A stretch of DNA of 64,000 bases, from NCBI GenBank assembly GCA_964484715.1, contig CAZAFJ010000010.1:1056-65055 (forward strand). The letters run 5' to 3'. A program made the translations under genes and the position numbers. Position 1 is the stretch's first letter; each line of letters opens with the position of its first letter. This document shows, piece by piece, positions 1 to 64,000 of the stretch. The stretch is from an uncultured Anaerolineaceae bacterium. GTDB lineage: Bacteria > Chloroflexota > Anaerolineae > Anaerolineales > Anaerolineaceae. Under the pieces are notes generated by a model that saw only the letters and a program-made list of their open reading frames with translations, was not told the origin of the DNA and did not search any database.

Positions 1-811
1 AGGTCAAGGCTTGGGAATGATTCATTCAACCCTCTTTTCAGGCGATGACCTCTCGGCTCCAGATCGATTTGAACGCTTGTTAACCTTCTTGGTCGGGTAT
101 CCGAGCAACCAATCAGAAGACTTAAGTTCGTGGTACACCCTGCCAGATATGACCGCACCGCCAAAACTAGAAGCTGACCCACATGCTGAAGCATGGATCG
201 CTTACAGCCTCCTCATGGCCCAAAAGCAATGGGAAAAGGGCGAGTTTTTCAACTATGACAACGTGCTCAAGTACCGTTTGGATGCGCTCTTGGCCTTGCA
301 AAAAGAGATCAAAGTCAGCGACCACAAACGTGCTATCTACGCACCAATGTTCTTTGACGCTTTTGCTCAACAAGGAAATAGTGAAGCATGGCAAATGTTG
401 TCAAACCAAATGCGTGAAGAGCTCTTGGCGCATGTTAAAGATGCCACCTTTACCCTTGATGGTTCGGCAGAAGAAGCATGGCTGGCCTTTAGCGCCTTGC
501 ATGTTGGCATGGCAGCCTTGAGACCCGATGATGAAACGCATCAAAAAATGGCCGGGCAATTTGAAAGCCTGGTTTACAGTGCTCTTAAAACATTACCCGA
601 TCAACTCACCAAGCATGACGGTGATGGGCTTTCACCCTTGGCATTGCTGGCTTGTTGTGCACCAGTTGCCATGCTCCAAAACGACCAAGACCTGGTTGAC
701 AAATACTGGGAAGTGCTAAGTAAACACACCCTCAAAGAACGTGACCCTATCGGCGAGAGCCTTCAGCTTTTGGCTTTGTTGTTACTTACCGGGATCGTTT
801 GGTTTGTGTAA
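1..811 (+). CDS. glycoside hydrolase family 8-like protein, 5' end probably cut by the window edge
   Basis: The frame is open to base 2 upstream of the TTG at 11. IAYSLLMAQKQW fits the second half of the GH8 signature ([IM]-A-x-[SA]-[LIVM]-[LIVMG]-x-A-x3-[FW]). The acidic residues normally preceding it are not conserved. Confidence 0.4.
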   Translation, partial: GQGLGMIHSTLFSGDDLSAPDRFERLLTFLVGYPSNQSEDLSSWYTLPDMTAPPKLEADPHAEAWIAYSLLMAQKQWEKGEFFNYDNVLKYRLDALLALQKEIKVSDHKRAIYAPMFFDAFAQQGNSEAWQMLSNQMREELLAHVKDATFTLDGSAEEAWLAFSALHVGMAALRPDDETHQKMAGQFESLVYSALKTLPDQLTKHDGDGLSPLALLACCAPVAMLQNDQDLVDKYWEVLSKHTLKERDPIGESLQLLALLLLTGIVWFV

Positions 812-925
812 GTTTTTAGATAATAGAAAGTCTTTTTCTTTCATCATCTTTTGTTTTATTAATGTATAATTAGTGGCAATTGCTTATGTTCTTTTTAACA
901 TAAACAAAAAAAGAAAGAGGGAAAA

Positions 926-1489
926 ATGTTATCAAAATTAATCAGTAATAGCGTCAATTCATCAAAAGCTAATGTTCTACGTCAGAACATCGATGAGGTA
1001 AGATGTAGCTTAACTTCAGTTACAGGCATAGCCCCCACTCAGGTTTTCACGCTAACTCTCCCACACCTTGACAACTTACCCTATATCGAATTTGTTATTG
1101 ATACTGTGAATAGGAAGTTTGCGATGATACATTTTGGGAGAAAGCTAGTATACCCTTTTAGTTTCCAAGAACTTATTTCATGTGAACTTCGATTAGATAA
1201 TTCTGTCATTACAGAGAACTCGACAGGCGCAACTATTGTAGGAGGAATGCTTGGAGGGACAACAGGGGCTATTATCGGACAATCTTTTTCAAAAACCGAA
1301 TCTGTAGTCAATGAGTTAGCTATTTCATTGAGACTAAATAATTTTGAACGTCCATTGTTTACAATTAATTTATTGGCAAGACCAGTAAAAAGGAATGATC
1401 CATTTTTTAAAAAAACATTGGAATTTGCAAGACTCGTAGAAGCATCTCTTCAACATATTATTTACACCAACCAGAACATGGGCAAGTAA
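926..1489 (+). CDS. hypothetical protein with glycine-zipper segment (GATIVGGMLGGTTGAIIGQ)
   Basis: 187-aa ORF with an AGAGGG RBS about 8 nt upstream of the ATG. It lies in the AT-rich islet and I recognise no family. Confidence 0.45.
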   Translation: MLSKLISNSVNSSKANVLRQNIDEVRCSLTSVTGIAPTQVFTLTLPHLDNLPYIEFVIDTVNRKFAMIHFGRKLVYPFSFQELISCELRLDNSVITENSTGATIVGGMLGGTTGAIIGQSFSKTESVVNELAISLRLNNFERPLFTINLLARPVKRNDPFFKKTLEFARLVEASLQHIIYTNQNMGK

Positions 1490-1571
1490 TTTTCTCTTGA
1501 GTTCCTCAAAAACACAGGCGTAATGATGTCTATGATGGTCAAGTTTAGCCATTATGCGGTCTTGTAGGTAC

Positions 1572-1597
1572 ATATAAGTTGACAAGTTATGTGATTG
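1572..1597. repeat. 26-bp direct repeat, left copy (ATATAAGTTGACAAGTTATGTGATTG), abutting the IS left end
   Basis: Identical to 2659..2684. It ends exactly where the TGT-initiated inverted repeat begins. Confidence 0.9.
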
Positions 1598-2658
1598 TGT
1601 AGGATTACCATACATATTGGACAGAGTGTCTAAAAATAAAAGAAAAGCAGGAAATGGTTTACCATAATGGTTTGAGCAAAACTATTACAAGGAGAAACCA
1701 CAACCTGCTATGAATAAGATAACACAAGAAATGAAATATAGGCAATCCATTATTAAATTTGCCTTCACCTACGGCGTTAGTAAAGCTAGTAGAAAATATG
1801 ACAAGGCTCGCTCATATGTCTACTTTTGGCTAAATCGCTATGATGGGAACCTAAGCTCATTAGCATCCAGATCTCGTAGGCCAAAGCATCATCCAAACCA
1901 ACATACCGCGGAAGAATTAGGTCTTATCCGCCGAATACATAAACGGAATCGTGATACTGGTTTGTATGAGTTCTGGTTCAAATTGAAGGCAAAAGGATAT
2001 CAAAGAAGCCTAAACAGTTTATATCGCGTTATGCGACGAGAAGGCTTGATCGCTGGTAAGAGGGCGGCTGAGAAAAAAACTCAGCCAAAGGTATACGAAG
2101 CCATGCAGTATCCCGGTCAACGAGTGCAGATTGACGTAAAAGTCGTGCCACAGTATTGTATCCAAGACAAAAAGTGGAAACGGTACTACCAATACACCGC
2201 TATTGATGAATTTAGCCGCCTGCGTTATTTAGAGGCTTATCAACAAGCAAACACCTATTCATCGGCTAATTTTGTGCGTGAGCTTGTTCGCTTCTTCAAG
2301 AAACACAAGATCACAATAGAGACAATACAAACTGATAATGGCGCAGAATTTACATCCTATTACCGTCGAGGTGAAAGCTGTCATTTATCTTTGTTTGAAC
2401 AAACACTGGAGGACCTTGACATCAACCATAAAAGAATAAAGCCTTACACGCCCAGGCACAACGGCAAGGTAGAGAGGAGCCACAGAGAAGATCAAAAAAG
2501 GTTTTACAACAAAGCTAAATTCTTTTCATTCGATGATTTTCGGAAACAACTAAAAAGATACTTTCACCGCTCAAACCGAATTCCTATGAAACCATTAAAC
2601 TTCCTGTCCCCTATTCTTTTTTTGAAGAACAGTGTCCAATATGTTTGACATTCCTACA
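1598..2658 (+). mobile_element. IS481-family insertion sequence (1061 bp)
   Basis: The terminal inverted repeats are TGTAGGATTACCATACATATTGGACA (1598..1623) and the reverse complement of 2633..2658, TGTAGGAATGTCAAACATATTGGACA (22/26 match). The TGT ends, single DDE ORF and ~1 kb size fit IS481. The transposase stop lies inside the right repeat. Confidence 0.85.
1710..2648 (+). CDS. IS481-family DDE transposase (rve integrase core)
   Basis: N-terminal HTH-like region. DDE triad context: VQIDVKV, IQTDNGAEFTS, HNGKVERSHRE. Confidence 0.9.
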   Translation: MNKITQEMKYRQSIIKFAFTYGVSKASRKYDKARSYVYFWLNRYDGNLSSLASRSRRPKHHPNQHTAEELGLIRRIHKRNRDTGLYEFWFKLKAKGYQRSLNSLYRVMRREGLIAGKRAAEKKTQPKVYEAMQYPGQRVQIDVKVVPQYCIQDKKWKRYYQYTAIDEFSRLRYLEAYQQANTYSSANFVRELVRFFKKHKITIETIQTDNGAEFTSYYRRGESCHLSLFEQTLEDLDINHKRIKPYTPRHNGKVERSHREDQKRFYNKAKFFSFDDFRKQLKRYFHRSNRIPMKPLNFLSPILFLKNSVQYV

Positions 2659-2684
2659 ATATAAGTTGACAAGTTATGTGATTG
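2659..2684. repeat. 26-bp direct repeat, right copy
   Basis: Identical to 1572..1597 and starts immediately after the IS right end. Confidence 0.9.
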
Positions 2685-2688
2685 AATA

Positions 2689-2717
2689 TTGACGCTATCC
2701 CATCTCCGTGATATTAT
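2689..2717 (+). promoter_or_regulatory. sigma70-type promoter for tRNA-Glu
   Basis: TTGACG (2689..2694), 17-nt spacer, TATTAT (2712..2717), about 12 nt before the tRNA 5' end. Confidence 0.5.
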
Positions 2718-2729
2718 TTTGTGCACGTT

Positions 2730-2802
2730 GCCCCCATCGTCTAGTGGCCTAGGACGTGGCCCTCTCAAGGCCAAAACCGGGATTCGAATTCCCGTGGGGG
2801 CA
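2730..2802 (+). tRNA. tRNA-Glu (anticodon CUC)
   Basis: Hand-folded cloverleaf. Acceptor GCCCCCA/TGGGGGC, D arm GTCT..AGGAC, anticodon stem TGGCC/GGCCA with loop CTCTCAA, T arm CGGGA-TTCGAAT-TCCCG, discriminator A. CCA is not encoded. Confidence 0.9.
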
Positions 2803-2854
2803 CTAACAAATTAGGGGGGCGCAACCATTGGTCCCACTTTCTGTAAATAAGATT

Positions 2855-3943
2855 ATGAATAAAATCACAAAGTACCCACGCAACCAAGGCCGACGCATTG
2901 TTTTAAACCTTATCATCCGAGGACTTTTTCGTTTACTCGCAAGAGTAAAAGTCGAGGGACGCCAAAACATCCCCAAAACAGGTCCAGTGATCCTCGCCGG
3001 CAATCACGTCGAAAACCTTGAAGCCGGCTTCCAAATGGCCTATCCCAAACGAATTGTTGAACCCATCGGTGCCGGGGACATCCCCTTTGGCTTAGGACTG
3101 GATGGAATCATCGGCTATTATGGCTTTATTCCGATTGACCGGGGTACTGTGGACCGTGGCGCCTTGCGCGAAGCCCAATCTGTGCTCGAACAAGGCGCTG
3201 TGTTGGGCATTTACCCTGAGGGGGGCACCTGGCGACCTGGCAAGATGCCAGCTCAAATTGGCGTGGCGATGTTAAGCGAACGCGGTAAGGCACCTGTCGT
3301 CCCCATTGGTTACAGTGGTTTTAGTGGCTCAACGCAGGCTGTCCTCAAACTAAAACGCCCCAAACTTACCATGCGCGTTGGCAAACCCATTCCGCCTTTG
3401 GTGATTGACCCTGATGGACCGCCTAAAAAAGTCCAGATGCAAGCCTATGCTGATGAGGTCATGCGCCAGGTTTATGCCTTGTTGGATGAAGCCGACCTGA
3501 ACATCACGCCAGACCATGAAAGCTATCAACTTGAAATTAAACGAGGTTCTTTCTCTCAAGACTATGAAACTTTAGGAGATACCGAAGGCGCGGATGCCTT
3601 TGTCAGCTTCATCAACACAAAAATCATCCTCGACACCTTAAAAGACAGCTTAAGTCTTCCTACCCAGCCTTTTTACCCAGGTCAAGAAAACCAAACCCTG
3701 GATAATCTCATTGAAGCCATCGATTCAACCCTAAACTACCTCAAAGAGAAACCCAGCTTTTTCACTTACCGCATGGGGATAGAATTGGGTAGTGATGTGC
3801 CCGTCTTCTTAAGAAATTTGCGTGAAATCGCCGCTGATTGCAAGGCGCAACAGAAAAACCTGCTTATGGATGCCAAAATCAAAGCGCGATATCGTAATGG
3901 TGAAGAGCGCGATATCCTCCACCAATTTGCCTTCCGTCCTTAA
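2855..3943 (+). CDS. lysophospholipid (PlsC-like) acyltransferase domain protein with a ~180-aa C-terminal extension
   Basis: AGNHVENLE (HX4E instead of the canonical HX4D) and GIYPEGG motifs. The track start at 2828 is TTG, so the first ATG at 2855 is preferred. Confidence 0.7.
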   Translation: MNKITKYPRNQGRRIVLNLIIRGLFRLLARVKVEGRQNIPKTGPVILAGNHVENLEAGFQMAYPKRIVEPIGAGDIPFGLGLDGIIGYYGFIPIDRGTVDRGALREAQSVLEQGAVLGIYPEGGTWRPGKMPAQIGVAMLSERGKAPVVPIGYSGFSGSTQAVLKLKRPKLTMRVGKPIPPLVIDPDGPPKKVQMQAYADEVMRQVYALLDEADLNITPDHESYQLEIKRGSFSQDYETLGDTEGADAFVSFINTKIILDTLKDSLSLPTQPFYPGQENQTLDNLIEAIDSTLNYLKEKPSFFTYRMGIELGSDVPVFLRNLREIAADCKAQQKNLLMDAKIKARYRNGEERDILHQFAFRP

Positions 3944-3967
3944 TCAATAAAGAAATGACATTAAGCC

Positions 3968-5698
3968 TTAGAGGGTTTCTTTCTCGCTCGGTTTAAGATC
4001 CTTGATATAAAGCTGCACATTACGCATGCCCTGAAAGTCGTTAACTCCGATGGTATAGACAATATCGATATAATCAGGCATGTTTGCTGCCCAATGACCC
4101 ATGCCCCAAGCAATGGCCTCGAATTCTTGTTGACCATCCCTGACCCTTAACTTCAAATGAGCACCGCCAGCACCTACCGTACGCGGGGCGACAACCTGAC
4201 AGTGGCGACTACTAAAAAGTGCAGGGGGATTTTTTTGGCCGGTCGGTTCCAATTGCGCGACATCGTTGAGGATTCCAGGGATGTGCTCAGGTCGCAGGCG
4301 GCTCAAATCAATGTCATAATCGATGCGTACAACCGGCAACAACGCCAAACCAGCCAAGCTTTCTTGAGCAACTTCGTTAATACGTTTTTTGAACGCTTCA
4401 ACATTTTCTTTGCTCACAGCCAAACCTGCTGCCATCGCATGACCACCGTGTCTGTCGAGTAAATCCGCGCATTTCTTGAGCGCCTCATGGATGTTAAACT
4501 CTTCAATTGAGCGAGCAGAAGCAACAATCGTATCACCCTCAATATGTCCCACAATGGTTGGTTTATAGAGTGCATTGACAACCTTCCCGGCAGCCAAACC
4601 GACCAAACCCTGGCTAAATTGCTCAGAGGCTACAAAAATGACCATTTGGCTCTCATCAATCGCCATCGCCTCTGCCATGACAGCGTCTTCCATATCTTTG
4701 ACCAAGGCTTTGCGCTGTTGGTTCATATTGTCTAGCTCTTGGGCTAATCGTGCAGCTTCAAAAAGGTCTTTTTCAACCAAAAGTTCAAAAGCTGCGTTCG
4801 CGCTATCGATGCGTCCCGCTGCGTTCAATCGCGGACCGATCGTAAACCCCAGATCTCCAGCATTAAGCTGATCCAGCTTGATGCTCGCTACCTGGCTCAA
4901 GGAAAACAGACTCTGGCGCGGGTGCATACGCATCAGCGCTAGCCCACGTTTAACCAGAGAGCGGTTTTCACCAACCAGGTCAGCCACATCCGCGACCGTG
5001 CCAATGGCCACAAAATCTAACCACAGGTCGGGGTCGATGTCTGGGTTTGGATAACGCTGCAAATAAGCCACAGCCAGCTTCCAGGCAATGCTCACACCTG
5101 CCAATCCCTTAAAGGGGTACGGGTCGCCTGGTCTGTGGGGATTGATGATTGCAAGCGCTTCGGGCAAGATTTCAGGCACTTGGTGATGATCGGTAACAAT
5201 CACGCCCATGCCGAGCTCATTCGCCCGCGCTACCTCTGCCACAGCGCCAACACCACAGTCCACAGTGACGATTAAGTGACTACCTTCTTCTGCCAGTTGC
5301 TCAATGGCTTCGATATTTAAACCATACCCTTCATCAAAACGATTGGGGATGTAAACCCTTGGTTCCAGACCCAATTGCGTGAAAAACTCATAAAGAATCG
5401 CTGAAGAAGTAACACCATCCGCGTCATAATCGCCATAAACAGCAATTTTTTGCCCGTTTTGGATGGCATCATGGATCGCTTCAACCGCTTTATCCATATC
5501 CAACATCTGGAAAGGGTCAGGGTTATTTGGCGGCTCGCTGGAGATATAAGCCTGAGCGGCCTCATTGCTGGTGATGCCCCGATTGTAGAGCAACTGTCTC
5601 AAAAAAGGTGAAACAGCGGTCATTTGACGGTTAATATCCTGTGGGATAAGTGGGGAAGTAATCCATCTTTTATCTAACTGGTGATTTTGGCGGGGCAT
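3968..5698 (-). CDS. recJ: single-stranded-DNA-specific exonuclease RecJ
   Basis: DHH-family motifs YGDYDADGVTS, VTVDCG and TDHH, a DHHA1 region, and typical length of 576 aa. Confidence 0.9.
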   Translation of the reverse strand: MPRQNHQLDKRWITSPLIPQDINRQMTAVSPFLRQLLYNRGITSNEAAQAYISSEPPNNPDPFQMLDMDKAVEAIHDAIQNGQKIAVYGDYDADGVTSSAILYEFFTQLGLEPRVYIPNRFDEGYGLNIEAIEQLAEEGSHLIVTVDCGVGAVAEVARANELGMGVIVTDHHQVPEILPEALAIINPHRPGDPYPFKGLAGVSIAWKLAVAYLQRYPNPDIDPDLWLDFVAIGTVADVADLVGENRSLVKRGLALMRMHPRQSLFSLSQVASIKLDQLNAGDLGFTIGPRLNAAGRIDSANAAFELLVEKDLFEAARLAQELDNMNQQRKALVKDMEDAVMAEAMAIDESQMVIFVASEQFSQGLVGLAAGKVVNALYKPTIVGHIEGDTIVASARSIEEFNIHEALKKCADLLDRHGGHAMAAGLAVSKENVEAFKKRINEVAQESLAGLALLPVVRIDYDIDLSRLRPEHIPGILNDVAQLEPTGQKNPPALFSSRHCQVVAPRTVGAGGAHLKLRVRDGQQEFEAIAWGMGHWAANMPDYIDIVYTIGVNDFQGMRNVQLYIKDLKPSEKETL

Positions 5699-5802
5699 CG
5701 TGTCGTCCTTCGTTTTTCTTTATTCTACCTTTTTCTGTCTTCTTTTCCACCCTAAGGTCTGGTCTGAACGATGTTTGAACAACAGAAAGCAAAGAATTAT
5801 TG

Positions 5803-5808
5803 TAAAAT
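5803..5808 (+). promoter_or_regulatory. -10 box TAAAAT 6 nt upstream of the psuG ATG (leaderless architecture)
   Basis: TAAAAT-TGAGAC-ATG, with no RBS possible. Confidence 0.5.
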
Positions 5809-5814
5809 TGAGAC

Positions 5815-6783
5815 ATGGAAAATAATCAGGAAAAGTATCAACCCATCCACACAGCCATCATGGAAAGCGAAGCTGTCCATCACGCGCGTTCTCTTGGCTT
5901 ACCCATTGTTGCTTTAGAATCAACTGTGATCACTCACGGTTTACCCCAAGGCATCAACCTCGACTTAGCCCGCAACATGGAAGCAAGCGTTATCGAAAAC
6001 GGTGCTACGCCAGCCACCGTCGCGGTTCTTGAAGGTCAGATTCGCCTTGGCATCAACGAGGAAGAGCTCCTGGCATTGGCGGAACATCCCAAACCACGCA
6101 AGATTAGCACCCGCGATTTTGGCTATGCCCTGGCGAATAAGCTCACCGGTGGCACAACCGTTGCCGCCACGGCTTATGTTGCTCACAAGCAAGGCTTGCG
6201 TGTTTTTGCCACGGGTGGCATTGGCGGCGTGCATCGTCAGGCGCCTTTTGATGTTTCAGCTGACTTGAGCCAAATCGCCAAAACGCCTATTGTGGTGGTT
6301 TGTGCCGGGATGAAAGCGATTCTTGACCTGCCTGCTACTATGGAATACCTCGAAACCCAAGGCGTGCCGGTCATTGGCTACCAAACTGATGAACTACCGG
6401 CATTCTATTCGCGCGGTAGTGGCATCGCGCTCAACCAACGCGCTGACACACCTCAAGAAGTCGCGCGAATCGCCTACGCGCATTGGTCTTTGGGATTTCG
6501 ACAAGGCATCATCCTAACCGTACCGGCGCCTGAAGAGGAAGCCATTGACCGCGCTGAAATGGAAGCTTGGATCGCGGAAGCGATGAGCCAAGCCCAACAA
6601 GAGGGTATCCACGGAAACGCGGTGACCCCCTATTTGTTGGATAAAGTCAGCGAAGTCAGTCAAGGGCGTAGCATGCAAAGCAATATCGCGCTTCTGCTCA
6701 ACAATGCGCGTGTCGCCAGCCAGCTTGCCATCGAACTAAATGCACTCCTCGGTTTAGAACGCGGCCCTTTTTACTATAGTTAG
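5815..6783 (+). CDS. psuG: pseudouridine-5'-phosphate glycosidase
   Basis: VALESTVITHGLP and GGIGGVHR motifs characteristic of the PsuG/IndA family; 322 aa. Confidence 0.9.
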   Translation: MENNQEKYQPIHTAIMESEAVHHARSLGLPIVALESTVITHGLPQGINLDLARNMEASVIENGATPATVAVLEGQIRLGINEEELLALAEHPKPRKISTRDFGYALANKLTGGTTVAATAYVAHKQGLRVFATGGIGGVHRQAPFDVSADLSQIAKTPIVVVCAGMKAILDLPATMEYLETQGVPVIGYQTDELPAFYSRGSGIALNQRADTPQEVARIAYAHWSLGFRQGIILTVPAPEEEAIDRAEMEAWIAEAMSQAQQEGIHGNAVTPYLLDKVSEVSQGRSMQSNIALLLNNARVASQLAIELNALLGLERGPFYYS

Positions 6784-6816
6784 TATAAATTGCGATAGAA
6801 CTGTGATGAATCACAC

Positions 6817-7701
6817 CTAAGGCGTTTCAGCGTCCGTTGGCTTAGGTGTGTTTGTAGGCCAAGGCGTCGAGGTACTTGTCGGCGTATGAGTCACGGTTGC
6901 GGTGTTGGTTGGTGTTGCGGTTTCGGTAGGTGTGATGGTTGGCGTGTTGGTCGGTGGATTGCCCAAAACCGTAAAGCTTGCGGAACGCTCCCAGCTACTT
7001 CCAACGAAAAACAGCAAGCGATAAGCGCCTGGTTTCCAATCCCCGGGCGGTAGTTCAAGCTTTGCCACGCCATACCCACCACTGCCCCCTTGCCAACGCC
7101 CTGTGTGCGAAGCAATCAACTCGTCGTCACGATACCAGAGCTCGGTCCACTGCACGCCTTCGTCCATCATGTTATAGCTGTAACAAGCATAGATCATTTC
7201 AATCGGGTTCTCGAATTCTTTTGCCGGATCGATGGGCTGCAGCCCTTTATCAACCTCCCGCGCGAAGACGATACCACTTAAGGCATAGTCATCCCCAGGC
7301 GTAATAATTGACTCAAACTGCGTGGCAATCGGGTCAGGAATGGAGGGTGTGTTGGTCACCGAAGGGGTGTTGGTGATGGTAGGTGTGAGCGTGATGGTCG
7401 GCGTCAAAGTGATGGTTGGCGTCAAGGTTATGGTGGGCGTAAGCGAAGGTGTCAAACTGGGTGGAAAGTATTTATACATGATGCCTTCCCCAAAGCGGAA
7501 ATTAAGGAACGCAAAGCCAAACAGCAACAAGGCACCGATAATCAAACGGATACCGATCTCCATCTGGTCACGCCTTTTCGTAAAAAAGGAAATTTTTCGT
7601 CCTTCGACAATCGTTTTACGTGCTCGCCCAGCCGTCACAATTCCCGCCACTAAGGCGATCAGGCTGAGGGTCATAATGGTAGAACGAATGTCGATGTTCA
7701 T
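6817..7701 (-). CDS. membrane-anchored protein with TPTITL-type Pro/Thr repeats
   Basis: Two N-terminal hydrophobic helices, (TPTITL)x4 and a C-terminal PT-rich tail. The globular middle domain is unrecognised. Confidence 0.6.
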   Translation of the reverse strand: MNIDIRSTIMTLSLIALVAGIVTAGRARKTIVEGRKISFFTKRRDQMEIGIRLIIGALLLFGFAFLNFRFGEGIMYKYFPPSLTPSLTPTITLTPTITLTPTITLTPTITNTPSVTNTPSIPDPIATQFESIITPGDDYALSGIVFAREVDKGLQPIDPAKEFENPIEMIYACYSYNMMDEGVQWTELWYRDDELIASHTGRWQGGSGGYGVAKLELPPGDWKPGAYRLLFFVGSSWERSASFTVLGNPPTNTPTITPTETATPTNTATVTHTPTSTSTPWPTNTPKPTDAETP

Positions 7702-7707
7702 GGTCTG

Positions 7708-7713
7708 ATTATA
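7708..7713 (-). promoter_or_regulatory. -10 box TATAAT 6 nt upstream of the ATG of 6817..7701 (leaderless architecture)
   Basis: The minus strand reads GCTATAAT-CAGACC-ATG. Confidence 0.5.
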
Positions 7714-7778
7714 GCATTTAGTGCTTGACTGAAAGGTTGGGCTAAAACGGAGACGGCTTAAATAGAGGGTTTTGCTGA

Positions 7779-8897
7779 TTAATCGAGGTCTGCTTTAGTG
7801 GCTTGTTTGCCGCGACGGCGCATGACGTTAAGCACACGCGGCAAAACATGGGTGTACAGTTTATAAAGCAAAGGACGGCTGGGATAATCCCAAGCGCCAA
7901 TATGGCGGGCGGTAACCCCATTAAAACCCTCTTTGAAGCGATAGACCCCCCACATCGAGTCGCTTTCGTCGAAAACATCCGGCGCGCCCCACATGTCATA
8001 GCTCTCATAGCCCAAGGCTTTGGAAAGACGAATTGCTTCCCATTGTAAGAGGTGATTGGGCATAAGTTCCCGGTATTTATCCGTTGACATGCCGTACACA
8101 TAACGCGAAACCCGATTGAAATGCAGGAGGAATAAACCCGCAATCGGCTCGCCTTCTACCTCAGCAATCAGCGCATGGCACATACCGGCATTCATGAAGC
8201 TTTTCCAAAGCGCGAGATAATAATCCGCACTCCGGATGGCAAAGTCATCCCGCACCGCGGTATGAGCGTACATTTGATAAAGCATGGGCAAGTCTTCGAC
8301 GCTCGCCTGTCTGACACTCACGCCACGACGACCAGCCAAGCGAATGTTATAGCGGGTCTTCTGTTTCATGGCCGCGAGAATGTCTTCTTCTTCACGCAAC
8401 AGGTCAATAAACACTGTATTACGAAATTGAATTTGGTCTTGCGAAAACAGCCATTGTCTGACCTTAAGGTCAGCAAGCATGGCCTCACCTAATGGTTCAC
8501 GGACCTCAGTTTCCGTCCCGGGCACACCGGTACCCAAAAGGACATCCGGATCGATTTTGATGAAAATTGCTTTTTGGTTTTTAGCGTAGTTCTGCAAATC
8601 ATCCAGAACCTCTTTAACCAAGCTTTGGTTCTGCCAATCCAAGCTGGGGCCTTTTGTGCAATACAAAACCCGCAAAGAAACGGGTCCAAGCTTGACTTCC
8701 CGTTGCAAAATCAGGGCACAAGCCTCAATCTCGCCGGCTTCATCCTTCCAAACAAAGCCCTCAGGTGTCCAGCCATTGCGGATTTTTGAAGCTCCCCACT
8801 CCCAGGTTTGTAAAATGTGGCCGTCTGGAAAGCCCAACAATAGCGCATTCCATTCCTGTGGACTGCCCTTAAAGGCTTGCATTACCACCGCCTCCAC
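7779..8897 (-). CDS. FemAB-family peptidoglycan interpeptide-bridge aminoacyltransferase
   Basis: Family-typical blocks: LQTWEWG, MKQKTRYNIRLAGRRGV, NHLLQWEAIR, GVYRFKEGFNG. Confidence 0.75.
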   Translation of the reverse strand: MEAVVMQAFKGSPQEWNALLLGFPDGHILQTWEWGASKIRNGWTPEGFVWKDEAGEIEACALILQREVKLGPVSLRVLYCTKGPSLDWQNQSLVKEVLDDLQNYAKNQKAIFIKIDPDVLLGTGVPGTETEVREPLGEAMLADLKVRQWLFSQDQIQFRNTVFIDLLREEEDILAAMKQKTRYNIRLAGRRGVSVRQASVEDLPMLYQMYAHTAVRDDFAIRSADYYLALWKSFMNAGMCHALIAEVEGEPIAGLFLLHFNRVSRYVYGMSTDKYRELMPNHLLQWEAIRLSKALGYESYDMWGAPDVFDESDSMWGVYRFKEGFNGVTARHIGAWDYPSRPLLYKLYTHVLPRVLNVMRRRGKQATKADLD

Positions 8898-9849
8898 GTC
8901 GTGTTTTGAGCCAAAGGTAAGCCCGATAGAGCAATGGTTTAAAAACTTTCACATAGGCTGGTGCTGAGCGCGTGACGGTTCCACCAAAACCGCGTTTAAA
9001 GCGGTAAACGCCCCACAAGCCATCGGAACGTTGAGTAAACTGCGCTTCGAGTTCCTCCTCAGTGGCATCAGGAATGCCCCACATGTCATAAAGCGTGGCA
9101 CCTTGAGCTTTAGCGTAGCGCATCGCCTCCCATTGCAATAAATAAGTTGGCATCAGGTTGCGCATTTCATCATTCGAAGCCCCGTAAAAATACCAAGCGC
9201 GGTCGCCGTGCAAGAAGAGCATCAGGTAAGCCAAGGATTGGTTTTCAAAGGAAGCGCGCAAAAGCACACATTCCCCATGGGGTGCGAAAAGCTCAAAGGC
9301 GTTTTTGTAATAAGAAAAAGCATGCACCGCAAAACCATCTCGCGAGCTGGTGATGACGGTTTGTTTGTAAAAATCTTCCAGGTCTTGGCTTTGCTCAACC
9401 TTGACCCCTTTGCGTTCAGCCAGGCGGATGTTGTAGCGCGTTTTTTGCTTCATGTTCGCCAGAATGGCATCTTCATCCCCACTGATATCAATGAGAATGG
9501 TGCCGCGGGGTTGAATCGTATCAGGGTCTTTCGCATAATCCAAAAACAATGAGTCCAGCTGCGCTTGATCAAAAGGCTCATTAATATCTGGTTCGATCTG
9601 CAAAAAGACAGCTTTGCGTCGGCGACACTCAGCCTCAATTTTTGGCAGTAAAATGGACCAGTCTTCAGCAAGAGCTACCTTGGGAACATAGGCTATCGAA
9701 TAGCCTAAAGGCAAGGTCTTAAACAACACTAAAGCGGAACTCTGCTCGCCCTCCAGGCGAACCGCGTCCCATCCATACAGACCTTTGAACTGTCCCCAAT
9801 TGTCTGTTTGTAAAATGTGAGGACTGGAGGCGTATTGATAAAAACTCAT
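8869..9849 (-). CDS. FemAB-family peptidoglycan interpeptide-bridge aminoacyltransferase (paralog)
   Basis: Blocks: LQTDNWGQFK, MKQKTRYNIRLAERKGV, TYLLQWEAMR, GVYRFKRGFGG. It overlaps the downstream paralog by up to 29 bp. Confidence 0.75.
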   Translation of the reverse strand: MSFYQYASSPHILQTDNWGQFKGLYGWDAVRLEGEQSSALVLFKTLPLGYSIAYVPKVALAEDWSILLPKIEAECRRRKAVFLQIEPDINEPFDQAQLDSLFLDYAKDPDTIQPRGTILIDISGDEDAILANMKQKTRYNIRLAERKGVKVEQSQDLEDFYKQTVITSSRDGFAVHAFSYYKNAFELFAPHGECVLLRASFENQSLAYLMLFLHGDRAWYFYGASNDEMRNLMPTYLLQWEAMRYAKAQGATLYDMWGIPDATEEELEAQFTQRSDGLWGVYRFKRGFGGTVTRSAPAYVKVFKPLLYRAYLWLKTRRGGGGNASL

Positions 9850-9852
9850 AAA

Positions 9853-11277
9853 CTAACGGCCTTTGAACCCCAAAACAGAGCCAACCGTCCGCAAAAGAAT
9901 AGTCAGGTCCATCCAAATGGTGGCATGGGAAATGTAATATAGGTCATACTCCAACTTAATTGAAGTTTCTTCAACTGTCTCGGCATAACCTTGATGAATT
10001 TGTGCCCAACCAGTAATACCGGGCTTCACAAGAAATCTGGTGCGATAGAAAGGAACACCGCTTTGGAAAACGCGCACCAACTCACTGCGTTCCGGTCGGG
10101 GCCCCACAAAACTCATCTCACCTTTGAGCACGTTGATCACTTGAGGTAATTCGTCGAGGTGTGTCTTTCGCAATATTTTTCCAAATGGCGTGATGCGGGG
10201 ATCTTTTTGTGCGGTAACTAAACCCGTTTGTGTGTTATCTGCATCCTTACGCATCGTAGGAAACTTGTAAATCGTATAAGGCTTTCCACCACGCCCTAAA
10301 CGCTCTTGTTTGAAAATAATCGGAAATCCATCATCAATAATTAAGCCAATCGCAATCAAGGGGAACAAAACAGCGAGTCCTATCAAGCCAATTAAACCTA
10401 AAAAGATATCCATTAAGCGCTTAAAAATGCGATAAAAACCGCTATTTGGTTTTCGATCAAGAAAGGCACGCACCACCCAATCAGGTTGCAAAAGATCAAT
10501 CGGAACACGTCCAGTAAGGTGTTCAAAAGCATCCTGCATGGTGACAAGTTCAATCCCGGCTTCTTGCGCTTCCAGAATCTCAGCGAACATCCCGGGGTTC
10601 ATCTCATGCGAAATAGCCAAAATCAAGTCACTGACACCCATTTGTTCAACGATGGATTCCATGGTTAAGTAATTGCCCAAAACTGGAATGCCATGGATGC
10701 GTGTGTTCAGCTTCAAGGGGTCATCATCTATAAAGCCAATCAAGTTAAAGGGTTTGGGATCAGACCTGACAATTTCATAGCTAAGTTCAGTGCCGGCTTT
10801 GCCCGCGCCAATAATCAAAACTCGCCTTTGTTGACTAACCGCCTTGAACATGCGGATAAAAATCAATCGCCAAATAATCGTTAAAATTGAGGTAATAATG
10901 ATGAATGCTGCCACACCAACACGCGGAAGCGACATTGGCGGAACCAAAAAGTAAACTACGAGATAGGCTATCGATGCCACAATCAGAGCGATAGCTACCC
11001 CTTTGAGTGTCGATTTAAACTTCCCGGCTTTCCCCAGGTCATAGGTATCCACAAGCAGTACCATCCAAATAAGGGGTAAAAAGTAAAACCAGGTGTCCAC
11101 ACGTGTTCTAAAAAACTCGGCTGTAAAGTCTAAGGCATCAGCTTGAGCCCAGATAAACAAGGACAAAAATAAAGCAATTGCGCCAGCTAGCAAATCACCC
11201 AAAATAAGGATAAAACGCTGTTCTGAATTTTGAAGTCTAAAACGTTCGTAGTGGTTACTTTTTTTTCTCGCTATCAT
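9853..11277 (-). CDS. polyprenyl-phosphate sugar phosphotransferase (bacterial sugar transferase, WbaP/EpsB-like)
   Basis: N-terminal TM helices, a Rossmann-like middle region, and a C-terminal sugar-transferase domain (IYKFPTMR, DELPQ, GEMSFVGPRP). The ATG at 11277 lies 1 nt after the GT2 stop. The track start at 11319 would overlap the GT2 gene. Confidence 0.85.
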   Translation of the reverse strand: MIARKKSNHYERFRLQNSEQRFILILGDLLAGAIALFLSLFIWAQADALDFTAEFFRTRVDTWFYFLPLIWMVLLVDTYDLGKAGKFKSTLKGVAIALIVASIAYLVVYFLVPPMSLPRVGVAAFIIITSILTIIWRLIFIRMFKAVSQQRRVLIIGAGKAGTELSYEIVRSDPKPFNLIGFIDDDPLKLNTRIHGIPVLGNYLTMESIVEQMGVSDLILAISHEMNPGMFAEILEAQEAGIELVTMQDAFEHLTGRVPIDLLQPDWVVRAFLDRKPNSGFYRIFKRLMDIFLGLIGLIGLAVLFPLIAIGLIIDDGFPIIFKQERLGRGGKPYTIYKFPTMRKDADNTQTGLVTAQKDPRITPFGKILRKTHLDELPQVINVLKGEMSFVGPRPERSELVRVFQSGVPFYRTRFLVKPGITGWAQIHQGYAETVEETSIKLEYDLYYISHATIWMDLTILLRTVGSVLGFKGR

Positions 11278-11278
11278 C

Positions 11279-12286
11279 CTACGCTTCCTTCTTTTTGCCT
11301 TTTCCAGAGAATAGCCCAACTAAAAACCCAGTTCCCCAGGTGAAATGCATCGTCGCAATCGCCAAAGCGACACCTAAAATCAGACGAGCATCCTTGTGTT
11401 TAATGCCAAAAGTCAAGCCGACTACCAGCAGAATGAGCCAATAGATAGCCGCAATAGCCAAGAATCCGAACAAGGCGATTCTAAAAAAGAAACTCAAAAT
11501 GGCTAAAGCAAGTAAACCCAAAACAAAAGCGGGAGGTAAAAACTGCCGTAAACGCAAAGTTCCTGGATAACGCTTAAGCATTTGCACCTTCCAAAAGCCG
11601 TAGGTCCAATACTGCTTAGCAAGTCTGCTCAGATTCGGGCGCGCAAAATATTGACATCGAATCTTCGGATCAAACCAGATACGCCCCCCAGATTCACGTA
11701 TGCGGGCATTGAACTCATAATCCTCGTTGGCAATGAGCGTTTCATCAAACAAGCCCACTTTGTCGAGCAAGCTGCGATAAAAAGCGCCATAGGGCACCGT
11801 ATCCACAATCGCCGCGGTTTCACTATGGCGATATTGCGCGTCTCCCACCCCAATCGGATGGCCAGCAGCAAGCGCAATTGAGCATGCGATCCAGCTTTCA
11901 TTGGAAGGCATGATATCCCAACGACCGCCTACATTTTCGCCCTTGCCTGCTTCTAAAGCTTCCACACATAAAGCCACATAATCGCTCTGGGGTATGGAAT
12001 GGGCATCCATGCGCACAATAATCTCACCGCTGGAGGCGAGCATCGCCGTATTGACACCAGCAGGGATAATGCGCATAGGGTTTTCGACCCATTTCAATTT
12101 GAGATGGGGGTGGGCAGCCTGATAATCATCAATCACCTGATGCGTTCGGTCAGTCGAACCCCCATCAGCAATGACAATTTCCATCAGCTCGGTTGGGTAT
12201 GTTTGATTGGCAAGCGCGTCAAGCACGTCTTGAATGGTTTTTTCCTCATTCAAGCATGGAATGACGACAGATACGGTTTTTTGCAT
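11279..12286 (-). CDS. family 2 glycosyltransferase with C-terminal TM helices
   Basis: VSVVIPCLNEE, ADGGSTD and RMDAHS (DxD-like) motifs. Confidence 0.85.
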   Translation of the reverse strand: MQKTVSVVIPCLNEEKTIQDVLDALANQTYPTELMEIVIADGGSTDRTHQVIDDYQAAHPHLKLKWVENPMRIIPAGVNTAMLASSGEIIVRMDAHSIPQSDYVALCVEALEAGKGENVGGRWDIMPSNESWIACSIALAAGHPIGVGDAQYRHSETAAIVDTVPYGAFYRSLLDKVGLFDETLIANEDYEFNARIRESGGRIWFDPKIRCQYFARPNLSRLAKQYWTYGFWKVQMLKRYPGTLRLRQFLPPAFVLGLLALAILSFFFRIALFGFLAIAAIYWLILLVVGLTFGIKHKDARLILGVALAIATMHFTWGTGFLVGLFSGKGKKKEA

Positions 12287-12340
12287 ATATCCTTTTAAGA
12301 GACCGTTTTAGGTCTCGTTTGTTTTTTCGAAACCTGACTC

Positions 12341-12745
12341 TTATTCGTGATGTGGCATGTGCACGATAGCTTCAATTTCGACCAAACCGCCCTTTGGCAA
12401 AGCAGAAACCTGCACAGCCGAGCGCGCGGGTGGGTTTGCGGAGAAATATTCAGCATAGACGGCATTGACTTTGGCAAAGTCACCCATGTCCATCAGAAAG
12501 ACAGTTGTTTTGACCACGTTGTCAAGACTGGTGCCGGCGCTTTCAAGAATAGCGCGCAGGTTCTTAAGAGCCTGATGGGTTTGGGCTTCAACGCCACCCT
12601 CAACCAAAACGCCACTAGCTGGGTCGAACCCTAATTGACCAGAAATAAAAGCTAAATGACCAACTTTCACACCGATTGAGTAAGGGCCAATCGCGGGGGG
12701 AACCTGGTCGCAGGTGATGATTTCTTTATTACAACAGTGTTTCAT
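12341..12745 (-). CDS. ridA: RidA/YjgF-family reactive-intermediate deaminase
   Basis: APPAIGPYSIG, ISGQLGFDP and ARSAVQVSALPKGGLVEIEAI are typical family blocks. Confidence 0.85.
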   Translation of the reverse strand: MKHCCNKEIITCDQVPPAIGPYSIGVKVGHLAFISGQLGFDPASGVLVEGGVEAQTHQALKNLRAILESAGTSLDNVVKTTVFLMDMGDFAKVNAVYAEYFSANPPARSAVQVSALPKGGLVEIEAIVHMPHHE

Positions 12746-12855
12746 ATTCTTTATGCCTCGTTCGTTTTTTGATAGTTGTGATTATAACATTGCATGACTT
12801 TCGTTGCCCTTTCATCTATTGCCAGGGCATCCTTAAGCTCTCTAAAAAGGCACAG

Positions 12856-13173
12856 CTATGCCTGCCAATCGCCGATATCTTTCCAAGTGTGGTCCAAATG
12901 TTCAGCCAAAACTTCGCCCAAACGACGCTTGATCGTTTTGCGCACGGAGCTCATCAAAGGCAAACCACCCATGGCATCAATGGCGTGGCCAATTTGTCTG
13001 GCTTCTTTATGATGGCATTGCCCATTAAAAGGCCCGCCTGGAATGAGCGATAAAAAATCATCCGTATTGCCGATGTGCACGAGTTGCTCAATCTTAAGCT
13101 TTAACTCAGCCTTTTGCTGGGCACTTAAACTGCGGATAGCCGCGTCACCAAATAGTTTGCTAAACAAAGTCAT
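12856..13173 (-). CDS. hypothetical protein
   Basis: The ORF was trimmed to the ATG at 13173 because a TATAAT lies inside the longer 13242 version. No family recognised. Confidence 0.4.
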   Translation of the reverse strand: MTLFSKLFGDAAIRSLSAQQKAELKLKIEQLVHIGNTDDFLSLIPGGPFNGQCHHKEARQIGHAIDAMGGLPLMSSVRKTIKRRLGEVLAEHLDHTWKDIGDWQA

Positions 13174-13266
13174 TTCGACGCCTTTTTCTTTTATTATACA
13201 TGTTAGCCAAAGGCTTGTGGGAGCCTTGGTCATCAAACCCAAAGCGAAATAGCAGGATTTAACGCC

Positions 13267-15060
13267 TTATTCGCTCGCTTCCGGGTCCTTCCAATCCATT
13301 CGTGCGGTGTTAAAGATCATCTCCAGCATTTCCACGCGTTCCGCAGGTGTCGCCCAGGTTGCTTTTACACGATCCAAAAATCGAATGGTGAGCAGTTCGG
13401 TTGAAATATGCCGCCCTTGGTAAAAGACGTGGCGATCAATGAAGCCCCAATGGGTATAGGTGTCAATGCCATACTGGTCAAAGAAGAGATTACCCAAACC
13501 ATAATGCGCAAAGCCACCGTTCACAAACTCAGCATAATGCGGTTGATGTGCCTGGCTACCACTGGCAATCACCGCGCCAGCATCCAACACCAAACCAAAA
13601 TCACGAACCAGCCATGCCAACGGTGACCAGTCATAAAACTCCTCATGCTGGAATGTGACAATCGGCAAGTAACCTTCCTCACGCAACTGCCGTGTTGTTT
13701 CAGCCATGTAGTCCATATCGCAATGATAGGCACCAGTGCTATCTTCACTCGCACGAGCAAAATTAGGTGACTTGGCATTGCAACCCAAAAAGGCGATTTT
13801 GTTGCCGTTGACCTCCAGCTTAATAGGCGCGCGGGCATCAAATATGTCCCGTCCACCGCCATAATACGCCCAGCCTTCCTGGTCATATAAGCCTAAAGTA
13901 AAGAGCATTGCTTCCGAGCCATAATCCTGAAAATGGTCGCCGGTCAGTTCCACGACATCCGTGCCAATATGCCTCAAGAGTTCCATATAAGAATCCGGGG
14001 AACACAAGGTCAGATATGTCCCCACCGATTGTTTGGGACAGTTTTCGGCAAAGGGAATTTCGTTACTGATGTGCAAGATGTCCGCTTCACGTAGAACTTC
14101 GGCGAGATCCTCACCAGGCACCAGAATGCCGCGTTCGTCCATACCAGCCGCCGTGCCACGCGCCATGGCCGTGACTCCGGTCAAAATGACTGTTGCGAGT
14201 TCTTCGGGCTTATAGTTCACCAAAGGCAGTTTGTCTTTATGGAGAGAAAAATAGCGTTTAGAGGCTTCAAGTCCTATGGGGTCGTCATTGTAAAAAGACA
14301 AAGGAATGGTCAAGGCATAGCTTAATGGTTCAAAAGCTTTATGGATGGGCGCCTGCCCATCTAAGGCAATCACTTTCCAGCGTGGTTCAAGCTCCTCAAA
14401 AGAGACGATTGCCCAGGTTTTTTCAGTCGTCCAGGCTTCTTTCAACATCGCTAGCTTCTGGTCATTATAGCGTTCAAGATCAAAAGAATAATCAAAAACT
14501 TCGACCGTTCCTTTAGGCTCACCCCACAGCCAGGTAAGCGCATGCTTGGCATAGGGGAACATCAAAAGCCGATCAAAATGCTCGTTTTCACCTTTTTGCC
14601 AAAATGTTTTTAAATTCTCGGTGGGGATCTCATCCACAACCGTCGGAAATGGAGCTGCCAATGCCAGCACTATTTCCCCGATTTTGTTTTCGTCACCAGC
14701 CTTTACAAAGGTGCAAGGTAGATCAGAGGATAAGGGCTCTTGATTCGCAATTTGCAAAAGCTCACTTGCAATCGGCAGAGGCAAAAAATCATTTAGAGGC
14801 TTACATACGGTCGGCCATTCATCGTAATTCGACTGATCGTCTCCATTATCAGATGGTGTAACCTCCGGTGTTGCAACCGCTTCTTTGACAGGCTCCTCGT
14901 TAACCTTGGTTAGTTCCTTGTCAGGTCTAAGGCTTGGCACTTGCGTTTCCATCGCCGTCGAACCGGGCTCAGACACAATTTCAGATCGCGGCTGACAAGC
15001 TACAAGTACAACCAGGATTATTCCGATTAAACATAAAATGCTGTTTCGATAGCGCATCAT
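13267..15060 (-). CDS. CapA-family (PGA_cap metallophosphatase-like) lipoprotein with a long N-terminal extension
   Basis: Lipobox LVVLVAC. The C-terminal half has CapA-like blocks: HISNEIPF, LTGDHFQDYG, GGGRD, IAFLGCNA, VTFQHEE, SGSQAHQPH. Confidence 0.75.
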   Translation of the reverse strand: MMRYRNSILCLIGIILVVLVACQPRSEIVSEPGSTAMETQVPSLRPDKELTKVNEEPVKEAVATPEVTPSDNGDDQSNYDEWPTVCKPLNDFLPLPIASELLQIANQEPLSSDLPCTFVKAGDENKIGEIVLALAAPFPTVVDEIPTENLKTFWQKGENEHFDRLLMFPYAKHALTWLWGEPKGTVEVFDYSFDLERYNDQKLAMLKEAWTTEKTWAIVSFEELEPRWKVIALDGQAPIHKAFEPLSYALTIPLSFYNDDPIGLEASKRYFSLHKDKLPLVNYKPEELATVILTGVTAMARGTAAGMDERGILVPGEDLAEVLREADILHISNEIPFAENCPKQSVGTYLTLCSPDSYMELLRHIGTDVVELTGDHFQDYGSEAMLFTLGLYDQEGWAYYGGGRDIFDARAPIKLEVNGNKIAFLGCNAKSPNFARASEDSTGAYHCDMDYMAETTRQLREEGYLPIVTFQHEEFYDWSPLAWLVRDFGLVLDAGAVIASGSQAHQPHYAEFVNGGFAHYGLGNLFFDQYGIDTYTHWGFIDRHVFYQGRHISTELLTIRFLDRVKATWATPAERVEMLEMIFNTARMDWKDPEASE

Positions 15061-15196
15061 TCATCTTCCTTAAATTCCAAAGAATGAAATTCCACTTTGC
15101 ATTATACGCCAATTTCAAGCTTCAATTTTTTGCTTGCATGATATGATTAAGGCGTTGTTTATCGTACCCGTTTCAAGTTTATCAAGGAGGCAACCG

Positions 15197-16474
15197 ATGA
15201 AAACCCACAAATCCGAACCACCCATCCAATGGCTGGTCAATGATCTCGCCCTTTCCAACCCGCAATCCAAATTAGCCATGGAGCTCTTTCCACCCGGACT
15301 GGGGCAACACATCCGCCGCCTGCACAGCGACATCCCTGGCTACCGCATGAGCCCGCTCAAGGGTCTGCCGCACTTGGCCAATCGCTTAGGTTTAGGTGGT
15401 ATTTGGGTCAAGGATGAATCCGAACGTCTCACGCTCAACTCCTTCAAGGTGCTTGGCGGTTCCTACGCGATTTACAAGCGCCTGTTACAACGCGCTGGTC
15501 TGGACGAGGAGCAAATCTCCCTGCGAGATGTCCTCAGCCTGACGGGCAGCATCCGCGAAAAACTAGGCCACCCGATTTTCTGTACTGCGACCGATGGCAA
15601 CCATGGCCGCGGAGTCGCCTGGGCAGCCAACAAAATGGGGTTTCATTCCATCATTTATGTGCATAAACTGACCACAAAAGACCGCATCCAAGCCATTGAA
15701 CGCGAAGGTGGCGAAGTTCGCGTGGTTGACGGCAATTACGACGACGCCGTACGCCAGGCAAGCCTTGACGCCGCTGCCAACGGCTGGGATGTGATTTCGG
15801 ACACCTCATGGGAAGGCTATGAAGACGTGCCCAAGTGGATTATGCAAGGCTACGCCACCATGTTGGTCGAGTCCCAAGAGCAATTCGCCGCTATGGGCAT
15901 CATGCGCCCCAGCCACCTCTTTGTGCAAGCCGGCGTGGGTTCGCTCGCAGCCGCGGCGATTGGCTATTACAACCAGCTTTTTGAGGATAATGTGCCGCTT
16001 TCCATGGTCGTTGAACCCACCAACGCCGCCTGCCTTTATGAATCTTTGCGCATCGGCGACGGCAAACCGCACAGCATTCAAGGCGACCTCAATACCATCA
16101 TGGCAGGTTTAGCCTGTGGCGACCCCAACCCAATTGCCTGGGAAACGCTGTATAACTGTGCTGACTTTTTTGCCAAATGTCCTGATTATGTGGCAGCAAA
16201 AGGCATGCGCGTTTACGCCGTCCCGCTGAGTGACGACCCCTTTATCGTCTCGGGCGAATCCGGCGCGGTAACGCTTGGCGCACTGATGTACATCATGGAG
16301 CATGACAGCTGTTACCCACTGCGCAAAATGCTTGGTCTTGGCCGCGACTCGCAGGTGATGCTTATCAATAGCGAGGGCAATACCTCACCCGACGAATTCC
16401 GTAGCGTGGTTTGGGAAGGTGGCGAACCTGTGCCTGAGGAATATAAGACCTTTAGGGTCGAAACCGCAATGTAA
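15197..16474 (+). CDS. dpaL: diaminopropionate ammonia-lyase (PLP-dependent)
   Basis: VKDESERLTLNSFKVLGG (PLP lysine) and ATDGNHGRGVAWAA. A strong AAGGAGG RBS precedes the ATG at 15197; the track start at 15134 is TTG. Confidence 0.8.
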   Translation: MKTHKSEPPIQWLVNDLALSNPQSKLAMELFPPGLGQHIRRLHSDIPGYRMSPLKGLPHLANRLGLGGIWVKDESERLTLNSFKVLGGSYAIYKRLLQRAGLDEEQISLRDVLSLTGSIREKLGHPIFCTATDGNHGRGVAWAANKMGFHSIIYVHKLTTKDRIQAIEREGGEVRVVDGNYDDAVRQASLDAAANGWDVISDTSWEGYEDVPKWIMQGYATMLVESQEQFAAMGIMRPSHLFVQAGVGSLAAAAIGYYNQLFEDNVPLSMVVEPTNAACLYESLRIGDGKPHSIQGDLNTIMAGLACGDPNPIAWETLYNCADFFAKCPDYVAAKGMRVYAVPLSDDPFIVSGESGAVTLGALMYIMEHDSCYPLRKMLGLGRDSQVMLINSEGNTSPDEFRSVVWEGGEPVPEEYKTFRVETAM

Positions 16475-16544
16475 GGAGCATCACCCCCCAATCATGCATC
16501 CCAAAGGCGTTTCGCCAAAGGCAAGTAACTTGGTTAATAAACAA

Positions 16545-16574
16545 AAGGCAGCTCTCGAAGCTGCCTTAATTTTT
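16545..16574. terminator. bidirectional intrinsic terminator between dpaL and the 16594 membrane gene
   Basis: AAGGCAGCT-CTCGA-AGCTGCCTT, preceded by an A-run and followed by AATTTTT. Confidence 0.55.
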
Positions 16575-16593
16575 CCCATCCGACTAAAATCAA

Positions 16594-17106
16594 CTATCCT
16601 TCGTTACCGACAACGATGACTTCTTCTTCCTCATCGGGGTATTCGGCTTCCAGTTTCTCAAGCTTGAACAAATGCACCAAGCCCCAAACCAAAAAGCCAA
16701 GAACAATCACATGGAAGATAACCGCATACAGATCGCCAATCATGACTGCGGGGATGATGTCCAAAGCATAAAGAACGATACCAATAATATAGGCAACTTT
16801 GTTGCGCTTGCGAGCGAGAAAACCCAAAATAACCATTACGAAAACAAAAATCAGACTCATGATCAATGAGATCGTTCTGGGTTGTATGTTGGCGAATATA
16901 GAAAGTTGATTATTCTCTAAGTACTTACTAATCGAAAGACCAATCGCGAAACGAACCGTGCTTTCAGGATTGGTGAGCCGAATAATCAAATTCACAACGG
17001 TTATGGCTGCTAACCAAAAATACCATGAAGCACCACTTTTAAAATTAGAATAATGAAGCGCTTTTTCTTGTTCAATTTTGTCAAACTGAGTTTTTTCCTG
17101 GATCAT
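16594..17106 (-). CDS. hypothetical multi-pass membrane protein
   Basis: Four hydrophobic helices. A GGAGGT RBS lies 4 nt before the ATG at 17106; the track start at 17118 is TTG. Confidence 0.5.
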   Translation of the reverse strand: MIQEKTQFDKIEQEKALHYSNFKSGASWYFWLAAITVVNLIIRLTNPESTVRFAIGLSISKYLENNQLSIFANIQPRTISLIMSLIFVFVMVILGFLARKRNKVAYIIGIVLYALDIIPAVMIGDLYAVIFHVIVLGFLVWGLVHLFKLEKLEAEYPDEEEEVIVVGNEG

Positions 17107-17164
17107 TTCGACCTCCAATTCAAGATGGCTTAATTGTATCGCTTTATGAAGAAATCAGCGACAT

Positions 17165-18157
17165 CTAAGGTTTTATTTTAAGGGCACCCTCAGTCACGGA
17201 CCCGTTCGGTTTGCTAACGCCCAACCTCACTAATAAAACGCCAGAAAGAACCAAAACCGTGCCTAAAAGCTGTAAGGGGAGCAGTTTTTCATGAAGAATG
17301 AGCCAAGCTAAAATCGCCGTAAGAGGTGGTTCGAGGGTCAGGATGAGATTGGCAATGCTGGAGGGTAAAATGGTCAGGCTTTGATTAAACAAGCCATATC
17401 CAACAACTAGTGGAACGGTTAACAAAGCCATATTCAGCCATGCCATGGGGTCTTTGCTGAAGGTAAAAAGTGTCTTGAGATCTGGTGCCTGTCCTGGAAT
17501 GAAATTGAAAGGCAGCACATTGAGGATGAAAAGCGAAATCATCGCGAAAAAGAAAAGATAAAAAGTGCTCGTCCACGGGTTGATGCCCCTTTGCGCGGAG
17601 AAACGGCCAAAAATGGCGTAAAAAGCATAGATTAGACCCGAAAGAAGACCCAAGCCTAAACCCAACCAGTTGGTTTTTAATTCTGAACCTGCCAAGGCGA
17701 CTAAAGCGCAACCTCCTAAGCCCAAAACGATAGCCAAGCCTTTTAGCCATGAAAAGCGTTCTTTCAAAAGCCACCAACCCAAAAAACTGGTCAAAGGCGC
17801 CGAGAAGTAAATCAAAACAGTCGCGACTGAAGCACTATTGAATTGAATTGAAAATGTCCAGATCGAATTAAGTAAGGTAAAAACCAAACCATAAAGCGCG
17901 ATAAAGCCAAAATGTTTGCGCTCCAGCTTGAGTAAAGAGGGTTTAAAAATCAAGAATGCTGGCAATAGCAGGGCGATGCCCAGAATATTGCGCCAGAAAG
18001 TAATCATTAAAGCGGGCAGCCCGTAAGTGGTGTTGAGAATCTTAATAAAAAGAGGCGTTAAGGAAAAAAGAATTGCCGCTACAATGGCGTAAAAAAAGCC
18101 ACGACTCCGGGAAGCTTTGGCAGCTTGGTCAGTTTTTGGGTTCGTTTTTTTGCTCAT
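17165..18157 (-). CDS. EamA/DMT-family transporter
   Basis: About 10 TM helices in two repeated EamA-like halves; 330 aa. Confidence 0.8.
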   Translation of the reverse strand: MSKKTNPKTDQAAKASRSRGFFYAIVAAILFSLTPLFIKILNTTYGLPALMITFWRNILGIALLLPAFLIFKPSLLKLERKHFGFIALYGLVFTLLNSIWTFSIQFNSASVATVLIYFSAPLTSFLGWWLLKERFSWLKGLAIVLGLGGCALVALAGSELKTNWLGLGLGLLSGLIYAFYAIFGRFSAQRGINPWTSTFYLFFFAMISLFILNVLPFNFIPGQAPDLKTLFTFSKDPMAWLNMALLTVPLVVGYGLFNQSLTILPSSIANLILTLEPPLTAILAWLILHEKLLPLQLLGTVLVLSGVLLVRLGVSKPNGSVTEGALKIKP

Positions 18158-18380
18158 GCAAATGAGTTTATCACGCTCAGTCTAAAATTGTGACTTTAGT
18201 CACTTTTTCACCAAAACTTAAATGAACGCTGCCTTCAATCAGTCAACATTAAACAGGCACAATTGCAATATCCAAAAGTTTTCAGGCGCAAAATCCAAGA
18301 GTCCAAAATAAGGACTATAAATTCAAACAATGTACGGCAATCTTTATCTCACAGTCTGAAAAACAAACACCGAGTATTCT

Positions 18381-18968
18381 TTACTTAATAATCTCTGCCT
18401 CTTCCAGCCATTTCTCTTGTGTGCCCACATCGCCACTGGCGATTTTTTCGAGCAAACCGAGTGAAGTTCGCGCGGTATAAACCGGCTTACCTTTGATTGT
18501 CAGCATGACGGTTACTACAAAACCCTCTGGTAAATGATTAGTGAGCTCCGAAACGGTAGACAAGCCCGTGACCGCCAATGTAACTGTGTGTGCGATAGTT
18601 GGATAAAGCATCGTAAGCACGCCGAAATCATCCACTTTGCATTTAATAGTCAAGTTCTTGGGTTGATTCCATTGAGCCATACATGTTGTGTTACCAACCT
18701 TATGGTCCGAATCAAAAGTGCTTTTAATGGTTTGCCGAATCTCTTCCAGTTTCGGATTATCAGTAGCCTCGTAAACGCCATCATCCAAAGAATCCCCCAA
18801 GATTTCTTCGTCAGACAGCTGTTCCACTTCTAGTGTCGAACTCTTCTTATCTGAGCCTAATTCTTTAGCTATATCCACAAAAGAATCCAGTGGGATTTTG
18901 CTCTTAATAAACCCGCAAGCAGTCAAGGTCATGGTTAAAACCAAACACAACAACATTATTTTTTTCAT
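18381..18968 (-). CDS. hypothetical lipoprotein
   Basis: Signal peptide with lipobox LTLTAC. No family recognised. Confidence 0.55.
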   Translation of the reverse strand: MKKIMLLCLVLTMTLTACGFIKSKIPLDSFVDIAKELGSDKKSSTLEVEQLSDEEILGDSLDDGVYEATDNPKLEEIRQTIKSTFDSDHKVGNTTCMAQWNQPKNLTIKCKVDDFGVLTMLYPTIAHTVTLAVTGLSTVSELTNHLPEGFVVTVMLTIKGKPVYTARTSLGLLEKIASGDVGTQEKWLEEAEIIK

Positions 18969-19219
18969 CTTTACACCAGTCATTCTGATTTACCCTTAAT
19001 AAGCTATGGCTTACACCAGATCGTCCCCTTCTATTACGTTCACAAACAACACATCTAATTGCCAGATGCTATCAAATTCATTTTACAACTTTTATATAAA
19101 AAAACACAAGGTTTTTTGTTCGTTTTCACTCGCTTCAATGCGAGGTATAGATTTTAATTTATAATAAGGACCAGTATTTCGCTCTGATTAAGCGGTTCAA
19201 ACATTCAATCATAGGGGCT

Positions 19220-20620
19220 ATGATGAAAAAAATCCTTTCTTTCACACTTATTATGATAATCACCTTGTTAATAACAGTGACTTTGGGCTCTTCGACCCAA
19301 AGAGTGCAAGCTCAAATGCCTGACCCTTGGGTCATTCAGGTAAACACTTTTGAAGACATGCGCGATTTTGCACTAAATAGTGTGTGTAGCGCCGGAGAAG
19401 CCGTGGATGGGCCATGCTCCTTGCGCGCGGCATTGCATGAAGCAAGTTACCATGCCGTTGGAAATGCCATCATTGAGCTACCACCTGGTGTTTACAAACT
19501 CACTTTGGATAAACCCAGTTTTGATGGGGAAGAAGAGGCACATTACGGCGATCTGGATATTCCCGGAATCAACAATCCCCGAACCGGCACCCTCATTATT
19601 AAAGGCACAGGCGAACTGGACAATCCATCCATCATTGATGCCAACTTTATCGACCGGGTTTTTGAAATTGGAAAAAACCAATTTGTTGCACTGGAGAACT
19701 TGGTGCTACGAAACGGGCTTGCAACCGAAGCAGTTTCTGGTCAGGAGGAAGGCGGAGGCATTTATGTTGGGGATGCAGACCTAAGCCTAAGCCATGTGCG
19801 CCTTACCCATAACGAGGCCAGGAGTGAAGGCGATACTATTTCAGAGGGTGGTGCCATCTATAGCTTCGGAGCTAAACTCAATATCGCTCATTCTGAAATC
19901 GCCCACAACAAAGCTGACATCGTTACTGCTCTCAGCCATCGGGGCCATACACACCAAGCGCTCATTTATTCCACTAGCATTCACCACAATGTGATTAGTA
20001 AGGACTACTCCGCCCACATCAGTGGAAAGGTTATGGTAACGAATAGCACCATGGCTTACAATCAGGGTGGTGATGCTTATATTGATATTGCTACTTCTTT
20101 CGGTTGGGTCCAAAACTCAACCTTAGTCGCGAGTGGACCAATGAACTTAGTGAACTTAGATAACCGCTCTCACTTGTATTACAACATCATGGTTAACCTG
20201 CCAGACGCCAATGGTGACATTGGACTAAACTGCCATACACGTAGCACAGGATTAATATCAAAAGGCGGGAATATTTTCACTGACGACAGTTGCCATCCGG
20301 ATGCCGCGCTTGACCAGATGATGAGCCCAACAAAGGTAAAACTGGCCCCTTTCGGAAACTATGGAGGACTTACACCCACGATTGCCCTGATGAATGGCTC
20401 TCCCGCCATCGACCATGGGGACGCAAACTGTATGACCTGGTGGGAATATACCATGCCAAAAAGCAGCCCTATTACAAACGACTATTCATTAGTGCCTTTG
20501 ATGTCTGACCAACGCTTCTTCCCACGTACGGATGGTAAATGTGACATCGGCGCTTTTGAATTGCAACCCACAGAAAGTTATGAGGCCTTGATGCTCTATC
20601 TGCCCATTACGATCAAATAG
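19220..20620 (+). CDS. secreted right-handed beta-helix protein (choice-of-anchor Q-like)
   Basis: Signal peptide, the GPCSLRAALHEA motif near the N-terminus, repeated beta-helix-like segments, and a C-terminal CDIGAFE. Confidence 0.6.
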   Translation: MMKKILSFTLIMIITLLITVTLGSSTQRVQAQMPDPWVIQVNTFEDMRDFALNSVCSAGEAVDGPCSLRAALHEASYHAVGNAIIELPPGVYKLTLDKPSFDGEEEAHYGDLDIPGINNPRTGTLIIKGTGELDNPSIIDANFIDRVFEIGKNQFVALENLVLRNGLATEAVSGQEEGGGIYVGDADLSLSHVRLTHNEARSEGDTISEGGAIYSFGAKLNIAHSEIAHNKADIVTALSHRGHTHQALIYSTSIHHNVISKDYSAHISGKVMVTNSTMAYNQGGDAYIDIATSFGWVQNSTLVASGPMNLVNLDNRSHLYYNIMVNLPDANGDIGLNCHTRSTGLISKGGNIFTDDSCHPDAALDQMMSPTKVKLAPFGNYGGLTPTIALMNGSPAIDHGDANCMTWWEYTMPKSSPITNDYSLVPLMSDQRFFPRTDGKCDIGAFELQPTESYEALMLYLPITIK

Positions 20621-20823
20621 TAAGAGTCGCTTCACTTTTTAAACTTAAAAAAACGCAAAAGGCCATTCTTGGTCTTTTGACTTTAATAAGGTAAACCAGC
20701 CATTCATCATTCCCATGCCTTCGGGAACGTTTACTGCCAAATGAACGTCTTTGCTACACCATGCCAGTGTTGTCACGCCTTGGCTTGGTAGAATGGTCAA
20801 GCTTAAACTATAATTTGAATGTT

Positions 20824-22686
20824 ATGGAAACGAATCAAGAAACAACAAACGTCCAACCCGAACCTCGAAAAGCCAAAGTTTACGCCAGTTTCGGCCGGCA
20901 ATTTGCCTTTAGCCTCTTCGTGGGGCTCGTGCTTGGCTTATTGACTCTCGGTGTGATTGTCTTTCGATTTGAGGCGAAGTATACCGATAAGGTATATCCA
21001 AACGTCAAGGTTAACAACATCGACCTAAGCGGTTTAAGTTTAGGCCAGGCTGTTTCCCGACTGAATGCTGATCTCAATTACCCCAGCCAAGGCAAGGTTG
21101 TCTTCTCTTACGATGGACGCCAGTGGGTTTTTAGTCCTAAAGATCTGGGCTATACCAACAACCCCACCGCGGTTGCCCAGCAAGCTTTTCAAGCCGGTCG
21201 CGAAGGAAGCTGGTTGGAAAATTTTCGCACCCAGTTTTCGGCCTTGCGCACGGGTATCAATATCCAAACCAGTGCGGCTTATGACCAAGCATTGGCCTAC
21301 GCCAAACTCCAAGAGATTGCCAATCAAGTTGACAAAGCTGTCGTCGAAGCCAGCATCAGTATTGAAGGCACCGAAATCAAGTCGCGCGATGGGCAGACCG
21401 GCTATACCTTGGATATTCCAGCAACCATGGACAAATTGCAGGCTTATTTCCTGATTCAAAAAGATGCCGAAATCCCACTGGTCATCCACGAACAGGCACC
21501 TGTACTCGCCGACGCGAGTGAGACTGCCAAGCAGGCTGAAGCGATGCTTAGCGCGCCCCTCACCATGCACCACCCCAACCCGGACCTCGGACTCGAACCT
21601 TGGGTCATCCAACCCCAGGATCTGGCAAACTTGATCACCATCGAGCGTCAAACCGAAGGACAAGAAGCCGGCTTTAAACTCAGCCTCAACAAAGCCTCTT
21701 TGGAACATTATCTTTCAAGCATCGCGCCAAAATTCGTTGTGCAACCCGAAAACGCCCGTATGCGCTTCAACGAAGAAACCCGCGAACTAGAACTTACCCG
21801 TAACGCCAAAATAGGCAAAACACTCGATATTGATGGCAGTGTGGCACTCATCCTGGAAAGTCTCCAAAACAACCAACACGAAGTTAATTTGATTCTCAAA
21901 GATTTGGCACCCCAAGTGACCGATACCACCACCGCTGCGGAATTGGGCATCACCGAACTTGTCGCGGAAGAGACTTCCTATTTTTACGGCTCCGAAGCGG
22001 CGCGGGTGCAGAACATCCAAGCTGGTTCTACAACTTTTAACGGCATTTTGATTGCCCCAGGCGAAGTCTTTTCGATGGCAAAATATATGACCGACATCAG
22101 CCTTGACAACGGTTATGCCGAAGCGATTATCATCGTCGGCGACCAATCCGTCAAAGGCATTGGTGGCGGTATTTGCCAGGTGAGCACCACGCTTTTTAGA
22201 ACCGCGTTTTTTGGTGGATTCCCCATCGTCGAACGTCACGCCCACGCTTACCGGGTCAGCTATTATGAACAACAAAGTAATGGCTGGGCTAACGCTAACC
22301 TGGCTGGACTTGATGCAAGTATCTTTGTGCCTTTCGTTGACCTCAAGTTTAAGAATGACTCCGAGCATTGGATCCTGATGGACACCGAAATGACTAACAA
22401 TTCACTGACTTGGAAGTTTTACTCCACCAAGGATGGCCGACGCGTTGAATGGAACTCAACCGGCATCACCAATGTCATCGAACCACCCGAAGATATCTGG
22501 CGCGAAGACCCCACCCTTGCCGAGGGTCAGATTAAGCAAGTTGACTGGGCGGTCAACGGCGCCAGCGTCAGTGTTAACCGTAGTGTCTATAAAGGTGATA
22601 CGCTTTGGTTCAACGACGCCATCCACACAACTTACGTGGCATGGCCGAATGGCTACAACTACGGTCCAGGCACTGAGATTCCTTAA
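20824..22686 (+). CDS. VanW-family protein
   Basis: N-terminal TM helix and the C-terminal VanW block GGGICQVSTTLFRTAFFGGFPIVERHAH. A TATAAT lies 9 nt before the ATG at 20824. Confidence 0.8.
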   Translation: METNQETTNVQPEPRKAKVYASFGRQFAFSLFVGLVLGLLTLGVIVFRFEAKYTDKVYPNVKVNNIDLSGLSLGQAVSRLNADLNYPSQGKVVFSYDGRQWVFSPKDLGYTNNPTAVAQQAFQAGREGSWLENFRTQFSALRTGINIQTSAAYDQALAYAKLQEIANQVDKAVVEASISIEGTEIKSRDGQTGYTLDIPATMDKLQAYFLIQKDAEIPLVIHEQAPVLADASETAKQAEAMLSAPLTMHHPNPDLGLEPWVIQPQDLANLITIERQTEGQEAGFKLSLNKASLEHYLSSIAPKFVVQPENARMRFNEETRELELTRNAKIGKTLDIDGSVALILESLQNNQHEVNLILKDLAPQVTDTTTAAELGITELVAEETSYFYGSEAARVQNIQAGSTTFNGILIAPGEVFSMAKYMTDISLDNGYAEAIIIVGDQSVKGIGGGICQVSTTLFRTAFFGGFPIVERHAHAYRVSYYEQQSNGWANANLAGLDASIFVPFVDLKFKNDSEHWILMDTEMTNNSLTWKFYSTKDGRRVEWNSTGITNVIEPPEDIWREDPTLAEGQIKQVDWAVNGASVSVNRSVYKGDTLWFNDAIHTTYVAWPNGYNYGPGTEIP

Positions 22687-22776
22687 TCTCAAGCTAACCG
22701 ATTAGATAATTGTGATATCACAAGCTTTTTGCATGGTAAAATTGCAACTAACGCTCAATAAGATGCGTTAGACGAG

Positions 22777-23007
22777 GTGAGAATGATTAATCAAGAATTG
22801 CTCGATTTACTACGTTGCCCGGTTTGTGTCAAAGAAGACAAAGGTCGTCTGAGCGTTTTTAAAGATGCGTGGTTACTTTGTGACACCTGCCCGCGTAAAT
22901 ACCCCATTTGGGATGACATTCCGGTCATGCTAATTGATGAAGGCGAGAAATGGCAGACAACAGAAAAAGACGCCTTGCCCATTCCTCCACCGCAACCAGA
23001 AAAGTAA
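22777..23007 (+). CDS. Trm112/UPF0434-family small zinc-ribbon protein
   Basis: LLDLLRCPVC...LLCDTC...YPIWDDIPVMLIDE. Confidence 0.8.
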   Translation: MRMINQELLDLLRCPVCVKEDKGRLSVFKDAWLLCDTCPRKYPIWDDIPVMLIDEGEKWQTTEKDALPIPPPQPEK

Positions 23008-23026
23008 AGATTTATCCTTGTAAATT

Positions 23027-23055
23027 AAAGAAGCTCCTATTTGGAGCTTCTTTTT
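23027..23055. terminator. bidirectional intrinsic terminator
   Basis: GAAGCTCC-TATTT-GGAGCTTC flanked by AAA and TTTTT, between convergent genes. Confidence 0.7.
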
Positions 23056-23072
23056 ATGTCTTACATTTCGGC

Positions 23073-24275
23073 CTATTTAATCAATCCAGGCAATAGCGCA
23101 TAAAACTCACCCGCTTTGACCACGTCATCCAGGATGACGCTGTCCATGACTGTATGTGCGGTCACTTCATCACCAGGACCAAAGCCAATCGAAGGAATGT
23201 TGGCTTTACCCGCCCAATAGATGCCATTGGTGCTGAACGACCATTTGCCCGCAGGCGCATCATCAAGCCCAATCAGGCGACGGGTCTCAAGCCCAGCTTG
23301 CACGAGTGGGTGGTCCTCATCCAAAGCCCAAGCTGGGAAGTATTTTTCAACCGGGAAGACAAAGCCAGTATAAGACGGCTCATCATAAAACAGAGGTTCC
23401 ACGGTCACACGTTCTTTAAACTCTGGGGGAATCAAAGCTTCCACCTGGGCTAAGGCTTCTTCTTCGGTCTCGCCAAAAGTCATACGGCGGTCGATGTAAA
23501 TCACCGCCTCATCCGGCACAGCATTGATGCTTGGTGTTTGCACAGTCATATCCGAAACCGTAATCTTGCCTTTACCCAGGAAGGGATGGTCGCCTAAACT
23601 GGGCTCCATGTCGCGAATGCCTTCAATCACCGGCAGCAGCAAGTAGATCGCGTTGATACCGACATGGTTGCTCGCAGCATGTGCGCTAACGCCCTTAGCG
23701 ACAACCTTCATCTCCAGGCGTCCTTTATGTCCGCGATAGACATTCATTTTGGTCGGTTCGCCAATCACCACAAAATCTGGGCGAATTTGGGGATCGACTT
23801 CCACAAAAGTATTAGGCGCAATACCATCACACCATTCTTCCATATTGCCAAAATACCAAGCCGTCCAACCATCCAAAAGGCCCAAATCACGCGCGATAGC
23901 CATGCCATAGACCATACCTGGTGTCGACCCTTTCTCATCACACGCGCCGCGCGCGTAAAGTACGCCATCTTCAATCTTGCCCTTAAAGGGATCCCATTGC
24001 CACTCTTCGGGATCGCCGACACCAACAGTATCGATATGCGAATCAAAAACGATGGTGCGTTCGCCGTTGCCGATGCGGCCCATAATATTGCCCATTTTGT
24101 CAAAGCGCACCTCGTCAAATTTGAGTTTGCGCATTTCTTCAGCAATGCGTTCACCAACGGGTCCGATGAGCGAATCCATGCTGGGAATGGCACAAATTTC
24201 ACGCATGAAGGTCTTCATGGTTTCGGCATTTTCTTGCACTCTGTGTTGTACTTCTTTAATAATCTCGGGGTTCAC
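23073..24275 (-). CDS. M20-family metallohydrolase (YgeY-like)
   Basis: M20 blocks: FDSHIDTVG, ARGACDEKG, VIGEPT. GTG start with an AAGGAG RBS. Confidence 0.75.
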   Translation of the reverse strand: MNPEIIKEVQHRVQENAETMKTFMREICAIPSMDSLIGPVGERIAEEMRKLKFDEVRFDKMGNIMGRIGNGERTIVFDSHIDTVGVGDPEEWQWDPFKGKIEDGVLYARGACDEKGSTPGMVYGMAIARDLGLLDGWTAWYFGNMEEWCDGIAPNTFVEVDPQIRPDFVVIGEPTKMNVYRGHKGRLEMKVVAKGVSAHAASNHVGINAIYLLLPVIEGIRDMEPSLGDHPFLGKGKITVSDMTVQTPSINAVPDEAVIYIDRRMTFGETEEEALAQVEALIPPEFKERVTVEPLFYDEPSYTGFVFPVEKYFPAWALDEDHPLVQAGLETRRLIGLDDAPAGKWSFSTNGIYWAGKANIPSIGFGPGDEVTAHTVMDSVILDDVVKAGEFYALLPGLIK

Positions 24276-24398
24276 TTTGTCTCCTTATTAAAAAGTTTTC
24301 TGTATTTTACAAACCAAAAACGTACATGATGTTTTGCCACGATAGGCCAAACAAAACTCATAGTTTTTCTATATTATTCACATACATGCATCAGATAA

Positions 24399-24427
24399 CA
24401 AAAACGCGCCTGAAACGGCGCGTTTTC
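24399..24427 (-). terminator. intrinsic terminator after the LysM gene
   Basis: AACGCGCC-GTTTCA-GGCGCGTT followed by a T-run on the minus strand. Confidence 0.65.
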
Positions 24428-24439
24428 TCAAGATCCAAT

Positions 24440-25168
24440 TTAGGGGGTTGGTGTCATCGTGCGGGTCGGTGTTGTGGTGGGTGTTTTCGTCACCACGTTG
24501 ACCGGCACAATCAAGAGTTCACCAACTTGTAAGGCACTATCCGCGGTCAAGAAAATGGTTATGCCTTCTCGTTGTCGATAACGATTGGTTTCCAACACGA
24601 TGCGATCAACCGTTGAGTAGAAATATTGGGCCACAGAACGCAGGGTTGCACCAGACTGCGCGCGGTACTCAATCAAGGTACCCGGAGCGGTGTCATCCGG
24701 GAAGGGTGTTGCGGTTGGGCGTTTGAACCATGGTGGTGGAACCTTAATCTCCTGACCCACATTCACAATACATTGCCCATCAGGCCATTCGTTAACATAA
24801 CTAAGGTCATCCGGGTCAACATTGAATTTAACCGCAATATCCCAACAGAATTCGTCTGGTTGAACAACATAAGCAAAAGGACCATCCAAAGTTGCGGTTG
24901 GACCCATTGTCGCGGTTGGTGGGACCTCGGTAGGCTCCACGGTTGGAGTCATGGTTGGGGTCGCTGTCGGCACATCGGTATTGGTGGGTGTAAGTGTATC
25001 AGTGGCAAAGACCTTCCAAGCCTTGCCATCCAGTTTACCTAAGCCCCAAAGCAACACCAGTGCAATAATTGCAACCAAAAGAATGATGAGCAGAACGACA
25101 GGCACAGCTTTGCTTGCGCGTTCTCGTCTTCGGTAAGAGTGAAGTAAGCTTTGTGGTTTTTTAGCCAT
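24440..25168 (-). CDS. membrane-anchored protein with two LysM-like domains and PT-rich linkers
   Basis: N-terminal TM helix. YVVQPDEFCWDIAVKFNV...VGQEIKVP and YRAQSGATLRSVAQYF...VGELLIVP resemble LysM. Confidence 0.7.
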   Translation of the reverse strand: MAKKPQSLLHSYRRRERASKAVPVVLLIILLVAIIALVLLWGLGKLDGKAWKVFATDTLTPTNTDVPTATPTMTPTVEPTEVPPTATMGPTATLDGPFAYVVQPDEFCWDIAVKFNVDPDDLSYVNEWPDGQCIVNVGQEIKVPPPWFKRPTATPFPDDTAPGTLIEYRAQSGATLRSVAQYFYSTVDRIVLETNRYRQREGITIFLTADSALQVGELLIVPVNVVTKTPTTTPTRTMTPTP

Positions 25169-25350
25169 AATACATTCCTTTATTCCATTTCATGCAAACG
25201 CTGCACGAAACTCAACAAAATGAAGTTCGAATTCTTAAATACACATAGTTTTGGCGTCATGCCGTTAGCTAAAGTATACCATTATTAACAGAATACAAAT
25301 TTAAATCCTTTCCTGCTCATTTTCCAGGTTTTACATTCTGCCAGAAAAGG

Positions 25351-25356
25351 TATAAT
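25351..25356 (+). promoter_or_regulatory. -10 box TATAAT 6 nt upstream of the PPIase ATG (leaderless architecture)
   Basis: GGTATAAT-ACAGAC-ATG. Confidence 0.5.
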
Positions 25357-25362
25357 ACAGAC

Positions 25363-26295
25363 ATGTTTAAGAAAAAAGCTTTCATTGTCAGCTTCTTGCT
25401 GGCTTCAATTCTTTTAATCACTGCCTGTGAACCTATAAACAGTCCAGGCGAGCTTCCCACCCCCGCGATGAACACGCTTGAGCCGGGAACGTCCTTACCA
25501 ACAGACACACCCCAAATCATCCCAACCGAACTACCTCCCGAAGCGCCATTGGCAGCGCGTGTGAATGGACATGGTATTCCGTTAGAGGCTTTCGAGCGCG
25601 AATTGCAAAACTATCGCGCTTCTTTTGAGCCGAACCAAGCTCTGCCCTCTGATGATGAAATCAAACAAAGCGTGCTCAATTACCTTATCGAGCAAAAACT
25701 TTTAGCTGATGCTGCCCTAGCCAGCGGCTTTAGCTTGAGTGACGATGCCTTGCAAGAAAAGCTAGACTCGCTGACCCAGGATATGGGTGGAGCAGACGCA
25801 CTCAACACCTGGATGCAAGCTAATCATCACAGCCTGGAAAGCCTGCGTGAGTCCCTACGACTGGCGAGCCTGGCTGCCCATCAACGCGATGCGATTATCG
25901 CTGAAGTGCCTGAAACCGCCGAGCAAGTCCGCGCCCGTCAACTTTTCTCCATCCGTCAAGGTGACCTCACTGCCGCGCAAAAGAGCCTCGAAGGTGGCGT
26001 GAGTTTTGAAGAAATCGCCTGGAAACTCACGCCTGAATCGGGTGGCGAATTAGGCTGGTTCCCGCGTGGTTTTCTCTTGTTCCCTGAGATCGAAGAAGTA
26101 GCCTTTAACTTGCCCGTTGGGTCGAGATCTGAGATCATCCAAACCGATATTGGTTACCACATCATTGAAATCCTCGCCCATGAAGACGGCCACCCTTTGA
26201 CCACTGACGCGCGGGTTATGCTCCAGAACAAAGAGCTTGAAAACTGGCTGACTACCGCCAGAGACCAGGCAGAAATCGAGATTCTCGTCCCGTGA
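25363..26295 (+). CDS. parvulin-type peptidyl-prolyl isomerase lipoprotein (PrsA/SurA-like)
   Basis: Lipobox LLITAC and the PPIC-type block GGELGWFPRG...EVAFNLPVGSRSEIIQTDIGYHIIEIL. Confidence 0.8.
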   Translation: MFKKKAFIVSFLLASILLITACEPINSPGELPTPAMNTLEPGTSLPTDTPQIIPTELPPEAPLAARVNGHGIPLEAFERELQNYRASFEPNQALPSDDEIKQSVLNYLIEQKLLADAALASGFSLSDDALQEKLDSLTQDMGGADALNTWMQANHHSLESLRESLRLASLAAHQRDAIIAEVPETAEQVRARQLFSIRQGDLTAAQKSLEGGVSFEEIAWKLTPESGGELGWFPRGFLLFPEIEEVAFNLPVGSRSEIIQTDIGYHIIEILAHEDGHPLTTDARVMLQNKELENWLTTARDQAEIEILVP

Positions 26296-26348
26296 ACCAT
26301 CGCCGATCCCAACACCCCATCCAGCGCGAGCCTAAGCCTTTTCGCGCG

Positions 26349-27098
26349 ATGGCAACCCCCAAATCCGGCTTTGAACAAGAAAAAAAGCTTGGCTCAAAAA
26401 AGGCAGTGGGTATTGGAATCCTTGCAGGCCTCTTGTTTTTGGCCGTCATTGTCGGTGTCTTTCTCATCCGCGGACGAGGGATGCAGACCAAAGCGAAGCC
26501 GACCATCACGCCAGCATATATTGGCTTGGCCAGCCCGACTGTTGGCCCCGAGGTAACGCACACAACAACCGACGCTCCTCCGGCGACAAATACGTCTTTG
26601 CCCAGCACAGAACCGAGCCCAAGCAACACCCTCGCGCCAAGCGACACACCTACCCAGGCGCCTAGTGACACACCAACCAGCACGCCCAGCCCCACATCAA
26701 GCCCGACGTCACAGGCTTTCCCCTACACAATTCGCAATAACAGTCAGCTGTCGCATGTTATTTATTTTCCTAACGAAAGCTGCGGTAAATCTGTTTTCGT
26801 GGTCGGTCAGGCTTTGGATTATTCCGAAAAGGACATTATTGGCTATGAAGTCCGCTTGACCGGTATCCACGGCGGAAAAACACTCGGCGAAAGCAGTCAG
26901 ACCGGCTCGATGCCTGTTTTTGGGCCATCTGGCTTCGGCTTTGTTTTGTCCAACACCATTGAGGCAGGCGACGAAGTCAGCATCCAGCTTTTTGACAAAA
27001 ACGGTCGCGCGCTTAGCAAGAAAACCATTATCGAACTGAGTGGCGAGTGCGATAAAAACTTACGCCTGATTCGCTACAAACAAACTGGCGATCTTTAA
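26349..27098 (+). CDS. hypothetical membrane-anchored PT-rich protein
   Basis: One TM helix, a Pro/Thr/Ser linker and an unrecognised C-terminal domain. The track start at 26292 is GTG and overlaps the PPIase stop, so the ATG at 26349 is equally possible. Confidence 0.5.
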   Translation: MATPKSGFEQEKKLGSKKAVGIGILAGLLFLAVIVGVFLIRGRGMQTKAKPTITPAYIGLASPTVGPEVTHTTTDAPPATNTSLPSTEPSPSNTLAPSDTPTQAPSDTPTSTPSPTSSPTSQAFPYTIRNNSQLSHVIYFPNESCGKSVFVVGQALDYSEKDIIGYEVRLTGIHGGKTLGESSQTGSMPVFGPSGFGFVLSNTIEAGDEVSIQLFDKNGRALSKKTIIELSGECDKNLRLIRYKQTGDL

Positions 27099-27127
27099 TC
27101 CCCTTTTTTGACCTAATTAAATATAGG

Positions 27128-27925
27128 TTATTGACGTTGCCGCGCGACTTCAAACATCAAAAGCGCTGCCGAAACCGCCGCATTGAGCGATTCCGTGCCT
27201 CCGGCCATGGGGATCCTAAGCGTCTTTTGGGCTAATTTGAGTCCTGTTTCAGACGCGCCTTTGGCTTCACCGCCAATTAATAGGGCGGTTTTCCTTGTAA
27301 AATCGGCTTGCCAGAGGCTTACTTCCCCGTCCATATCCGCATAAAAAACGTGCATGTCAATCACCAGAGCCTCAAGCGCTTCAATGCCCCAATTGAGGAT
27401 CGGCAAGCGAAAATGGCTGCCCATGGCCGAGCGAGTTACCTTGGGAGCCCAAGGATCTGTTGTGCCCGGCAAAAGGAAGACACCCTGCACACCTGCAGCT
27501 TCGGCACTGCGCAAGATCGTGCCCATATTACCCGGGTCACGCACCTGATCGAGCAAGAGTAAAAAGTTGGGTTCTTCTGGCAGCTGAGTTTCGGGGATAT
27601 CAAATACCGCCATGATGCCTTGACTGGCTTCGGTGTCGGTGAGTTCATCAAAAAGACGATCCTCGATTTGTAATATTGGAAAACCAGCTTTATGATCTTG
27701 TTTTACAGCCCAAGCAAAATCGAGCGTTTCGGACGCGCGTTGACTTAAGCTTTCTTTATAAGCGACCAAACGCGGCACAAAACCCGTACGCAAACCATCC
27801 TCGACCAAGCGCGCGCCTTCGGCAAGAAAAGCCTGTTCCTTGCGTCGCGCTTTGCTCTGCGTCGCCAAACTGCGCATCAGCTGAACATGTTGGTTTTGTG
27901 GGGAGCTAATTGTTTCTGGATTCAT
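27128..27925 (-). CDS. TrmH/SpoU-family RNA 2'-O-methyltransferase (RlmB-like)
   Basis: Blocks: DQVRDPGNMGTILRSAEAAG, LLIGGEAKG, IPMAGGTESLNAAVSAALLMFE. Confidence 0.85.
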   Translation of the reverse strand: MNPETISSPQNQHVQLMRSLATQSKARRKEQAFLAEGARLVEDGLRTGFVPRLVAYKESLSQRASETLDFAWAVKQDHKAGFPILQIEDRLFDELTDTEASQGIMAVFDIPETQLPEEPNFLLLLDQVRDPGNMGTILRSAEAAGVQGVFLLPGTTDPWAPKVTRSAMGSHFRLPILNWGIEALEALVIDMHVFYADMDGEVSLWQADFTRKTALLIGGEAKGASETGLKLAQKTLRIPMAGGTESLNAAVSAALLMFEVARQRQ

Positions 27926-27996
27926 CGTGGCCTGCTTATTAAAAATGTTGTTGTGTTATGTGATTATAACGCCTACATCCAGGCCGAAACACATAA

Positions 27997-28092
27997 CTCA
28001 TATGACTTTTGTGCATTTTTGCACGAATCTCATATGACTTTCGTGCATTTTTGCACGTTTCTCATATGACTTTTGTGCATTTATGCACGTTT
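27997..28092. repeat. three tandem 32-bp repeats, each with CATATG and a GTGCA-N4-TGCAC palindrome
   Basis: Units are 27997..28028, 28029..28060 and 28061..28092, consensus CTCATATGACTTTTGTGCATTTTTGCACGWWT, with 1-3 differences per unit. Confidence 0.9.
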
Positions 28093-28174
28093 TTGGCATG
28101 AGTTTGGCATTTTTAGCCTATGGATGGTGTTTTTTAACACTCTTTAAAAGATGTTTCTAGAAGCTAGCTCAAGG

Positions 28175-28744
28175 TCAATCCAAAATGACTTCGCGGCGTT
28201 CGACCACCAGCTCGCCATCTTCTTTAATAGTCAGCATCATATACTGCGGACGGCCTTTGTTGCGCCAATGCGGATACCCCGAACCCGGGTTCAAAAAACG
28301 GATACCCTCAGTCACTTCATCATACTGAAAATGCAAATGGCCATAAATAATCAGATCGGCTTCGGGATAAAGGCGGGCGAGTTGACGTTGGAAAAATGCG
28401 TTATCCTGGATACGAAAGGTCAGGAATAGGCGCGCGTAATTCCAAAACCAATGCCACATGCTGATGTGCCCATGCGCCAAAACCACTTTGAGCCCATTGA
28501 ACTCGAAACGCGCTTCCATCGGCAGTTTGTAGCGCTTGAACCAATCGCGGTTCCCCTGCACCGCCACCACCGGCGCGATTTTTTCGAGTTCGCTCACCAC
28601 AGAGGGGACAGCGATATCGCCAGCATGCAGAATCATCTGCGGCTCTTCAGCTTTTATCGCCTCTAATAGTTTTGGCTCAAGTGCTTTGATGCGGTCACCA
28701 ACATGCGTGTCCGCAATCAGCAGAATGCGCTTTTCTTCATTCAT
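28175..28744 (-). CDS. metallophosphoesterase (YfcE/MJ0936-like)
   Basis: Blocks: LLIADTHVGD, HAGD, QGNRD, AHGH, GHLH. Confidence 0.8.
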   Translation of the reverse strand: MNEEKRILLIADTHVGDRIKALEPKLLEAIKAEEPQMILHAGDIAVPSVVSELEKIAPVVAVQGNRDWFKRYKLPMEARFEFNGLKVVLAHGHISMWHWFWNYARLFLTFRIQDNAFFQRQLARLYPEADLIIYGHLHFQYDEVTEGIRFLNPGSGYPHWRNKGRPQYMMLTIKEDGELVVERREVILD

Positions 28745-28750
28745 GCCGCG

Positions 28751-28756
28751 ATTATA
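28751..28756 (-). promoter_or_regulatory. -10 box TATAAT 6 nt upstream of the metallophosphoesterase ATG (leaderless architecture)
   Basis: The minus strand reads GATATAAT-CGCGGC-ATG. Confidence 0.5.
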
Positions 28757-28795
28757 TCATTTGCCCATTACAGTACCGAATCTGGCATAGACAGA

Positions 28796-30361
28796 CTAAG
28801 GGTAGCTGTTTTCACTTACCAAATCCTCCGACCAACCCACCTTGACCTTGCCATCTTCCAAAAGCCATGTTTTTTCGGTGACGCGGGCGATAAAGGCGCG
28901 GTCATGAGCAACCAATAACACGCCACCCGAAAAGGCTTGCAAAGCTTGCTCGAACTGCTCGCGCGAGGGGATGTCCAAATAGTTGACCGGTTCATCCAGC
29001 ACCAAAAAGGTCGCGCCTTCTGCCACCAAACACGCCAGCATCAAACGCGAGCGCTGCCCATAGCTCAAACTGGCTGTCGGCAAAATGACCTGGTCTTCAT
29101 CCAACAAGAAATAATGCAAGAAATGGTAAGCCTCCGACATCGCCATCGGGCGGATGTCCTGCAAGGTTTCCAAAGCGCTCTTTTTAGGGTCGAGTGTGTC
29201 CTGGTTTTGCGCCATATAGCCAATTTTGATGCGTCCACCCCACCGGTATGTACCCGAAAGAGGTGCCAGTTGCCCCAACAGAACCTTCAGCAAGGTGCTT
29301 TTGCCACAGCCATTCGCACCAATCAATGCCACCCGCTCTTGCCCTTGAATGGTCAGATTGAGGTCCTCAAAAAGCATGCGCTGGTCATAGGCAAAGCTTA
29401 ACCCATCGGTTTGCAAAGCAATTGCGCTGTGATGCTCCGGCTCGCCAAAATTGACCCGCAAGCGCCATTTGTCCATCGGCTTCTCAATGCGCGCCTCATC
29501 TTCCAGGAAGCGCTCCAGGCGATGTTTCTTGGCTAGTCCCTTCTTAGCCACCTTTTTGGCATAACGGCGCATTTTTGAATCTTTTGTTTGGTTCTCGGTG
29601 TGGCGCGCCTGTTCCGCGGTTTGGATCCAATCGGCTTTCAGTCGTTTGATTTCGGCTTGTTGGTCCTTCCAGCGTTCGTAGGCCTTTTCTTTTTCCTCCG
29701 CGATCACGCGCGCGTAGTTGCTATAATCACCGGGAAATTTGCGAATACCCTGCGTCACTTCATCCAGCTCGTAGATGCATGACACCACGCGGTCCAAAAA
29801 CACGCGGTCATGCGAGATGAGCAAAACGCTGCCATAATAACTTTGCAAAAACTTTTCTAGCCATTCCAGCGCGGGAATGTCGAGGTGATTGGTCGGTTCG
29901 TCCAAGAGCAAAATCGTTGGCGCGGTCAAAAACAAAGCCGCCAGATGCACGCGGGTCAACTCTCCCCCACTGAGCTGCTTTAAAGGCGTATCCAAAGCCA
30001 GATAGTCCGAACCCAATCCCGCCAAAATGCGGTAGGACTCAGCTTCTTCAGCTGGCGTCAAAGCTTTGGATGAGCCACCCCGGTAATGCGCGCTAAGGTT
30101 CTGCAAGAAAAGTGCTTCGATAGTGAGCGCATCATCTACCTCACCCGCTTGGGGCAGATAACCCAATGTGTCGCCACCGCTAAGCGTAATCGTGCCAGCA
30201 TCGGCTCCCAAAATCCCGGCGATAATCTGCATCAGCGTGCTTTTACCGCTGCCGTTGGCACCGACTAAAGCCACTTTTTCGCCATCGCCGAGGGTAAAGC
30301 TGGCCTCTTTCAATATTTGCGTGTAATCAAATCGCTTCGAGATGCGATTGACATGTAACAT
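28796..30361 (-). CDS. ABC-F family ATPase (two ABC domains, no TM domain)
   Basis: Walker A motifs GANGSGKST and GANGCGKST, signatures LSGGE and LSYGQ, and Walker B motifs LLLDEPTNHLD and LVLDEPVNYLD. Confidence 0.9.
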   Translation of the reverse strand: MLHVNRISKRFDYTQILKEASFTLGDGEKVALVGANGSGKSTLMQIIAGILGADAGTITLSGGDTLGYLPQAGEVDDALTIEALFLQNLSAHYRGGSSKALTPAEEAESYRILAGLGSDYLALDTPLKQLSGGELTRVHLAALFLTAPTILLLDEPTNHLDIPALEWLEKFLQSYYGSVLLISHDRVFLDRVVSCIYELDEVTQGIRKFPGDYSNYARVIAEEKEKAYERWKDQQAEIKRLKADWIQTAEQARHTENQTKDSKMRRYAKKVAKKGLAKKHRLERFLEDEARIEKPMDKWRLRVNFGEPEHHSAIALQTDGLSFAYDQRMLFEDLNLTIQGQERVALIGANGCGKSTLLKVLLGQLAPLSGTYRWGGRIKIGYMAQNQDTLDPKKSALETLQDIRPMAMSEAYHFLHYFLLDEDQVILPTASLSYGQRSRLMLACLVAEGATFLVLDEPVNYLDIPSREQFEQALQAFSGGVLLVAHDRAFIARVTEKTWLLEDGKVKVGWSEDLVSENSYP

Positions 30362-30373
30362 GTTGTGTCCTTT

Positions 30374-31411
30374 CTATTTCAGAGGCTTCCTCCAGGAAAT
30401 ACCTCTTTCTTCATAGACGAAACCCAACGATTCATAGAGCTCATAAGCCCCGCTTGGGTTTTCGCTATCCACTACAAGCTCTACCTCTTTGATATTCAAA
30501 AGCTTGAGCGCTTCTAAAGTGCGGCAAATCAAGGCTTTTGCGAGACCTTTGCCTCGCCAGGGACGTCGCACAGCCACATCGCCAATCGTCGCCCTGGCAC
30601 GCTTTTTGATGTCGTTTTGCGGTCCAACAATCCAAGGTAAAACCTCGCCAGCGATCTCATCACCATCCCAGGCAACCTGGAAAAGAAAAGGCTGGAAGTA
30701 GTCTTTGGGATCAATCCAGGCTTGATAGTCCTCTTCGCTCGTTTCGTGCATGCCCCAATGGTCCTTAAAAGCCTCTTGATCCGCATCCCAAATCTGACGA
30801 TAATGGGAGGGCATCGCCGCGCGCAGTTCCAAACCTTCGGGCATGGGAAAATGGGGGATGTCTTCCAAACGGTGAATCAAGGTGTCCCAATAACGAACAG
30901 GCTTGTAACCGGCTTCTTTAATCAATGCCATTTTATTGGGCATCTGCTCAAGACAATGGTAACAATAATCGGCTGCCTCACCTGCATGATGCACTTGATG
31001 GCGCAAACTGGCTTGGGCTTCACACCATGCCAACAGGGTATGCGCAAATTTATGATCCCATGCCATGGGAGTGATAATAAATCTCACATTGTGATCCCAC
31101 TTTTCTTCGTCGCTAGACTTTTCTTCCAAGCTTCGGCAATAGGCGATAACCTGTCCATCACGTTCTGCGAACACCAAATCCCTTTTAGGATCAGAGCTTT
31201 TGCCAAGATGGCTATACTCGCTTTTGATTTCGTCTGGCGTTGTCGGCGCAAAAAAGTCACGTTCGCCTTGACAAGAATTCACCGCCATAGCAATGTTCTC
31301 ATAATCTTCATCAGTACCGGTAAAGCGATAAAAACGGTAGCCTTCCAATATGGGTAAAGGCGCGTAATCCGCCTGGGCATCATTCGTTTGGGTTAGGTTG
31401 TCTGTATTCAT
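30374..31411 (-). CDS. GNAT-family N-acetyltransferase (two-domain, mycothiol-synthase-like layout)
   Basis: C-terminal acetyl-CoA block VAVRRPWRGKGLAKAL. A GAGGAA RBS precedes the ATG at 31411; the track start is 31432. Confidence 0.7.
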   Translation of the reverse strand: MNTDNLTQTNDAQADYAPLPILEGYRFYRFTGTDEDYENIAMAVNSCQGERDFFAPTTPDEIKSEYSHLGKSSDPKRDLVFAERDGQVIAYCRSLEEKSSDEEKWDHNVRFIITPMAWDHKFAHTLLAWCEAQASLRHQVHHAGEAADYCYHCLEQMPNKMALIKEAGYKPVRYWDTLIHRLEDIPHFPMPEGLELRAAMPSHYRQIWDADQEAFKDHWGMHETSEEDYQAWIDPKDYFQPFLFQVAWDGDEIAGEVLPWIVGPQNDIKKRARATIGDVAVRRPWRGKGLAKALICRTLEALKLLNIKEVELVVDSENPSGAYELYESLGFVYEERGISWRKPLK

Positions 31412-31451
31412 GTATTCCTCTTCATTTTTCAATCATTTCAATTATTTCTTA

Positions 31452-31481
31452 ATAAAAAAATCACAGGGATTGCCTGTGATT
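31452..31481 (-). terminator. intrinsic terminator/attenuator hairpin about 20-45 nt upstream of the GNAT start
   Basis: The minus strand reads ATCACAGG-CAATC-CCTGTGAT followed by a T-run. Confidence 0.5.
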
Positions 31482-31602
31482 CCACCAAAAAAGTTTGCTT
31501 TAATAAGAAAAAACCACCCGCAATCCAAGTACGCCTTCAAAGCCCTGCTTAACAGGGCCGGCTTGAGGCTTGAACTATCGAGATTGGTTTGTCATGTTTT
31601 AC

Positions 31603-31631
31603 ATTCTAAACGAGCTTGTTAACCGCGTCAA
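31603..31631 (-). promoter_or_regulatory. candidate sigma70 promoter for a structured RNA or leader
   Basis: On the minus strand: TTGACG (31626..31631), 17-nt spacer, TAGAAT (31603..31608). Confidence 0.4.
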
Positions 31632-31668
31632 GCGAAAGAACAATAGTGTGCTTGTAACTTTAGGATTC

Positions 31669-31701
31669 CAAAAAATAAGGGTGCTGAGAGACAGCACCCT
31701 T
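31669..31701 (-). terminator. intrinsic terminator of hutU
   Basis: The minus strand reads AAGGGTGCTG-TCTCT-CAGCACCCTT followed by a T-run, about 30 nt after the hutU stop. Confidence 0.7.
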
Positions 31702-31729
31702 ATACCTTAATCGACGTTCATCTTAAGCT

Positions 31730-33733
31730 TTAGCTAAGCTTTTCTTCAACCAAGCCTTCCACCAGCTTTTCATCTGCCAGGTAGGGCAAGGTGATGTGGG
31801 CGTCGTTGTAGTTCTCATTGAAGAGGCTGGCGGTTTCAATCGCATTGGCGTTGCGGGCCCAGGAACGTCGCGCGACGCCGCTCATCACGTCCCAAATCAT
31901 CGCGCTGCGGATGATCTCATCCACGCGTTCAGAGCCATCCAGCACCATACCAAAGCCACCATTGATCGACTTGCCAATGCCTACGCCACCGCCGTTATGC
32001 AGTGCCACCAGGCTCATGCCGCGGGCGGCATTGCCGGCAAAACATTGGGTTGCCATATCCGCCATCACATTGCTGCCATCGCGAATGTTGGCTGTCTCTC
32101 TAAAGGGTGAGTCGGTACCGCTCACGTCATGATGGTCACGACCCAGCATCACGGGACCAATTTCGCCATCGCGCACCATGCGGTTGAATTCCAAGGCAAT
32201 ATCTCGGCGGCCTTCAGCATCCTGGTACAAAATGCGCGCTTGTGTACCCACCACGAGGTTGTTTTCCATCGCGTCGCGGATCCAAATATAGTTGTCGCGA
32301 TCCTGTCCACGGCGGTTGGGATCAATGATGCGCATCGCGGCTTGGTCGGTCTTAATCAAATCCGACTGCTTACCGCTCAAACACACCCAACGGAAAGGTC
32401 CATATCCGAAGTCAAAGAGCTCGGGACCCATCAAATCTTCAACATAGGATGGGAAGATGAAGCCATCTTTTTCATCCACACCGTTTTTCGAAATTTCCTT
32501 CACGCCCGAGTCGAAGACCGACTTCAAGAAAGCGTTGCCATAGTCAAAGAAGTAGGTGCCACGGTCATGCAGGATTTGAATCAGCTCATAATGTTTACGC
32601 AAGGTCTTGTCTACCAAAACCTTGAAACCCTCTCGGTCGTCATGCAACATTTGCGTGCGCTGCTCAAAGGTAAGCCCCTGGGGACAGTAACCGCCACCGT
32701 AAACATCATGGCAGGAAGTTTGGTCAGAGAGCAAGTCAATTTGAATATGATGATCCACAGCGTATTGCAACAAATCAACGATATTGCCGTGGTAGGCAAT
32801 GGATGTTGAAGCGCCTTGCTCTAACGCGCGCTTGGCTTCGGCAAACACAACGCTCAAATCATCCGAGACCAGCGACACCCAGCCCTGAGAATGGCGGGTT
32901 TCGATGCGCGAAAGGTCAACTTCGGCGAAAATACCCACACCCTTGGCAATTTCAACCGCTTTGGGTTGGGCACCACTCATACCACCCAAGCCAGAAGAGA
33001 CGAAAAGCTTGCCAGTCAGGTCACCATCCGTTGCCACGCCCAGGTATTTGCGTCCAGCGGTCAAAATCGTGTTAAAAGTGCCATGCACGATGCCCTGGGG
33101 TCCGATGTACATCCAACCGCCTGCGGTCATCTGGCCATAGTTACACACGCCCATTTCCTCGGCGACTTCCCAGTCTTCCATATTGTCAAAGATACCAACC
33201 ATCAAACCGTTGGTTATAATCACGCGTGGCGCACTGGGGTGTGACTTGAACAGACCCAAGGGATGACCAGACATGACCACCAAAGTTTGTTCCTCGGTCA
33301 GTTCTTCAAGATACTGTTTAATCAGCTGGTATTGCATCCAGTTTTGGCAAACCGAACCGGTCTCGCCATAGGTTACCAATTCATAAGGGTAGAGCGCGAC
33401 GGCAAAGTCCAGGTTGTTGTCGATCATCACCTGAAAGGCTTTACCAGCCAGGCACTTGCCTTTATATTCATCAATCGGCTTTCCATAGATTCGTCCCTCG
33501 GGTCGGTAGCGATAACCGTAAATACGACCCAAAGTGGTGAGCTCCTCGAGAAATTCGGGGGCTAATTCGGCGTGCAAGCTTTCGGGAACATAGCGCAAAG
33601 CGTTCTTGAGCGCGGTCACAGTTTGGGCTTTGGTGAGCCTAAACCCACGGTCCGGCGCGCGACGAATCCCGGCTTGGAAGGATTTTTTAGGGGGGAGTTG
33701 ATCAGACAGGCTGATTTTTCTAATTGGTTGCAT
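31730..33733 (-). CDS. hutU: urocanate hydratase (long form)
   Basis: Blocks: GGMSGAQP, YGPFRWVC, HDVSGTDSPFRET, LHNGGGVGIG. A GAGGAAG RBS precedes the ATG at 33733; the track start at 33781 is TTG. Confidence 0.9.
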   Translation of the reverse strand: MQPIRKISLSDQLPPKKSFQAGIRRAPDRGFRLTKAQTVTALKNALRYVPESLHAELAPEFLEELTTLGRIYGYRYRPEGRIYGKPIDEYKGKCLAGKAFQVMIDNNLDFAVALYPYELVTYGETGSVCQNWMQYQLIKQYLEELTEEQTLVVMSGHPLGLFKSHPSAPRVIITNGLMVGIFDNMEDWEVAEEMGVCNYGQMTAGGWMYIGPQGIVHGTFNTILTAGRKYLGVATDGDLTGKLFVSSGLGGMSGAQPKAVEIAKGVGIFAEVDLSRIETRHSQGWVSLVSDDLSVVFAEAKRALEQGASTSIAYHGNIVDLLQYAVDHHIQIDLLSDQTSCHDVYGGGYCPQGLTFEQRTQMLHDDREGFKVLVDKTLRKHYELIQILHDRGTYFFDYGNAFLKSVFDSGVKEISKNGVDEKDGFIFPSYVEDLMGPELFDFGYGPFRWVCLSGKQSDLIKTDQAAMRIIDPNRRGQDRDNYIWIRDAMENNLVVGTQARILYQDAEGRRDIALEFNRMVRDGEIGPVMLGRDHHDVSGTDSPFRETANIRDGSNVMADMATQCFAGNAARGMSLVALHNGGGVGIGKSINGGFGMVLDGSERVDEIIRSAMIWDVMSGVARRSWARNANAIETASLFNENYNDAHITLPYLADEKLVEGLVEEKLS

Positions 33734-33924
33734 GACTTCCTCAACTTTCAATACTTTTATACTGCCTTGATTGTACAACAAGATGAGAATTTTCGAGGAC
33801 TTTAAACGTATTTGATGATGACTTCTCTAAATGTTTGGCTTTTGTTAACGCCAAGCGATTCACTATATTTTCTATTGTGGCTCTTATAATATTCTGGTTT
33901 AATGACAGTGAAAGAGAGGTAGAT

Positions 33925-34794
33925 ATGTTCGACGGAAAATTTACAACCAGTTCAAGCACCAGCGCCAACACCGCAACAAGAAAACCGATTGGCAAAATCG
34001 GTAAGAACGTGTTCATCATTGCAGCCGTGATTATCTTGCTGCTGATTCTTCTGCGTGCTGCTATTTATGTCGTCCCTGCGGGTAATGTAGGCGTTATTAC
34101 ACGTTGGGGCGCGGTACATCGTGCGTCCCAAGCCGGCATCCACATGAAAATCCCCTTCGCCGAGAATGTGGTCTTCATGAGCACCCGCACCCAAAAAGAC
34201 GAATCACCCGCCACGGCGATGTCTAACAACCTTCAGGTGGTCACGTCGCTTATCGCGGTGAACTACCGTCTGGATGGCAGCAAAGCCCAAAAGGTTTACC
34301 AGGAAATTGGTCCAAACTATGCCGAAATCGTCATCGCGCCAGCCATCCAAAACGCCTTCAAAGCTGCCACAGCGCGCTATTCAGCCGAAGAGCTGATTAC
34401 CAAGCGTGGCGCGGTACGCCAATCGGCTGAAGATGAGCTGATTTCACAGGTTGAGCCATACCACATCATCGTGGAAAACTTCAATATCATCAATATGGAC
34501 TTCTCGGCAGAATACCAAAACGCGATCGAGTCCAAACAAGTCGCCCAACAACAGGTTGAGACCTCGCGTCAAAAACTCGCCCAGGCTGAAATCGACGCCC
34601 AAACCGTCATTGCTCAAGCCCAGGGTCAAGCCGACGCGCAAAAGAAACTCAAAGATACCGGCGCGCTCACGCCCGAGTATTTGCAGTACCTCTTCCTGAC
34701 CAAATGGAACGGCATCCTGCCCCAAGTGATGACCGGTGGTTCAGGAACCATGATTGACATCTCGCAATTCCTGCATGGCCCCAACGAGCCCTAG
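33925..34794 (+). CDS. SPFH/band-7 (prohibitin-like) membrane protein
   Basis: TM helix followed by an SPFH-domain-like region (VVPAGNVGVITRWG...) and a coiled-coil AQ-rich tail. Confidence 0.85.
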   Translation: MFDGKFTTSSSTSANTATRKPIGKIGKNVFIIAAVIILLLILLRAAIYVVPAGNVGVITRWGAVHRASQAGIHMKIPFAENVVFMSTRTQKDESPATAMSNNLQVVTSLIAVNYRLDGSKAQKVYQEIGPNYAEIVIAPAIQNAFKAATARYSAEELITKRGAVRQSAEDELISQVEPYHIIVENFNIINMDFSAEYQNAIESKQVAQQQVETSRQKLAQAEIDAQTVIAQAQGQADAQKKLKDTGALTPEYLQYLFLTKWNGILPQVMTGGSGTMIDISQFLHGPNEP

Positions 34795-34818
34795 ACCTTA
34801 GCACAACCAAACAACATG

Positions 34819-34849
34819 AGCCGGGAACCAATAACTTCCCGGCTTTTTT
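34819..34849 (+). terminator. intrinsic terminator after the SPFH gene
   Basis: AGCCGGGAA-CCAATAAC-TTCCCGGCT followed by TTTTTT. Confidence 0.7.
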
Positions 34850-34972
34850 GTTTCCTTTTCCTCGATAAATGTTAGGCAAGCTTGCATAAGCTTTAGCGCT
34901 TTCGGCTAATTTCTTAAACCATTGGACTATAATTAAAGCCTACACATCATAGCGTAGAGAAAGAAGAGACTT

Positions 34973-37624
34973 ATGACTGATCATATCCCTGAAGTTGATG
35001 GACGCCGCCGTCGACGTGGCTCTGACCCCAAGGAACGTGCCGAGCGTCCCGGCGAAGCAAAACCCACGCCTCCAAGCCAACCCGAACCAAGACCCCAAAC
35101 CGACTTTGTAGGTGAAGTTTTTGATCAAGCTCCACCCCAAGGGCAGAGCTCCTACCAAAGCCCTCAGCAAGGCCAATCTGGCAGTCCCCAATCCTCTAGT
35201 GGATTAGGTGGTGCCTTAGGCGGCTTGGGTGGTCTTTTAGGTGGCCTGGCTTCTGGCGGTGGTGGCTCTTCCAGCCCCAACCAAAGCCCCTTTGGTGGTA
35301 CTGCCAGCGGTGGTGTGCCCGGTCAGGCAGCGCCACGCCGTGGTTGCGGAAGTATCATTTTCCTGATTATCCTCATGATTGTTCTGTTTTTCCTGTGGCG
35401 TTCTTGCTCCAAAGGAATTGGTGGTTTACCCGGCACAGACTTAAACCAACCACCCATCAGCCAGGCGCAACCCACATTGGCTCTTCCCATAGCCACAAAC
35501 GCCCTGGAACAAGCCCCACAAGTCCCACAGACCCAAGCTACACAGCCAGCCATTAATATTGACAACCTGGGCAAAAAAGCCAAATGGTTGGTCATGGCAT
35601 ATATCGACGCGGATGATAAAGCCCTCGAGCGTGACCTGATGTTTGACCTCAATGAGATGGAACTGATTGGCTCAACCGAGGACGTGGTCATCGTTGCTCA
35701 AGTCGACCGTTATGACGGTGGCTATTCCGGTGATGGCAACTGGTCCACAACCCGTCGCTATCTGGTTTTGCAAGATGATGACCTAAACGTCACCGGCTCA
35801 CAGCTCATCCAAGACATGGGCGAGCTCAACATGGGCGAAGGTCAAACCCTGGTCGATTTTGTGACCTGGGCAGCCAACCAATTCCCGGCTGAGCGCCATA
35901 TGCTTCTCATGTCTGACCATGGCATGGGCTGGCCAGGTGGCTGGAGCGATCCCAAACCAGCTATGCGCAACCGCACCAACGCGCCTTTGGGTAGTGCGAT
36001 GCAAGATGCCATCATTCTGTTGGATGAATTCGAAGCCGCGCTGAAGCAAATTCAACAAAGCACCGTGATCGACAAATTCGACCTCATCGGTTTGGACGTC
36101 TGTCTGATGAGCCAGATGGAAGTCTATAGCGCTCTAGCACCTTACGCGCATTACGTGGTCGCCTCCGAAGAAACTGAACCCGGTGTTGGTTGGGCTTATG
36201 AAGCCTTTTTGAGCAAAATGGTCTATGATCCAGAAACAAGCACCACCGACATCGCCAAGAATATTGTTGAAACCTATCTCACGGCCGATCAACGCATCGT
36301 TGATGACCAAGCGCGTGCGGAATTCCTGAGCCAAAACTCAAGTGGCGGTGGCTGGTATGTCAACCGCATGAGTGCGGCCCAACTCGGCGCCCAACTTGAG
36401 CAAAACAGCACTTTGGCAGCCATTGACTTGAAACACTTCCCTGAGCTTCTAAACGCTTTTAATGACTTCACCTTTAAACTGCAAAGCGTCGACCAACGCG
36501 CGGTGGCTCAAGCCCGCAGCTACGCACAAAGCTACACCTCTATTTTTGGGTCAAATGTGCCGGCAAGTTACATCGATATGGGTCATTTTGCCGCCCTGAC
36601 CGCGAAAATCTCTGGCGACCAAAACGTTTATCAGGCTGCCAACACCTTGTTGCAAACCCTGCAAAAAGCGGTCATAGCTGAAAAGCACGGACCTGGCAAA
36701 CCTGGCTCAACCGGCATTGCGCTTTACTTCCCCAACTCGCAGCTTTACCAAAACAGCAATACTGGCATGGCGTCTTACACCGTGATTGCCGACACTTTCG
36801 CCCGCCAATCTGTTTGGGATGACTTTTTGGCCTACCACTATTCCGGCCGCCAATTCCAGGCTCAAGCCGCGGAGCCAGTCATGATCAGCCGTGCCAGCCA
36901 AATTCCAGGCGGTGGCGCGATAAGCGTGTCTGAAATCAAAGCATCTGCTGAGCGTGTTGCAGCGGGTGATGAAATCGACCTCGATGTCACCATCACCGGT
37001 GAAAATGTTGCCCATGTTTACTTCTTTACCGGTATTGTGGCGAATAATGGACACATTTACGTCGCCGATACCGACTTTGTGGAAAGTGGCCAAAAGCAAG
37101 AGTTAAACGGCGTTTATTACCCCGTTTGGCCTCAAACCGGCGCCTTTAAACTCAACTTCACTTTCGAGCCAATTCTTTACACTATCAGTGATGGCAGTCA
37201 AGATGTGATGGCGCTTTTCAATCCCGTGGACTTCGGCAAAGATTACAAAAACGCAGTCTACGCCGTGCACGGCACCTACACCTTTAAAGAAACCGGCGAA
37301 AAACGTGCCGCGCAATTGCTCTTCAAGGACGAAAAACTCTTCCAGGTGATGGGTTTTGTCGGCTTGCAAGAAGGTGGTGCAGCGTCGGAAATAACGCCTA
37401 ACATTGGCGATAGCTTCACCGTAAAAGAACAGTGGATGACAACCAACGCCCAAGGTCAGGTGACCGGTAGCGAACTGCGCGAAGGCGAAACACTTACCTT
37501 TAGTGGCCAGCCAATCGTGGCGGTCACCAAATACCTGCCCAAAGGCAAAGCCGTCATTGGCTTTATGGTCAGCGACTTTGACGGTCAAGTGCGCTCCGTG
37601 TTCAAGCAGATCACCATCGACTAA
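34973..37624 (+). CDS. membrane-anchored clostripain-family (peptidase C11) protein
   Basis: A ~125-aa disordered G/S/Q/P-rich N-terminus, one TM helix, then C11-like blocks: MAYIDADDKALERDL, LLMSDHGMGWPGG (His), IGLDVCLMSQMEV (Cys). Confidence 0.8.
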   Translation: MTDHIPEVDGRRRRRGSDPKERAERPGEAKPTPPSQPEPRPQTDFVGEVFDQAPPQGQSSYQSPQQGQSGSPQSSSGLGGALGGLGGLLGGLASGGGGSSSPNQSPFGGTASGGVPGQAAPRRGCGSIIFLIILMIVLFFLWRSCSKGIGGLPGTDLNQPPISQAQPTLALPIATNALEQAPQVPQTQATQPAINIDNLGKKAKWLVMAYIDADDKALERDLMFDLNEMELIGSTEDVVIVAQVDRYDGGYSGDGNWSTTRRYLVLQDDDLNVTGSQLIQDMGELNMGEGQTLVDFVTWAANQFPAERHMLLMSDHGMGWPGGWSDPKPAMRNRTNAPLGSAMQDAIILLDEFEAALKQIQQSTVIDKFDLIGLDVCLMSQMEVYSALAPYAHYVVASEETEPGVGWAYEAFLSKMVYDPETSTTDIAKNIVETYLTADQRIVDDQARAEFLSQNSSGGGWYVNRMSAAQLGAQLEQNSTLAAIDLKHFPELLNAFNDFTFKLQSVDQRAVAQARSYAQSYTSIFGSNVPASYIDMGHFAALTAKISGDQNVYQAANTLLQTLQKAVIAEKHGPGKPGSTGIALYFPNSQLYQNSNTGMASYTVIADTFARQSVWDDFLAYHYSGRQFQAQAAEPVMISRASQIPGGGAISVSEIKASAERVAAGDEIDLDVTITGENVAHVYFFTGIVANNGHIYVADTDFVESGQKQELNGVYYPVWPQTGAFKLNFTFEPILYTISDGSQDVMALFNPVDFGKDYKNAVYAVHGTYTFKETGEKRAAQLLFKDEKLFQVMGFVGLQEGGAASEITPNIGDSFTVKEQWMTTNAQGQVTGSELREGETLTFSGQPIVAVTKYLPKGKAVIGFMVSDFDGQVRSVFKQITID

Positions 37625-37643
37625 GCTTTTTTTCACAGTCTAT

Positions 37644-37681
37644 GCGCCTTGTTGGAATATATCTGACAGGGCGCTTTTTTG
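37644..37681 (+). terminator. intrinsic terminator after the C11 gene
   Basis: GCGCCTTG...CAGGGCGC stem followed by TTTTTT. Confidence 0.6.
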
Positions 37682-37769
37682 TATTAAGTCGATGTACACT
37701 CACGTAGTCCCACTGTCTCCAGTCTCTAAACCAATACTCGTCCCCTCCCAATGATGCTCTGACATAAGC

Positions 37770-37775
37770 TATAAT
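37770..37775 (+). promoter_or_regulatory. -10 box TATAAT 6 nt upstream of the methyltransferase ATG (leaderless architecture)
   Basis: GCTATAAT-TAAGCT-ATG. Confidence 0.5.
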
Positions 37776-37781
37776 TAAGCT

Positions 37782-39392
37782 ATGAACACACTATATTACG
37801 GCGATAATTTGGATATCATGCGCAATTATCTGCGCGATGAATCAGTGGATTTGATTTATCTTGACCCGCCTTTCAATTCAAACGCAAGCTATAACGTGCT
37901 CTTTGCTCAGAAAGATGGAACCCATTCTAGCGCACAAATCCGTGCTTTTGAGGATACTTGGCAGTGGGATGAAAGCGCTGTACGTACATTTGAGATGGAA
38001 GTTGAAAAGGGTGGACTAGTCTCAGAATCCCTGCGAGCTTTCCGTTTGATTCTTGGCGACAGCAACATGATGGCATACCTGACCATGATGGCACCTCGTC
38101 TTGAAGAACTTCGTCGCATTTTAAAACCTTCAGGTAGCTTATATTTACACTGCGACCCAACCGCCAGCCATTACTTGAAAATTTTATTGGATATGGTATT
38201 TGGAGCTGAAAATTTTCGGAATGAGATAATTTGGAAGAGAACCTCTGCTCATAACGATCCATCTAGGTATGGAAGAATCCATGACACCATTCTTTTTTAC
38301 ACTAAATCTCATGACTATTATTGGAATACTGTTTATATACCTTATGACACTGAATATATTGAAACTTATTATAGATATATTGATGAAAATGGTAAAAGAT
38401 TTCTTTCTCGTGATTTAACAGCCCCATCACGTGGTTTCACAAGTGGAAAGTACGAATGGAAGGGAATAACCCCACCAGCTTCAAGAATGTGGTCTTACAG
38501 CTTTGAAAACATGTTAAAGCTTGAAAAAGAAGGAAGAATTTTTTACACCAAAAATGGGATTCCAAGACTAAAACAATATTTAGAAGATATGCCAGGTGTA
38601 CCAGCGCAATCAATTTGGGCTGATTTAGTGAATTTACGTTCATGGCACAAAGAAAGCCTCGGGTATCCAACTCAAAAACCTGAAGCTCTCCTCGAACGCA
38701 TCATAGAATCCTCTAGCAAACCTGGCGATGTGGTGCTGGATCCCTTTTGTGGCTGCGGTACCGCAGTTGTAATGGCTGAAAAACTCGAACGTCAATGGAT
38801 CGGCATTGATGTCACTCATCTTGCCATTGGTCTCATGAAACGCCGTCTTGAAGACGCTTTTGGGGAAGGCCTCGAATACGAAGTTATCGGCGAACCCACA
38901 ACATACGAAGAAGCCAAAGCGCTGGCAAATCAGAATAAATATCAGTTCGAATGGTGGGCTCTGGGATTGGTGGGCGCCCGCCCAGCAGATCCTAAGAAAG
39001 GCGCTGACCATGGTATCGATGGTAGGCTCTACTTCCATGATGACGGCTCCAGAAAAACAAAACAAGTCATCCTTTCTGTCAAAGGAGGTAAAACCGGCGT
39101 AAGCCACATTCGGGACCTGGTTGGTGTCCTGCAACGCGAACAAGCTGAAATTGGTGTGCTCATTACTATGGTAGAACCTACAAAACCCATGCGTGTAGAA
39201 GCCGCAAAAGCAGGCACTTACGACTCACCTTGGGGACCCACACAATATCCGAAAGTGCAAATCCTTACCATTCGTGAATTATTGGAGGGTAAGCGCATCG
39301 ATATGCCACCTGTCAGTCAGGTGAATCTCACTTTTAAACGTGCTCCACGACAAAGTAGTCGCTCTGGTGAGCAACCCACATTATTAGATTAA
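37782..39392 (+). CDS. beta-class N6-adenine/N4-cytosine DNA methyltransferase fused to a C-terminal Mrr_cat-like (PD-(D/E)xK fold) domain
   Basis: Motif [11 protein letters not shown] lies near the N-terminus and motif [11 protein letters not shown] near residue 320 (beta permutation). The C-terminal ~150 aa, [12 protein letters not shown]...QVILSVKGG...IRDLVGVL...GVLIT, parallels the Mrr catalytic-domain layout. Confidence 0.85.
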
Positions 39393-39534
39393 TAAGTTTT
39401 TTGGAACTTTGACCTAGTAAAAAGGAAATACAGGTTGCCTACTTGATACTCTTTTTATTGACACGCTCAATAGTTACATTAAGGTACAATTATTGCACGG
39501 ATATTGACAAAGAAAGCTTTCAATAGGAGCTATT

Positions 39535-40128
39535 ATGACCGACCTTAATGCACAATTGACCATGACTGCCGGGCCCGTTCCCGGTTCGATTCACCTGCTA
39601 AACAAAGCAGAAATGTATCTTGGACGTGACCTGGCGAATGAAATCCCCATTCCAGATGTCGAAATTTCGCGACGCCATGCACGCGTTTTCCAGCAAGGCG
39701 AACTGGTTTTCATTGAAGACCTGGGTTCCACAAATGGCACTTTCGTCAATGGGACACGCATCAGCTCACCCAAACAACTCCATCATGGCGACCAAATTAC
39801 CTTGGCCGAAAGCACGGTTTTTGCTTTCTCGGTTGCCGGCCAACCCGCAGTTGCCCAACCAGCACCTGTACAAGACCTGCCACAAGTTCAAGAAGTTGTC
39901 GCTCAACCAGCGCCAGACTTCCAAGTGGTTGCCCCGCCCGTACCGGAGCGTGACCTCGCTCCCGAACCCGAATTCACCAAAAAACCCAAGAAAATGAGTG
40001 GCTTTTTAATCTTCCTCTTGATTTTCCTGGCCATCATCATTATCGCCACCTTGGTTTTGGTCTTTATGCCCACGTCCTGGTGGTGCATGATCACTTTCAA
40101 TGGGCTAAGTGGCTGCCCGGTAAGGTAG
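39535..40128 (+). CDS. FHA-domain protein with C-terminal TM anchor
   Basis: FHA core: YLGRD...ISRRHARV...IEDLGSTNGTFVNG. A proline-rich linker is followed by one TM helix. Confidence 0.8.
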   Translation: MTDLNAQLTMTAGPVPGSIHLLNKAEMYLGRDLANEIPIPDVEISRRHARVFQQGELVFIEDLGSTNGTFVNGTRISSPKQLHHGDQITLAESTVFAFSVAGQPAVAQPAPVQDLPQVQEVVAQPAPDFQVVAPPVPERDLAPEPEFTKKPKKMSGFLIFLLIFLAIIIIATLVLVFMPTSWWCMITFNGLSGCPVR

Positions 40129-40143
40129 TATTTTTATGGCACA

Positions 40144-40176
40144 AAAGCGCTCAAGCCTGAGCGCTTTTTCTTTTTT
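40144..40176 (+). terminator. intrinsic terminator after the FHA gene
   Basis: AAAGCGCTCA-AGCC-TGAGCGCTTT followed by a T-run. Confidence 0.7.
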
Positions 40177-40190
40177 GAGTGAGCATCCAT

Positions 40191-40196
40191 TATAAT
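40191..40196 (+). promoter_or_regulatory. -10 box TATAAT 7 nt upstream of the second ATG of murI (leaderless architecture)
   Basis: TATAAT-CATGAGC-ATG. The first ATG at 40198 is only 1 nt from the box. Confidence 0.45.
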
Positions 40197-40203
40197 CATG
40201 AGC

Positions 40204-41049
40204 ATGTCAGATATTGATTTACGCCATCAAGCCATCGCCGTTTATGATTCTGGTGTCGGTGGTCTTTCGGTTTTGCGCGCCTTGCTTGACAAGCTCCCTA
40301 ACGAGCATTTTATCTATTTCGGCGACCAAGCCCATGTGCCCTATGGCGAGCGTAGCCTCGAAGCCTTGCGAGACTTAGCCGACGGCGTAACGCGCTTTTT
40401 CATCCGCCAAAATGCGAAAATCATCGTCATTGCCTGCAACACTGCCTCGGCTGCCGCGCTTAAGTATTTACGCGCCAAATATCCTGATCAGATATTTGTG
40501 GGCATGGAACCTGCCGTCAAACCCGCTGCAGAACAAACCCATAGCCACAAAGTCGGCGTCTTGGCCACACCATCTACCTTTCATGGTGAGCTTTATGCTT
40601 CGGTTGTCGAACGATTCGCGAATGGCGTTGAGATTTTCGAAAGCACTTGCCCTGGATTGGTGGCGCAGATTGAAAAAGGGGACTTGAACGGCGAAGGGAC
40701 CTTGGGCATTTTACACGATGCGCTAGACCCTATGCTAGAGGCAAATGTCGACAAAATTGTACTGGGATGCACACATTTTCCCTTCGTCATTCCGCAGATT
40801 GAAGCGATCGTGGATGGGCGCGCCACCGTCATTGACCCTGCGCCGGCCGTCGCCCGCCAAACCGCGCGCGTGCTTGAACAACGCGACTTGCTTTCAACCA
40901 GTAAAAAACCAGGCACAACGCGGCTTTTTACCAGTGGCAATGCTGAAGCCTTGCAAGTCATAACAGAAACATTAATTGGCTTAAAAACCTCAGTCCATCA
41001 ATTGAACTGGCAAGAGGGTGAGCTGATTCTTAAGGACTTAAAGTCGTAA
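40204..41049 (+). CDS. murI: glutamate racemase
   Basis: Blocks: IAVYDSGVGGLSV, VIACNTAS, LGCTHFP. Confidence 0.9.
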   Translation: MSDIDLRHQAIAVYDSGVGGLSVLRALLDKLPNEHFIYFGDQAHVPYGERSLEALRDLADGVTRFFIRQNAKIIVIACNTASAAALKYLRAKYPDQIFVGMEPAVKPAAEQTHSHKVGVLATPSTFHGELYASVVERFANGVEIFESTCPGLVAQIEKGDLNGEGTLGILHDALDPMLEANVDKIVLGCTHFPFVIPQIEAIVDGRATVIDPAPAVARQTARVLEQRDLLSTSKKPGTTRLFTSGNAEALQVITETLIGLKTSVHQLNWQEGELILKDLKS

Positions 41050-41085
41050 TTCAATAAATACTTATCGTTTATCGGTAATTTTCTA

Positions 41086-41114
41086 TTGACATTCAATAAT
41101 TTAAGTGCTAAACT
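41086..41114 (+). promoter_or_regulatory. sigma70 promoter of the 41148-41849 two-gene module
   Basis: TTGACA, 17-nt spacer, TAAACT. Confidence 0.5.
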
Positions 41115-41142
41115 CCTTTTGTAAAAACATTTACAAAGGAGT
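41112..41142. promoter_or_regulatory. near-perfect palindrome spanning the transcription start region and RBS (candidate operator or RBS-sequestering hairpin)
   Basis: ACTCCTTTTGTAAA-AACA-TTTACAAAGGAGT. The right arm contains the AAGGAG RBS of the 41148 gene. Confidence 0.5.
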
Positions 41143-41147
41143 TTTTT

Positions 41148-41624
41148 ATGAACAAGAATAAAATTCTTTCTGGATTGCTCATTTTTGGATTAGGATTCGC
41201 GACTTTCTTTATTGTAGTGGTTGGCACTCAACTTGTGCCTATATCTTTTTCAACTGCAGCAGCCAACCCAGAGCTCGCTCACATGCGCGTGCCAGTGCTG
41301 ATCATGGCTTGGTTCGTTTTGGCTTGTCTCTTAGCCATCGTATTCCTTGCCGTCGCAATGCTCAGTCGCATCTTGAAAAACAGGGTCTTCGAGCAAAAAT
41401 CAGTGAGCCTCTTAAAAGCCATGGGCTTCACCTCCCTCGTCCCTATTCCCGTGCTGATTGCGCTGGTCATCTACACCATGAATAATGTTGCCGGCTCAAT
41501 CACTAACCTTTGGGTCTATTTTGGAATCATGATTTGCGTCATGGCTTCAATCCTCTTCTTCCTGATTAGCTCGCTCTTCCAAAACGCGGTTGATTACAAA
41601 ACCGAAAACGAATTGACGGTATAG
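41148..41624 (+). CDS. small 4-TM membrane protein (DUF2975-like by size, topology and partner gene)
   Basis: Four hydrophobic helices in 158 aa, immediately followed by a ~70-aa HTH gene. Confidence 0.45.
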   Translation: MNKNKILSGLLIFGLGFATFFIVVVGTQLVPISFSTAAANPELAHMRVPVLIMAWFVLACLLAIVFLAVAMLSRILKNRVFEQKSVSLLKAMGFTSLVPIPVLIALVIYTMNNVAGSITNLWVYFGIMICVMASILFFLISSLFQNAVDYKTENELTV

Positions 41625-41633
41625 GAGGTAAAA

Positions 41634-41849
41634 ATGGCGATTATTGTTAATTTAGATGTAGAGCTCGCCAAGCAAAAGATGAGCCTGACCGAATTGTCTC
41701 AAAAAGTTGGCATCACACTTGGCAACCTTTCAATTCTCAAAACCGGCAAAGCGCGTGCGATCCGTTTTGACACGCTCAATGCAATTTGTGCCGCTTTGGA
41801 ATGTCAGCCTGGGGATATTTTAGCGTTTAGAATGGATACGGAAGAATAG
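41634..41849 (+). CDS. small Cro/C1-type HTH transcriptional regulator (YozG-like)
   Basis: MSLTELSQKVGITLGNLSILKTGKARAIRFDTLNAICAALECQPGDIL is the typical pattern of this 70-aa HTH family. Confidence 0.8.
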   Translation: MAIIVNLDVELAKQKMSLTELSQKVGITLGNLSILKTGKARAIRFDTLNAICAALECQPGDILAFRMDTEE

Positions 41850-41850
41850 T

Positions 41851-42264
41851 TTATTTAGAATCAGAGGAACCTTTACGTTCGTTGAGCCAGAAGAAAATCA
41901 AAACCAATAGCAGCGCGAGGTGGAGCAAAACCATAAACAGGATGTTCCCCGAGCGCTGTTCTGGCACCCATAAGACAAACCGCTCGAACCAATACAAGGC
42001 TATGCTCAAAATAGCAGCGCCCCAAGCCACCCAAATTCTCAGGCGTGACCGCAAAAGAATGAAGACCAATGCAGTCAGATTAAGGAAGCCATAAACCACA
42101 CCAGCACCGATTAGATAGCCAAGCCGAACTTTGGAAAGGCCAAATTCCAACAAGACAGAGGACTCCCGCAAGGCGCCAAACACGCGCAAAAAGCCCGAAA
42201 CCGCCATCAGCAAGAACAGCAATGCGGTCAAACGTGCCCAATGGTTTGGCTTTCTTTCAATCAC
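41851..42264 (-). CDS. hypothetical 4-TM membrane protein
   Basis: The GTG start overlaps the stop of the upstream 552-aa gene (GTGA). The protein is hydrophobic throughout. Confidence 0.5.
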   Translation of the reverse strand: MIERKPNHWARLTALLFLLMAVSGFLRVFGALRESSVLLEFGLSKVRLGYLIGAGVVYGFLNLTALVFILLRSRLRIWVAWGAAILSIALYWFERFVLWVPEQRSGNILFMVLLHLALLLVLIFFWLNERKGSSDSK

Positions 42265-43919
42265 TCGTCTACACCCTCAACATCATAATCACTGAGGTAG
42301 CCCAATCGCGCCAAGGCTTCTTGCACCTTTTGCAATCCACCTGCTTTGACAAGCACACTCACCGGGCCAAGTGAATCACCCAACCAAGCTTTGGCTGGCG
42401 ATTGTTTAAGTGCCTGCAAGATGTCAGGCGAAGCCAAGCGCAAGACCAAAACCTTTTCCAGGCTTGCTTCACCGCCAGCTTCCTGCCAACGGTTGAGCGC
42501 CTTGACCAAAACCGGAGGTGGCGCGCTTCGGCCATACTTTCGCAATAGACTAATCAAATGGCGCGGGCTTAGTTTGGCTTTTGCCGCGCTCGCCAAGGAC
42601 GTGGGCGTAATCTGGTAACGGTACTGCTTGGGACCCAGCTCCATCCACTCGGCAAAGCGGGCAACCTGATAGCGCGCGATGGGTGCCGTTTTGTCTGTCA
42701 TAAGGATTAAGCCATTAGAGCGTGCCACCAAGGGATCCTCTGCATCGCCACCGGTTGCATCCTCGGATTGATCAACCGCACCTTGCATCATCGTCTGAAA
42801 AGCAGGTTTAAGAGAAAAGTAAAACTGCCCGTTTTCATCCTGATAGCGCGAAACCAACCCCAAGAAAAACATCCAACGAACGACAAAAAAGGTCAAAAAT
42901 ACGGCTTCAAGGTCATGCCAACTTTCCGTCCCTTTTAACAAAGCGCCTGAAGGCACCCCATAAACAAACCAAAGCTCATAGTCCGCACCCTGGCGCAAGA
43001 AATCCGGGTCAAGCTCGGCAACAAGCTTGATAAAATCAGCCAACAAATACCATTCACCTGCATCCAATTCGCTAAGCCAGGTCAAAAGCCGACGTCTCAC
43101 AGGCAAAGGCTCATTGTGCCAACCGCCCTCACATCGCAGCGCAGGCGTTAAGCGCATTTCATTAAAAAGCCGGGTATGCGCCCATTGGGTGTGCAGCCAG
43201 GCCGCACTTTCCACCTTTGGGCGTTCCAACAGAGCGCGCGCCAAATCAGTCGGTAAGCCATCCCTGCCCAACAGACCCAGTTCATCACCTAAAGCACGTA
43301 GAATGCGCCAATAGTGCGCTGGTTTACCTGTCTTAGCCAAACGCTTTTCTGCCTCGCCCAGTCGCAAGGCAGCAAAAAGCGTGCAATAATCATCCACAAT
43401 CTGCAAACCCAAATCCTGGATTTGCTCAGGCTTTGGTTTTGCCTGCCGGCTCAATCGCTCTTTTAGTTGAATGGGCTTCTTTTCCGGAACATCCGGCAAA
43501 AACGACAAAAACTCATCAGGAATAAAGGCCGTTTCAACCAAATCTTCATCCAACCGAATGAACTCCCGTCCAATGAGCGCCCGATAATAAAGGTGTTCAG
43601 CACTTGAATCGGGAAAATACCAGGGCTTTTCGCGGTCTCGTTTAGCCGGCCCCATTGCGCGGATACTGCCAAATCGCTTCGAAAAATGTGCCCAGGGCAT
43701 CTGGCCACCCTCCTGCTTCAAGAGGGATAAAGCTTCGCGAGCCTGGCTCGGCAAGCTTTCAACCATTTCAACAAAATGTGTTTCGTTGTTAAGCAGTTCC
43801 GCAAGCGATTCTGCAAAGGCGCGTTTGTCAGCACCTTTTGCAGGCACGCCCCAAAGCTCCGCTAAAATGCGCAAAAAGTTTATGTCATAAGTTCTGAGAA
43901 GACTGAGAATATTAGGCAT
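42261..43919 (-). CDS. XPB/Ssl2 N-terminal-like (Helicase_C_3-type) domain protein without a helicase module
   Basis: The C-terminal segment YQITPTSLASAAKAKLSPRHLISLLRKYGRSAPPPVLVKALNRW...LVLRL resembles the damage-recognition/N-terminal domain of XPB helicases (YRITPLSLWNA...). No Walker A or DEAH motif is present. Confidence 0.55.
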   Translation of the reverse strand: MPNILSLLRTYDINFLRILAELWGVPAKGADKRAFAESLAELLNNETHFVEMVESLPSQAREALSLLKQEGGQMPWAHFSKRFGSIRAMGPAKRDREKPWYFPDSSAEHLYYRALIGREFIRLDEDLVETAFIPDEFLSFLPDVPEKKPIQLKERLSRQAKPKPEQIQDLGLQIVDDYCTLFAALRLGEAEKRLAKTGKPAHYWRILRALGDELGLLGRDGLPTDLARALLERPKVESAAWLHTQWAHTRLFNEMRLTPALRCEGGWHNEPLPVRRRLLTWLSELDAGEWYLLADFIKLVAELDPDFLRQGADYELWFVYGVPSGALLKGTESWHDLEAVFLTFFVVRWMFFLGLVSRYQDENGQFYFSLKPAFQTMMQGAVDQSEDATGGDAEDPLVARSNGLILMTDKTAPIARYQVARFAEWMELGPKQYRYQITPTSLASAAKAKLSPRHLISLLRKYGRSAPPPVLVKALNRWQEAGGEASLEKVLVLRLASPDILQALKQSPAKAWLGDSLGPVSVLVKAGGLQKVQEALARLGYLSDYDVEGVDE

Positions 43920-43926
43920 CGTCTTG

Positions 43927-43932
43927 AGTATA
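43927..43932 (-). promoter_or_regulatory. -10 box TATACT 7 nt upstream of the ATG of 42261..43919 (leaderless architecture)
   Basis: The minus strand reads TATACT-CAAGACG-ATG. Confidence 0.45.
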
Positions 43933-43955
43933 CATCAAGCCGTTTTAGCCTGGGC

Positions 43956-44624
43956 TTATTGGTCGATTTTGATGTTGCGAAGACCTTCGATTTTGGAGAT
44001 TTTCTCCACCAGGTCTTCGATGCTTTCAGTTTTTCTAAACTGTGCCACAATGGTGATACGCAGACGGGAGGTGCGCGTACTTTTTCGAACTGAGAAAGAA
44101 ATCAGTTTTTCAGCGATCTCGGTCATAGTCTTGCGCACAGCGCGAATGACGCCTTCTTCATAGTCCACATCCACAACGATATTACGGATGAGATTGGTGC
44201 GCACGAATTTTTTCTCGATAATGTTCATGACCGTCAAAATGATAAGCATGAAAGCCGTGGTAATAACGGCGATAGCATAATAACCAAAGCCCAGCGCTAA
44301 GCCAACAATCGCCATGGTCCAAAGGGTTGTGGCGGTGGTAAGCCCCTTAATATTGAAGCCAAAACGCAAAATAGCACCCGCGCCAAGGAAACCGATACCC
44401 GAGACAACTTGCGCGCCGATGCGGGTTGGATCAGAACCAAAACGAACGCCCATTTCTTCGGATATGATGGCAGTCAGACAGGCACCCAAAACCAAAATCA
44501 TGTGCGTGCGCAAGCCAGCTGGCTGGCTGTCACGCTCACGTTCAAAACCAACCACGCCACCCAATAGTAAGGCCAGGGCTAATCGAATAAGAACATCTTC
44601 TAGGGTTAATTGTCCGGTCATCAT
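43956..44624 (-). CDS. MgtC/SapB-family membrane protein
   Basis: RLALALLLGGVVGFERE...AGLRTH, four to five TM helices and a C-terminal ACT-like domain. Confidence 0.85.
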   Translation of the reverse strand: MMTGQLTLEDVLIRLALALLLGGVVGFERERDSQPAGLRTHMILVLGACLTAIISEEMGVRFGSDPTRIGAQVVSGIGFLGAGAILRFGFNIKGLTTATTLWTMAIVGLALGFGYYAIAVITTAFMLIILTVMNIIEKKFVRTNLIRNIVVDVDYEEGVIRAVRKTMTEIAEKLISFSVRKSTRTSRLRITIVAQFRKTESIEDLVEKISKIEGLRNIKIDQ

Positions 44625-44752
44625 AGCTTTCTAATGCTCAATTTGGACTATTAAGTTTACCATGTTTTCAAGGAATAAACTTCAACAAGTTTTTAAAAAA
44701 AAGTATCTTAAACCAAGACCGCCTGCTTTCACAGGCGGCCCATACTGTTTCT

Positions 44753-45619
44753 CTAAAGTTGCAAGGTCGGGAGTGCCGACTCCGCGGCGCAGACCACACC
44801 GACCAAACCACGGCCGGTATGCGCGCCAAGCGCCGTGCCCAAGATGACATCCTCTTCCCAAGTCATCTTAAAGACCTTTTCCATGGCTTCCTTGAGTTTT
44901 TCGCCACCCTTTGGGTTAGCAGCTGTTACAATTTGTCCATGGAGTGCCGTGCCCGCTTCATGTACCTTCAAAAGCAGTTGTGGAATTTCCTCAATCGCTT
45001 TTTGGAAGGAACGGCGTTTGCCACGGTCATAATACTTTCCATCTTCTTTATCAACTTCGATAATCGGTTTAATGCCTAAAATCGAAGCCAAAATGCCTTT
45101 CAAGTGACCAATGCGCCCACCCGCGATCAGGTACTTCAAATCGGGCAAGGTGAAATGCGAGGTCACCGCGCTGCGAATTTGTTCAACATGCGCCAGAATC
45201 TCCTCACGAGATTTATTGGCTTTGGCCATCATCGCCGCCGCGCGCACTTGCCAGGCTTCACCAGCAGAAAGCGTGAGCGTATCAATGACGGTGATGTTGG
45301 CTTCGGGGACCATCTCGGCTGCTTTTTGGGCAACAGAAAAAGTGCCACTCAACCCAGAAGAAATGTGGATAGAGATAATGTCGGGGTCTTCTTCAGCCAG
45401 CTTTCGATAGACATCCGCCATTTCGCCCAAACTCGGGGTTGATGTCTTGGGCAAACCTTCGGCATTGTCCATCAGGTCATAAAAAGCTTCGGGTGTAATA
45501 TCCACCCCAGCTTGATACGAAATGCCATCCACTTCAACCTTGAGTGGGAAAACGGTTAACCCTAATTCTTTATATTCCTGTATCGAAAGATCGACACCAC
45601 TATCGCAAACAATTTTCAT
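44753..45619 (-). CDS. DegV-family fatty-acid-binding protein
   Basis: MKIVCDSGVDL...TSTPSLGE...HISSGLSGT is the typical DegV pattern. Confidence 0.85.
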   Translation of the reverse strand: MKIVCDSGVDLSIQEYKELGLTVFPLKVEVDGISYQAGVDITPEAFYDLMDNAEGLPKTSTPSLGEMADVYRKLAEEDPDIISIHISSGLSGTFSVAQKAAEMVPEANITVIDTLTLSAGEAWQVRAAAMMAKANKSREEILAHVEQIRSAVTSHFTLPDLKYLIAGGRIGHLKGILASILGIKPIIEVDKEDGKYYDRGKRRSFQKAIEEIPQLLLKVHEAGTALHGQIVTAANPKGGEKLKEAMEKVFKMTWEEDVILGTALGAHTGRGLVGVVCAAESALPTLQL

Positions 45620-45780
45620 ATTGTCCTCAGTCCTTGTACTTGACTTTTTTGTCCATTCAAAAAAATTCAGAGTCTTATTGCGTGCGCAATTAAGACAAGC
45701 ATTATTATAGTTATTCTTTAATTATTTACAAAGTTTTATACTTGTAAAAATGACGATGGTCACCCTTTTGTAGCGCTTTG

Positions 45781-48327
45781 TCATGCTTTGCGCAAAGCAT
45801 CATACCACACGGAGATGACTTTGCGGTTGCGTTTTTCAAGCGTTTGTTGCATTTGCAATATCTTATCCAAAATATCCTGCAAATCCCAGGCTCTATCGGC
45901 AATCACACCTTTGACCAATGCCAGGCAATCGGGTGTCAGTGTCGTTTGAGTGAGCATGTCCACCAAATGCCAGGGTGTATGCGCCTGAGCCAAAACATCC
46001 ATGGTGATCAGTTCCAAGCGACGTAAAACCTCTTTCATCATCGCCTGTCCGGTTGCCAAACTGCTCGACTCGATATAAATTCGGTTGATTGGCTCTGTGC
46101 CTGAAGCACGGGTGCGCAAGTAATGATGGTTATCACCGCTTTCATCAACCAGCTGCATTTCCACCAGCTCATAGCGAATGCCACCTAAATACTCAACAGT
46201 CAAACCAGCTACTTTGGGTTGATCGGTGTTCTGATTCTTAGGTAGGTCAAGGTAGTAATTAATAAAACCCTCTTTTGCCTCTAAAGGTGCATCCACATCG
46301 GCGCGACCGGCATGCGAGCTGGGGTCGTTGGACGTGCCAAAGCTTTCCCATAGCCCAGGTAAGCTCACCAACTCATCCCAAATTTCTTTAAGCGAGTGCA
46401 AAGGTTTTTCTGGACGCGTGCCGTAGTAAGCCACCATATCCATGACCAAAATGTTTGCCCAAGGCCCATCCTTATCCAAGACATGGCCACGGGTGGTCAA
46501 ACCCGAGCTTTCTTCGCCACCAATCAAGATGGTATCGCGCCAGTTTTCTGGCAAGTCTTTCAGGAAATTGTAGGCATTATCCGTGCGACGGATCTCTTCG
46601 ATGTATTTGATACCCACCGGGACGGCAAAAGCATAATCCAAAGCGCGTGAGCTAATCTCGCCAACACGACATTTATACGCCACCTGCCCCACATAACCGG
46701 GCAATGCGCCTTTCGCGGGACGATTGTGTTCATTGCCCTTAATCTGACCGGCCAAAACCTCCAGCAAGGGCGAACCGGTTTGCGTGGCAATCACGCGACC
46801 GGTCAAACCGCGATCCAAGCCCAAATAGCGCAATAACATGGGTAGAATTTGATTGGGTCTAAAGTATGTGCCACCTTTGTCGATGATGCCATAGCGGTCC
46901 GCGTCGGTATCCATGCCCATACCTAATTGCGCGCCAGTTTTAGCCACCGTTTCTTTGAGCAATTGGTTAAAGGGCTCTTCAGGGTTGGCATAATCCTGAC
47001 CACCCAGTTGGGGGTCAACTTCAGCATGAATGACGGTAAAGCGCACGCCGGCTTCACCCAAAAGCCGGGTCAGGTAGTCGCGACCAGCACCGTGCATTTC
47101 ATCTACCACAACCATTTTGTCAGCGAAATAAGTGCGAATACGGTCAAAGTCGATGGGAATACGCGCGTTGCCATTGCCATTGTTTTTAATCCAATGCACA
47201 TAGTCATCCAAGGGATCAAAACCGGTCACCAAACCACGCGCCTTGGCAGCGGCAATATCCGCCTGACCACCCGCAGCATCTACCAACTGCAATTCATTGA
47301 TACGGAAAGCGATGAAATCGGTCACATTGGTGGGCGCGGGATAGCCCAAGCGAGGGTTGAACTTGATACCCTGCCATTCAGGGGGATTGTGGCTGGCGGT
47401 CGCAATAATCAAACCGGCCACATCATCCTGTGGCAAAACGTCGGTCTCATAAAATGAAAGTGCCGGTGTGGGTACGTCACGATTGCCCATGTCGATGCGA
47501 AAACCATTCGCCTGGCAGGTTTCAGCGGTCCATTGGGTCACAAGGTCGGCATTGGCGCGCGTATCATGCCCCAAAACGACACGTCTGCCCGAAAGATCTT
47601 CCGCGCCAACAAAGGCGGGCACGTTGCTGTTATTCATAAAGTCACAAATGGCCTGCACGACCTGTCGCGCGCGGGTCTCGGTGAAGTCATTACCCCACCT
47701 GCCACGCACACCAGAAGTTCCAAAGCGCAGGTATTTACGGTCATAAATCTCACGCAAGAGGCCTTTCACACCCGCCAAACCAATCAAGACTGGGTCAGCC
47801 GTGCGTAAGCGCATCGCGTATAAACGCTCGTAGATATTGCCAATTTGAATCACCCGGTATGCCATGAGGCGGTCGGGGTCCTGAGCAAAGTCCAGGGTCT
47901 CGAGCAATGGCAAGATTTCGTCCTCGATATCTTCGGCCAGCGATTCAAAAACAGGTGAGGTCAAATAGAAGCGCGCCAGGTCAATCGCTTTTCGGCGCAT
48001 TTTTGCACTCTTGGGCAAATAATCCTCATCCACTAATTGTCTCAGGGCTTGATTCTTTGGCACACGTGGGTTGAGCAGTTCCAAACGTCCCTGGGTACCT
48101 GTTGCGGCTAAACTCAACAACAAACTTATCACGCGCGAGCTGGTCGCCAAATCCTCAGCAAAAAGCTGGGTATTGACAAGCATCCAAGTCTCAAGCTCCA
48201 GTAAAAAAGCTTCCATTTCAGCGATGGCCGGCTGCCAAAGCTCTGGCTTATCCGCGATTAAAATCGCCCGGTTAAGGCGATTGAAACGGTAAGGCAATTG
48301 CGTGATAAAAGGTTTATTTTCTGTCAT
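45781..48327 (-). CDS. alpha-D-phosphohexomutase-family protein with a ~200-aa N-terminal extension
   Basis: Active-site loop ATASHNPPEWQGIKF, metal loop GMDTDADR and sugar loop GGEESSG. At 848 aa it is much longer than the usual 450-580. Confidence 0.8.
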   Translation of the reverse strand: MTENKPFITQLPYRFNRLNRAILIADKPELWQPAIAEMEAFLLELETWMLVNTQLFAEDLATSSRVISLLLSLAATGTQGRLELLNPRVPKNQALRQLVDEDYLPKSAKMRRKAIDLARFYLTSPVFESLAEDIEDEILPLLETLDFAQDPDRLMAYRVIQIGNIYERLYAMRLRTADPVLIGLAGVKGLLREIYDRKYLRFGTSGVRGRWGNDFTETRARQVVQAICDFMNNSNVPAFVGAEDLSGRRVVLGHDTRANADLVTQWTAETCQANGFRIDMGNRDVPTPALSFYETDVLPQDDVAGLIIATASHNPPEWQGIKFNPRLGYPAPTNVTDFIAFRINELQLVDAAGGQADIAAAKARGLVTGFDPLDDYVHWIKNNGNGNARIPIDFDRIRTYFADKMVVVDEMHGAGRDYLTRLLGEAGVRFTVIHAEVDPQLGGQDYANPEEPFNQLLKETVAKTGAQLGMGMDTDADRYGIIDKGGTYFRPNQILPMLLRYLGLDRGLTGRVIATQTGSPLLEVLAGQIKGNEHNRPAKGALPGYVGQVAYKCRVGEISSRALDYAFAVPVGIKYIEEIRRTDNAYNFLKDLPENWRDTILIGGEESSGLTTRGHVLDKDGPWANILVMDMVAYYGTRPEKPLHSLKEIWDELVSLPGLWESFGTSNDPSSHAGRADVDAPLEAKEGFINYYLDLPKNQNTDQPKVAGLTVEYLGGIRYELVEMQLVDESGDNHHYLRTRASGTEPINRIYIESSSLATGQAMMKEVLRRLELITMDVLAQAHTPWHLVDMLTQTTLTPDCLALVKGVIADRAWDLQDILDKILQMQQTLEKRNRKVISVWYDALRKA

Positions 48328-48346
48328 TATCTACTCCAATAAGTCA

Positions 48347-49816
48347 TTAAGGTTTGGGCATCAAGCCGCCCTCGGCTACGTTTAATACTTCAATTTTGCT
48401 GCCCGGGGCTGTGCCGGTCTCAGCTTGCACCAGTTCACAGACTTCCCAGGCGACTTTTGCCAGTTCTTCCGCGCTATGGCGGGTATCTGCTTCGAGCATC
48501 AGACGATACTTATTTTCCGTCCCAGAATAACGCGAGTTCAGGCTCACCAAACCTGGCAAAGCTTCTTTAACCCGTTTAATGTGCTCAGTAAGGGCTGGCA
48601 TGTCATCCATGGAGCGTTTTTCAGCCACATCACATGAGGCAACCAATTGAGGATACTTTTGGATGCGGTCTGCCAGCGAAGCCAGGCTTGTATCAGCATC
48701 CATCATCACTCTGAGCAAGAACAAAGCCGTGCGAATGCCATCGCCAGTTTGGTGTGTATGGTCCAACAAGACGATATGCCCGCTTTGCTCACCACCCAAG
48801 CCAACGATACCCATGACGTCATCGTCTTCAAGCAGTTTTTGAAGGGCTTCGGTCACGTACTTATCCCCGACATCAGTTGTCTTTAAAATAAACCCTTTGC
48901 TTTCGGCATAAGCCTTAAGCGCGCCATTGGCCATCACCGTGGTCACCAAGGTGTCGCCCAGGAGCCATTCCTTGTTATGCAGATATTCCGCCAAAATCGC
49001 CAGCATATGGTCGCCGTCAATCAAGCGTCCGAGCTCATCCAGGAAAATCACGCGGTCGGCGTCACCATCAAAAGTAATCGCCAAATCCGCCCCGTGTTCT
49101 TTCATCAAAGCTGCCAATTCAGCAGGCTTGGAACGCGCGCGCTCCGAACCACAGTTGACATTGATTTGATGCCCATAGCCATCCACATTGATAGCCACCA
49201 CTTCGGCACCAAGAATGTCCAAAGCGCGTGGGGCAAGCTTATAAGCCGCGCCATTTGAAGCGTCCACCAAAATCTTTAAACCGTCCAACTTCAAACCGCG
49301 CTGGGATGCCAAGAGGTCCTTCAGATAGCTGGCGTGTAAATCAACTCGGTCAAAGACTTTGGTTTCATCCATCTCAGGGAAAACCTCGAGCTCGGCAGAA
49401 TCCAGGACGGCTTCTATCGCCATTTCTTGCTCAAGGCTCAGTTTCGTGCCCTTCGAGCTAAAGAATTTAATACCGTTTTGCTCCATTGGGTTATGCGAAG
49501 CGGAAATCACCACACCCGCAGTCGCTTCATAGGCTTGGGTCAAAAACGCGACGCCTGGCGTAGGCAAAACGCCCAGATCCCAAACAATAGCACCTGTTGC
49601 GGTTAAGCCACGCGTCAAAGCCCATTGTAAAGCAGGGCCGGATTGTCTTGTGTCACGTCCAATTAAAAATATTGGTTGTTCATGGATTGCGTCATCATCC
49701 ACACCCATCACCGTGCCCAGGGCATAGCCAAGGCGCATCATAAAGGCTTCGGTCATGGGGAACTGGCCATACACGCCACGAATACCATCAGTACCAAAAT
49801 ATTTCACAGGGTCCAT
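48347..49816 (-). CDS. glmM: phosphoglucosamine mutase
   Basis: Blocks: KYFGTDGIRG, ISASHNPMEQNGIKFF, FDGDADR, GGEQSGH. Confidence 0.75.
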   Translation of the reverse strand: MDPVKYFGTDGIRGVYGQFPMTEAFMMRLGYALGTVMGVDDDAIHEQPIFLIGRDTRQSGPALQWALTRGLTATGAIVWDLGVLPTPGVAFLTQAYEATAGVVISASHNPMEQNGIKFFSSKGTKLSLEQEMAIEAVLDSAELEVFPEMDETKVFDRVDLHASYLKDLLASQRGLKLDGLKILVDASNGAAYKLAPRALDILGAEVVAINVDGYGHQINVNCGSERARSKPAELAALMKEHGADLAITFDGDADRVIFLDELGRLIDGDHMLAILAEYLHNKEWLLGDTLVTTVMANGALKAYAESKGFILKTTDVGDKYVTEALQKLLEDDDVMGIVGLGGEQSGHIVLLDHTHQTGDGIRTALFLLRVMMDADTSLASLADRIQKYPQLVASCDVAEKRSMDDMPALTEHIKRVKEALPGLVSLNSRYSGTENKYRLMLEADTRHSAEELAKVAWEVCELVQAETGTAPGSKIEVLNVAEGGLMPKP

Positions 49817-49828
49817 CGTTACCTCCGC

Positions 49829-50722
49829 TTATTCTATTTCAATATCTGCCACAACGGGCAGGTGGTCTGAGATGCGCCGCGCCAACTCATCGTCGATGAC
49901 ACGACACTCATAGCGCAACAAGCGGTTTGCCGGGGCAAAGTAGATATGGTCCACAGAACCCGCGGAACCGTGTGTTGGGATATCATTTTCAGGTACCAAG
50001 CGCACAAAGTTATTATCCTCTACCAACAAGGTTTTCAGGGAATACTCATCTGGCTTGGCGTTAAAATCGCCCATGATAATAACCGGGTGGCGCGGGATAA
50101 GCACATGTTTTTCAATCATGCCAATCACATTCAAGATTTGAGAGGTGCGCACACGCTCAGCTGCGTCAACCGTTTCTGACCAGGCATTTTCACCGCGTTC
50201 ACCCACCAAGGTAGTGAGGTGCAAATTGAGCACAAAGGGATGGGGTGCAGCTTTCAGGCGGGTGATAATAGTATAGCGTGGATCGGTATCACGCGTGCCT
50301 TCATAACGCACCGGTTGAAAGACAGGCACGTTGCGCGGCACACCCAAACGTTCTGGATCACCTAAACGTGAAAAAGGCACATGGGAAAAAACAGCATTTC
50401 CCTTGGACCAATCCCACCAATCGTTAAAGAGTCCTTCAACCATCAGTGCTTGTTTGATTTGCAAATGTTGTTTCATCGAAAGCGTTTCGCCATAGTAAAA
50501 ATGGTTAAACTGCGCGTCATAGCGAATACGGTCGGTCATGCTATGTACATGACCGTCGCCATCCAAATATTGCGCGATTTCCTGAACGCCGAGAATGTCG
50601 GGTTTAATACGATGGATCAGCTCTGCAAAGGCTTCGGCTTTATCGAAACTTTCCTGGGGAGTGCCCCGATAGTTTTTGATTCCGCCACCGAGGTTGAGGG
50701 TCATCAAACGAAGTTTTAGCAT
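49829..50722 (-). CDS. endonuclease/exonuclease/phosphatase (EEP) family protein
   Basis: Blocks: LRLMTLNLGG, GVQEI, IMGDFN, SDHLPVVADI. Confidence 0.75.
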   Translation of the reverse strand: MLKLRLMTLNLGGGIKNYRGTPQESFDKAEAFAELIHRIKPDILGVQEIAQYLDGDGHVHSMTDRIRYDAQFNHFYYGETLSMKQHLQIKQALMVEGLFNDWWDWSKGNAVFSHVPFSRLGDPERLGVPRNVPVFQPVRYEGTRDTDPRYTIITRLKAAPHPFVLNLHLTTLVGERGENAWSETVDAAERVRTSQILNVIGMIEKHVLIPRHPVIIMGDFNAKPDEYSLKTLLVEDNNFVRLVPENDIPTHGSAGSVDHIYFAPANRLLRYECRVIDDELARRISDHLPVVADIEIE

Positions 50723-50975
50723 GTGGTTTGCTCTCCTTATTTGTTCTTTGAATTATACCAAGCAAAACGCAGCCTGACAGGCGCCATATGAGCTTCGGAT
50801 TAAGGTGGGTTTTTGATAACACCTGGCTCTAAAAATGAAAAACAGGCTTTTTTGGTTCTTCAAAGCTGATTCGCCCTTAATTTGTCATAAAATCAAGACG
50901 CGGAAAAAGTTTCATTTTTGAATTTGAGCCGAATTTTTTCCTCTCAGCGCATTTTAGGTTAATAACGGCTCCTCG

Positions 50976-50984
50976 TGGTATAAT
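50976..50984 (+). promoter_or_regulatory. extended -10 promoter element (TGGTATAAT) upstream of gyrA
   Basis: Seen directly in the sequence, about 47 nt before the gyrA ATG. Confidence 0.45.
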
Positions 50985-51031
50985 TATAGGGTTGCGCTGG
51001 CTATAAAAAAACAGCCCGCCGGAAAGAAACT

Positions 51032-53752
51032 ATGACAGATCAGAACGACATTATTAACCCTGAAGACAACTCTGAAGAGCCTTCTGAAACACCAATTCAG
51101 GACCCCACAGAGAACAATGAAGACATTGACTTAAATCCAACGACTGATTTTGAATCAGTGGGCATCGACAAAGAAATGCGCACGGCATATCTCGATTACG
51201 CCATGAGCGTCATCGTAGCGCGTGCCTTGCCAGATGTGCGTGATGGGCTCAAACCCGTCCACCGCCGTATTCTCTACGCGATGGACGATATGGGCATCCG
51301 TGCCAATACGCCTTTCAAGAAGTCCGCGCGTATCGTGGGTGAGGTGCTGGGTAAGTACCACCCCCATGGTGACAGCGCAGTCTACGATACCATGGCGCGC
51401 ATGGCACAAGATTTCTCGATGCGCTACACGCTTGTCCAAGGCCAAGGCAACTTTGGCTCGATTGACGGCGATCCACCCGCGGCAATGCGTTATACCGAAG
51501 CCCGTCTGCAAAAAATCGCCGACGAGCTCATCGCCGACCTTGATAAAGACACCGTCGATTTTGTAGACAACTTTGATGCTTCCTTGCTCGAACCTGAGGT
51601 GCTTCCCGCGCGCATCCCCAGCCTGCTGATGAACGGCTCAAGCGGTATCGCTGTGGGTATGGCCACGAACATCCCGCCCCACAATCTCAAAGAACTGGTT
51701 TCCGCGCTCAATTTGCTTATTGACCGCTGGGACGATATTGAAGAGGTCAGCGTAGAAGAGCTGATGCAACACGTGCCGGGACCCGATTTCCCCACTGGTG
51801 GCGTGATTGTGGGCACTGAGGGCATCCGCCAGGCTTACAGCACCGGTCGCGGTCACCTGATGGTGCGTGGCGAAGCAGTGATCGAAGAAATTCGCGATGG
51901 TCGCTTTGCGATTGTAATTTATGAAATACCCTATCAACTCAACAAAACCAGCCTGATTGAACGCATCGCCGAATTGGTGCGCGAAGGCCGTTTGGATGCC
52001 ATCGCCGACATGCGCGACGAGTCCGACCGCAAGGGCATGCGCATTGTGGTCGAGCTTAAACGCGGCACGCAACCTCGCAAAGTGCTCAATCAGCTCTACA
52101 AATACACCCCACTGCAAAGCACTTTTGCGGTGCAGACGCTGGCGCTCTTGGACGGCGAGCCACGCATGTTCACCCTCAAACGCGCGCTCTACCACTATCT
52201 GGAGCACCGTCAGGTGGTCATCACCCGCCGTACGCTCTTCGAACTCGACAAAGCCAAAAAACGCGCTCACATTCTGGACGGTTTGCTTATCGCTATCGCC
52301 AATCTGGACGCGGTCATCCAAACCATTCGCGAAAGTGCCGACGCTGACCAAGCCAAGACCCGGCTCATCGAACGTTTCTCGCTTAGCCCAGAACAAGCCC
52401 AAGCCATTTTGGACATGCAATTGCGCCGCTTGGCTGCTCTGGAACGCCTCAAAATCGAGGAAGAACACAAGCAATTGATGGAAACCATCGCCGAGCTCGA
52501 AGCCATCCTGGCAGACCCTCAACGCATCCTTGAGATCATCCGCACGGATCTAAACGAGGTCTCAGAAAAATATGGCGACGACCGCCGAACACGCATCGCG
52601 CCTGACCATGAAATGGATTTGTCGGACGAAGCCCTTATCCAGGATGAGCCGGTTTTTGTCTCGATTACCAACCGCGGTTACATCAAACGTGTTGCGGATG
52701 AAGCTTATCGCACGCAATCCCGTGGTGGACGTGGCGTGATTGGCCAAAGCATGCGTGGCGAAGACGAAGTTGTCTTTTTTGAACGTGCCAACACCCTGGG
52801 CACGATGCTCTTCTTCACCGATTTAGGCAAAATCTACACCACGCGTGTGTTTGAATTGCCCGAGGAATCACGCCAAGGCCGGGGTATTCCATTGGTCAAT
52901 CTTTTGGATCTCGAACCCGAAGAAAACGTGACCGCTATGCTCGCGGTAAAGAGTTTTGATGAGGCACAATATTTCGTCATGGCCACCAAACTGGGTCGTG
53001 TCAAACGCCTGCCTTTGGCGAGCTTTGCCAATGTGCGCCCCTCGGGCTTGATTGCGATCAATCTTGACCAAGGCGACAGCTGCGGTTGGGTGCGCAAGAC
53101 CAATGGCAAGGACGATATCATTCTGGTTACCCGTGAGGGTAAAGCGTTGCGCTTTAACGAAAGCCAGGTGCGTGTCACCGGTCGTATGACCATGGGTGTG
53201 ATGGGCATTCGCTTGCGCGGCCAGGATGAAGTGATTGGCATGGAAGTCGTTGAAGAAAATGGCGCCTTGTTGGTGCTTTCGGAACGCGGACAAGGCAAAC
53301 GCACTTTGGTGGAAGAATACATCCCCAAATCACGTGGCACCTTGGGCGTAACCACTTTTGCTCACCTGGAACTTGAAAACATTGGGCCTTTAGCCGAAGC
53401 CTGCATGGTGCAGGAAGAAGATGAAATTACACTGATTTCCCGTGGCGGTATCGTTATGCGCACCAAGGTTGCCCCCATTTCAATCCAAGGCCGCGCGACA
53501 CAAGGTGTACGCGTCATCAACCTGGATGAAGGTGACTCCTTAGCCGCTTTGACCCGCATCAGCGCGACAGAATACTTCCCCCACAAGGACGGCGGTGAGG
53601 AGACGCAAAAGAACGATGATACTGAATCAGATGGTGAAGTTGAAGAACTGGATGCGTCGTTTGACCCTGATAAAACCGATACAAACGGAGATGATACGCC
53701 CTACAACTCCGGTGAAAACAACGAGGATGAGGGCGCGATCTCAGAAGTGTAG
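51032..53752 (+). CDS. gyrA: DNA gyrase subunit A
   Basis: Blocks: [26 protein letters not shown] and [18 protein letters not shown], with catalytic Tyr in [10 protein letters not shown]. There are C-terminal beta-pinwheel repeats and acidic N- and C-terminal tails. Confidence 0.95.
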
Positions 53753-53846
53753 AGTTGGCGTAAACGCCCTTGCTCATCCTGAACCAATAGCGCGGCGTTA
53801 TCCTGTATAGCCAAAAGGCGGAACTGCTCAGTTTCGCCTTTTTTTC
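53701..53846 (-). pseudogene. duplicated 3' fragment of birA (last ~48 codons), no upstream body
   Basis: The minus frame reads [47 protein letters not shown]. It is nearly identical to the BirA C-terminus at 54764..54907. The upstream sequence is unrelated and AT-rich. Confidence 0.75.
53702..53846. repeat. ~145-bp direct repeat, copy A (contains the functional gyrA 3' end)
   Basis: Aligns with 54765..54908 with 5 substitutions and one 1-nt T-run indel. Confidence 0.9.
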
Positions 53847-53917
53847 TATTGATAGCAAATGTTTTTGTCTTTCCCCATAATACCAAGGCTAGCACTTAAT
53901 TCAGAATGCGCTCAAAA

Positions 53918-53994
53918 CTTCCCCCTCTCCTTGGGACCGTTTACATGCCGAGACTCTTTTACGAGGCAGTAGGGTAGGGTGTGATTCTTTTTCC
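53918..53994. repeat. GC-rich hairpin element, copy interrupted by ~34 bp
   Basis: CTTCCCCCTCTCCTTGGGA [CCGTTTACATGCCGAGACTCTTTTACGAGGCAGT] AGGGTAGGGTGTGATTCTTTTT, compared with the intact copy at 54291..54335. Confidence 0.6.
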
Positions 53995-54146
53995 TTGATG
54001 CTCTTAGTCTATATGACAACTTTACTGCTCTATTCGAGACCTTTTCGATGATTTGTTTTTCAACATGTTTTTGGAAATAAATCAAAACACTAAGTGAGAA
54101 AATAAGCCATAAAATAGTATCTGTCTATATTATCAACCGTTTCAAA

Positions 54147-54187
54147 GACCCACCCCCTTTAATCCCCCTCCTCAGGAGGGGGGGAAT
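54147..54187. repeat. GC-rich hairpin element, related copy in inverse orientation
   Basis: GACCCACCCCC...CCCCCTCC-TCA-GGAGGGGG (8-bp stem). The reverse complement has the same layout as the 54291 element: C-rich arm, hairpin, then GGGTGGGTC. Confidence 0.5.
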
Positions 54188-54290
54188 TTCACTCCTTTAT
54201 TTGTGCTTATAAAGGTATTCCTAATATTGAGCAATTGCAGTTGGATGAGCCATTCAAGCATTTAGCTGTTAAATAGTTGGGACAAGCAAG

Positions 54291-54335
54291 CCTTCCCCCT
54301 CTCCTTGGGAGAGGGTAGGGTGTGGGTCTTTTTTA
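54291..54335. repeat. GC-rich hairpin element, intact copy
   Basis: CCTTCCCCCTCTCC-TTG-GGAGAGGG-TAGGGTGTGGGTCTTTTTT with an 8-bp stem. Confidence 0.6.
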
Positions 54336-54363
54336 TTTGGTGTTTACAAACAATAAGATTGTT

Positions 54364-54726
54364 TCACCACTCCAATGGGTGACCTATCTTTTCCTCAATT
54401 AAAATCTTTATTTCTTCACAAACCGCATCAAAAGCTTCATATACATCATTATTAGTAAAACGAACGACCTGAATACCAACCTTATTTAAGTAACGCGTTC
54501 TTTCCTGGTCCCGAACGATGTGGCTATCCAACGCGTGTTGACTTCCATCAATTTCAACTGCCAATTTAGCTTGATGGCAATAAAAATCGACGATATAAGG
54601 ACCGATTACTTTTTGTCGATGGAACGGAATTGGATAACGTCGTAGCGCGTTCCAAAGCCTTTTTTCTTCAAGTGTTGAATGCTTACGGAGATTTCTGGCT
54701 AAATGAGTAAGGTTCTTTATAGCCAT
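54364..54726 (-). CDS. DUF559 (Vsr-like PD-(D/E)xK) endonuclease-domain protein
   Basis: LRKHSTLEEKRLWNALR...YIVDFYCHQAKLAVEIDGSQH...RTRYLNKVGIQVVRFTNNDV is the canonical DUF559 pattern; 120 aa. Confidence 0.85.
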   Translation of the reverse strand: MAIKNLTHLARNLRKHSTLEEKRLWNALRRYPIPFHRQKVIGPYIVDFYCHQAKLAVEIDGSQHALDSHIVRDQERTRYLNKVGIQVVRFTNNDVYEAFDAVCEEIKILIEEKIGHPLEW

Positions 54727-54763
54727 GTCTTGTTTTCATCCCACGTAATTGAAACGAGTTAAT

Positions 54764-55564
54764 TTACAACTCCGGTGAAAACAACGAGGATGAAGGCGCG
54801 ATCTCGGAAGTGTAGAGTTGGCGTAAACGCCCTTGTTCATCCTGAACCAATAGCGCGGCGTTATCCTGTATACCCAATAGGCGGAACTGCTCAGTTTCGC
54901 CTTTTTTCGTTGAAATACCGACCATCTCGCCAATAAAAGCCAACTTTTCATTCCAAAGCGTGATAAAGTCGAGGCTTCCCATGATGGGGCGCAAGGTTGT
55001 AATTTCTTCAACCAAATCAGCCAACATCTCATTAACGGGCACAATACGGCCGACATGTTCTTCTAGGCTGGTGGCTTGAAAACGCAAAACCTCATCCGTT
55101 TGGTGAGACTCTTTCCCCAAGTTGATACCAATACCAACGGCCACAGCATTAATATGGTCGCTCAACCACAGCGCTTCGGTCAAAATACCGCAAATTTTTG
55201 CGCCACCCACGAGCACATCGTTGGGCCATTTTATCTGAGCGGATAGGTGATACTTATTTTCCAGAACATTCACCAATGCCAAGCCCGCCAATGCGGTAAA
55301 GCGAAAAAGGTGACCTTGTTCTTCCGGGGAAGGATGGATAAGTAAAGTGGCTGCCAGGGATTGCCCAGGTTTGGATTGCCAGGTACGGTCTTTTCGACCT
55401 CGCCCTTTGGTTTGATTCAGAGCAGAAAGAACGATGTTGCCAGGTGCCCCGGCTTCCGCCAGACTAAGCGCGTCATCATTGGTCGAGCCAGTTTCCTCCA
55501 ATTTGTAAACTGAAAAACCAGCGATCGTTTTGGGTGTAAGCCCCTTAAGTTGTTCTAAATCCAT
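54764..55564 (-). CDS. birA: biotin--[acetyl-CoA-carboxylase] ligase (no N-terminal HTH)
   Basis: The motif KGRGRKDRTWQS (GRGRxxRxW); 266 aa. Confidence 0.85.
   Translation of the reverse strand: MDLEQLKGLTPKTIAGFSVYKLEETGSTNDDALSLAEAGAPGNIVLSALNQTKGRGRKDRTWQSKPGQSLAATLLIHPSPEEQGHLFRFTALAGLALVNVLENKYHLSAQIKWPNDVLVGGAKICGILTEALWLSDHINAVAVGIGINLGKESHQTDEVLRFQATSLEEHVGRIVPVNEMLADLVEEITTLRPIMGSLDFITLWNEKLAFIGEMVGISTKKGETEQFRLLGIQDNAALLVQDEQGRLRQLYTSEIAPSSSLFSPEL
54765..54908. repeat. ~145-bp direct repeat, copy B (contains the functional birA 3' end plus a dead copy of the gyrA tail)
   Basis: Aligns with 53702..53846. Confidence 0.9.
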
Positions 55565-55585
55565 GGCAAATGCCCTCCAAAGACA

Positions 55586-57142
55586 TTATAAAGTCTTAGG
55601 CTTAAAGCGGGGCATTGTAAAACAAATTCGGGCACCTTTTGTATAATTTTCGTCGATCCAAATCTTGCCGCCATGGGCTTCGACGATGGATTTGCTTAAA
55701 AACAGGCCTAAACCAGTCCCTTTAGTATTGGTACTGTTATAGTCAGCGCGGTAAAAACGATCAAAGGCATGAGGCACATCAATAGGGTCAAAACCGGGAC
55801 CATGGTCAGAAATGCAAATTTTGACGATGTCTTCAAAAGCCTCACCATCCACCTCAATCGGACCCTCTTTGGCGTACTTGATGCTATTGGAAATGAGATT
55901 GGTTAAGAGTTGGTTGATGCGTGTCGGGTCGGCATGCACCAAGGGGAAATTGTGCGGCAAATGGGTGATGAGAGGCTGCAGCTGGGCTTGCACAGTATGC
56001 TTGCGCAGCAGGTCTTCCACCAAAGCGTCAATATCCAACTCGGTCGGCCTTAAGGCCAAACCACCAGCTTGCAAGCGTGTGGCGTCCAACAAATCTTCAA
56101 CCATGGCTGCCAGATGGTCGGCTTCGTCTTCAATCACCGCAAGGCTCTCGTCCACCATTTCTTTGTCCCAATCAACGTCATCGCGTCGCAAAGTGCTGGC
56201 ATAGCCTTTGATTAAAGCAATAGGAGTCTTCAATTCATGACTAATAACGGACATGAAGCCTGTCTTCAGATCTTCCGCCGTGCGATGACGGGTAATATCA
56301 CGCACCGAAGCGATAATATTCAGCAGTTTTCCGTCGCCTGAGAACAAAGGCGCATAGTTAATCGAAACCGGCAACGGGGGCAAAGTCCCCTTTCGCACCA
56401 TATCGCCTTCGATAAACATTTCTTCACGCGGGTAGCGGGTCCAGTTGTAGCGCAAGGCTTCCTGAACCGGCAAGCCTTTCTTAACGCCGTGCCATTGCAC
56501 CGCGTTTTCGTAATCCTCACCGATCAAAGAGCCGGGCGCAGCGTTGACCAGCTTGCAAAAAGCAGCGTTGACCTGGGTCACTTTGAGGTCAGGCCCCAAA
56601 ATAACAATGCCATCCGCAACCGAATCAAGCAAGGCCGCCGTCCGCAAGTTATTGTCCTTAATTTCCTTATAAAGCTTAGCGTTTCGCACAGCGATGGCCG
56701 CTTGGTTGGCAAAACTATTCAACAGCGAATAATCGTTAGGACTAAAAGTCGTCCGATAATTACGGAAAACGTAAATCTGCCCAATCACCTGACCTTGGTT
56801 GACCATCGAGATACCCACACCTGAAATCATGCCCATGCTGATATCGCTGAGCATTTTGTTCATCTCGGGCACGCGCGCGCCTTCTTCGCCAACTTCCTTG
56901 GGCAAAGTCGTCATCCAGTTTTCAAGATAGTCATACAATGCTTCTGGCAAGCCCTGATGCACCGCGATTTGCCAACCGCTTTCGTCATCCAAAAGCGCGA
57001 TAAACCCAGCATGACCGCTGAGCATTTCCACCGTGATGCGTAAAATACGCATAAGCAAAACCGGTAGGTCCAGCTCTTCAGTTAATGCACGCAAAATTTC
57101 TAAGAGGTAGTCTCGTTGGCGAACGCGGTAATCAGGTAACAT
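55586..57142 (-). CDS. GAF-PAS sensor histidine kinase
   Basis: H-box SHELKTPIALIKGY, N-box LISNSIKY, and G-boxes DHGPG and GTGLGL. It is cytoplasmic, with no TM helix. Confidence 0.85.
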   Translation of the reverse strand: MLPDYRVRQRDYLLEILRALTEELDLPVLLMRILRITVEMLSGHAGFIALLDDESGWQIAVHQGLPEALYDYLENWMTTLPKEVGEEGARVPEMNKMLSDISMGMISGVGISMVNQGQVIGQIYVFRNYRTTFSPNDYSLLNSFANQAAIAVRNAKLYKEIKDNNLRTAALLDSVADGIVILGPDLKVTQVNAAFCKLVNAAPGSLIGEDYENAVQWHGVKKGLPVQEALRYNWTRYPREEMFIEGDMVRKGTLPPLPVSINYAPLFSGDGKLLNIIASVRDITRHRTAEDLKTGFMSVISHELKTPIALIKGYASTLRRDDVDWDKEMVDESLAVIEDEADHLAAMVEDLLDATRLQAGGLALRPTELDIDALVEDLLRKHTVQAQLQPLITHLPHNFPLVHADPTRINQLLTNLISNSIKYAKEGPIEVDGEAFEDIVKICISDHGPGFDPIDVPHAFDRFYRADYNSTNTKGTGLGLFLSKSIVEAHGGKIWIDENYTKGARICFTMPRFKPKTL

Positions 57143-57157
57143 GTCTCCCCTTAATCT

Positions 57158-57937
57158 CTAATCCAGGTATGGCCCAACTTGTTCAAGCAGGCCATAGTTG
57201 GTGCTATCCATATGCAATGGGGTAACTGAAACAAAACCCTGTTTCAAAGCGCCATAGTCAGTCAACTCCTCGTCCAAGCCGGTGGGTTGTTTGCCACCAA
57301 TCCAATAATAGGGTCGCCCAAAGGGATCCTCTCGTTTGAGCAAAAAGTCATGGTACAAACGCGTGCCCAATCGGGTAAATTGCACACCTTTGTAGTTGCC
57401 GTCAGGTTTGTAAGGCAAGTTGATATTCCACACCGTCATAGACTGGCCATTGCCAGGCAAAGCTAAAAGTTTGACGATAATTTCGGTCGCCTTCGCGGCT
57501 GTTTCTTTATAGTCCAGGTTACCGTCGTTATACTCCGGAGCATCCACCGAAACCGCAAAGCCCGGGATGCCCATAATCCCAGCTTCAAGCACCGCTGCCA
57601 CCGTTCCCGAATAACTGACGTCATAGGCGATATTGGCATTGTTGTTGATACCCGAGACCACAAAATCAAAATCCATGTCCAATGCATCCATCAAGCCCAA
57701 AGCAACACAATCACTTGGTGCACCATCTGAGCTAAACGCCCAACTGCCATCGACGAGCTGGAGCTTTTTGATGCGCAAGGGTTTGTTCATCGTCTTTTTA
57801 TGTCCACTGGCAGACCAGTTGGTATCTGGGGCTAAAATCGTCACCTCAAAGTCGGGCACTTGCCTCAAAGCCTGCGCCAGAGCCAAGAGGCCCGGGGCGC
57901 GGACACCATCGTCATTCGTCAATAAAATACGTTTCAT
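57158..57937 (-). CDS. surE: 5'/3'-nucleotidase SurE
   Basis: Blocks: ILLTNDDGVRAPGL, SGINNNANIAYDVSYSGTVAA. Confidence 0.9.
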   Translation of the reverse strand: MKRILLTNDDGVRAPGLLALAQALRQVPDFEVTILAPDTNWSASGHKKTMNKPLRIKKLQLVDGSWAFSSDGAPSDCVALGLMDALDMDFDFVVSGINNNANIAYDVSYSGTVAAVLEAGIMGIPGFAVSVDAPEYNDGNLDYKETAAKATEIIVKLLALPGNGQSMTVWNINLPYKPDGNYKGVQFTRLGTRLYHDFLLKREDPFGRPYYWIGGKQPTGLDEELTDYGALKQGFVSVTPLHMDSTNYGLLEQVGPYLD

Positions 57938-57955
57938 TAGCTTGTTTTCGTCCTT

Positions 57956-60900
57956 TTAGTGGCGTTTTCTTCGTTTTTTCTTGCCGCGATTTTTAGCTTT
58001 CGCCATGTCTTCATCTGGTGATGCAGAATGGGCGATGCCCTCCTGGGTGCTCGCCAAATTGGGGCGATAACGGAACATGCGGCTAATCACCGTTTGGCGC
58101 ACGGTCGCCATCAGCTCGCTGTACATGCCACTGGCTTTGTGCTTGTACTGCACCAATGGATCGCGTTGAGCATAAGATTCCATGCGAATCGAAACGCGCA
58201 AAGCTTCCATTTCGGTCAAATATTCGACCCATGATTCGGTGAAAGTGCCCAAAAGCAAGTCCCGATAAATACGGGTTTGGGTCTCGTAGCCAAGAACCGC
58301 TTGGATGTCCTCGTGCAAGTCCTCAGGAATTTCATCCACAGGTAATTCAGCAATCGCCTGGTATTGCTCCTCGCCCAACTTCTTCGCCAAAGCCAGTTTT
58401 GAAGGCTCATGGGTCTGGGCGATAACGCGGTTCATGTTTTTGATGTTCATCAAATCTGCGATGCCAAAGATTTCCGCCAGGTGTTCTTCAGCGCCCTTAA
58501 GATGGTCAATTACGCTTTCGGTGACCTCAGCGCTGGTGTTTTTCTTCAGTTTATCTGCCATCAAGTAGAGGTAGTTCAAGCGCATGTGGGCGCGGAACTG
58601 CCGTTGACGTGAACGTGGGTCAAAACCAACCCGTTTACCCATGGTGGTCATTTGTATCGCTTTGTAGAGCGCTTCTTCATCTTCTAGTGCCTCAATCAAA
58701 AGGGCTTGGTTGGCTTCGATATCGCGTGGCACTTCGCCGTTTTCGCCAAACAGGAGCTTGCTACGGTGTTCCAGCGAATCTTGCGCCTGACCCAAGACCT
58801 GCTCACGGATGTCTTCCCAGGGCTGGCTGGCAAGGTCCAAAGCTTTGAAAGGCCAGGTTTCGCCAAAGCGCTTTTCGAGCGTCAAAAGTGTTCTTCTAAG
58901 GTTATTCAGGGTCACGCCCGTGCGCAAAGCATCACGCAAAGGTGCTTTCATGCTCATGGGGTCTTCACGCAGGGTGCGTAGCTCAGCAGCCGCCAGGCGC
59001 ACTTGTGCGCCCATGATATGGCTCAACTCAGCTTGTGGGTCTTGTCCATCTTCAGGGTCATAGGTTTCCAAGAAAGCATCCAGGGCGTCAGAGCGCTCAG
59101 CCATTTGGTCCTTAATGGTCGATTGATTGCGTTCCAAGAGCAGCTCGACACCTTCAATAATATGATCATTTTCCATTTTCACGGCATCTTTTGACAGCTG
59201 CAAAAGTCGCGTCTTTAATTCTTCGAGTTCGTCAACGTCCTCTAATTCATCCGCCACCATTTTTAAGGTATAGGAAGGATAGACGCCAAATTCTGTATTA
59301 ATGGTTGACTGTAAATCTTCAAGCAGCGCCAAAAGCTTCCAGGGACCATCGGGATCGCTCATCGCCTGTTCAACCTTGGGCTCGATTTCATTGCGAATCA
59401 TGTCAGCGACATCATCGTGCAAATCTTCCTTGAGGAAAATGCGGTCGCGCTGCTCATAGATGCGATTACGCTGCGTGTTGAGCACGTCATCATATTCCAA
59501 AAGATGTTTACGCACATCAAAGTTGGAGCCTTCCACGCGGGTTTGAGCCTGCTCGACCATGCGGTTAATCAGCGCGATTTCGATGGGCATACTTTCGTCC
59601 ATCTTGAAGCGTGACAACATGCTTTCCATCTGCTCGCCACCAAACATACGCATCAGCTCGTCGTCCATCGCCAAATAGAAGCGCGACGAACCCGGGTCAC
59701 CCTGGCGACCCGCACGACCACGCAGCTGGTTGTCGATACGGCGCGCTTCGTGGCGTTCCGAGCCAATCACGTGCAAACCGCCGAGTTCACGTACCAGCGC
59801 CATCTGCTCCATGTATTCCTTAAAGGCATCCACAGCGGCTTGTTGTTCTTCTTCAAGCTCAACCGTCAAGCCTTCAACCGCTGCCAAACGTTGCGGCATG
59901 GTCATGTTATAGGGATCCAAATTGCTGTGCTTTGCCAGAATTTGGTTAAGTTCCGAAAGCAAGTTCTCCGGCAGCTCGCCACCCAGTTTGATGTCAACAC
60001 CGCGACCAGCCATGTTGGTGGCGATGGTCACCGCGCCAACCGCACCGGCCTTGGCGATAATCAAGGATTCTTCGGTGTGCTTGCGTGCGTTGAGCACCTG
60101 ATGGGGAATGCCCGCATCAAATACCGGTTTGAGGCGTTCGTATTGCTCGGGTTCGATTTTGAGCAACTCCAAGAGCCCCTCTCGATTGCTTTCGTCGGTC
60201 AGGTCCATCGTGCTCATGCCAAACTGACTGCCCAGACGGCGCAGTTCCGGCATGCGTAGTTTGTCCAAAGGCTCATTCAAGCCGGCAAGTTCCGGCGCGT
60301 GTTGGTAATCTTCTTCTTTCGCACCTTTAGACAGACGCCAGGCACGGCGAATGAGATTGACCTGTAAAACTCGTCGCACCATGTCCGAACTCATGCGACT
60401 GGAGAGGTGTTCGGAGCTTTCTACCGAGGTGGTACCCACCAGTTGGGGGCGACCAATAGCGTGGTAACGCAAAATCTCGAGCACAATCGCGCGCAATTTA
60501 CCTTCCGCGGTGCGATAAATCACATCCGGGTAGTCCTTGCGCTTAAAGTACAATGCGTGTTTGCTCGGGTCGTCTTCAGAGAAATAATAGGTGTAGTCAT
60601 AGCCAAATTCGTCTTTGGCTTGCGCCTGACCAATGCCCGAATCGGAACGCTCGGCCTTGTATTCCAGGTTGGAGGGGATCGCCAAAACGTCCAAACCATA
60701 AATGCGGAAGAATTCTTCCTTTTCGGTCATCGCGGTACCGGTCATGCCGGCCAGCTTTTTGTACATTCTAAAGTAGTTCTGGATGGTCACCGTAGCATGG
60801 GTGATGTTCTCCGCCTCGACCTTGACGCCTTCTTTGGCTTCCACTGCTTGGTGCAAACCGTCCGACCAACGCCGTCCGGGCATCATGCGACCAGTGAATT

Positions 60901-61954
60901 CATCTACGATGACGATTTCGCCACCCTGGACGATGTATTCCTTGTTACGATGGAAGAGGAATTCGGCGCGTAAGCTTTGCTCCAAAAAGCCTAATAAACG
61001 GGCTTGTTCAGGCGCGATATCTTCAGGACGCTCCGGATCAGAAAGCGGCTCACCAAGCATTTCTTCAACATGCGCCACACCGATTTCAGTCAACGAGACG
61101 GTTTGGTCTTTTTCACTCAGGTCATAATCCTCGGGTTTGAGCGCTTTAACAATTTTCGCCATGCGATAGTAGTTTTCCGAATCCTCATGCGCGGGACCTG
61201 AAATGATGAGCGGTGTACGCGCTTCGTCGATGAGGATGTTGTCAACCTCGTCGATGATGGCGAAATGGTGTGGTTTTTGCACACGGTCCGCCCAGCGCAT
61301 GGTGATATTGTCGCGCAGATAGTCGAAGCCAAACTCGCTGTTGGTGCCGTAGGTGATATCCGCTTCATAGGCATATTTTCGGTGCACAGGGCGCAGTTGG
61401 TGCGTTTCTTCAAACAGAGAAGATTCATCCGGGTCATAAAGGAAAGCGCGTTGCGAAGCGCCATCCGAAGCTGAAGCCGACTGTAAAACGCCGGTGCTCA
61501 TCCCCAAAAAGCGATAAATCTGCCCCATCCAGCGGCCGTCACGGCGTGCCAGATAGTCATTGACCGTAATCAGGTGCGCGCCTTTGCCTTCAAGCGCATT
61601 GAGATAAAGCGGCAATGTCGCGCTGAGGGTCTTGCCCTCACCAGTACGCAACTCCGAGATGGAACCGCTGTGCAGGTTGATACCGCAAATGAGCTGCACG
61701 TCATAATGACGCTGACCCAAAACGCGCTTACTGGCTTCTCGCACGGTAGCAAAAGCTTCAGGCAACAAGTCGTCCAGTGTTTCACCTTTGGCGAGCCGCG
61801 CTTTGTATTCGTCGGTTTTGGCAGCCAGCGCTTCATCTGTGAGTGCTTCAAACTGCGGTTCAAGCGCGTTGATTTCTTCAACGATAAGGCTGAGCTTATC
61901 GATAGCTTTTTTGTTGGGATCCCCAGTAAAGAATCTTGCAATTTTTTGTAGCAT
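57956..61954 (-). CDS. secA: preprotein translocase ATPase SecA (unusually long, 1332 aa)
   Basis: Blocks: ELRTGEGKTL (Walker A), IIDEVDNILIDEARTPLIISG, TGTA, ATNMAGRGVDIKLGG, RIDNQLRGRAGRQGDPGSS, LLEYDDVLNTQR, YAQRDPLVQYK. Confidence 0.9.
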   Translation of the reverse strand: MLQKIARFFTGDPNKKAIDKLSLIVEEINALEPQFEALTDEALAAKTDEYKARLAKGETLDDLLPEAFATVREASKRVLGQRHYDVQLICGINLHSGSISELRTGEGKTLSATLPLYLNALEGKGAHLITVNDYLARRDGRWMGQIYRFLGMSTGVLQSASASDGASQRAFLYDPDESSLFEETHQLRPVHRKYAYEADITYGTNSEFGFDYLRDNITMRWADRVQKPHHFAIIDEVDNILIDEARTPLIISGPAHEDSENYYRMAKIVKALKPEDYDLSEKDQTVSLTEIGVAHVEEMLGEPLSDPERPEDIAPEQARLLGFLEQSLRAEFLFHRNKEYIVQGGEIVIVDEFTGRMMPGRRWSDGLHQAVEAKEGVKVEAENITHATVTIQNYFRMYKKLAGMTGTAMTEKEEFFRIYGLDVLAIPSNLEYKAERSDSGIGQAQAKDEFGYDYTYYFSEDDPSKHALYFKRKDYPDVIYRTAEGKLRAIVLEILRYHAIGRPQLVGTTSVESSEHLSSRMSSDMVRRVLQVNLIRRAWRLSKGAKEEDYQHAPELAGLNEPLDKLRMPELRRLGSQFGMSTMDLTDESNREGLLELLKIEPEQYERLKPVFDAGIPHQVLNARKHTEESLIIAKAGAVGAVTIATNMAGRGVDIKLGGELPENLLSELNQILAKHSNLDPYNMTMPQRLAAVEGLTVELEEEQQAAVDAFKEYMEQMALVRELGGLHVIGSERHEARRIDNQLRGRAGRQGDPGSSRFYLAMDDELMRMFGGEQMESMLSRFKMDESMPIEIALINRMVEQAQTRVEGSNFDVRKHLLEYDDVLNTQRNRIYEQRDRIFLKEDLHDDVADMIRNEIEPKVEQAMSDPDGPWKLLALLEDLQSTINTEFGVYPSYTLKMVADELEDVDELEELKTRLLQLSKDAVKMENDHIIEGVELLLERNQSTIKDQMAERSDALDAFLETYDPEDGQDPQAELSHIMGAQVRLAAAELRTLREDPMSMKAPLRDALRTGVTLNNLRRTLLTLEKRFGETWPFKALDLASQPWEDIREQVLGQAQDSLEHRSKLLFGENGEVPRDIEANQALLIEALEDEEALYKAIQMTTMGKRVGFDPRSRQRQFRAHMRLNYLYLMADKLKKNTSAEVTESVIDHLKGAEEHLAEIFGIADLMNIKNMNRVIAQTHEPSKLALAKKLGEEQYQAIAELPVDEIPEDLHEDIQAVLGYETQTRIYRDLLLGTFTESWVEYLTEMEALRVSIRMESYAQRDPLVQYKHKASGMYSELMATVRQTVISRMFRYRPNLASTQEGIAHSASPDEDMAKAKNRGKKKRRKRH

Positions 61955-62138
61955 AATTTTTCCTCGATTGGGCAGAAATGCAAAATAAAGCCCGAGCTAC
62001 GATTATAGCACGGGCACTTGTCTTCTAGCCATTAGCGTTGTGTAGGATTTATCAGGACGGTAGGTGTGGCGCTAGGGCAAGATTGGTTCAATTGATAGAT
62101 CTTGATCTCGCCGGCCTCCAAATTCGCTCCAGCAAAGC

Positions 62139-62345
62139 CCCCTAACCTGGCGGTTTTTGCAACATGACAAATGGTTTGGCGAGGACGCCAAACCGGACTG
62201 TGGCGCATCCATTCCAGTAAGATCCCCTGACCTTGCGGTTTTCGCAACATGCAATGGTTTGGCGAGGACGCCAAACCGAACCGTGGCGAGTCCGTTCCAG
62301 CATGCTCCCTTTTATATCTGGTGACAGGCGAGGACGCCAAACCGA
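62139..62345. repeat. about 2.5 tandem copies of an 83-85-bp repeat, each carrying the hairpin GGTTTGGCG-AGGA-CGCCAAACC
   Basis: Units start at 62139, 62224 and 62307. Hairpins are at 62173..62194 and 62256..62277, and a left-arm-truncated copy is at 62327..62343. Confidence 0.85.
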
Positions 62346-62424
62346 TCATTAAATATAAAAGGCGAGGCATGTTTTGGCACACCTCACCTGTTTCCTTAAT
62401 CGTTGACTAAAGGTTTAGAGCCGT

Positions 62425-63693
62425 CTACTTGCCCCCATCAAACGGCAGGGCTATTCTAAGTCCTCGACCTGGCAAGACATCCTCTGGGAAGGTCAAGGTG
62501 TTCTCAACCTCGAGCAGTTTCGTCCCGTGGTTATCATAGATCAAAACAACCTCGTTATTCATGCGATACCAAAGCGAGCCGTTGGTCACTAACCAATCCC
62601 ACTGCAGATTGCCATTAAACTTTTTTGGAGCATAGTCACCATATTTCAAGATGAATGAAAGGTCGGATAAGCGACGCGCCACTGTAATGACTTCTGTTCC
62701 TGGTGTCCCAGAGCTAAAAATGGCTGGGCCAGAAAAACCAATGCCATGATTGATGCTTCCGCCTGGCTCCTTAGCCACAACTTCCTGCCTTTCGGGATCG
62801 TAAACTTCCAGCCAATACTCACTTTGAGAACTATCTTGAGTGTAGGCCATATAAGTCAAAATAATGTTGTCCGTTTCAGAATCAACAGCTATGACATCTG
62901 CCATATATCTTGTATCCGTATCAACTTCACCAACTTGCACTTCAGCCCGCGCAAAGGGTAATTCAAGGTTCCCTTCGTGGGTTTCTTTGCTGATCGGATT
63001 GTAGGTATGGTAGCTAATGAGGATTTTTCCATCTGCTTCACTCGTATTGAACCAGACGGCGCGATCCATCTTACCATTAGATAATCCCATTTTATCCCCA
63101 CATTTTACGTTCTCGACCACCTCGGTTTCAAACGTTGTCGTGACAACAAACAAATCCTCAGTCGCATTTCGCTGACAAATGAGCAAAGCCTCACCAACCC
63201 ACAAGGTGTCAACAACTGCAGAGACATCCACTTCCTTCGTTTCTACGCCACCCTCAGGGTGCAATTTTGTAAAATAGGTTTCTTTAGCGCCATACAAGAG
63301 GTACACATTGCCAGCCTCATCAATCCTCGGGTCAGCCTTCAGTATGGCATTGTTTACGACAGGCAATTTGGCGTAGTTCGCATTACGATTCAAACCTTGG
63401 GTGACGAGTTGCATTTCGCCATCTTCTGCCGGCACAATAGCGCTAACCACGACAGGTTGTGCGCTTAGATCTTCAATCACGCCATTGCCTTCATCAACTG
63501 GATAAGGGTCTTCAGTCGGTTTTACACTTTCTGGTTGAGGTTCAGAGGACGTATCCTCGGGTTTAACCACACCCTCGGTGTCCTTTGGGTCATTGGGTTT
63601 TTCGATACTTGGCATTGGGGTTTTTGCTTGTAAACCACAAGCACTTAGCAAGGTTAGCACGAACAATATGCATAGAATGTGTTTAAGTTTCAT
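62425..63693 (-). CDS. hypothetical lipoprotein
   Basis: An AAGGAG RBS precedes the ATG at 63693. Signal peptide with lipobox LLSAC. No family recognised. Confidence 0.55.
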   Translation of the reverse strand: MKLKHILCILFVLTLLSACGLQAKTPMPSIEKPNDPKDTEGVVKPEDTSSEPQPESVKPTEDPYPVDEGNGVIEDLSAQPVVVSAIVPAEDGEMQLVTQGLNRNANYAKLPVVNNAILKADPRIDEAGNVYLLYGAKETYFTKLHPEGGVETKEVDVSAVVDTLWVGEALLICQRNATEDLFVVTTTFETEVVENVKCGDKMGLSNGKMDRAVWFNTSEADGKILISYHTYNPISKETHEGNLELPFARAEVQVGEVDTDTRYMADVIAVDSETDNIILTYMAYTQDSSQSEYWLEVYDPERQEVVAKEPGGSINHGIGFSGPAIFSSGTPGTEVITVARRLSDLSFILKYGDYAPKKFNGNLQWDWLVTNGSLWYRMNNEVVLIYDNHGTKLLEVENTLTFPEDVLPGRGLRIALPFDGGK

Positions 63694-63896
63694 AGTATTG
63701 GCTCCTTTCGGTATATGTTCTCCCCGTAGAATTGAGAAAAACGCTTTTACCATCAACAGATAGCCTTACTCATGGCCACGGAAGATTCGTCCGTGGTGGC
63801 ACCTTAATCTGATTATAACCGAAACTACAAATGTCAAATTTTCAAACGATTTAAGCTACGCGCAGCTATTTTTCCTAAAAAGAAAACCTTAGGCAC

Positions 63897-64000
63897 TTAA
63901 TCATGGTCAAAGAAGACCACGCTCACGCCGTCGCCACCCTCTTTTTCGCCACCGGTTTCCCAGCGCTTGACATAGGGTGAGTGGCGTAGCTCATCACGGG
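63897..64000 (-). CDS. 3' end of an Smr-domain protein (possibly MutS2), truncated by the window edge
   Basis: The minus frame reads RDELRHSPYVKRWETGGEKEGGDGVSVVFFDHD*. It resembles the end of Smr domains (..HP.V..F......GG.G.T.V.L). The fragment is short, so the call is tentative. Confidence 0.4.
   Translation of the reverse strand, partial: RDELRHSPYVKRWETGGEKEGGDGVSVVFFDHD

Follow-up and report, generated by a model that had tools for sequence, protein, structure and literature searches.

How did a gene for a DUF559 endonuclease come to lie between the convergent 3' ends of gyrA and birA, bracketed by two copies of a segment that carries the tails of both genes? The question arises from the window analyzed here, a 64,000-nt stretch of DNA from an uncultured Anaerolineaceae bacterium, in which a first-pass annotation had seen a candidate mobile, homing-like unit. 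As a whole that interpretation is partly supported, and the DNA between the two copies is a real insertion of a probably mobile nuclease cassette.

Structure of the gyrA/birA Locus

The gyrA coding sequence (51032..53752, plus strand, 906 aa) matched Pfam DNA_topoisoIV (E = 4e-162) and contained six DNA_gyraseA_C repeats. On the minus strand, birA (54764..55564, 266 aa) was identified by Pfam BPL_LplA_LipB and by TIGR00121 (130 bits, above the cut-off); its product is a biotin-protein ligase without the N-terminal repressor domain. A repeat search of 52.5–56.5 kb disclosed a sole long direct repeat (143 nt, 97% identical, spacing 1063). Together with ORFs and global alignment, this search places copy A of the duplicated segment, S, at 53702..53846 and copy B, also covered by a terminator scan, at 54765..54908. 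The copies, of 144/145 bp, align over 145 columns with five substitutions, at copy-A coordinates 53731, 53743, 53773, 53810, and 53815, and differ further by a 1-nt indel within the T-run. They flank a 918-bp AT-rich insert (GC 0.36–0.43 versus 0.50–0.59 in gyrA), in agreement with the earlier description of a ~145-bp duplication around ~920 bp of AT-rich DNA.

Copy A holds the final 17 codons and stop of gyrA, the 3' UTR, and an intrinsic-terminator-like hairpin (53813..53845, plus strand; terminator scan and MFE fold) of the form GGCGGAACTG-CTC-AGTTTCGCC followed by a T7 run. Its minus strand is an orphan birA tail, complete with 47 codons and a TAG stop at 53701–53703 (ORF 53701–53895). Copy B provides the functional birA tail, with its stop at 54764–54766; on its plus strand the gyrA tail is the orphan, and the terminator hairpin recurs (54879–54907). 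The ORFs bear out the earlier assignment of copy A to gyrA and copy B to birA, and the tail lengths in both copies. One end of S is the birA stop codon, where its left boundary is sharp; the other is the T-tract of a conserved terminator hairpin of gyrA located inside birA. This is the minimum extent needed by each gene. Both substitutions within the 52-bp stretch where the two genes overlap fall at shared third codon positions and, as previously claimed, are silent in the gyrA and birA frames, as confirmed by coordinates and identical translations.

The DUF559 (Vsr-fold) gene (54364..54726, minus strand, 120 aa; Pfam PF04480, E = 5e-31, 107 bits) is the sole Pfam-positive ORF in the insert, as first annotated. 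The three hairpin repeats of the same annotation were revised to two intact hairpins forming one element and a third, split copy. The element (54144..54340; inverted repeats I1 and I2) has terminal inverted repeats AAAGACCCAC...GTGGGTCTTT and comprises hp2 (stem 54164–54182) and hp1 (~54295–54315) around a ~100-nt spacer; three contigs (L003, L005, L009) differ by a 29-nt indel at ~54153. This inverted-repeat pair is internal to the insert, not at its ends, and no hairpin lies upstream of the DUF559 gene. A compact ~90-nt version occurs directly downstream of DUF559 in L099 and L023, in the opposite orientation. The split module, hp3 (53913..53994, minus strand), recognized by direct repeats D4/D5 with hp1, is interrupted by a 33-nt insertion and folds poorly (z = +1.9); it is 82% identical to an element downstream of a 75%-identical DUF559 gene (L098, 5424–5502). 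Neither a second copy of the DUF559 gene nor one of its hairpin modules was found in the remaining 63 kb of the window.

The remainder of the insert consists of spacers. ORF list, composition, and Rfam gave no credible ORF or RNA family for the AT-rich spacer at 53995..54143, the lone Rfam match touching it being far below the gathering score. The 37 nt that link the DUF559 start to the birA stop (54727..54763, minus strand) showed no homology to the gyrA sequence left of S, and a scan of it for promoter-like or terminator-like sites found none, so that DUF559 is likely co-transcribed with birA. The 66-nt segment between copy A and hp3 (53847..53912) resembles, weakly but collinearly, the birA codons that precede the KK pair in L012 and L013 (z = 4.0 and 3.1; L003 haplotype) and, again weakly, the spacer that follows DUF559 in L098 (z = 2.5). 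Similarity extending past the T-run would imply a longer, older duplication and complicates the reading of S as a minimal one.

Filled and Empty Sites

The filled structure is present in four independent metagenome assemblies from different samples (L001–L004), one 100% identical to the window (L001) and the others 98.2–98.7% identical, each with its own SNPs. The differences between copies A and B recur in each of the four contigs, indicating that the duplication is older than the split of the strains. The short contigs L005–L010 break inside or at the repeat, a sign that assemblers struggle here, and a mis-join could in principle produce either the duplication or the insert. Against this, the four long contigs span the whole structure with private SNPs and the same copy-specific differences; the duplication and the insert are real, and the chance of an assembly artefact is practically negligible.

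The empty site predicted by the first annotation was recovered in sister lineages with BirA 76–81% identical (L012, L013, L014, and L015–L017), where a single S is found without DUF559 and gyrA and birA overlap by exactly 52 bp. The insert is a derived insertion, and the gyrA/birA site was seen occupied in one lineage only. In the ancestral state the gyrA terminator hairpin is embedded in birA codons (KKGETEQFRL). The two genes do not overlap in more distant relatives, being separated by a 4-nt gap in L183 and by 221 nt of spacer in L184, which makes the overlap a young, clade-specific feature. The hairpin is kept in all empty-site relatives and in L183 and L184, with one compensatory pair changed from U-A to C-G.

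The DUF559 Protein and Its Homologs at Other Loci

The catalytic-type residues of the DUF559 protein are intact, with D47, E58, D60, and H64 invariant. Its AlphaFold model (pLDDT 91.5) was compared by Foldseek and superimposed on 3HRL (TM 0.84), the catalytic domain of I-Bth0305I (3R3P; TM 0.83), and Vsr (TM 0.53). The predicted fold thus agrees with that of a catalytic domain from an established homing endonuclease, to which the sequence itself is a weak match (E = 0.04). These features mark the 120-aa protein as a putative nuclease. A DUF559 protein causes DNA damage in vivo, and one has been proposed as a repair enzyme in Caulobacter (PMC12907096). The ORF shows zero differences among the strains; since divergence is mosaic along the whole region, this identity does not indicate a cassette-specific sweep.

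Repeats on both sides of the gene were detected at 71 of 117 homologous DUF559 loci (61%), inverted in 55 of the 71, compared with 4 of 351 controls (1%). In every case inspected they are cassette-borne hairpin/inverted-repeat modules and not host sequence; none of these other family loci showed a duplication of host DNA. The expectation that other DUF559 genes would be bracketed by long host duplications consequently fails. Because the inspected repeats elsewhere are cassette modules and not duplicated host gene ends, the long host duplication is a one-off peculiar to the gyrA/birA site, not a signature of the insertion chemistry of the family.

The closest homologs (75%, 70%, 68%, and 61% identity) occupy a different locus, 5–8 nt past the stop of the mevalonate diphosphate decarboxylase gene (MVD), and are followed by the same hairpin modules as in the window. 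The MVD site is polymorphic: it may be empty or hold DUF559, Mrr, or the two together. In L023, the MVD 3' tail is present in two diverged copies, with 23/24 nt in common at their start, on either side of an Mrr gene. Relatives in Oscillospiraceae occupy four distinct sites in dnaN-recF-gyrB-gyrA, with 73–83% identity between copies at different sites and two copies in the same operon of one genome, and L151 carries a GIY-YIG cassette in place of DUF559 at its gyrB|gyrA site. The cassette group therefore has a patchy, multi-site distribution in which position changes between close relatives and is often in the vicinity of gyrase genes. This distribution, together with the predicted homing-endonuclease fold, makes the earlier term "candidate mobile unit" reasonable. 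Neighbors of DUF559 homologs are enriched in recF, gyrB, gyrA, recJ, and dnaN, all DNA-metabolism genes, a recurrence that could reflect function rather than targeting.

Origin of the Insertion

We favor, with moderate confidence, a selfish DUF559 cassette that inserted after the birA stop, duplicated S through repair, and spreads in a homing-like manner. In an Anaerolineaceae lineage from anaerobic digesters, this small cassette, loaded with the 120-aa nuclease gene and companion hairpin/inverted-repeat modules, would have entered immediately after the birA stop codon, a point within the last 17 codons of the convergent gyrA. The event would have doubled a 144-bp stretch that begins at the birA stop and closes with the T-tract of the gyrA terminator, such that copy A kept the gyrA tail and terminator and copy B the final 47 codons of birA. 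Insertion without duplication would truncate one of two essential transcription units, and hence only the duplicated outcome could be fixed. Lying 37 nt past the end of birA in the same orientation, the nuclease gene is probably read from the birA transcript, and the hairpin modules behind it may act as insulators or terminators. The cassette belongs to a widespread group in which a lone nuclease gene is, as a rule, enclosed by inverted repeats that contain hairpins; such cassettes most likely spread by nuclease-initiated recombinational repair and not by a transposase. Classical homing leaves no target duplication. We take the 144-bp duplication to be a probable by-product of the way this one break was repaired, and not a regular target-site duplication: two nicks separated by 144 nt may have been filled in, or the template may have been switched with re-entry 144 nt upstream.

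Two other histories would give the same arrangement. No spontaneous rearrangement is commoner in bacteria than a small tandem duplication, and one of 144 bp could have uncoupled gyrA from birA first, creating the region's only neutral point, between the gyrA terminator and the birA stop, where foreign or paralogous DNA landed by illegitimate recombination. DUF559 would then be passive cargo rather than a mobile element, an ordinary Vsr-like repair nuclease whose DNA-metabolism neighborhood is functional, in line with the enriched neighbors and the Caulobacter proposal. With the terminator indispensable in copy A and copy B coding throughout, the junction is the sole tolerated insertion point, which explains the exact placement of the cassette. 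We nevertheless consider this order of events rather unlikely: the boundaries must match a stop codon and a T-tract end by chance, none of seven empty-site contigs carries a bare tandem S, and it leaves the family-wide inverted-repeat brackets, the site changes among 73–83%-identical copies, the two copies in a single operon, and the GIY-YIG replacement without explanation. Still less probable is a Campbell-type integration, in which a circle with one S and the cassette joined the chromosome by a single homologous crossover in S, to be excised precisely by the reverse reaction. The S-cassette-S topology is exactly that of a single-crossover integrant, the diverged MVD tails around Mrr in L023 are as expected for a crossover in a short conserved stretch, and a public contig (L006, also L103; LSQX01158909.1, 1092 bp) is a circularly permuted insert plus one S whose ends overlap by 30 nt. 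The same circular contig is, however, the expected product of a de Bruijn graph that loops where a repeat has collapsed, the terminal overlap being k-1 for k = 31. Moreover, the insert encodes no recombinase, a search for a same-species empty allele found none, and the problem is only pushed back, as a first molecule joining S to the cassette is still needed.

Comparison with Known Systems

Phages and ICEs that integrate at att sites in tRNA or protein-gene 3' ends, and rebuild the end of the gene they enter, likewise leave direct repeats, an intact 3' end, and an orphan displaced copy. Unlike these, the cassette is <1 kb, has no integrase or other recombinase, and rescues two convergent genes at once. 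Transposons and MITEs also duplicate target sequence directly on both sides, but over 2–15 bp set by the transpososome, far from the 144 bp here, and the gyrA/birA insert has neither a transposase nor terminal inverted repeats at its ends. REPIN-RAYT systems (Bertels & Rainey 2011, PMC3116915) resemble the cassettes in that inverted hairpin repeats flank a lone gene of nuclease type, with solo inverted hairpin doublets adjoining it (the 90-nt element in L099; 54144–54340 here). RAYTs, however, are HUH/Y1 transposase relatives whereas DUF559 is Vsr-fold, and REPINs form large dispersed populations whereas DUF559 modules cluster at the gene, with no further copy in 63 kb.

Free-standing Vsr-like (EDxHD) homing endonucleases exist and bring gene-end signals along; the same catalytic fold is found in I-Bth0305I and in the "fractured gene" enzymes described by Dassa et al. 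2009 (PMC2677866). In both groups a stand-alone nuclease gene sits at or in essential DNA-metabolism genes with hairpins alongside, and the inserted DNA supplies gene-end signals for host genes. I-Bth0305I-type enzymes are 250–320 aa long and include an N-terminal DNA-recognition region, whereas the DUF559 protein, at 120 aa, is a catalytic domain only; a homing reading would thus leave site specificity unaccounted for. The EDxHD enzymes occur mainly in phage, in contrast to DUF559 cassettes in bacterial chromosomes, and no close relative of the DUF559 protein was found in a viral contig collection. They also leave no 144-bp host duplication of the kind at gyrA/birA, and their hairpin is a translational one in the 5' UTR, whereas those of DUF559 cassettes form inverted-repeat brackets.

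Anatomy of the duplication and the insert

A repeat search and a global alignment of the gyrA-birA junction revealed two direct copies of a 144/145-bp segment (S), copy A at 53702-53846 and copy B at 54765-54908, which lie 1063 bp apart; five substitutions and a 1-nt indel in a T-run distinguish them. The S pair was the only long direct repeat found by the repeat search between 52.5 and 56.5 kb, and both the duplication and the 918-bp insert (the cassette) that it flanks are as described in the first-pass annotation. gyrA (51032-53752, plus strand) has its 3' end within copy A, and that of birA (54764-55564, minus strand) falls on the left edge of copy B. Both genes are intact, and the earlier proposal that the duplication rescued them stands. 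The minus strand of copy A carries a complete orphan birA tail with a TAG stop at 53701-53703. In the 52-bp stretch where the gyrA and birA reading frames overlap, both substitutions between A and B fall at shared third codon positions and are silent in either frame.

The insert has a GC content of 0.36-0.43, compared with 0.50-0.59 for gyrA. The sole credible gene between the S copies is a 120-aa DUF559 ORF (54364-54726, minus strand; PF04480, E=5e-31), which starts 37 nt behind birA; the intervening stretch contains neither a promoter-like nor a terminator-like site. DUF559 is probably expressed by read-through from birA. Comparison with known RNA families yielded only sub-threshold chance matches in the 53.5-55.1 kb region.

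On the left, S begins with the birA stop codon, beyond which no homology to the gyrA tail was detected left of copy B. On the right, the high-identity region ends in the T-tract of a hairpin, GGCGGAACTG-CTC-AGTTTCGCC-T6/7. S is thus the minimum that supplies the gyrA tail, its 3' UTR and terminator, and the last 47 codons of birA. Inspection of the sequence disclosed no symmetric motif at the two S boundaries. The 66 nt from copy A to the next hairpin module (53847-53912) align weakly but in collinear order with more upstream birA codons of two related contigs, L012 (z=4.0, p=0.0007) and L013 (z=3.1, p=0.004), in one haplotype only and among 14 anchored-alignment tests; the same 66 nt are equally weakly similar to the spacer behind the DUF559 gene of another relative, L098. 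Should these 66 nt derive from birA, no less than 200 bp would have been duplicated originally, with much faster decay in the outer portion than in the inner one.

Filled and empty sites among relatives

Thirteen public contigs (13) encode a protein identical to the DUF559 protein of the window. Of these, four long ones from four different samples (L001-L004) each span the entire gyrA-S-cassette-S-birA arrangement, with 100% identity to the window in L001 and 98.2-98.7% in L002-L004, each of which has its own SNPs. These spanning contigs rule out an assembly artefact, against which the first-pass annotation had advised a check; short contigs break at the S repeat, as expected. All four strains share the A/B differences at 53701 and 53743, and most share those at 53731, 53773, and 53815, so the duplication is older than the strain divergence.

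BirA homologues of 76-81% identity were located on contigs that preserve the gene order SecA-SurE-histidine kinase-birA with convergent gyrA. On these contigs (L012-L017) there is one S copy and no DUF559, and the gyrA/birA overlap is exactly 52 bp long (in L012, for instance, birA lies at 5001-5801 and gyrA at 5750-8467), which is the empty site that had been predicted. Filled sites (the window and L001-L004) and empty sites (L012-L017) belong to different species-level lineages, and no same-species empty allele was found among the matching public contigs. Insertion of the cassette directly after the birA stop is the derived state, in which S has been duplicated and both essential genes have been kept intact.

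In more distant relatives gyrA and birA do not overlap, being separated by 4 nt in L183 and by a 221-nt spacer in L184. Both tails were therefore extended recently and only in the clade with the 52-bp overlap. Judged from these sequences, the junction is evolutionarily plastic: the two genes are separated by a spacer, a gap of 4 nt, or a cassette, or overlap by 52 bp. The spacer of L184 (2479-2699), whose BirA is 65% identical, includes a GC-rich hairpin of its own.

The gyrA terminator hairpin inside birA

A terminator scan rated the hairpin at the right edge of S as an intrinsic terminator on the plus strand, that of gyrA, in both copies (53813-53845 in copy A and 54879-54907 in copy B). In the empty-site relatives, it lies within the birA codons KKGETEQFRL and hardly varies. 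Across L012-L015, L183, and L184, lineages with flanks that differ by about 20%, the hairpin is nearly invariant in nucleotides, and in L183 its pairing is kept by a double change from U-A to C-G. The internal mismatch of the hairpin is a G-U wobble on the gyrA strand and would be A-C on the birA strand. A terminator can therefore be embedded in the coding sequence of the partner gene, as that of gyrA is in birA.

The DUF559 protein

The window protein matches PF04480 with 107.1 bits against a cut-off of 20.6, covering profile positions 2-106 of 109. Its score with the NCBIfam DUF559 equivalog is 69.8, below the cut-off of 218, and it is therefore not that equivalog. Residues D47, E58, D60, Q63, and H64, invariant in alignments of 13 and of 27 sequences, are all present. 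An AlphaFold model (pLDDT 91.5) was compared with known structures by Foldseek, and the best matches were NGO0050 (3HRL, TM 0.84) and the homing endonuclease I-Bth0305I through its catalytic domain (3R3P, TM 0.83, E=7e-5), with Vsr (1VSR/1CW0) more distant at TM 0.53. Sequence searches pointed the same way (phmmer to I-Bth0305I, E=0.044; PADLOC HEase model, E=9.5e-5). The model thus predicts a DUF559 protein with a Vsr-type fold, which is presumably active as a nuclease. The catalytic domain covers all 120 aa, with no recognition module or extra domain. No close DUF559 relatives were found in viral contigs. In Caulobacter, a DUF559 protein causes an SOS response (PMC12907096).

Hairpin and inverted-repeat modules

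Three hairpins had been reported in the insert. Two of them are intact and form a single element with terminal inverted repeats at 54144-54340 (hp1 and hp2), while the third (hp3, 53913-53994) is a hairpin copy split by a 33-nt insertion and folds poorly. The inverted pair 54144-54158/54317-54331 is internal to the insert, and no inverted repeat joins the insert ends at 53847 and 54763.

To compare the surroundings of related genes, 160 loci encoding proteins 38-68% identical to the window protein were fetched from species-representative genomes and metagenomes. Direct repeats surround DUF559 in many of them; those inspected are hairpin modules, CCCTCTCC-N4-GGAGAGGG followed by a G-rich tail, and not duplicated host gene ends. 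The expectation that long flanking duplications would be typical of DUF559 insertions thus failed, and at the loci inspected the long duplication of host sequence is peculiar to the gyrA/birA site. When the 300 nt upstream and the 300 nt downstream of each gene were compared, significant flanking repeats were detected at 71 of 117 DUF559 loci (55 inverted, 39 direct) versus 4 of 351 control positions shifted within the same loci. In L057 and L151, DUF559 is bracketed by inverted repeats of 28-57 nt, each with two hairpins. A hairpin or inverted-repeat bracket is a trait of the DUF559 family.

A 29-nt indel polymorphism (CTGCTTGCGCGCCGAGTGTTTTTCGAGGC) occurs among strains at about 54153 in hp2 (L003 at 4716-4744, L005, L009). 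Along with the 33-nt insertion in hp3, which is conserved in L098, it indicates that the hairpin modules seem to accept nested insertions. On contig L005 (Logan SRR21159537, 1-1287), an identical DUF559 has the birA tail upstream and hp1/hp2 downstream, followed by a ROK-family kinase gene; the break is exactly at the outer hp2 end, and the kinase gene replaces hp3 and gyrA. This context is either a rearrangement or a chimeric contig joined via the repeated module.

Relatives behind the mevalonate diphosphate decarboxylase gene

The nearest DUF559 proteins come from related Anaerolineaceae, with identities of 75% (L098), 70% (L099-L102), 68% (L023, frameshifted, and L111), and 61% (L018). Their genes lie 5-8 nt past the stop of the mevalonate diphosphate decarboxylase gene (MVD), convergent with TfoX/OTCase, and are followed by the same hairpin modules as in the window. 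In L099 and L023, this is a compact inverted doublet of about 90 nt, homologous to 54144-54340 in opposite orientation; in L098, it is an element 82% identical to hp3, the 33-nt insertion included. L098 and the empty-site contig L013 come from one sample and have similar coverage.

The post-MVD site is polymorphic, holding DUF559, an Mrr-type restriction gene (L185), both (L023), or nothing (L186). L185 and L186, found in a search for MVD in the window organism, belong to other lineages. In L023 (Anaerolineaceae UBA5404, 2520-4930), the gene for the Mrr-type restriction endonuclease (3527-4444) interrupts the MVD 3' end and is flanked by diverged copies of the MVD tail, a functional one at about 3416-3518 and an orphan at 4453-4560, with 23 of 24 nt shared at the start. 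Here too, insertion of a nuclease gene goes together with duplication of a gene tail, which makes this the second such case.

DUF559 at gyrase loci

In Oscillospiraceae-type Clostridia, DUF559 is found at four different points of the dnaN-yaaA-recF-gyrB-gyrA cluster: between gyrB and gyrA (L030, L036, L038, L039, L060, L105, L120, and the second copy of L057), between dnaN and yaaA/recF (L057, L149, L151), after recF (L028), and after gyrA (L053). L057 thus has two copies in one gyrase cluster, and in L044 DUF559 adjoins birA. Copies at gyrB|gyrA and dnaN|yaaA/recF are mutually 73-83% identical, while two further gyrB|gyrA lineages share only 50-69%. The gyrA/birA site itself is filled in one lineage only.

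On the sequences sampled, the association of DUF559 with gyrase loci recurs across phyla. The dnaN-gyrA cluster makes up about 0.3% of a genome, and about 0.3 occupancies would be expected by chance among the approximately 91 distinct DUF559 contexts; the three or four occupancies counted here, plus the window beside gyrA, would be well above this if they are independent. Other frequent neighbors of the relatives are recJ, dnaJ, and an ABC-F protein, which leaves room for a functional explanation rather than one of targeting.

In L151, a 95-aa GIY-YIG gene (8872-9159; Pfam E=6e-17) occupies gyrB|gyrA (8799-9214) in place of DUF559, bracketed by its own inverted repeats of 18-22 nt. This suggests that gyrB|gyrA is a shared hot spot for small nuclease cassettes; a literature search for nuclease cassettes between gyrB and gyrA returned nothing relevant.

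Comparison with known classes of elements

Vsr-like free-standing homing endonucleases are known to split DNA-metabolism genes and to bring gene-end signals along (PMC2677866). The cassette resembles a free-standing homing endonuclease gene in encoding the catalytic domain of a known homing-endonuclease family and in having filled and empty alleles, though in different species-level lineages. In contrast to homing endonuclease genes, its protein has no DNA-recognition module for a long, specific target, and the cassette is flanked by a 144-bp duplication, whereas homing endonucleases insert by copying without target duplication. Insertion sequences, transposons, and MITEs fit less well: the insert carries no transposase or recombinase (DUF559 is the only Pfam-positive ORF), its ends lack terminal inverted repeats (in relatives it is the gene itself that is bracketed), and a 144-bp duplication is not a short target duplication of fixed length. 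REPIN-RAYT systems combine an HUH/Y1 RAYT with a large dispersed repeat population, whereas the cassette gene is a Vsr-fold DUF559, and no further DUF559 gene, hairpin module, or other copy of a cassette repeat was found elsewhere in the 64-kb window. Unlike site-specific integrative elements, the cassette has no integrase. Of the known kinds, a free-standing Vsr-fold nuclease cassette describes it best.

Comparative sequence data suggest a possible biology for DUF559, one of the large nuclease families of 'unknown function': single-gene cassettes that have structured inverted-repeat ends, are patchily distributed, switch sites, and recur at the gyrase/recF locus. Mobility of the window cassette, raised in the first-pass annotation, stands as a candidate. 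The cassette may have spread in a homing-like manner. If confirmed, this would extend homing-like behavior to a minimal, catalytic-domain-only nuclease in bacterial chromosomes, and would provide a testable substrate in the reconstructed empty site. We found no treatment of DUF559 as mobile in the searchable literature that mentions it. Two aspects are unusual: at an antisense overlap of two essential genes, a duplication of 144 bp rescued both of them, and inverted-repeat brackets occur throughout the family together with a recurrent association with the gyrase locus.

Possible routes to the duplication

With empty sites known, a polarised before-and-after pair is at hand. In this natural experiment, two essential genes survived an insertion into their antisense overlap through duplication of the segment they share, and the case illustrates a route for uncoupling overlapping convergent genes. 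The duplication could have arisen by fill-in of two nicks 144 nt apart or by a template switch at the terminator hairpin; in our own judgement, on which all weights given here rest, these two together stand at about an even chance and rank first. Next comes a prior tandem duplication with later insertion at its junction, which we regard as rather unlikely. Last is Campbell-type integration of a circle carrying S, which we consider improbable. The S-cassette-S topology fits such an event, and it is echoed by the Mrr insertion in L023, where the MVD tails begin alike and then diverge. A 1092-bp contig (L006, identical to L103; LSQX01158909.1) is a circular permutation of the insert plus one S with a 30-nt terminal overlap, as an excised circle would be, but an assembly-graph (de Bruijn) loop would yield such a contig too. 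The insertion is reversible in principle, because recombination between the S copies would restore the ancestral overlap exactly.

A broader reading, which we advance tentatively and consider less likely than not, is that DUF559 genes with hairpin or inverted-repeat brackets are undescribed, widespread chromosomal selfish cassettes, each a minimal Vsr-fold nickase/nuclease with structured ends. These would move by nuclease-triggered repair, prefer the flanks of the essential DNA-replication genes dnaN, recF, gyrB, and gyrA, and compete there with analogous GIY-YIG cassettes, and their insertion could make long, variable target duplications via fill-in of two distant nicks. The two-nick fill-in mechanism would, on this reading, have left a direct fossil at the gyrA/birA site.

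Strain variation around the junction

The DUF559 ORF has 0 differences in 363 positions between the window and L002-L004, compared with 22-23 of 801 in birA. A 12-kb alignment (window 48.4-60.7 kb) against the same strains is mosaic, with zero-difference blocks (for example, 56250-57750 and 52500-53250) alternating with 3-5% divergence. A cassette-specific sweep was considered and dropped, given these other zero-difference blocks. Such mosaic divergence implies frequent homologous recombination in the population. Further along the contig, the SecA gene (57956-61954, minus strand) encodes 1332 aa, with the same length in L001 and L002; a typical bacterial SecA is several hundred residues shorter.
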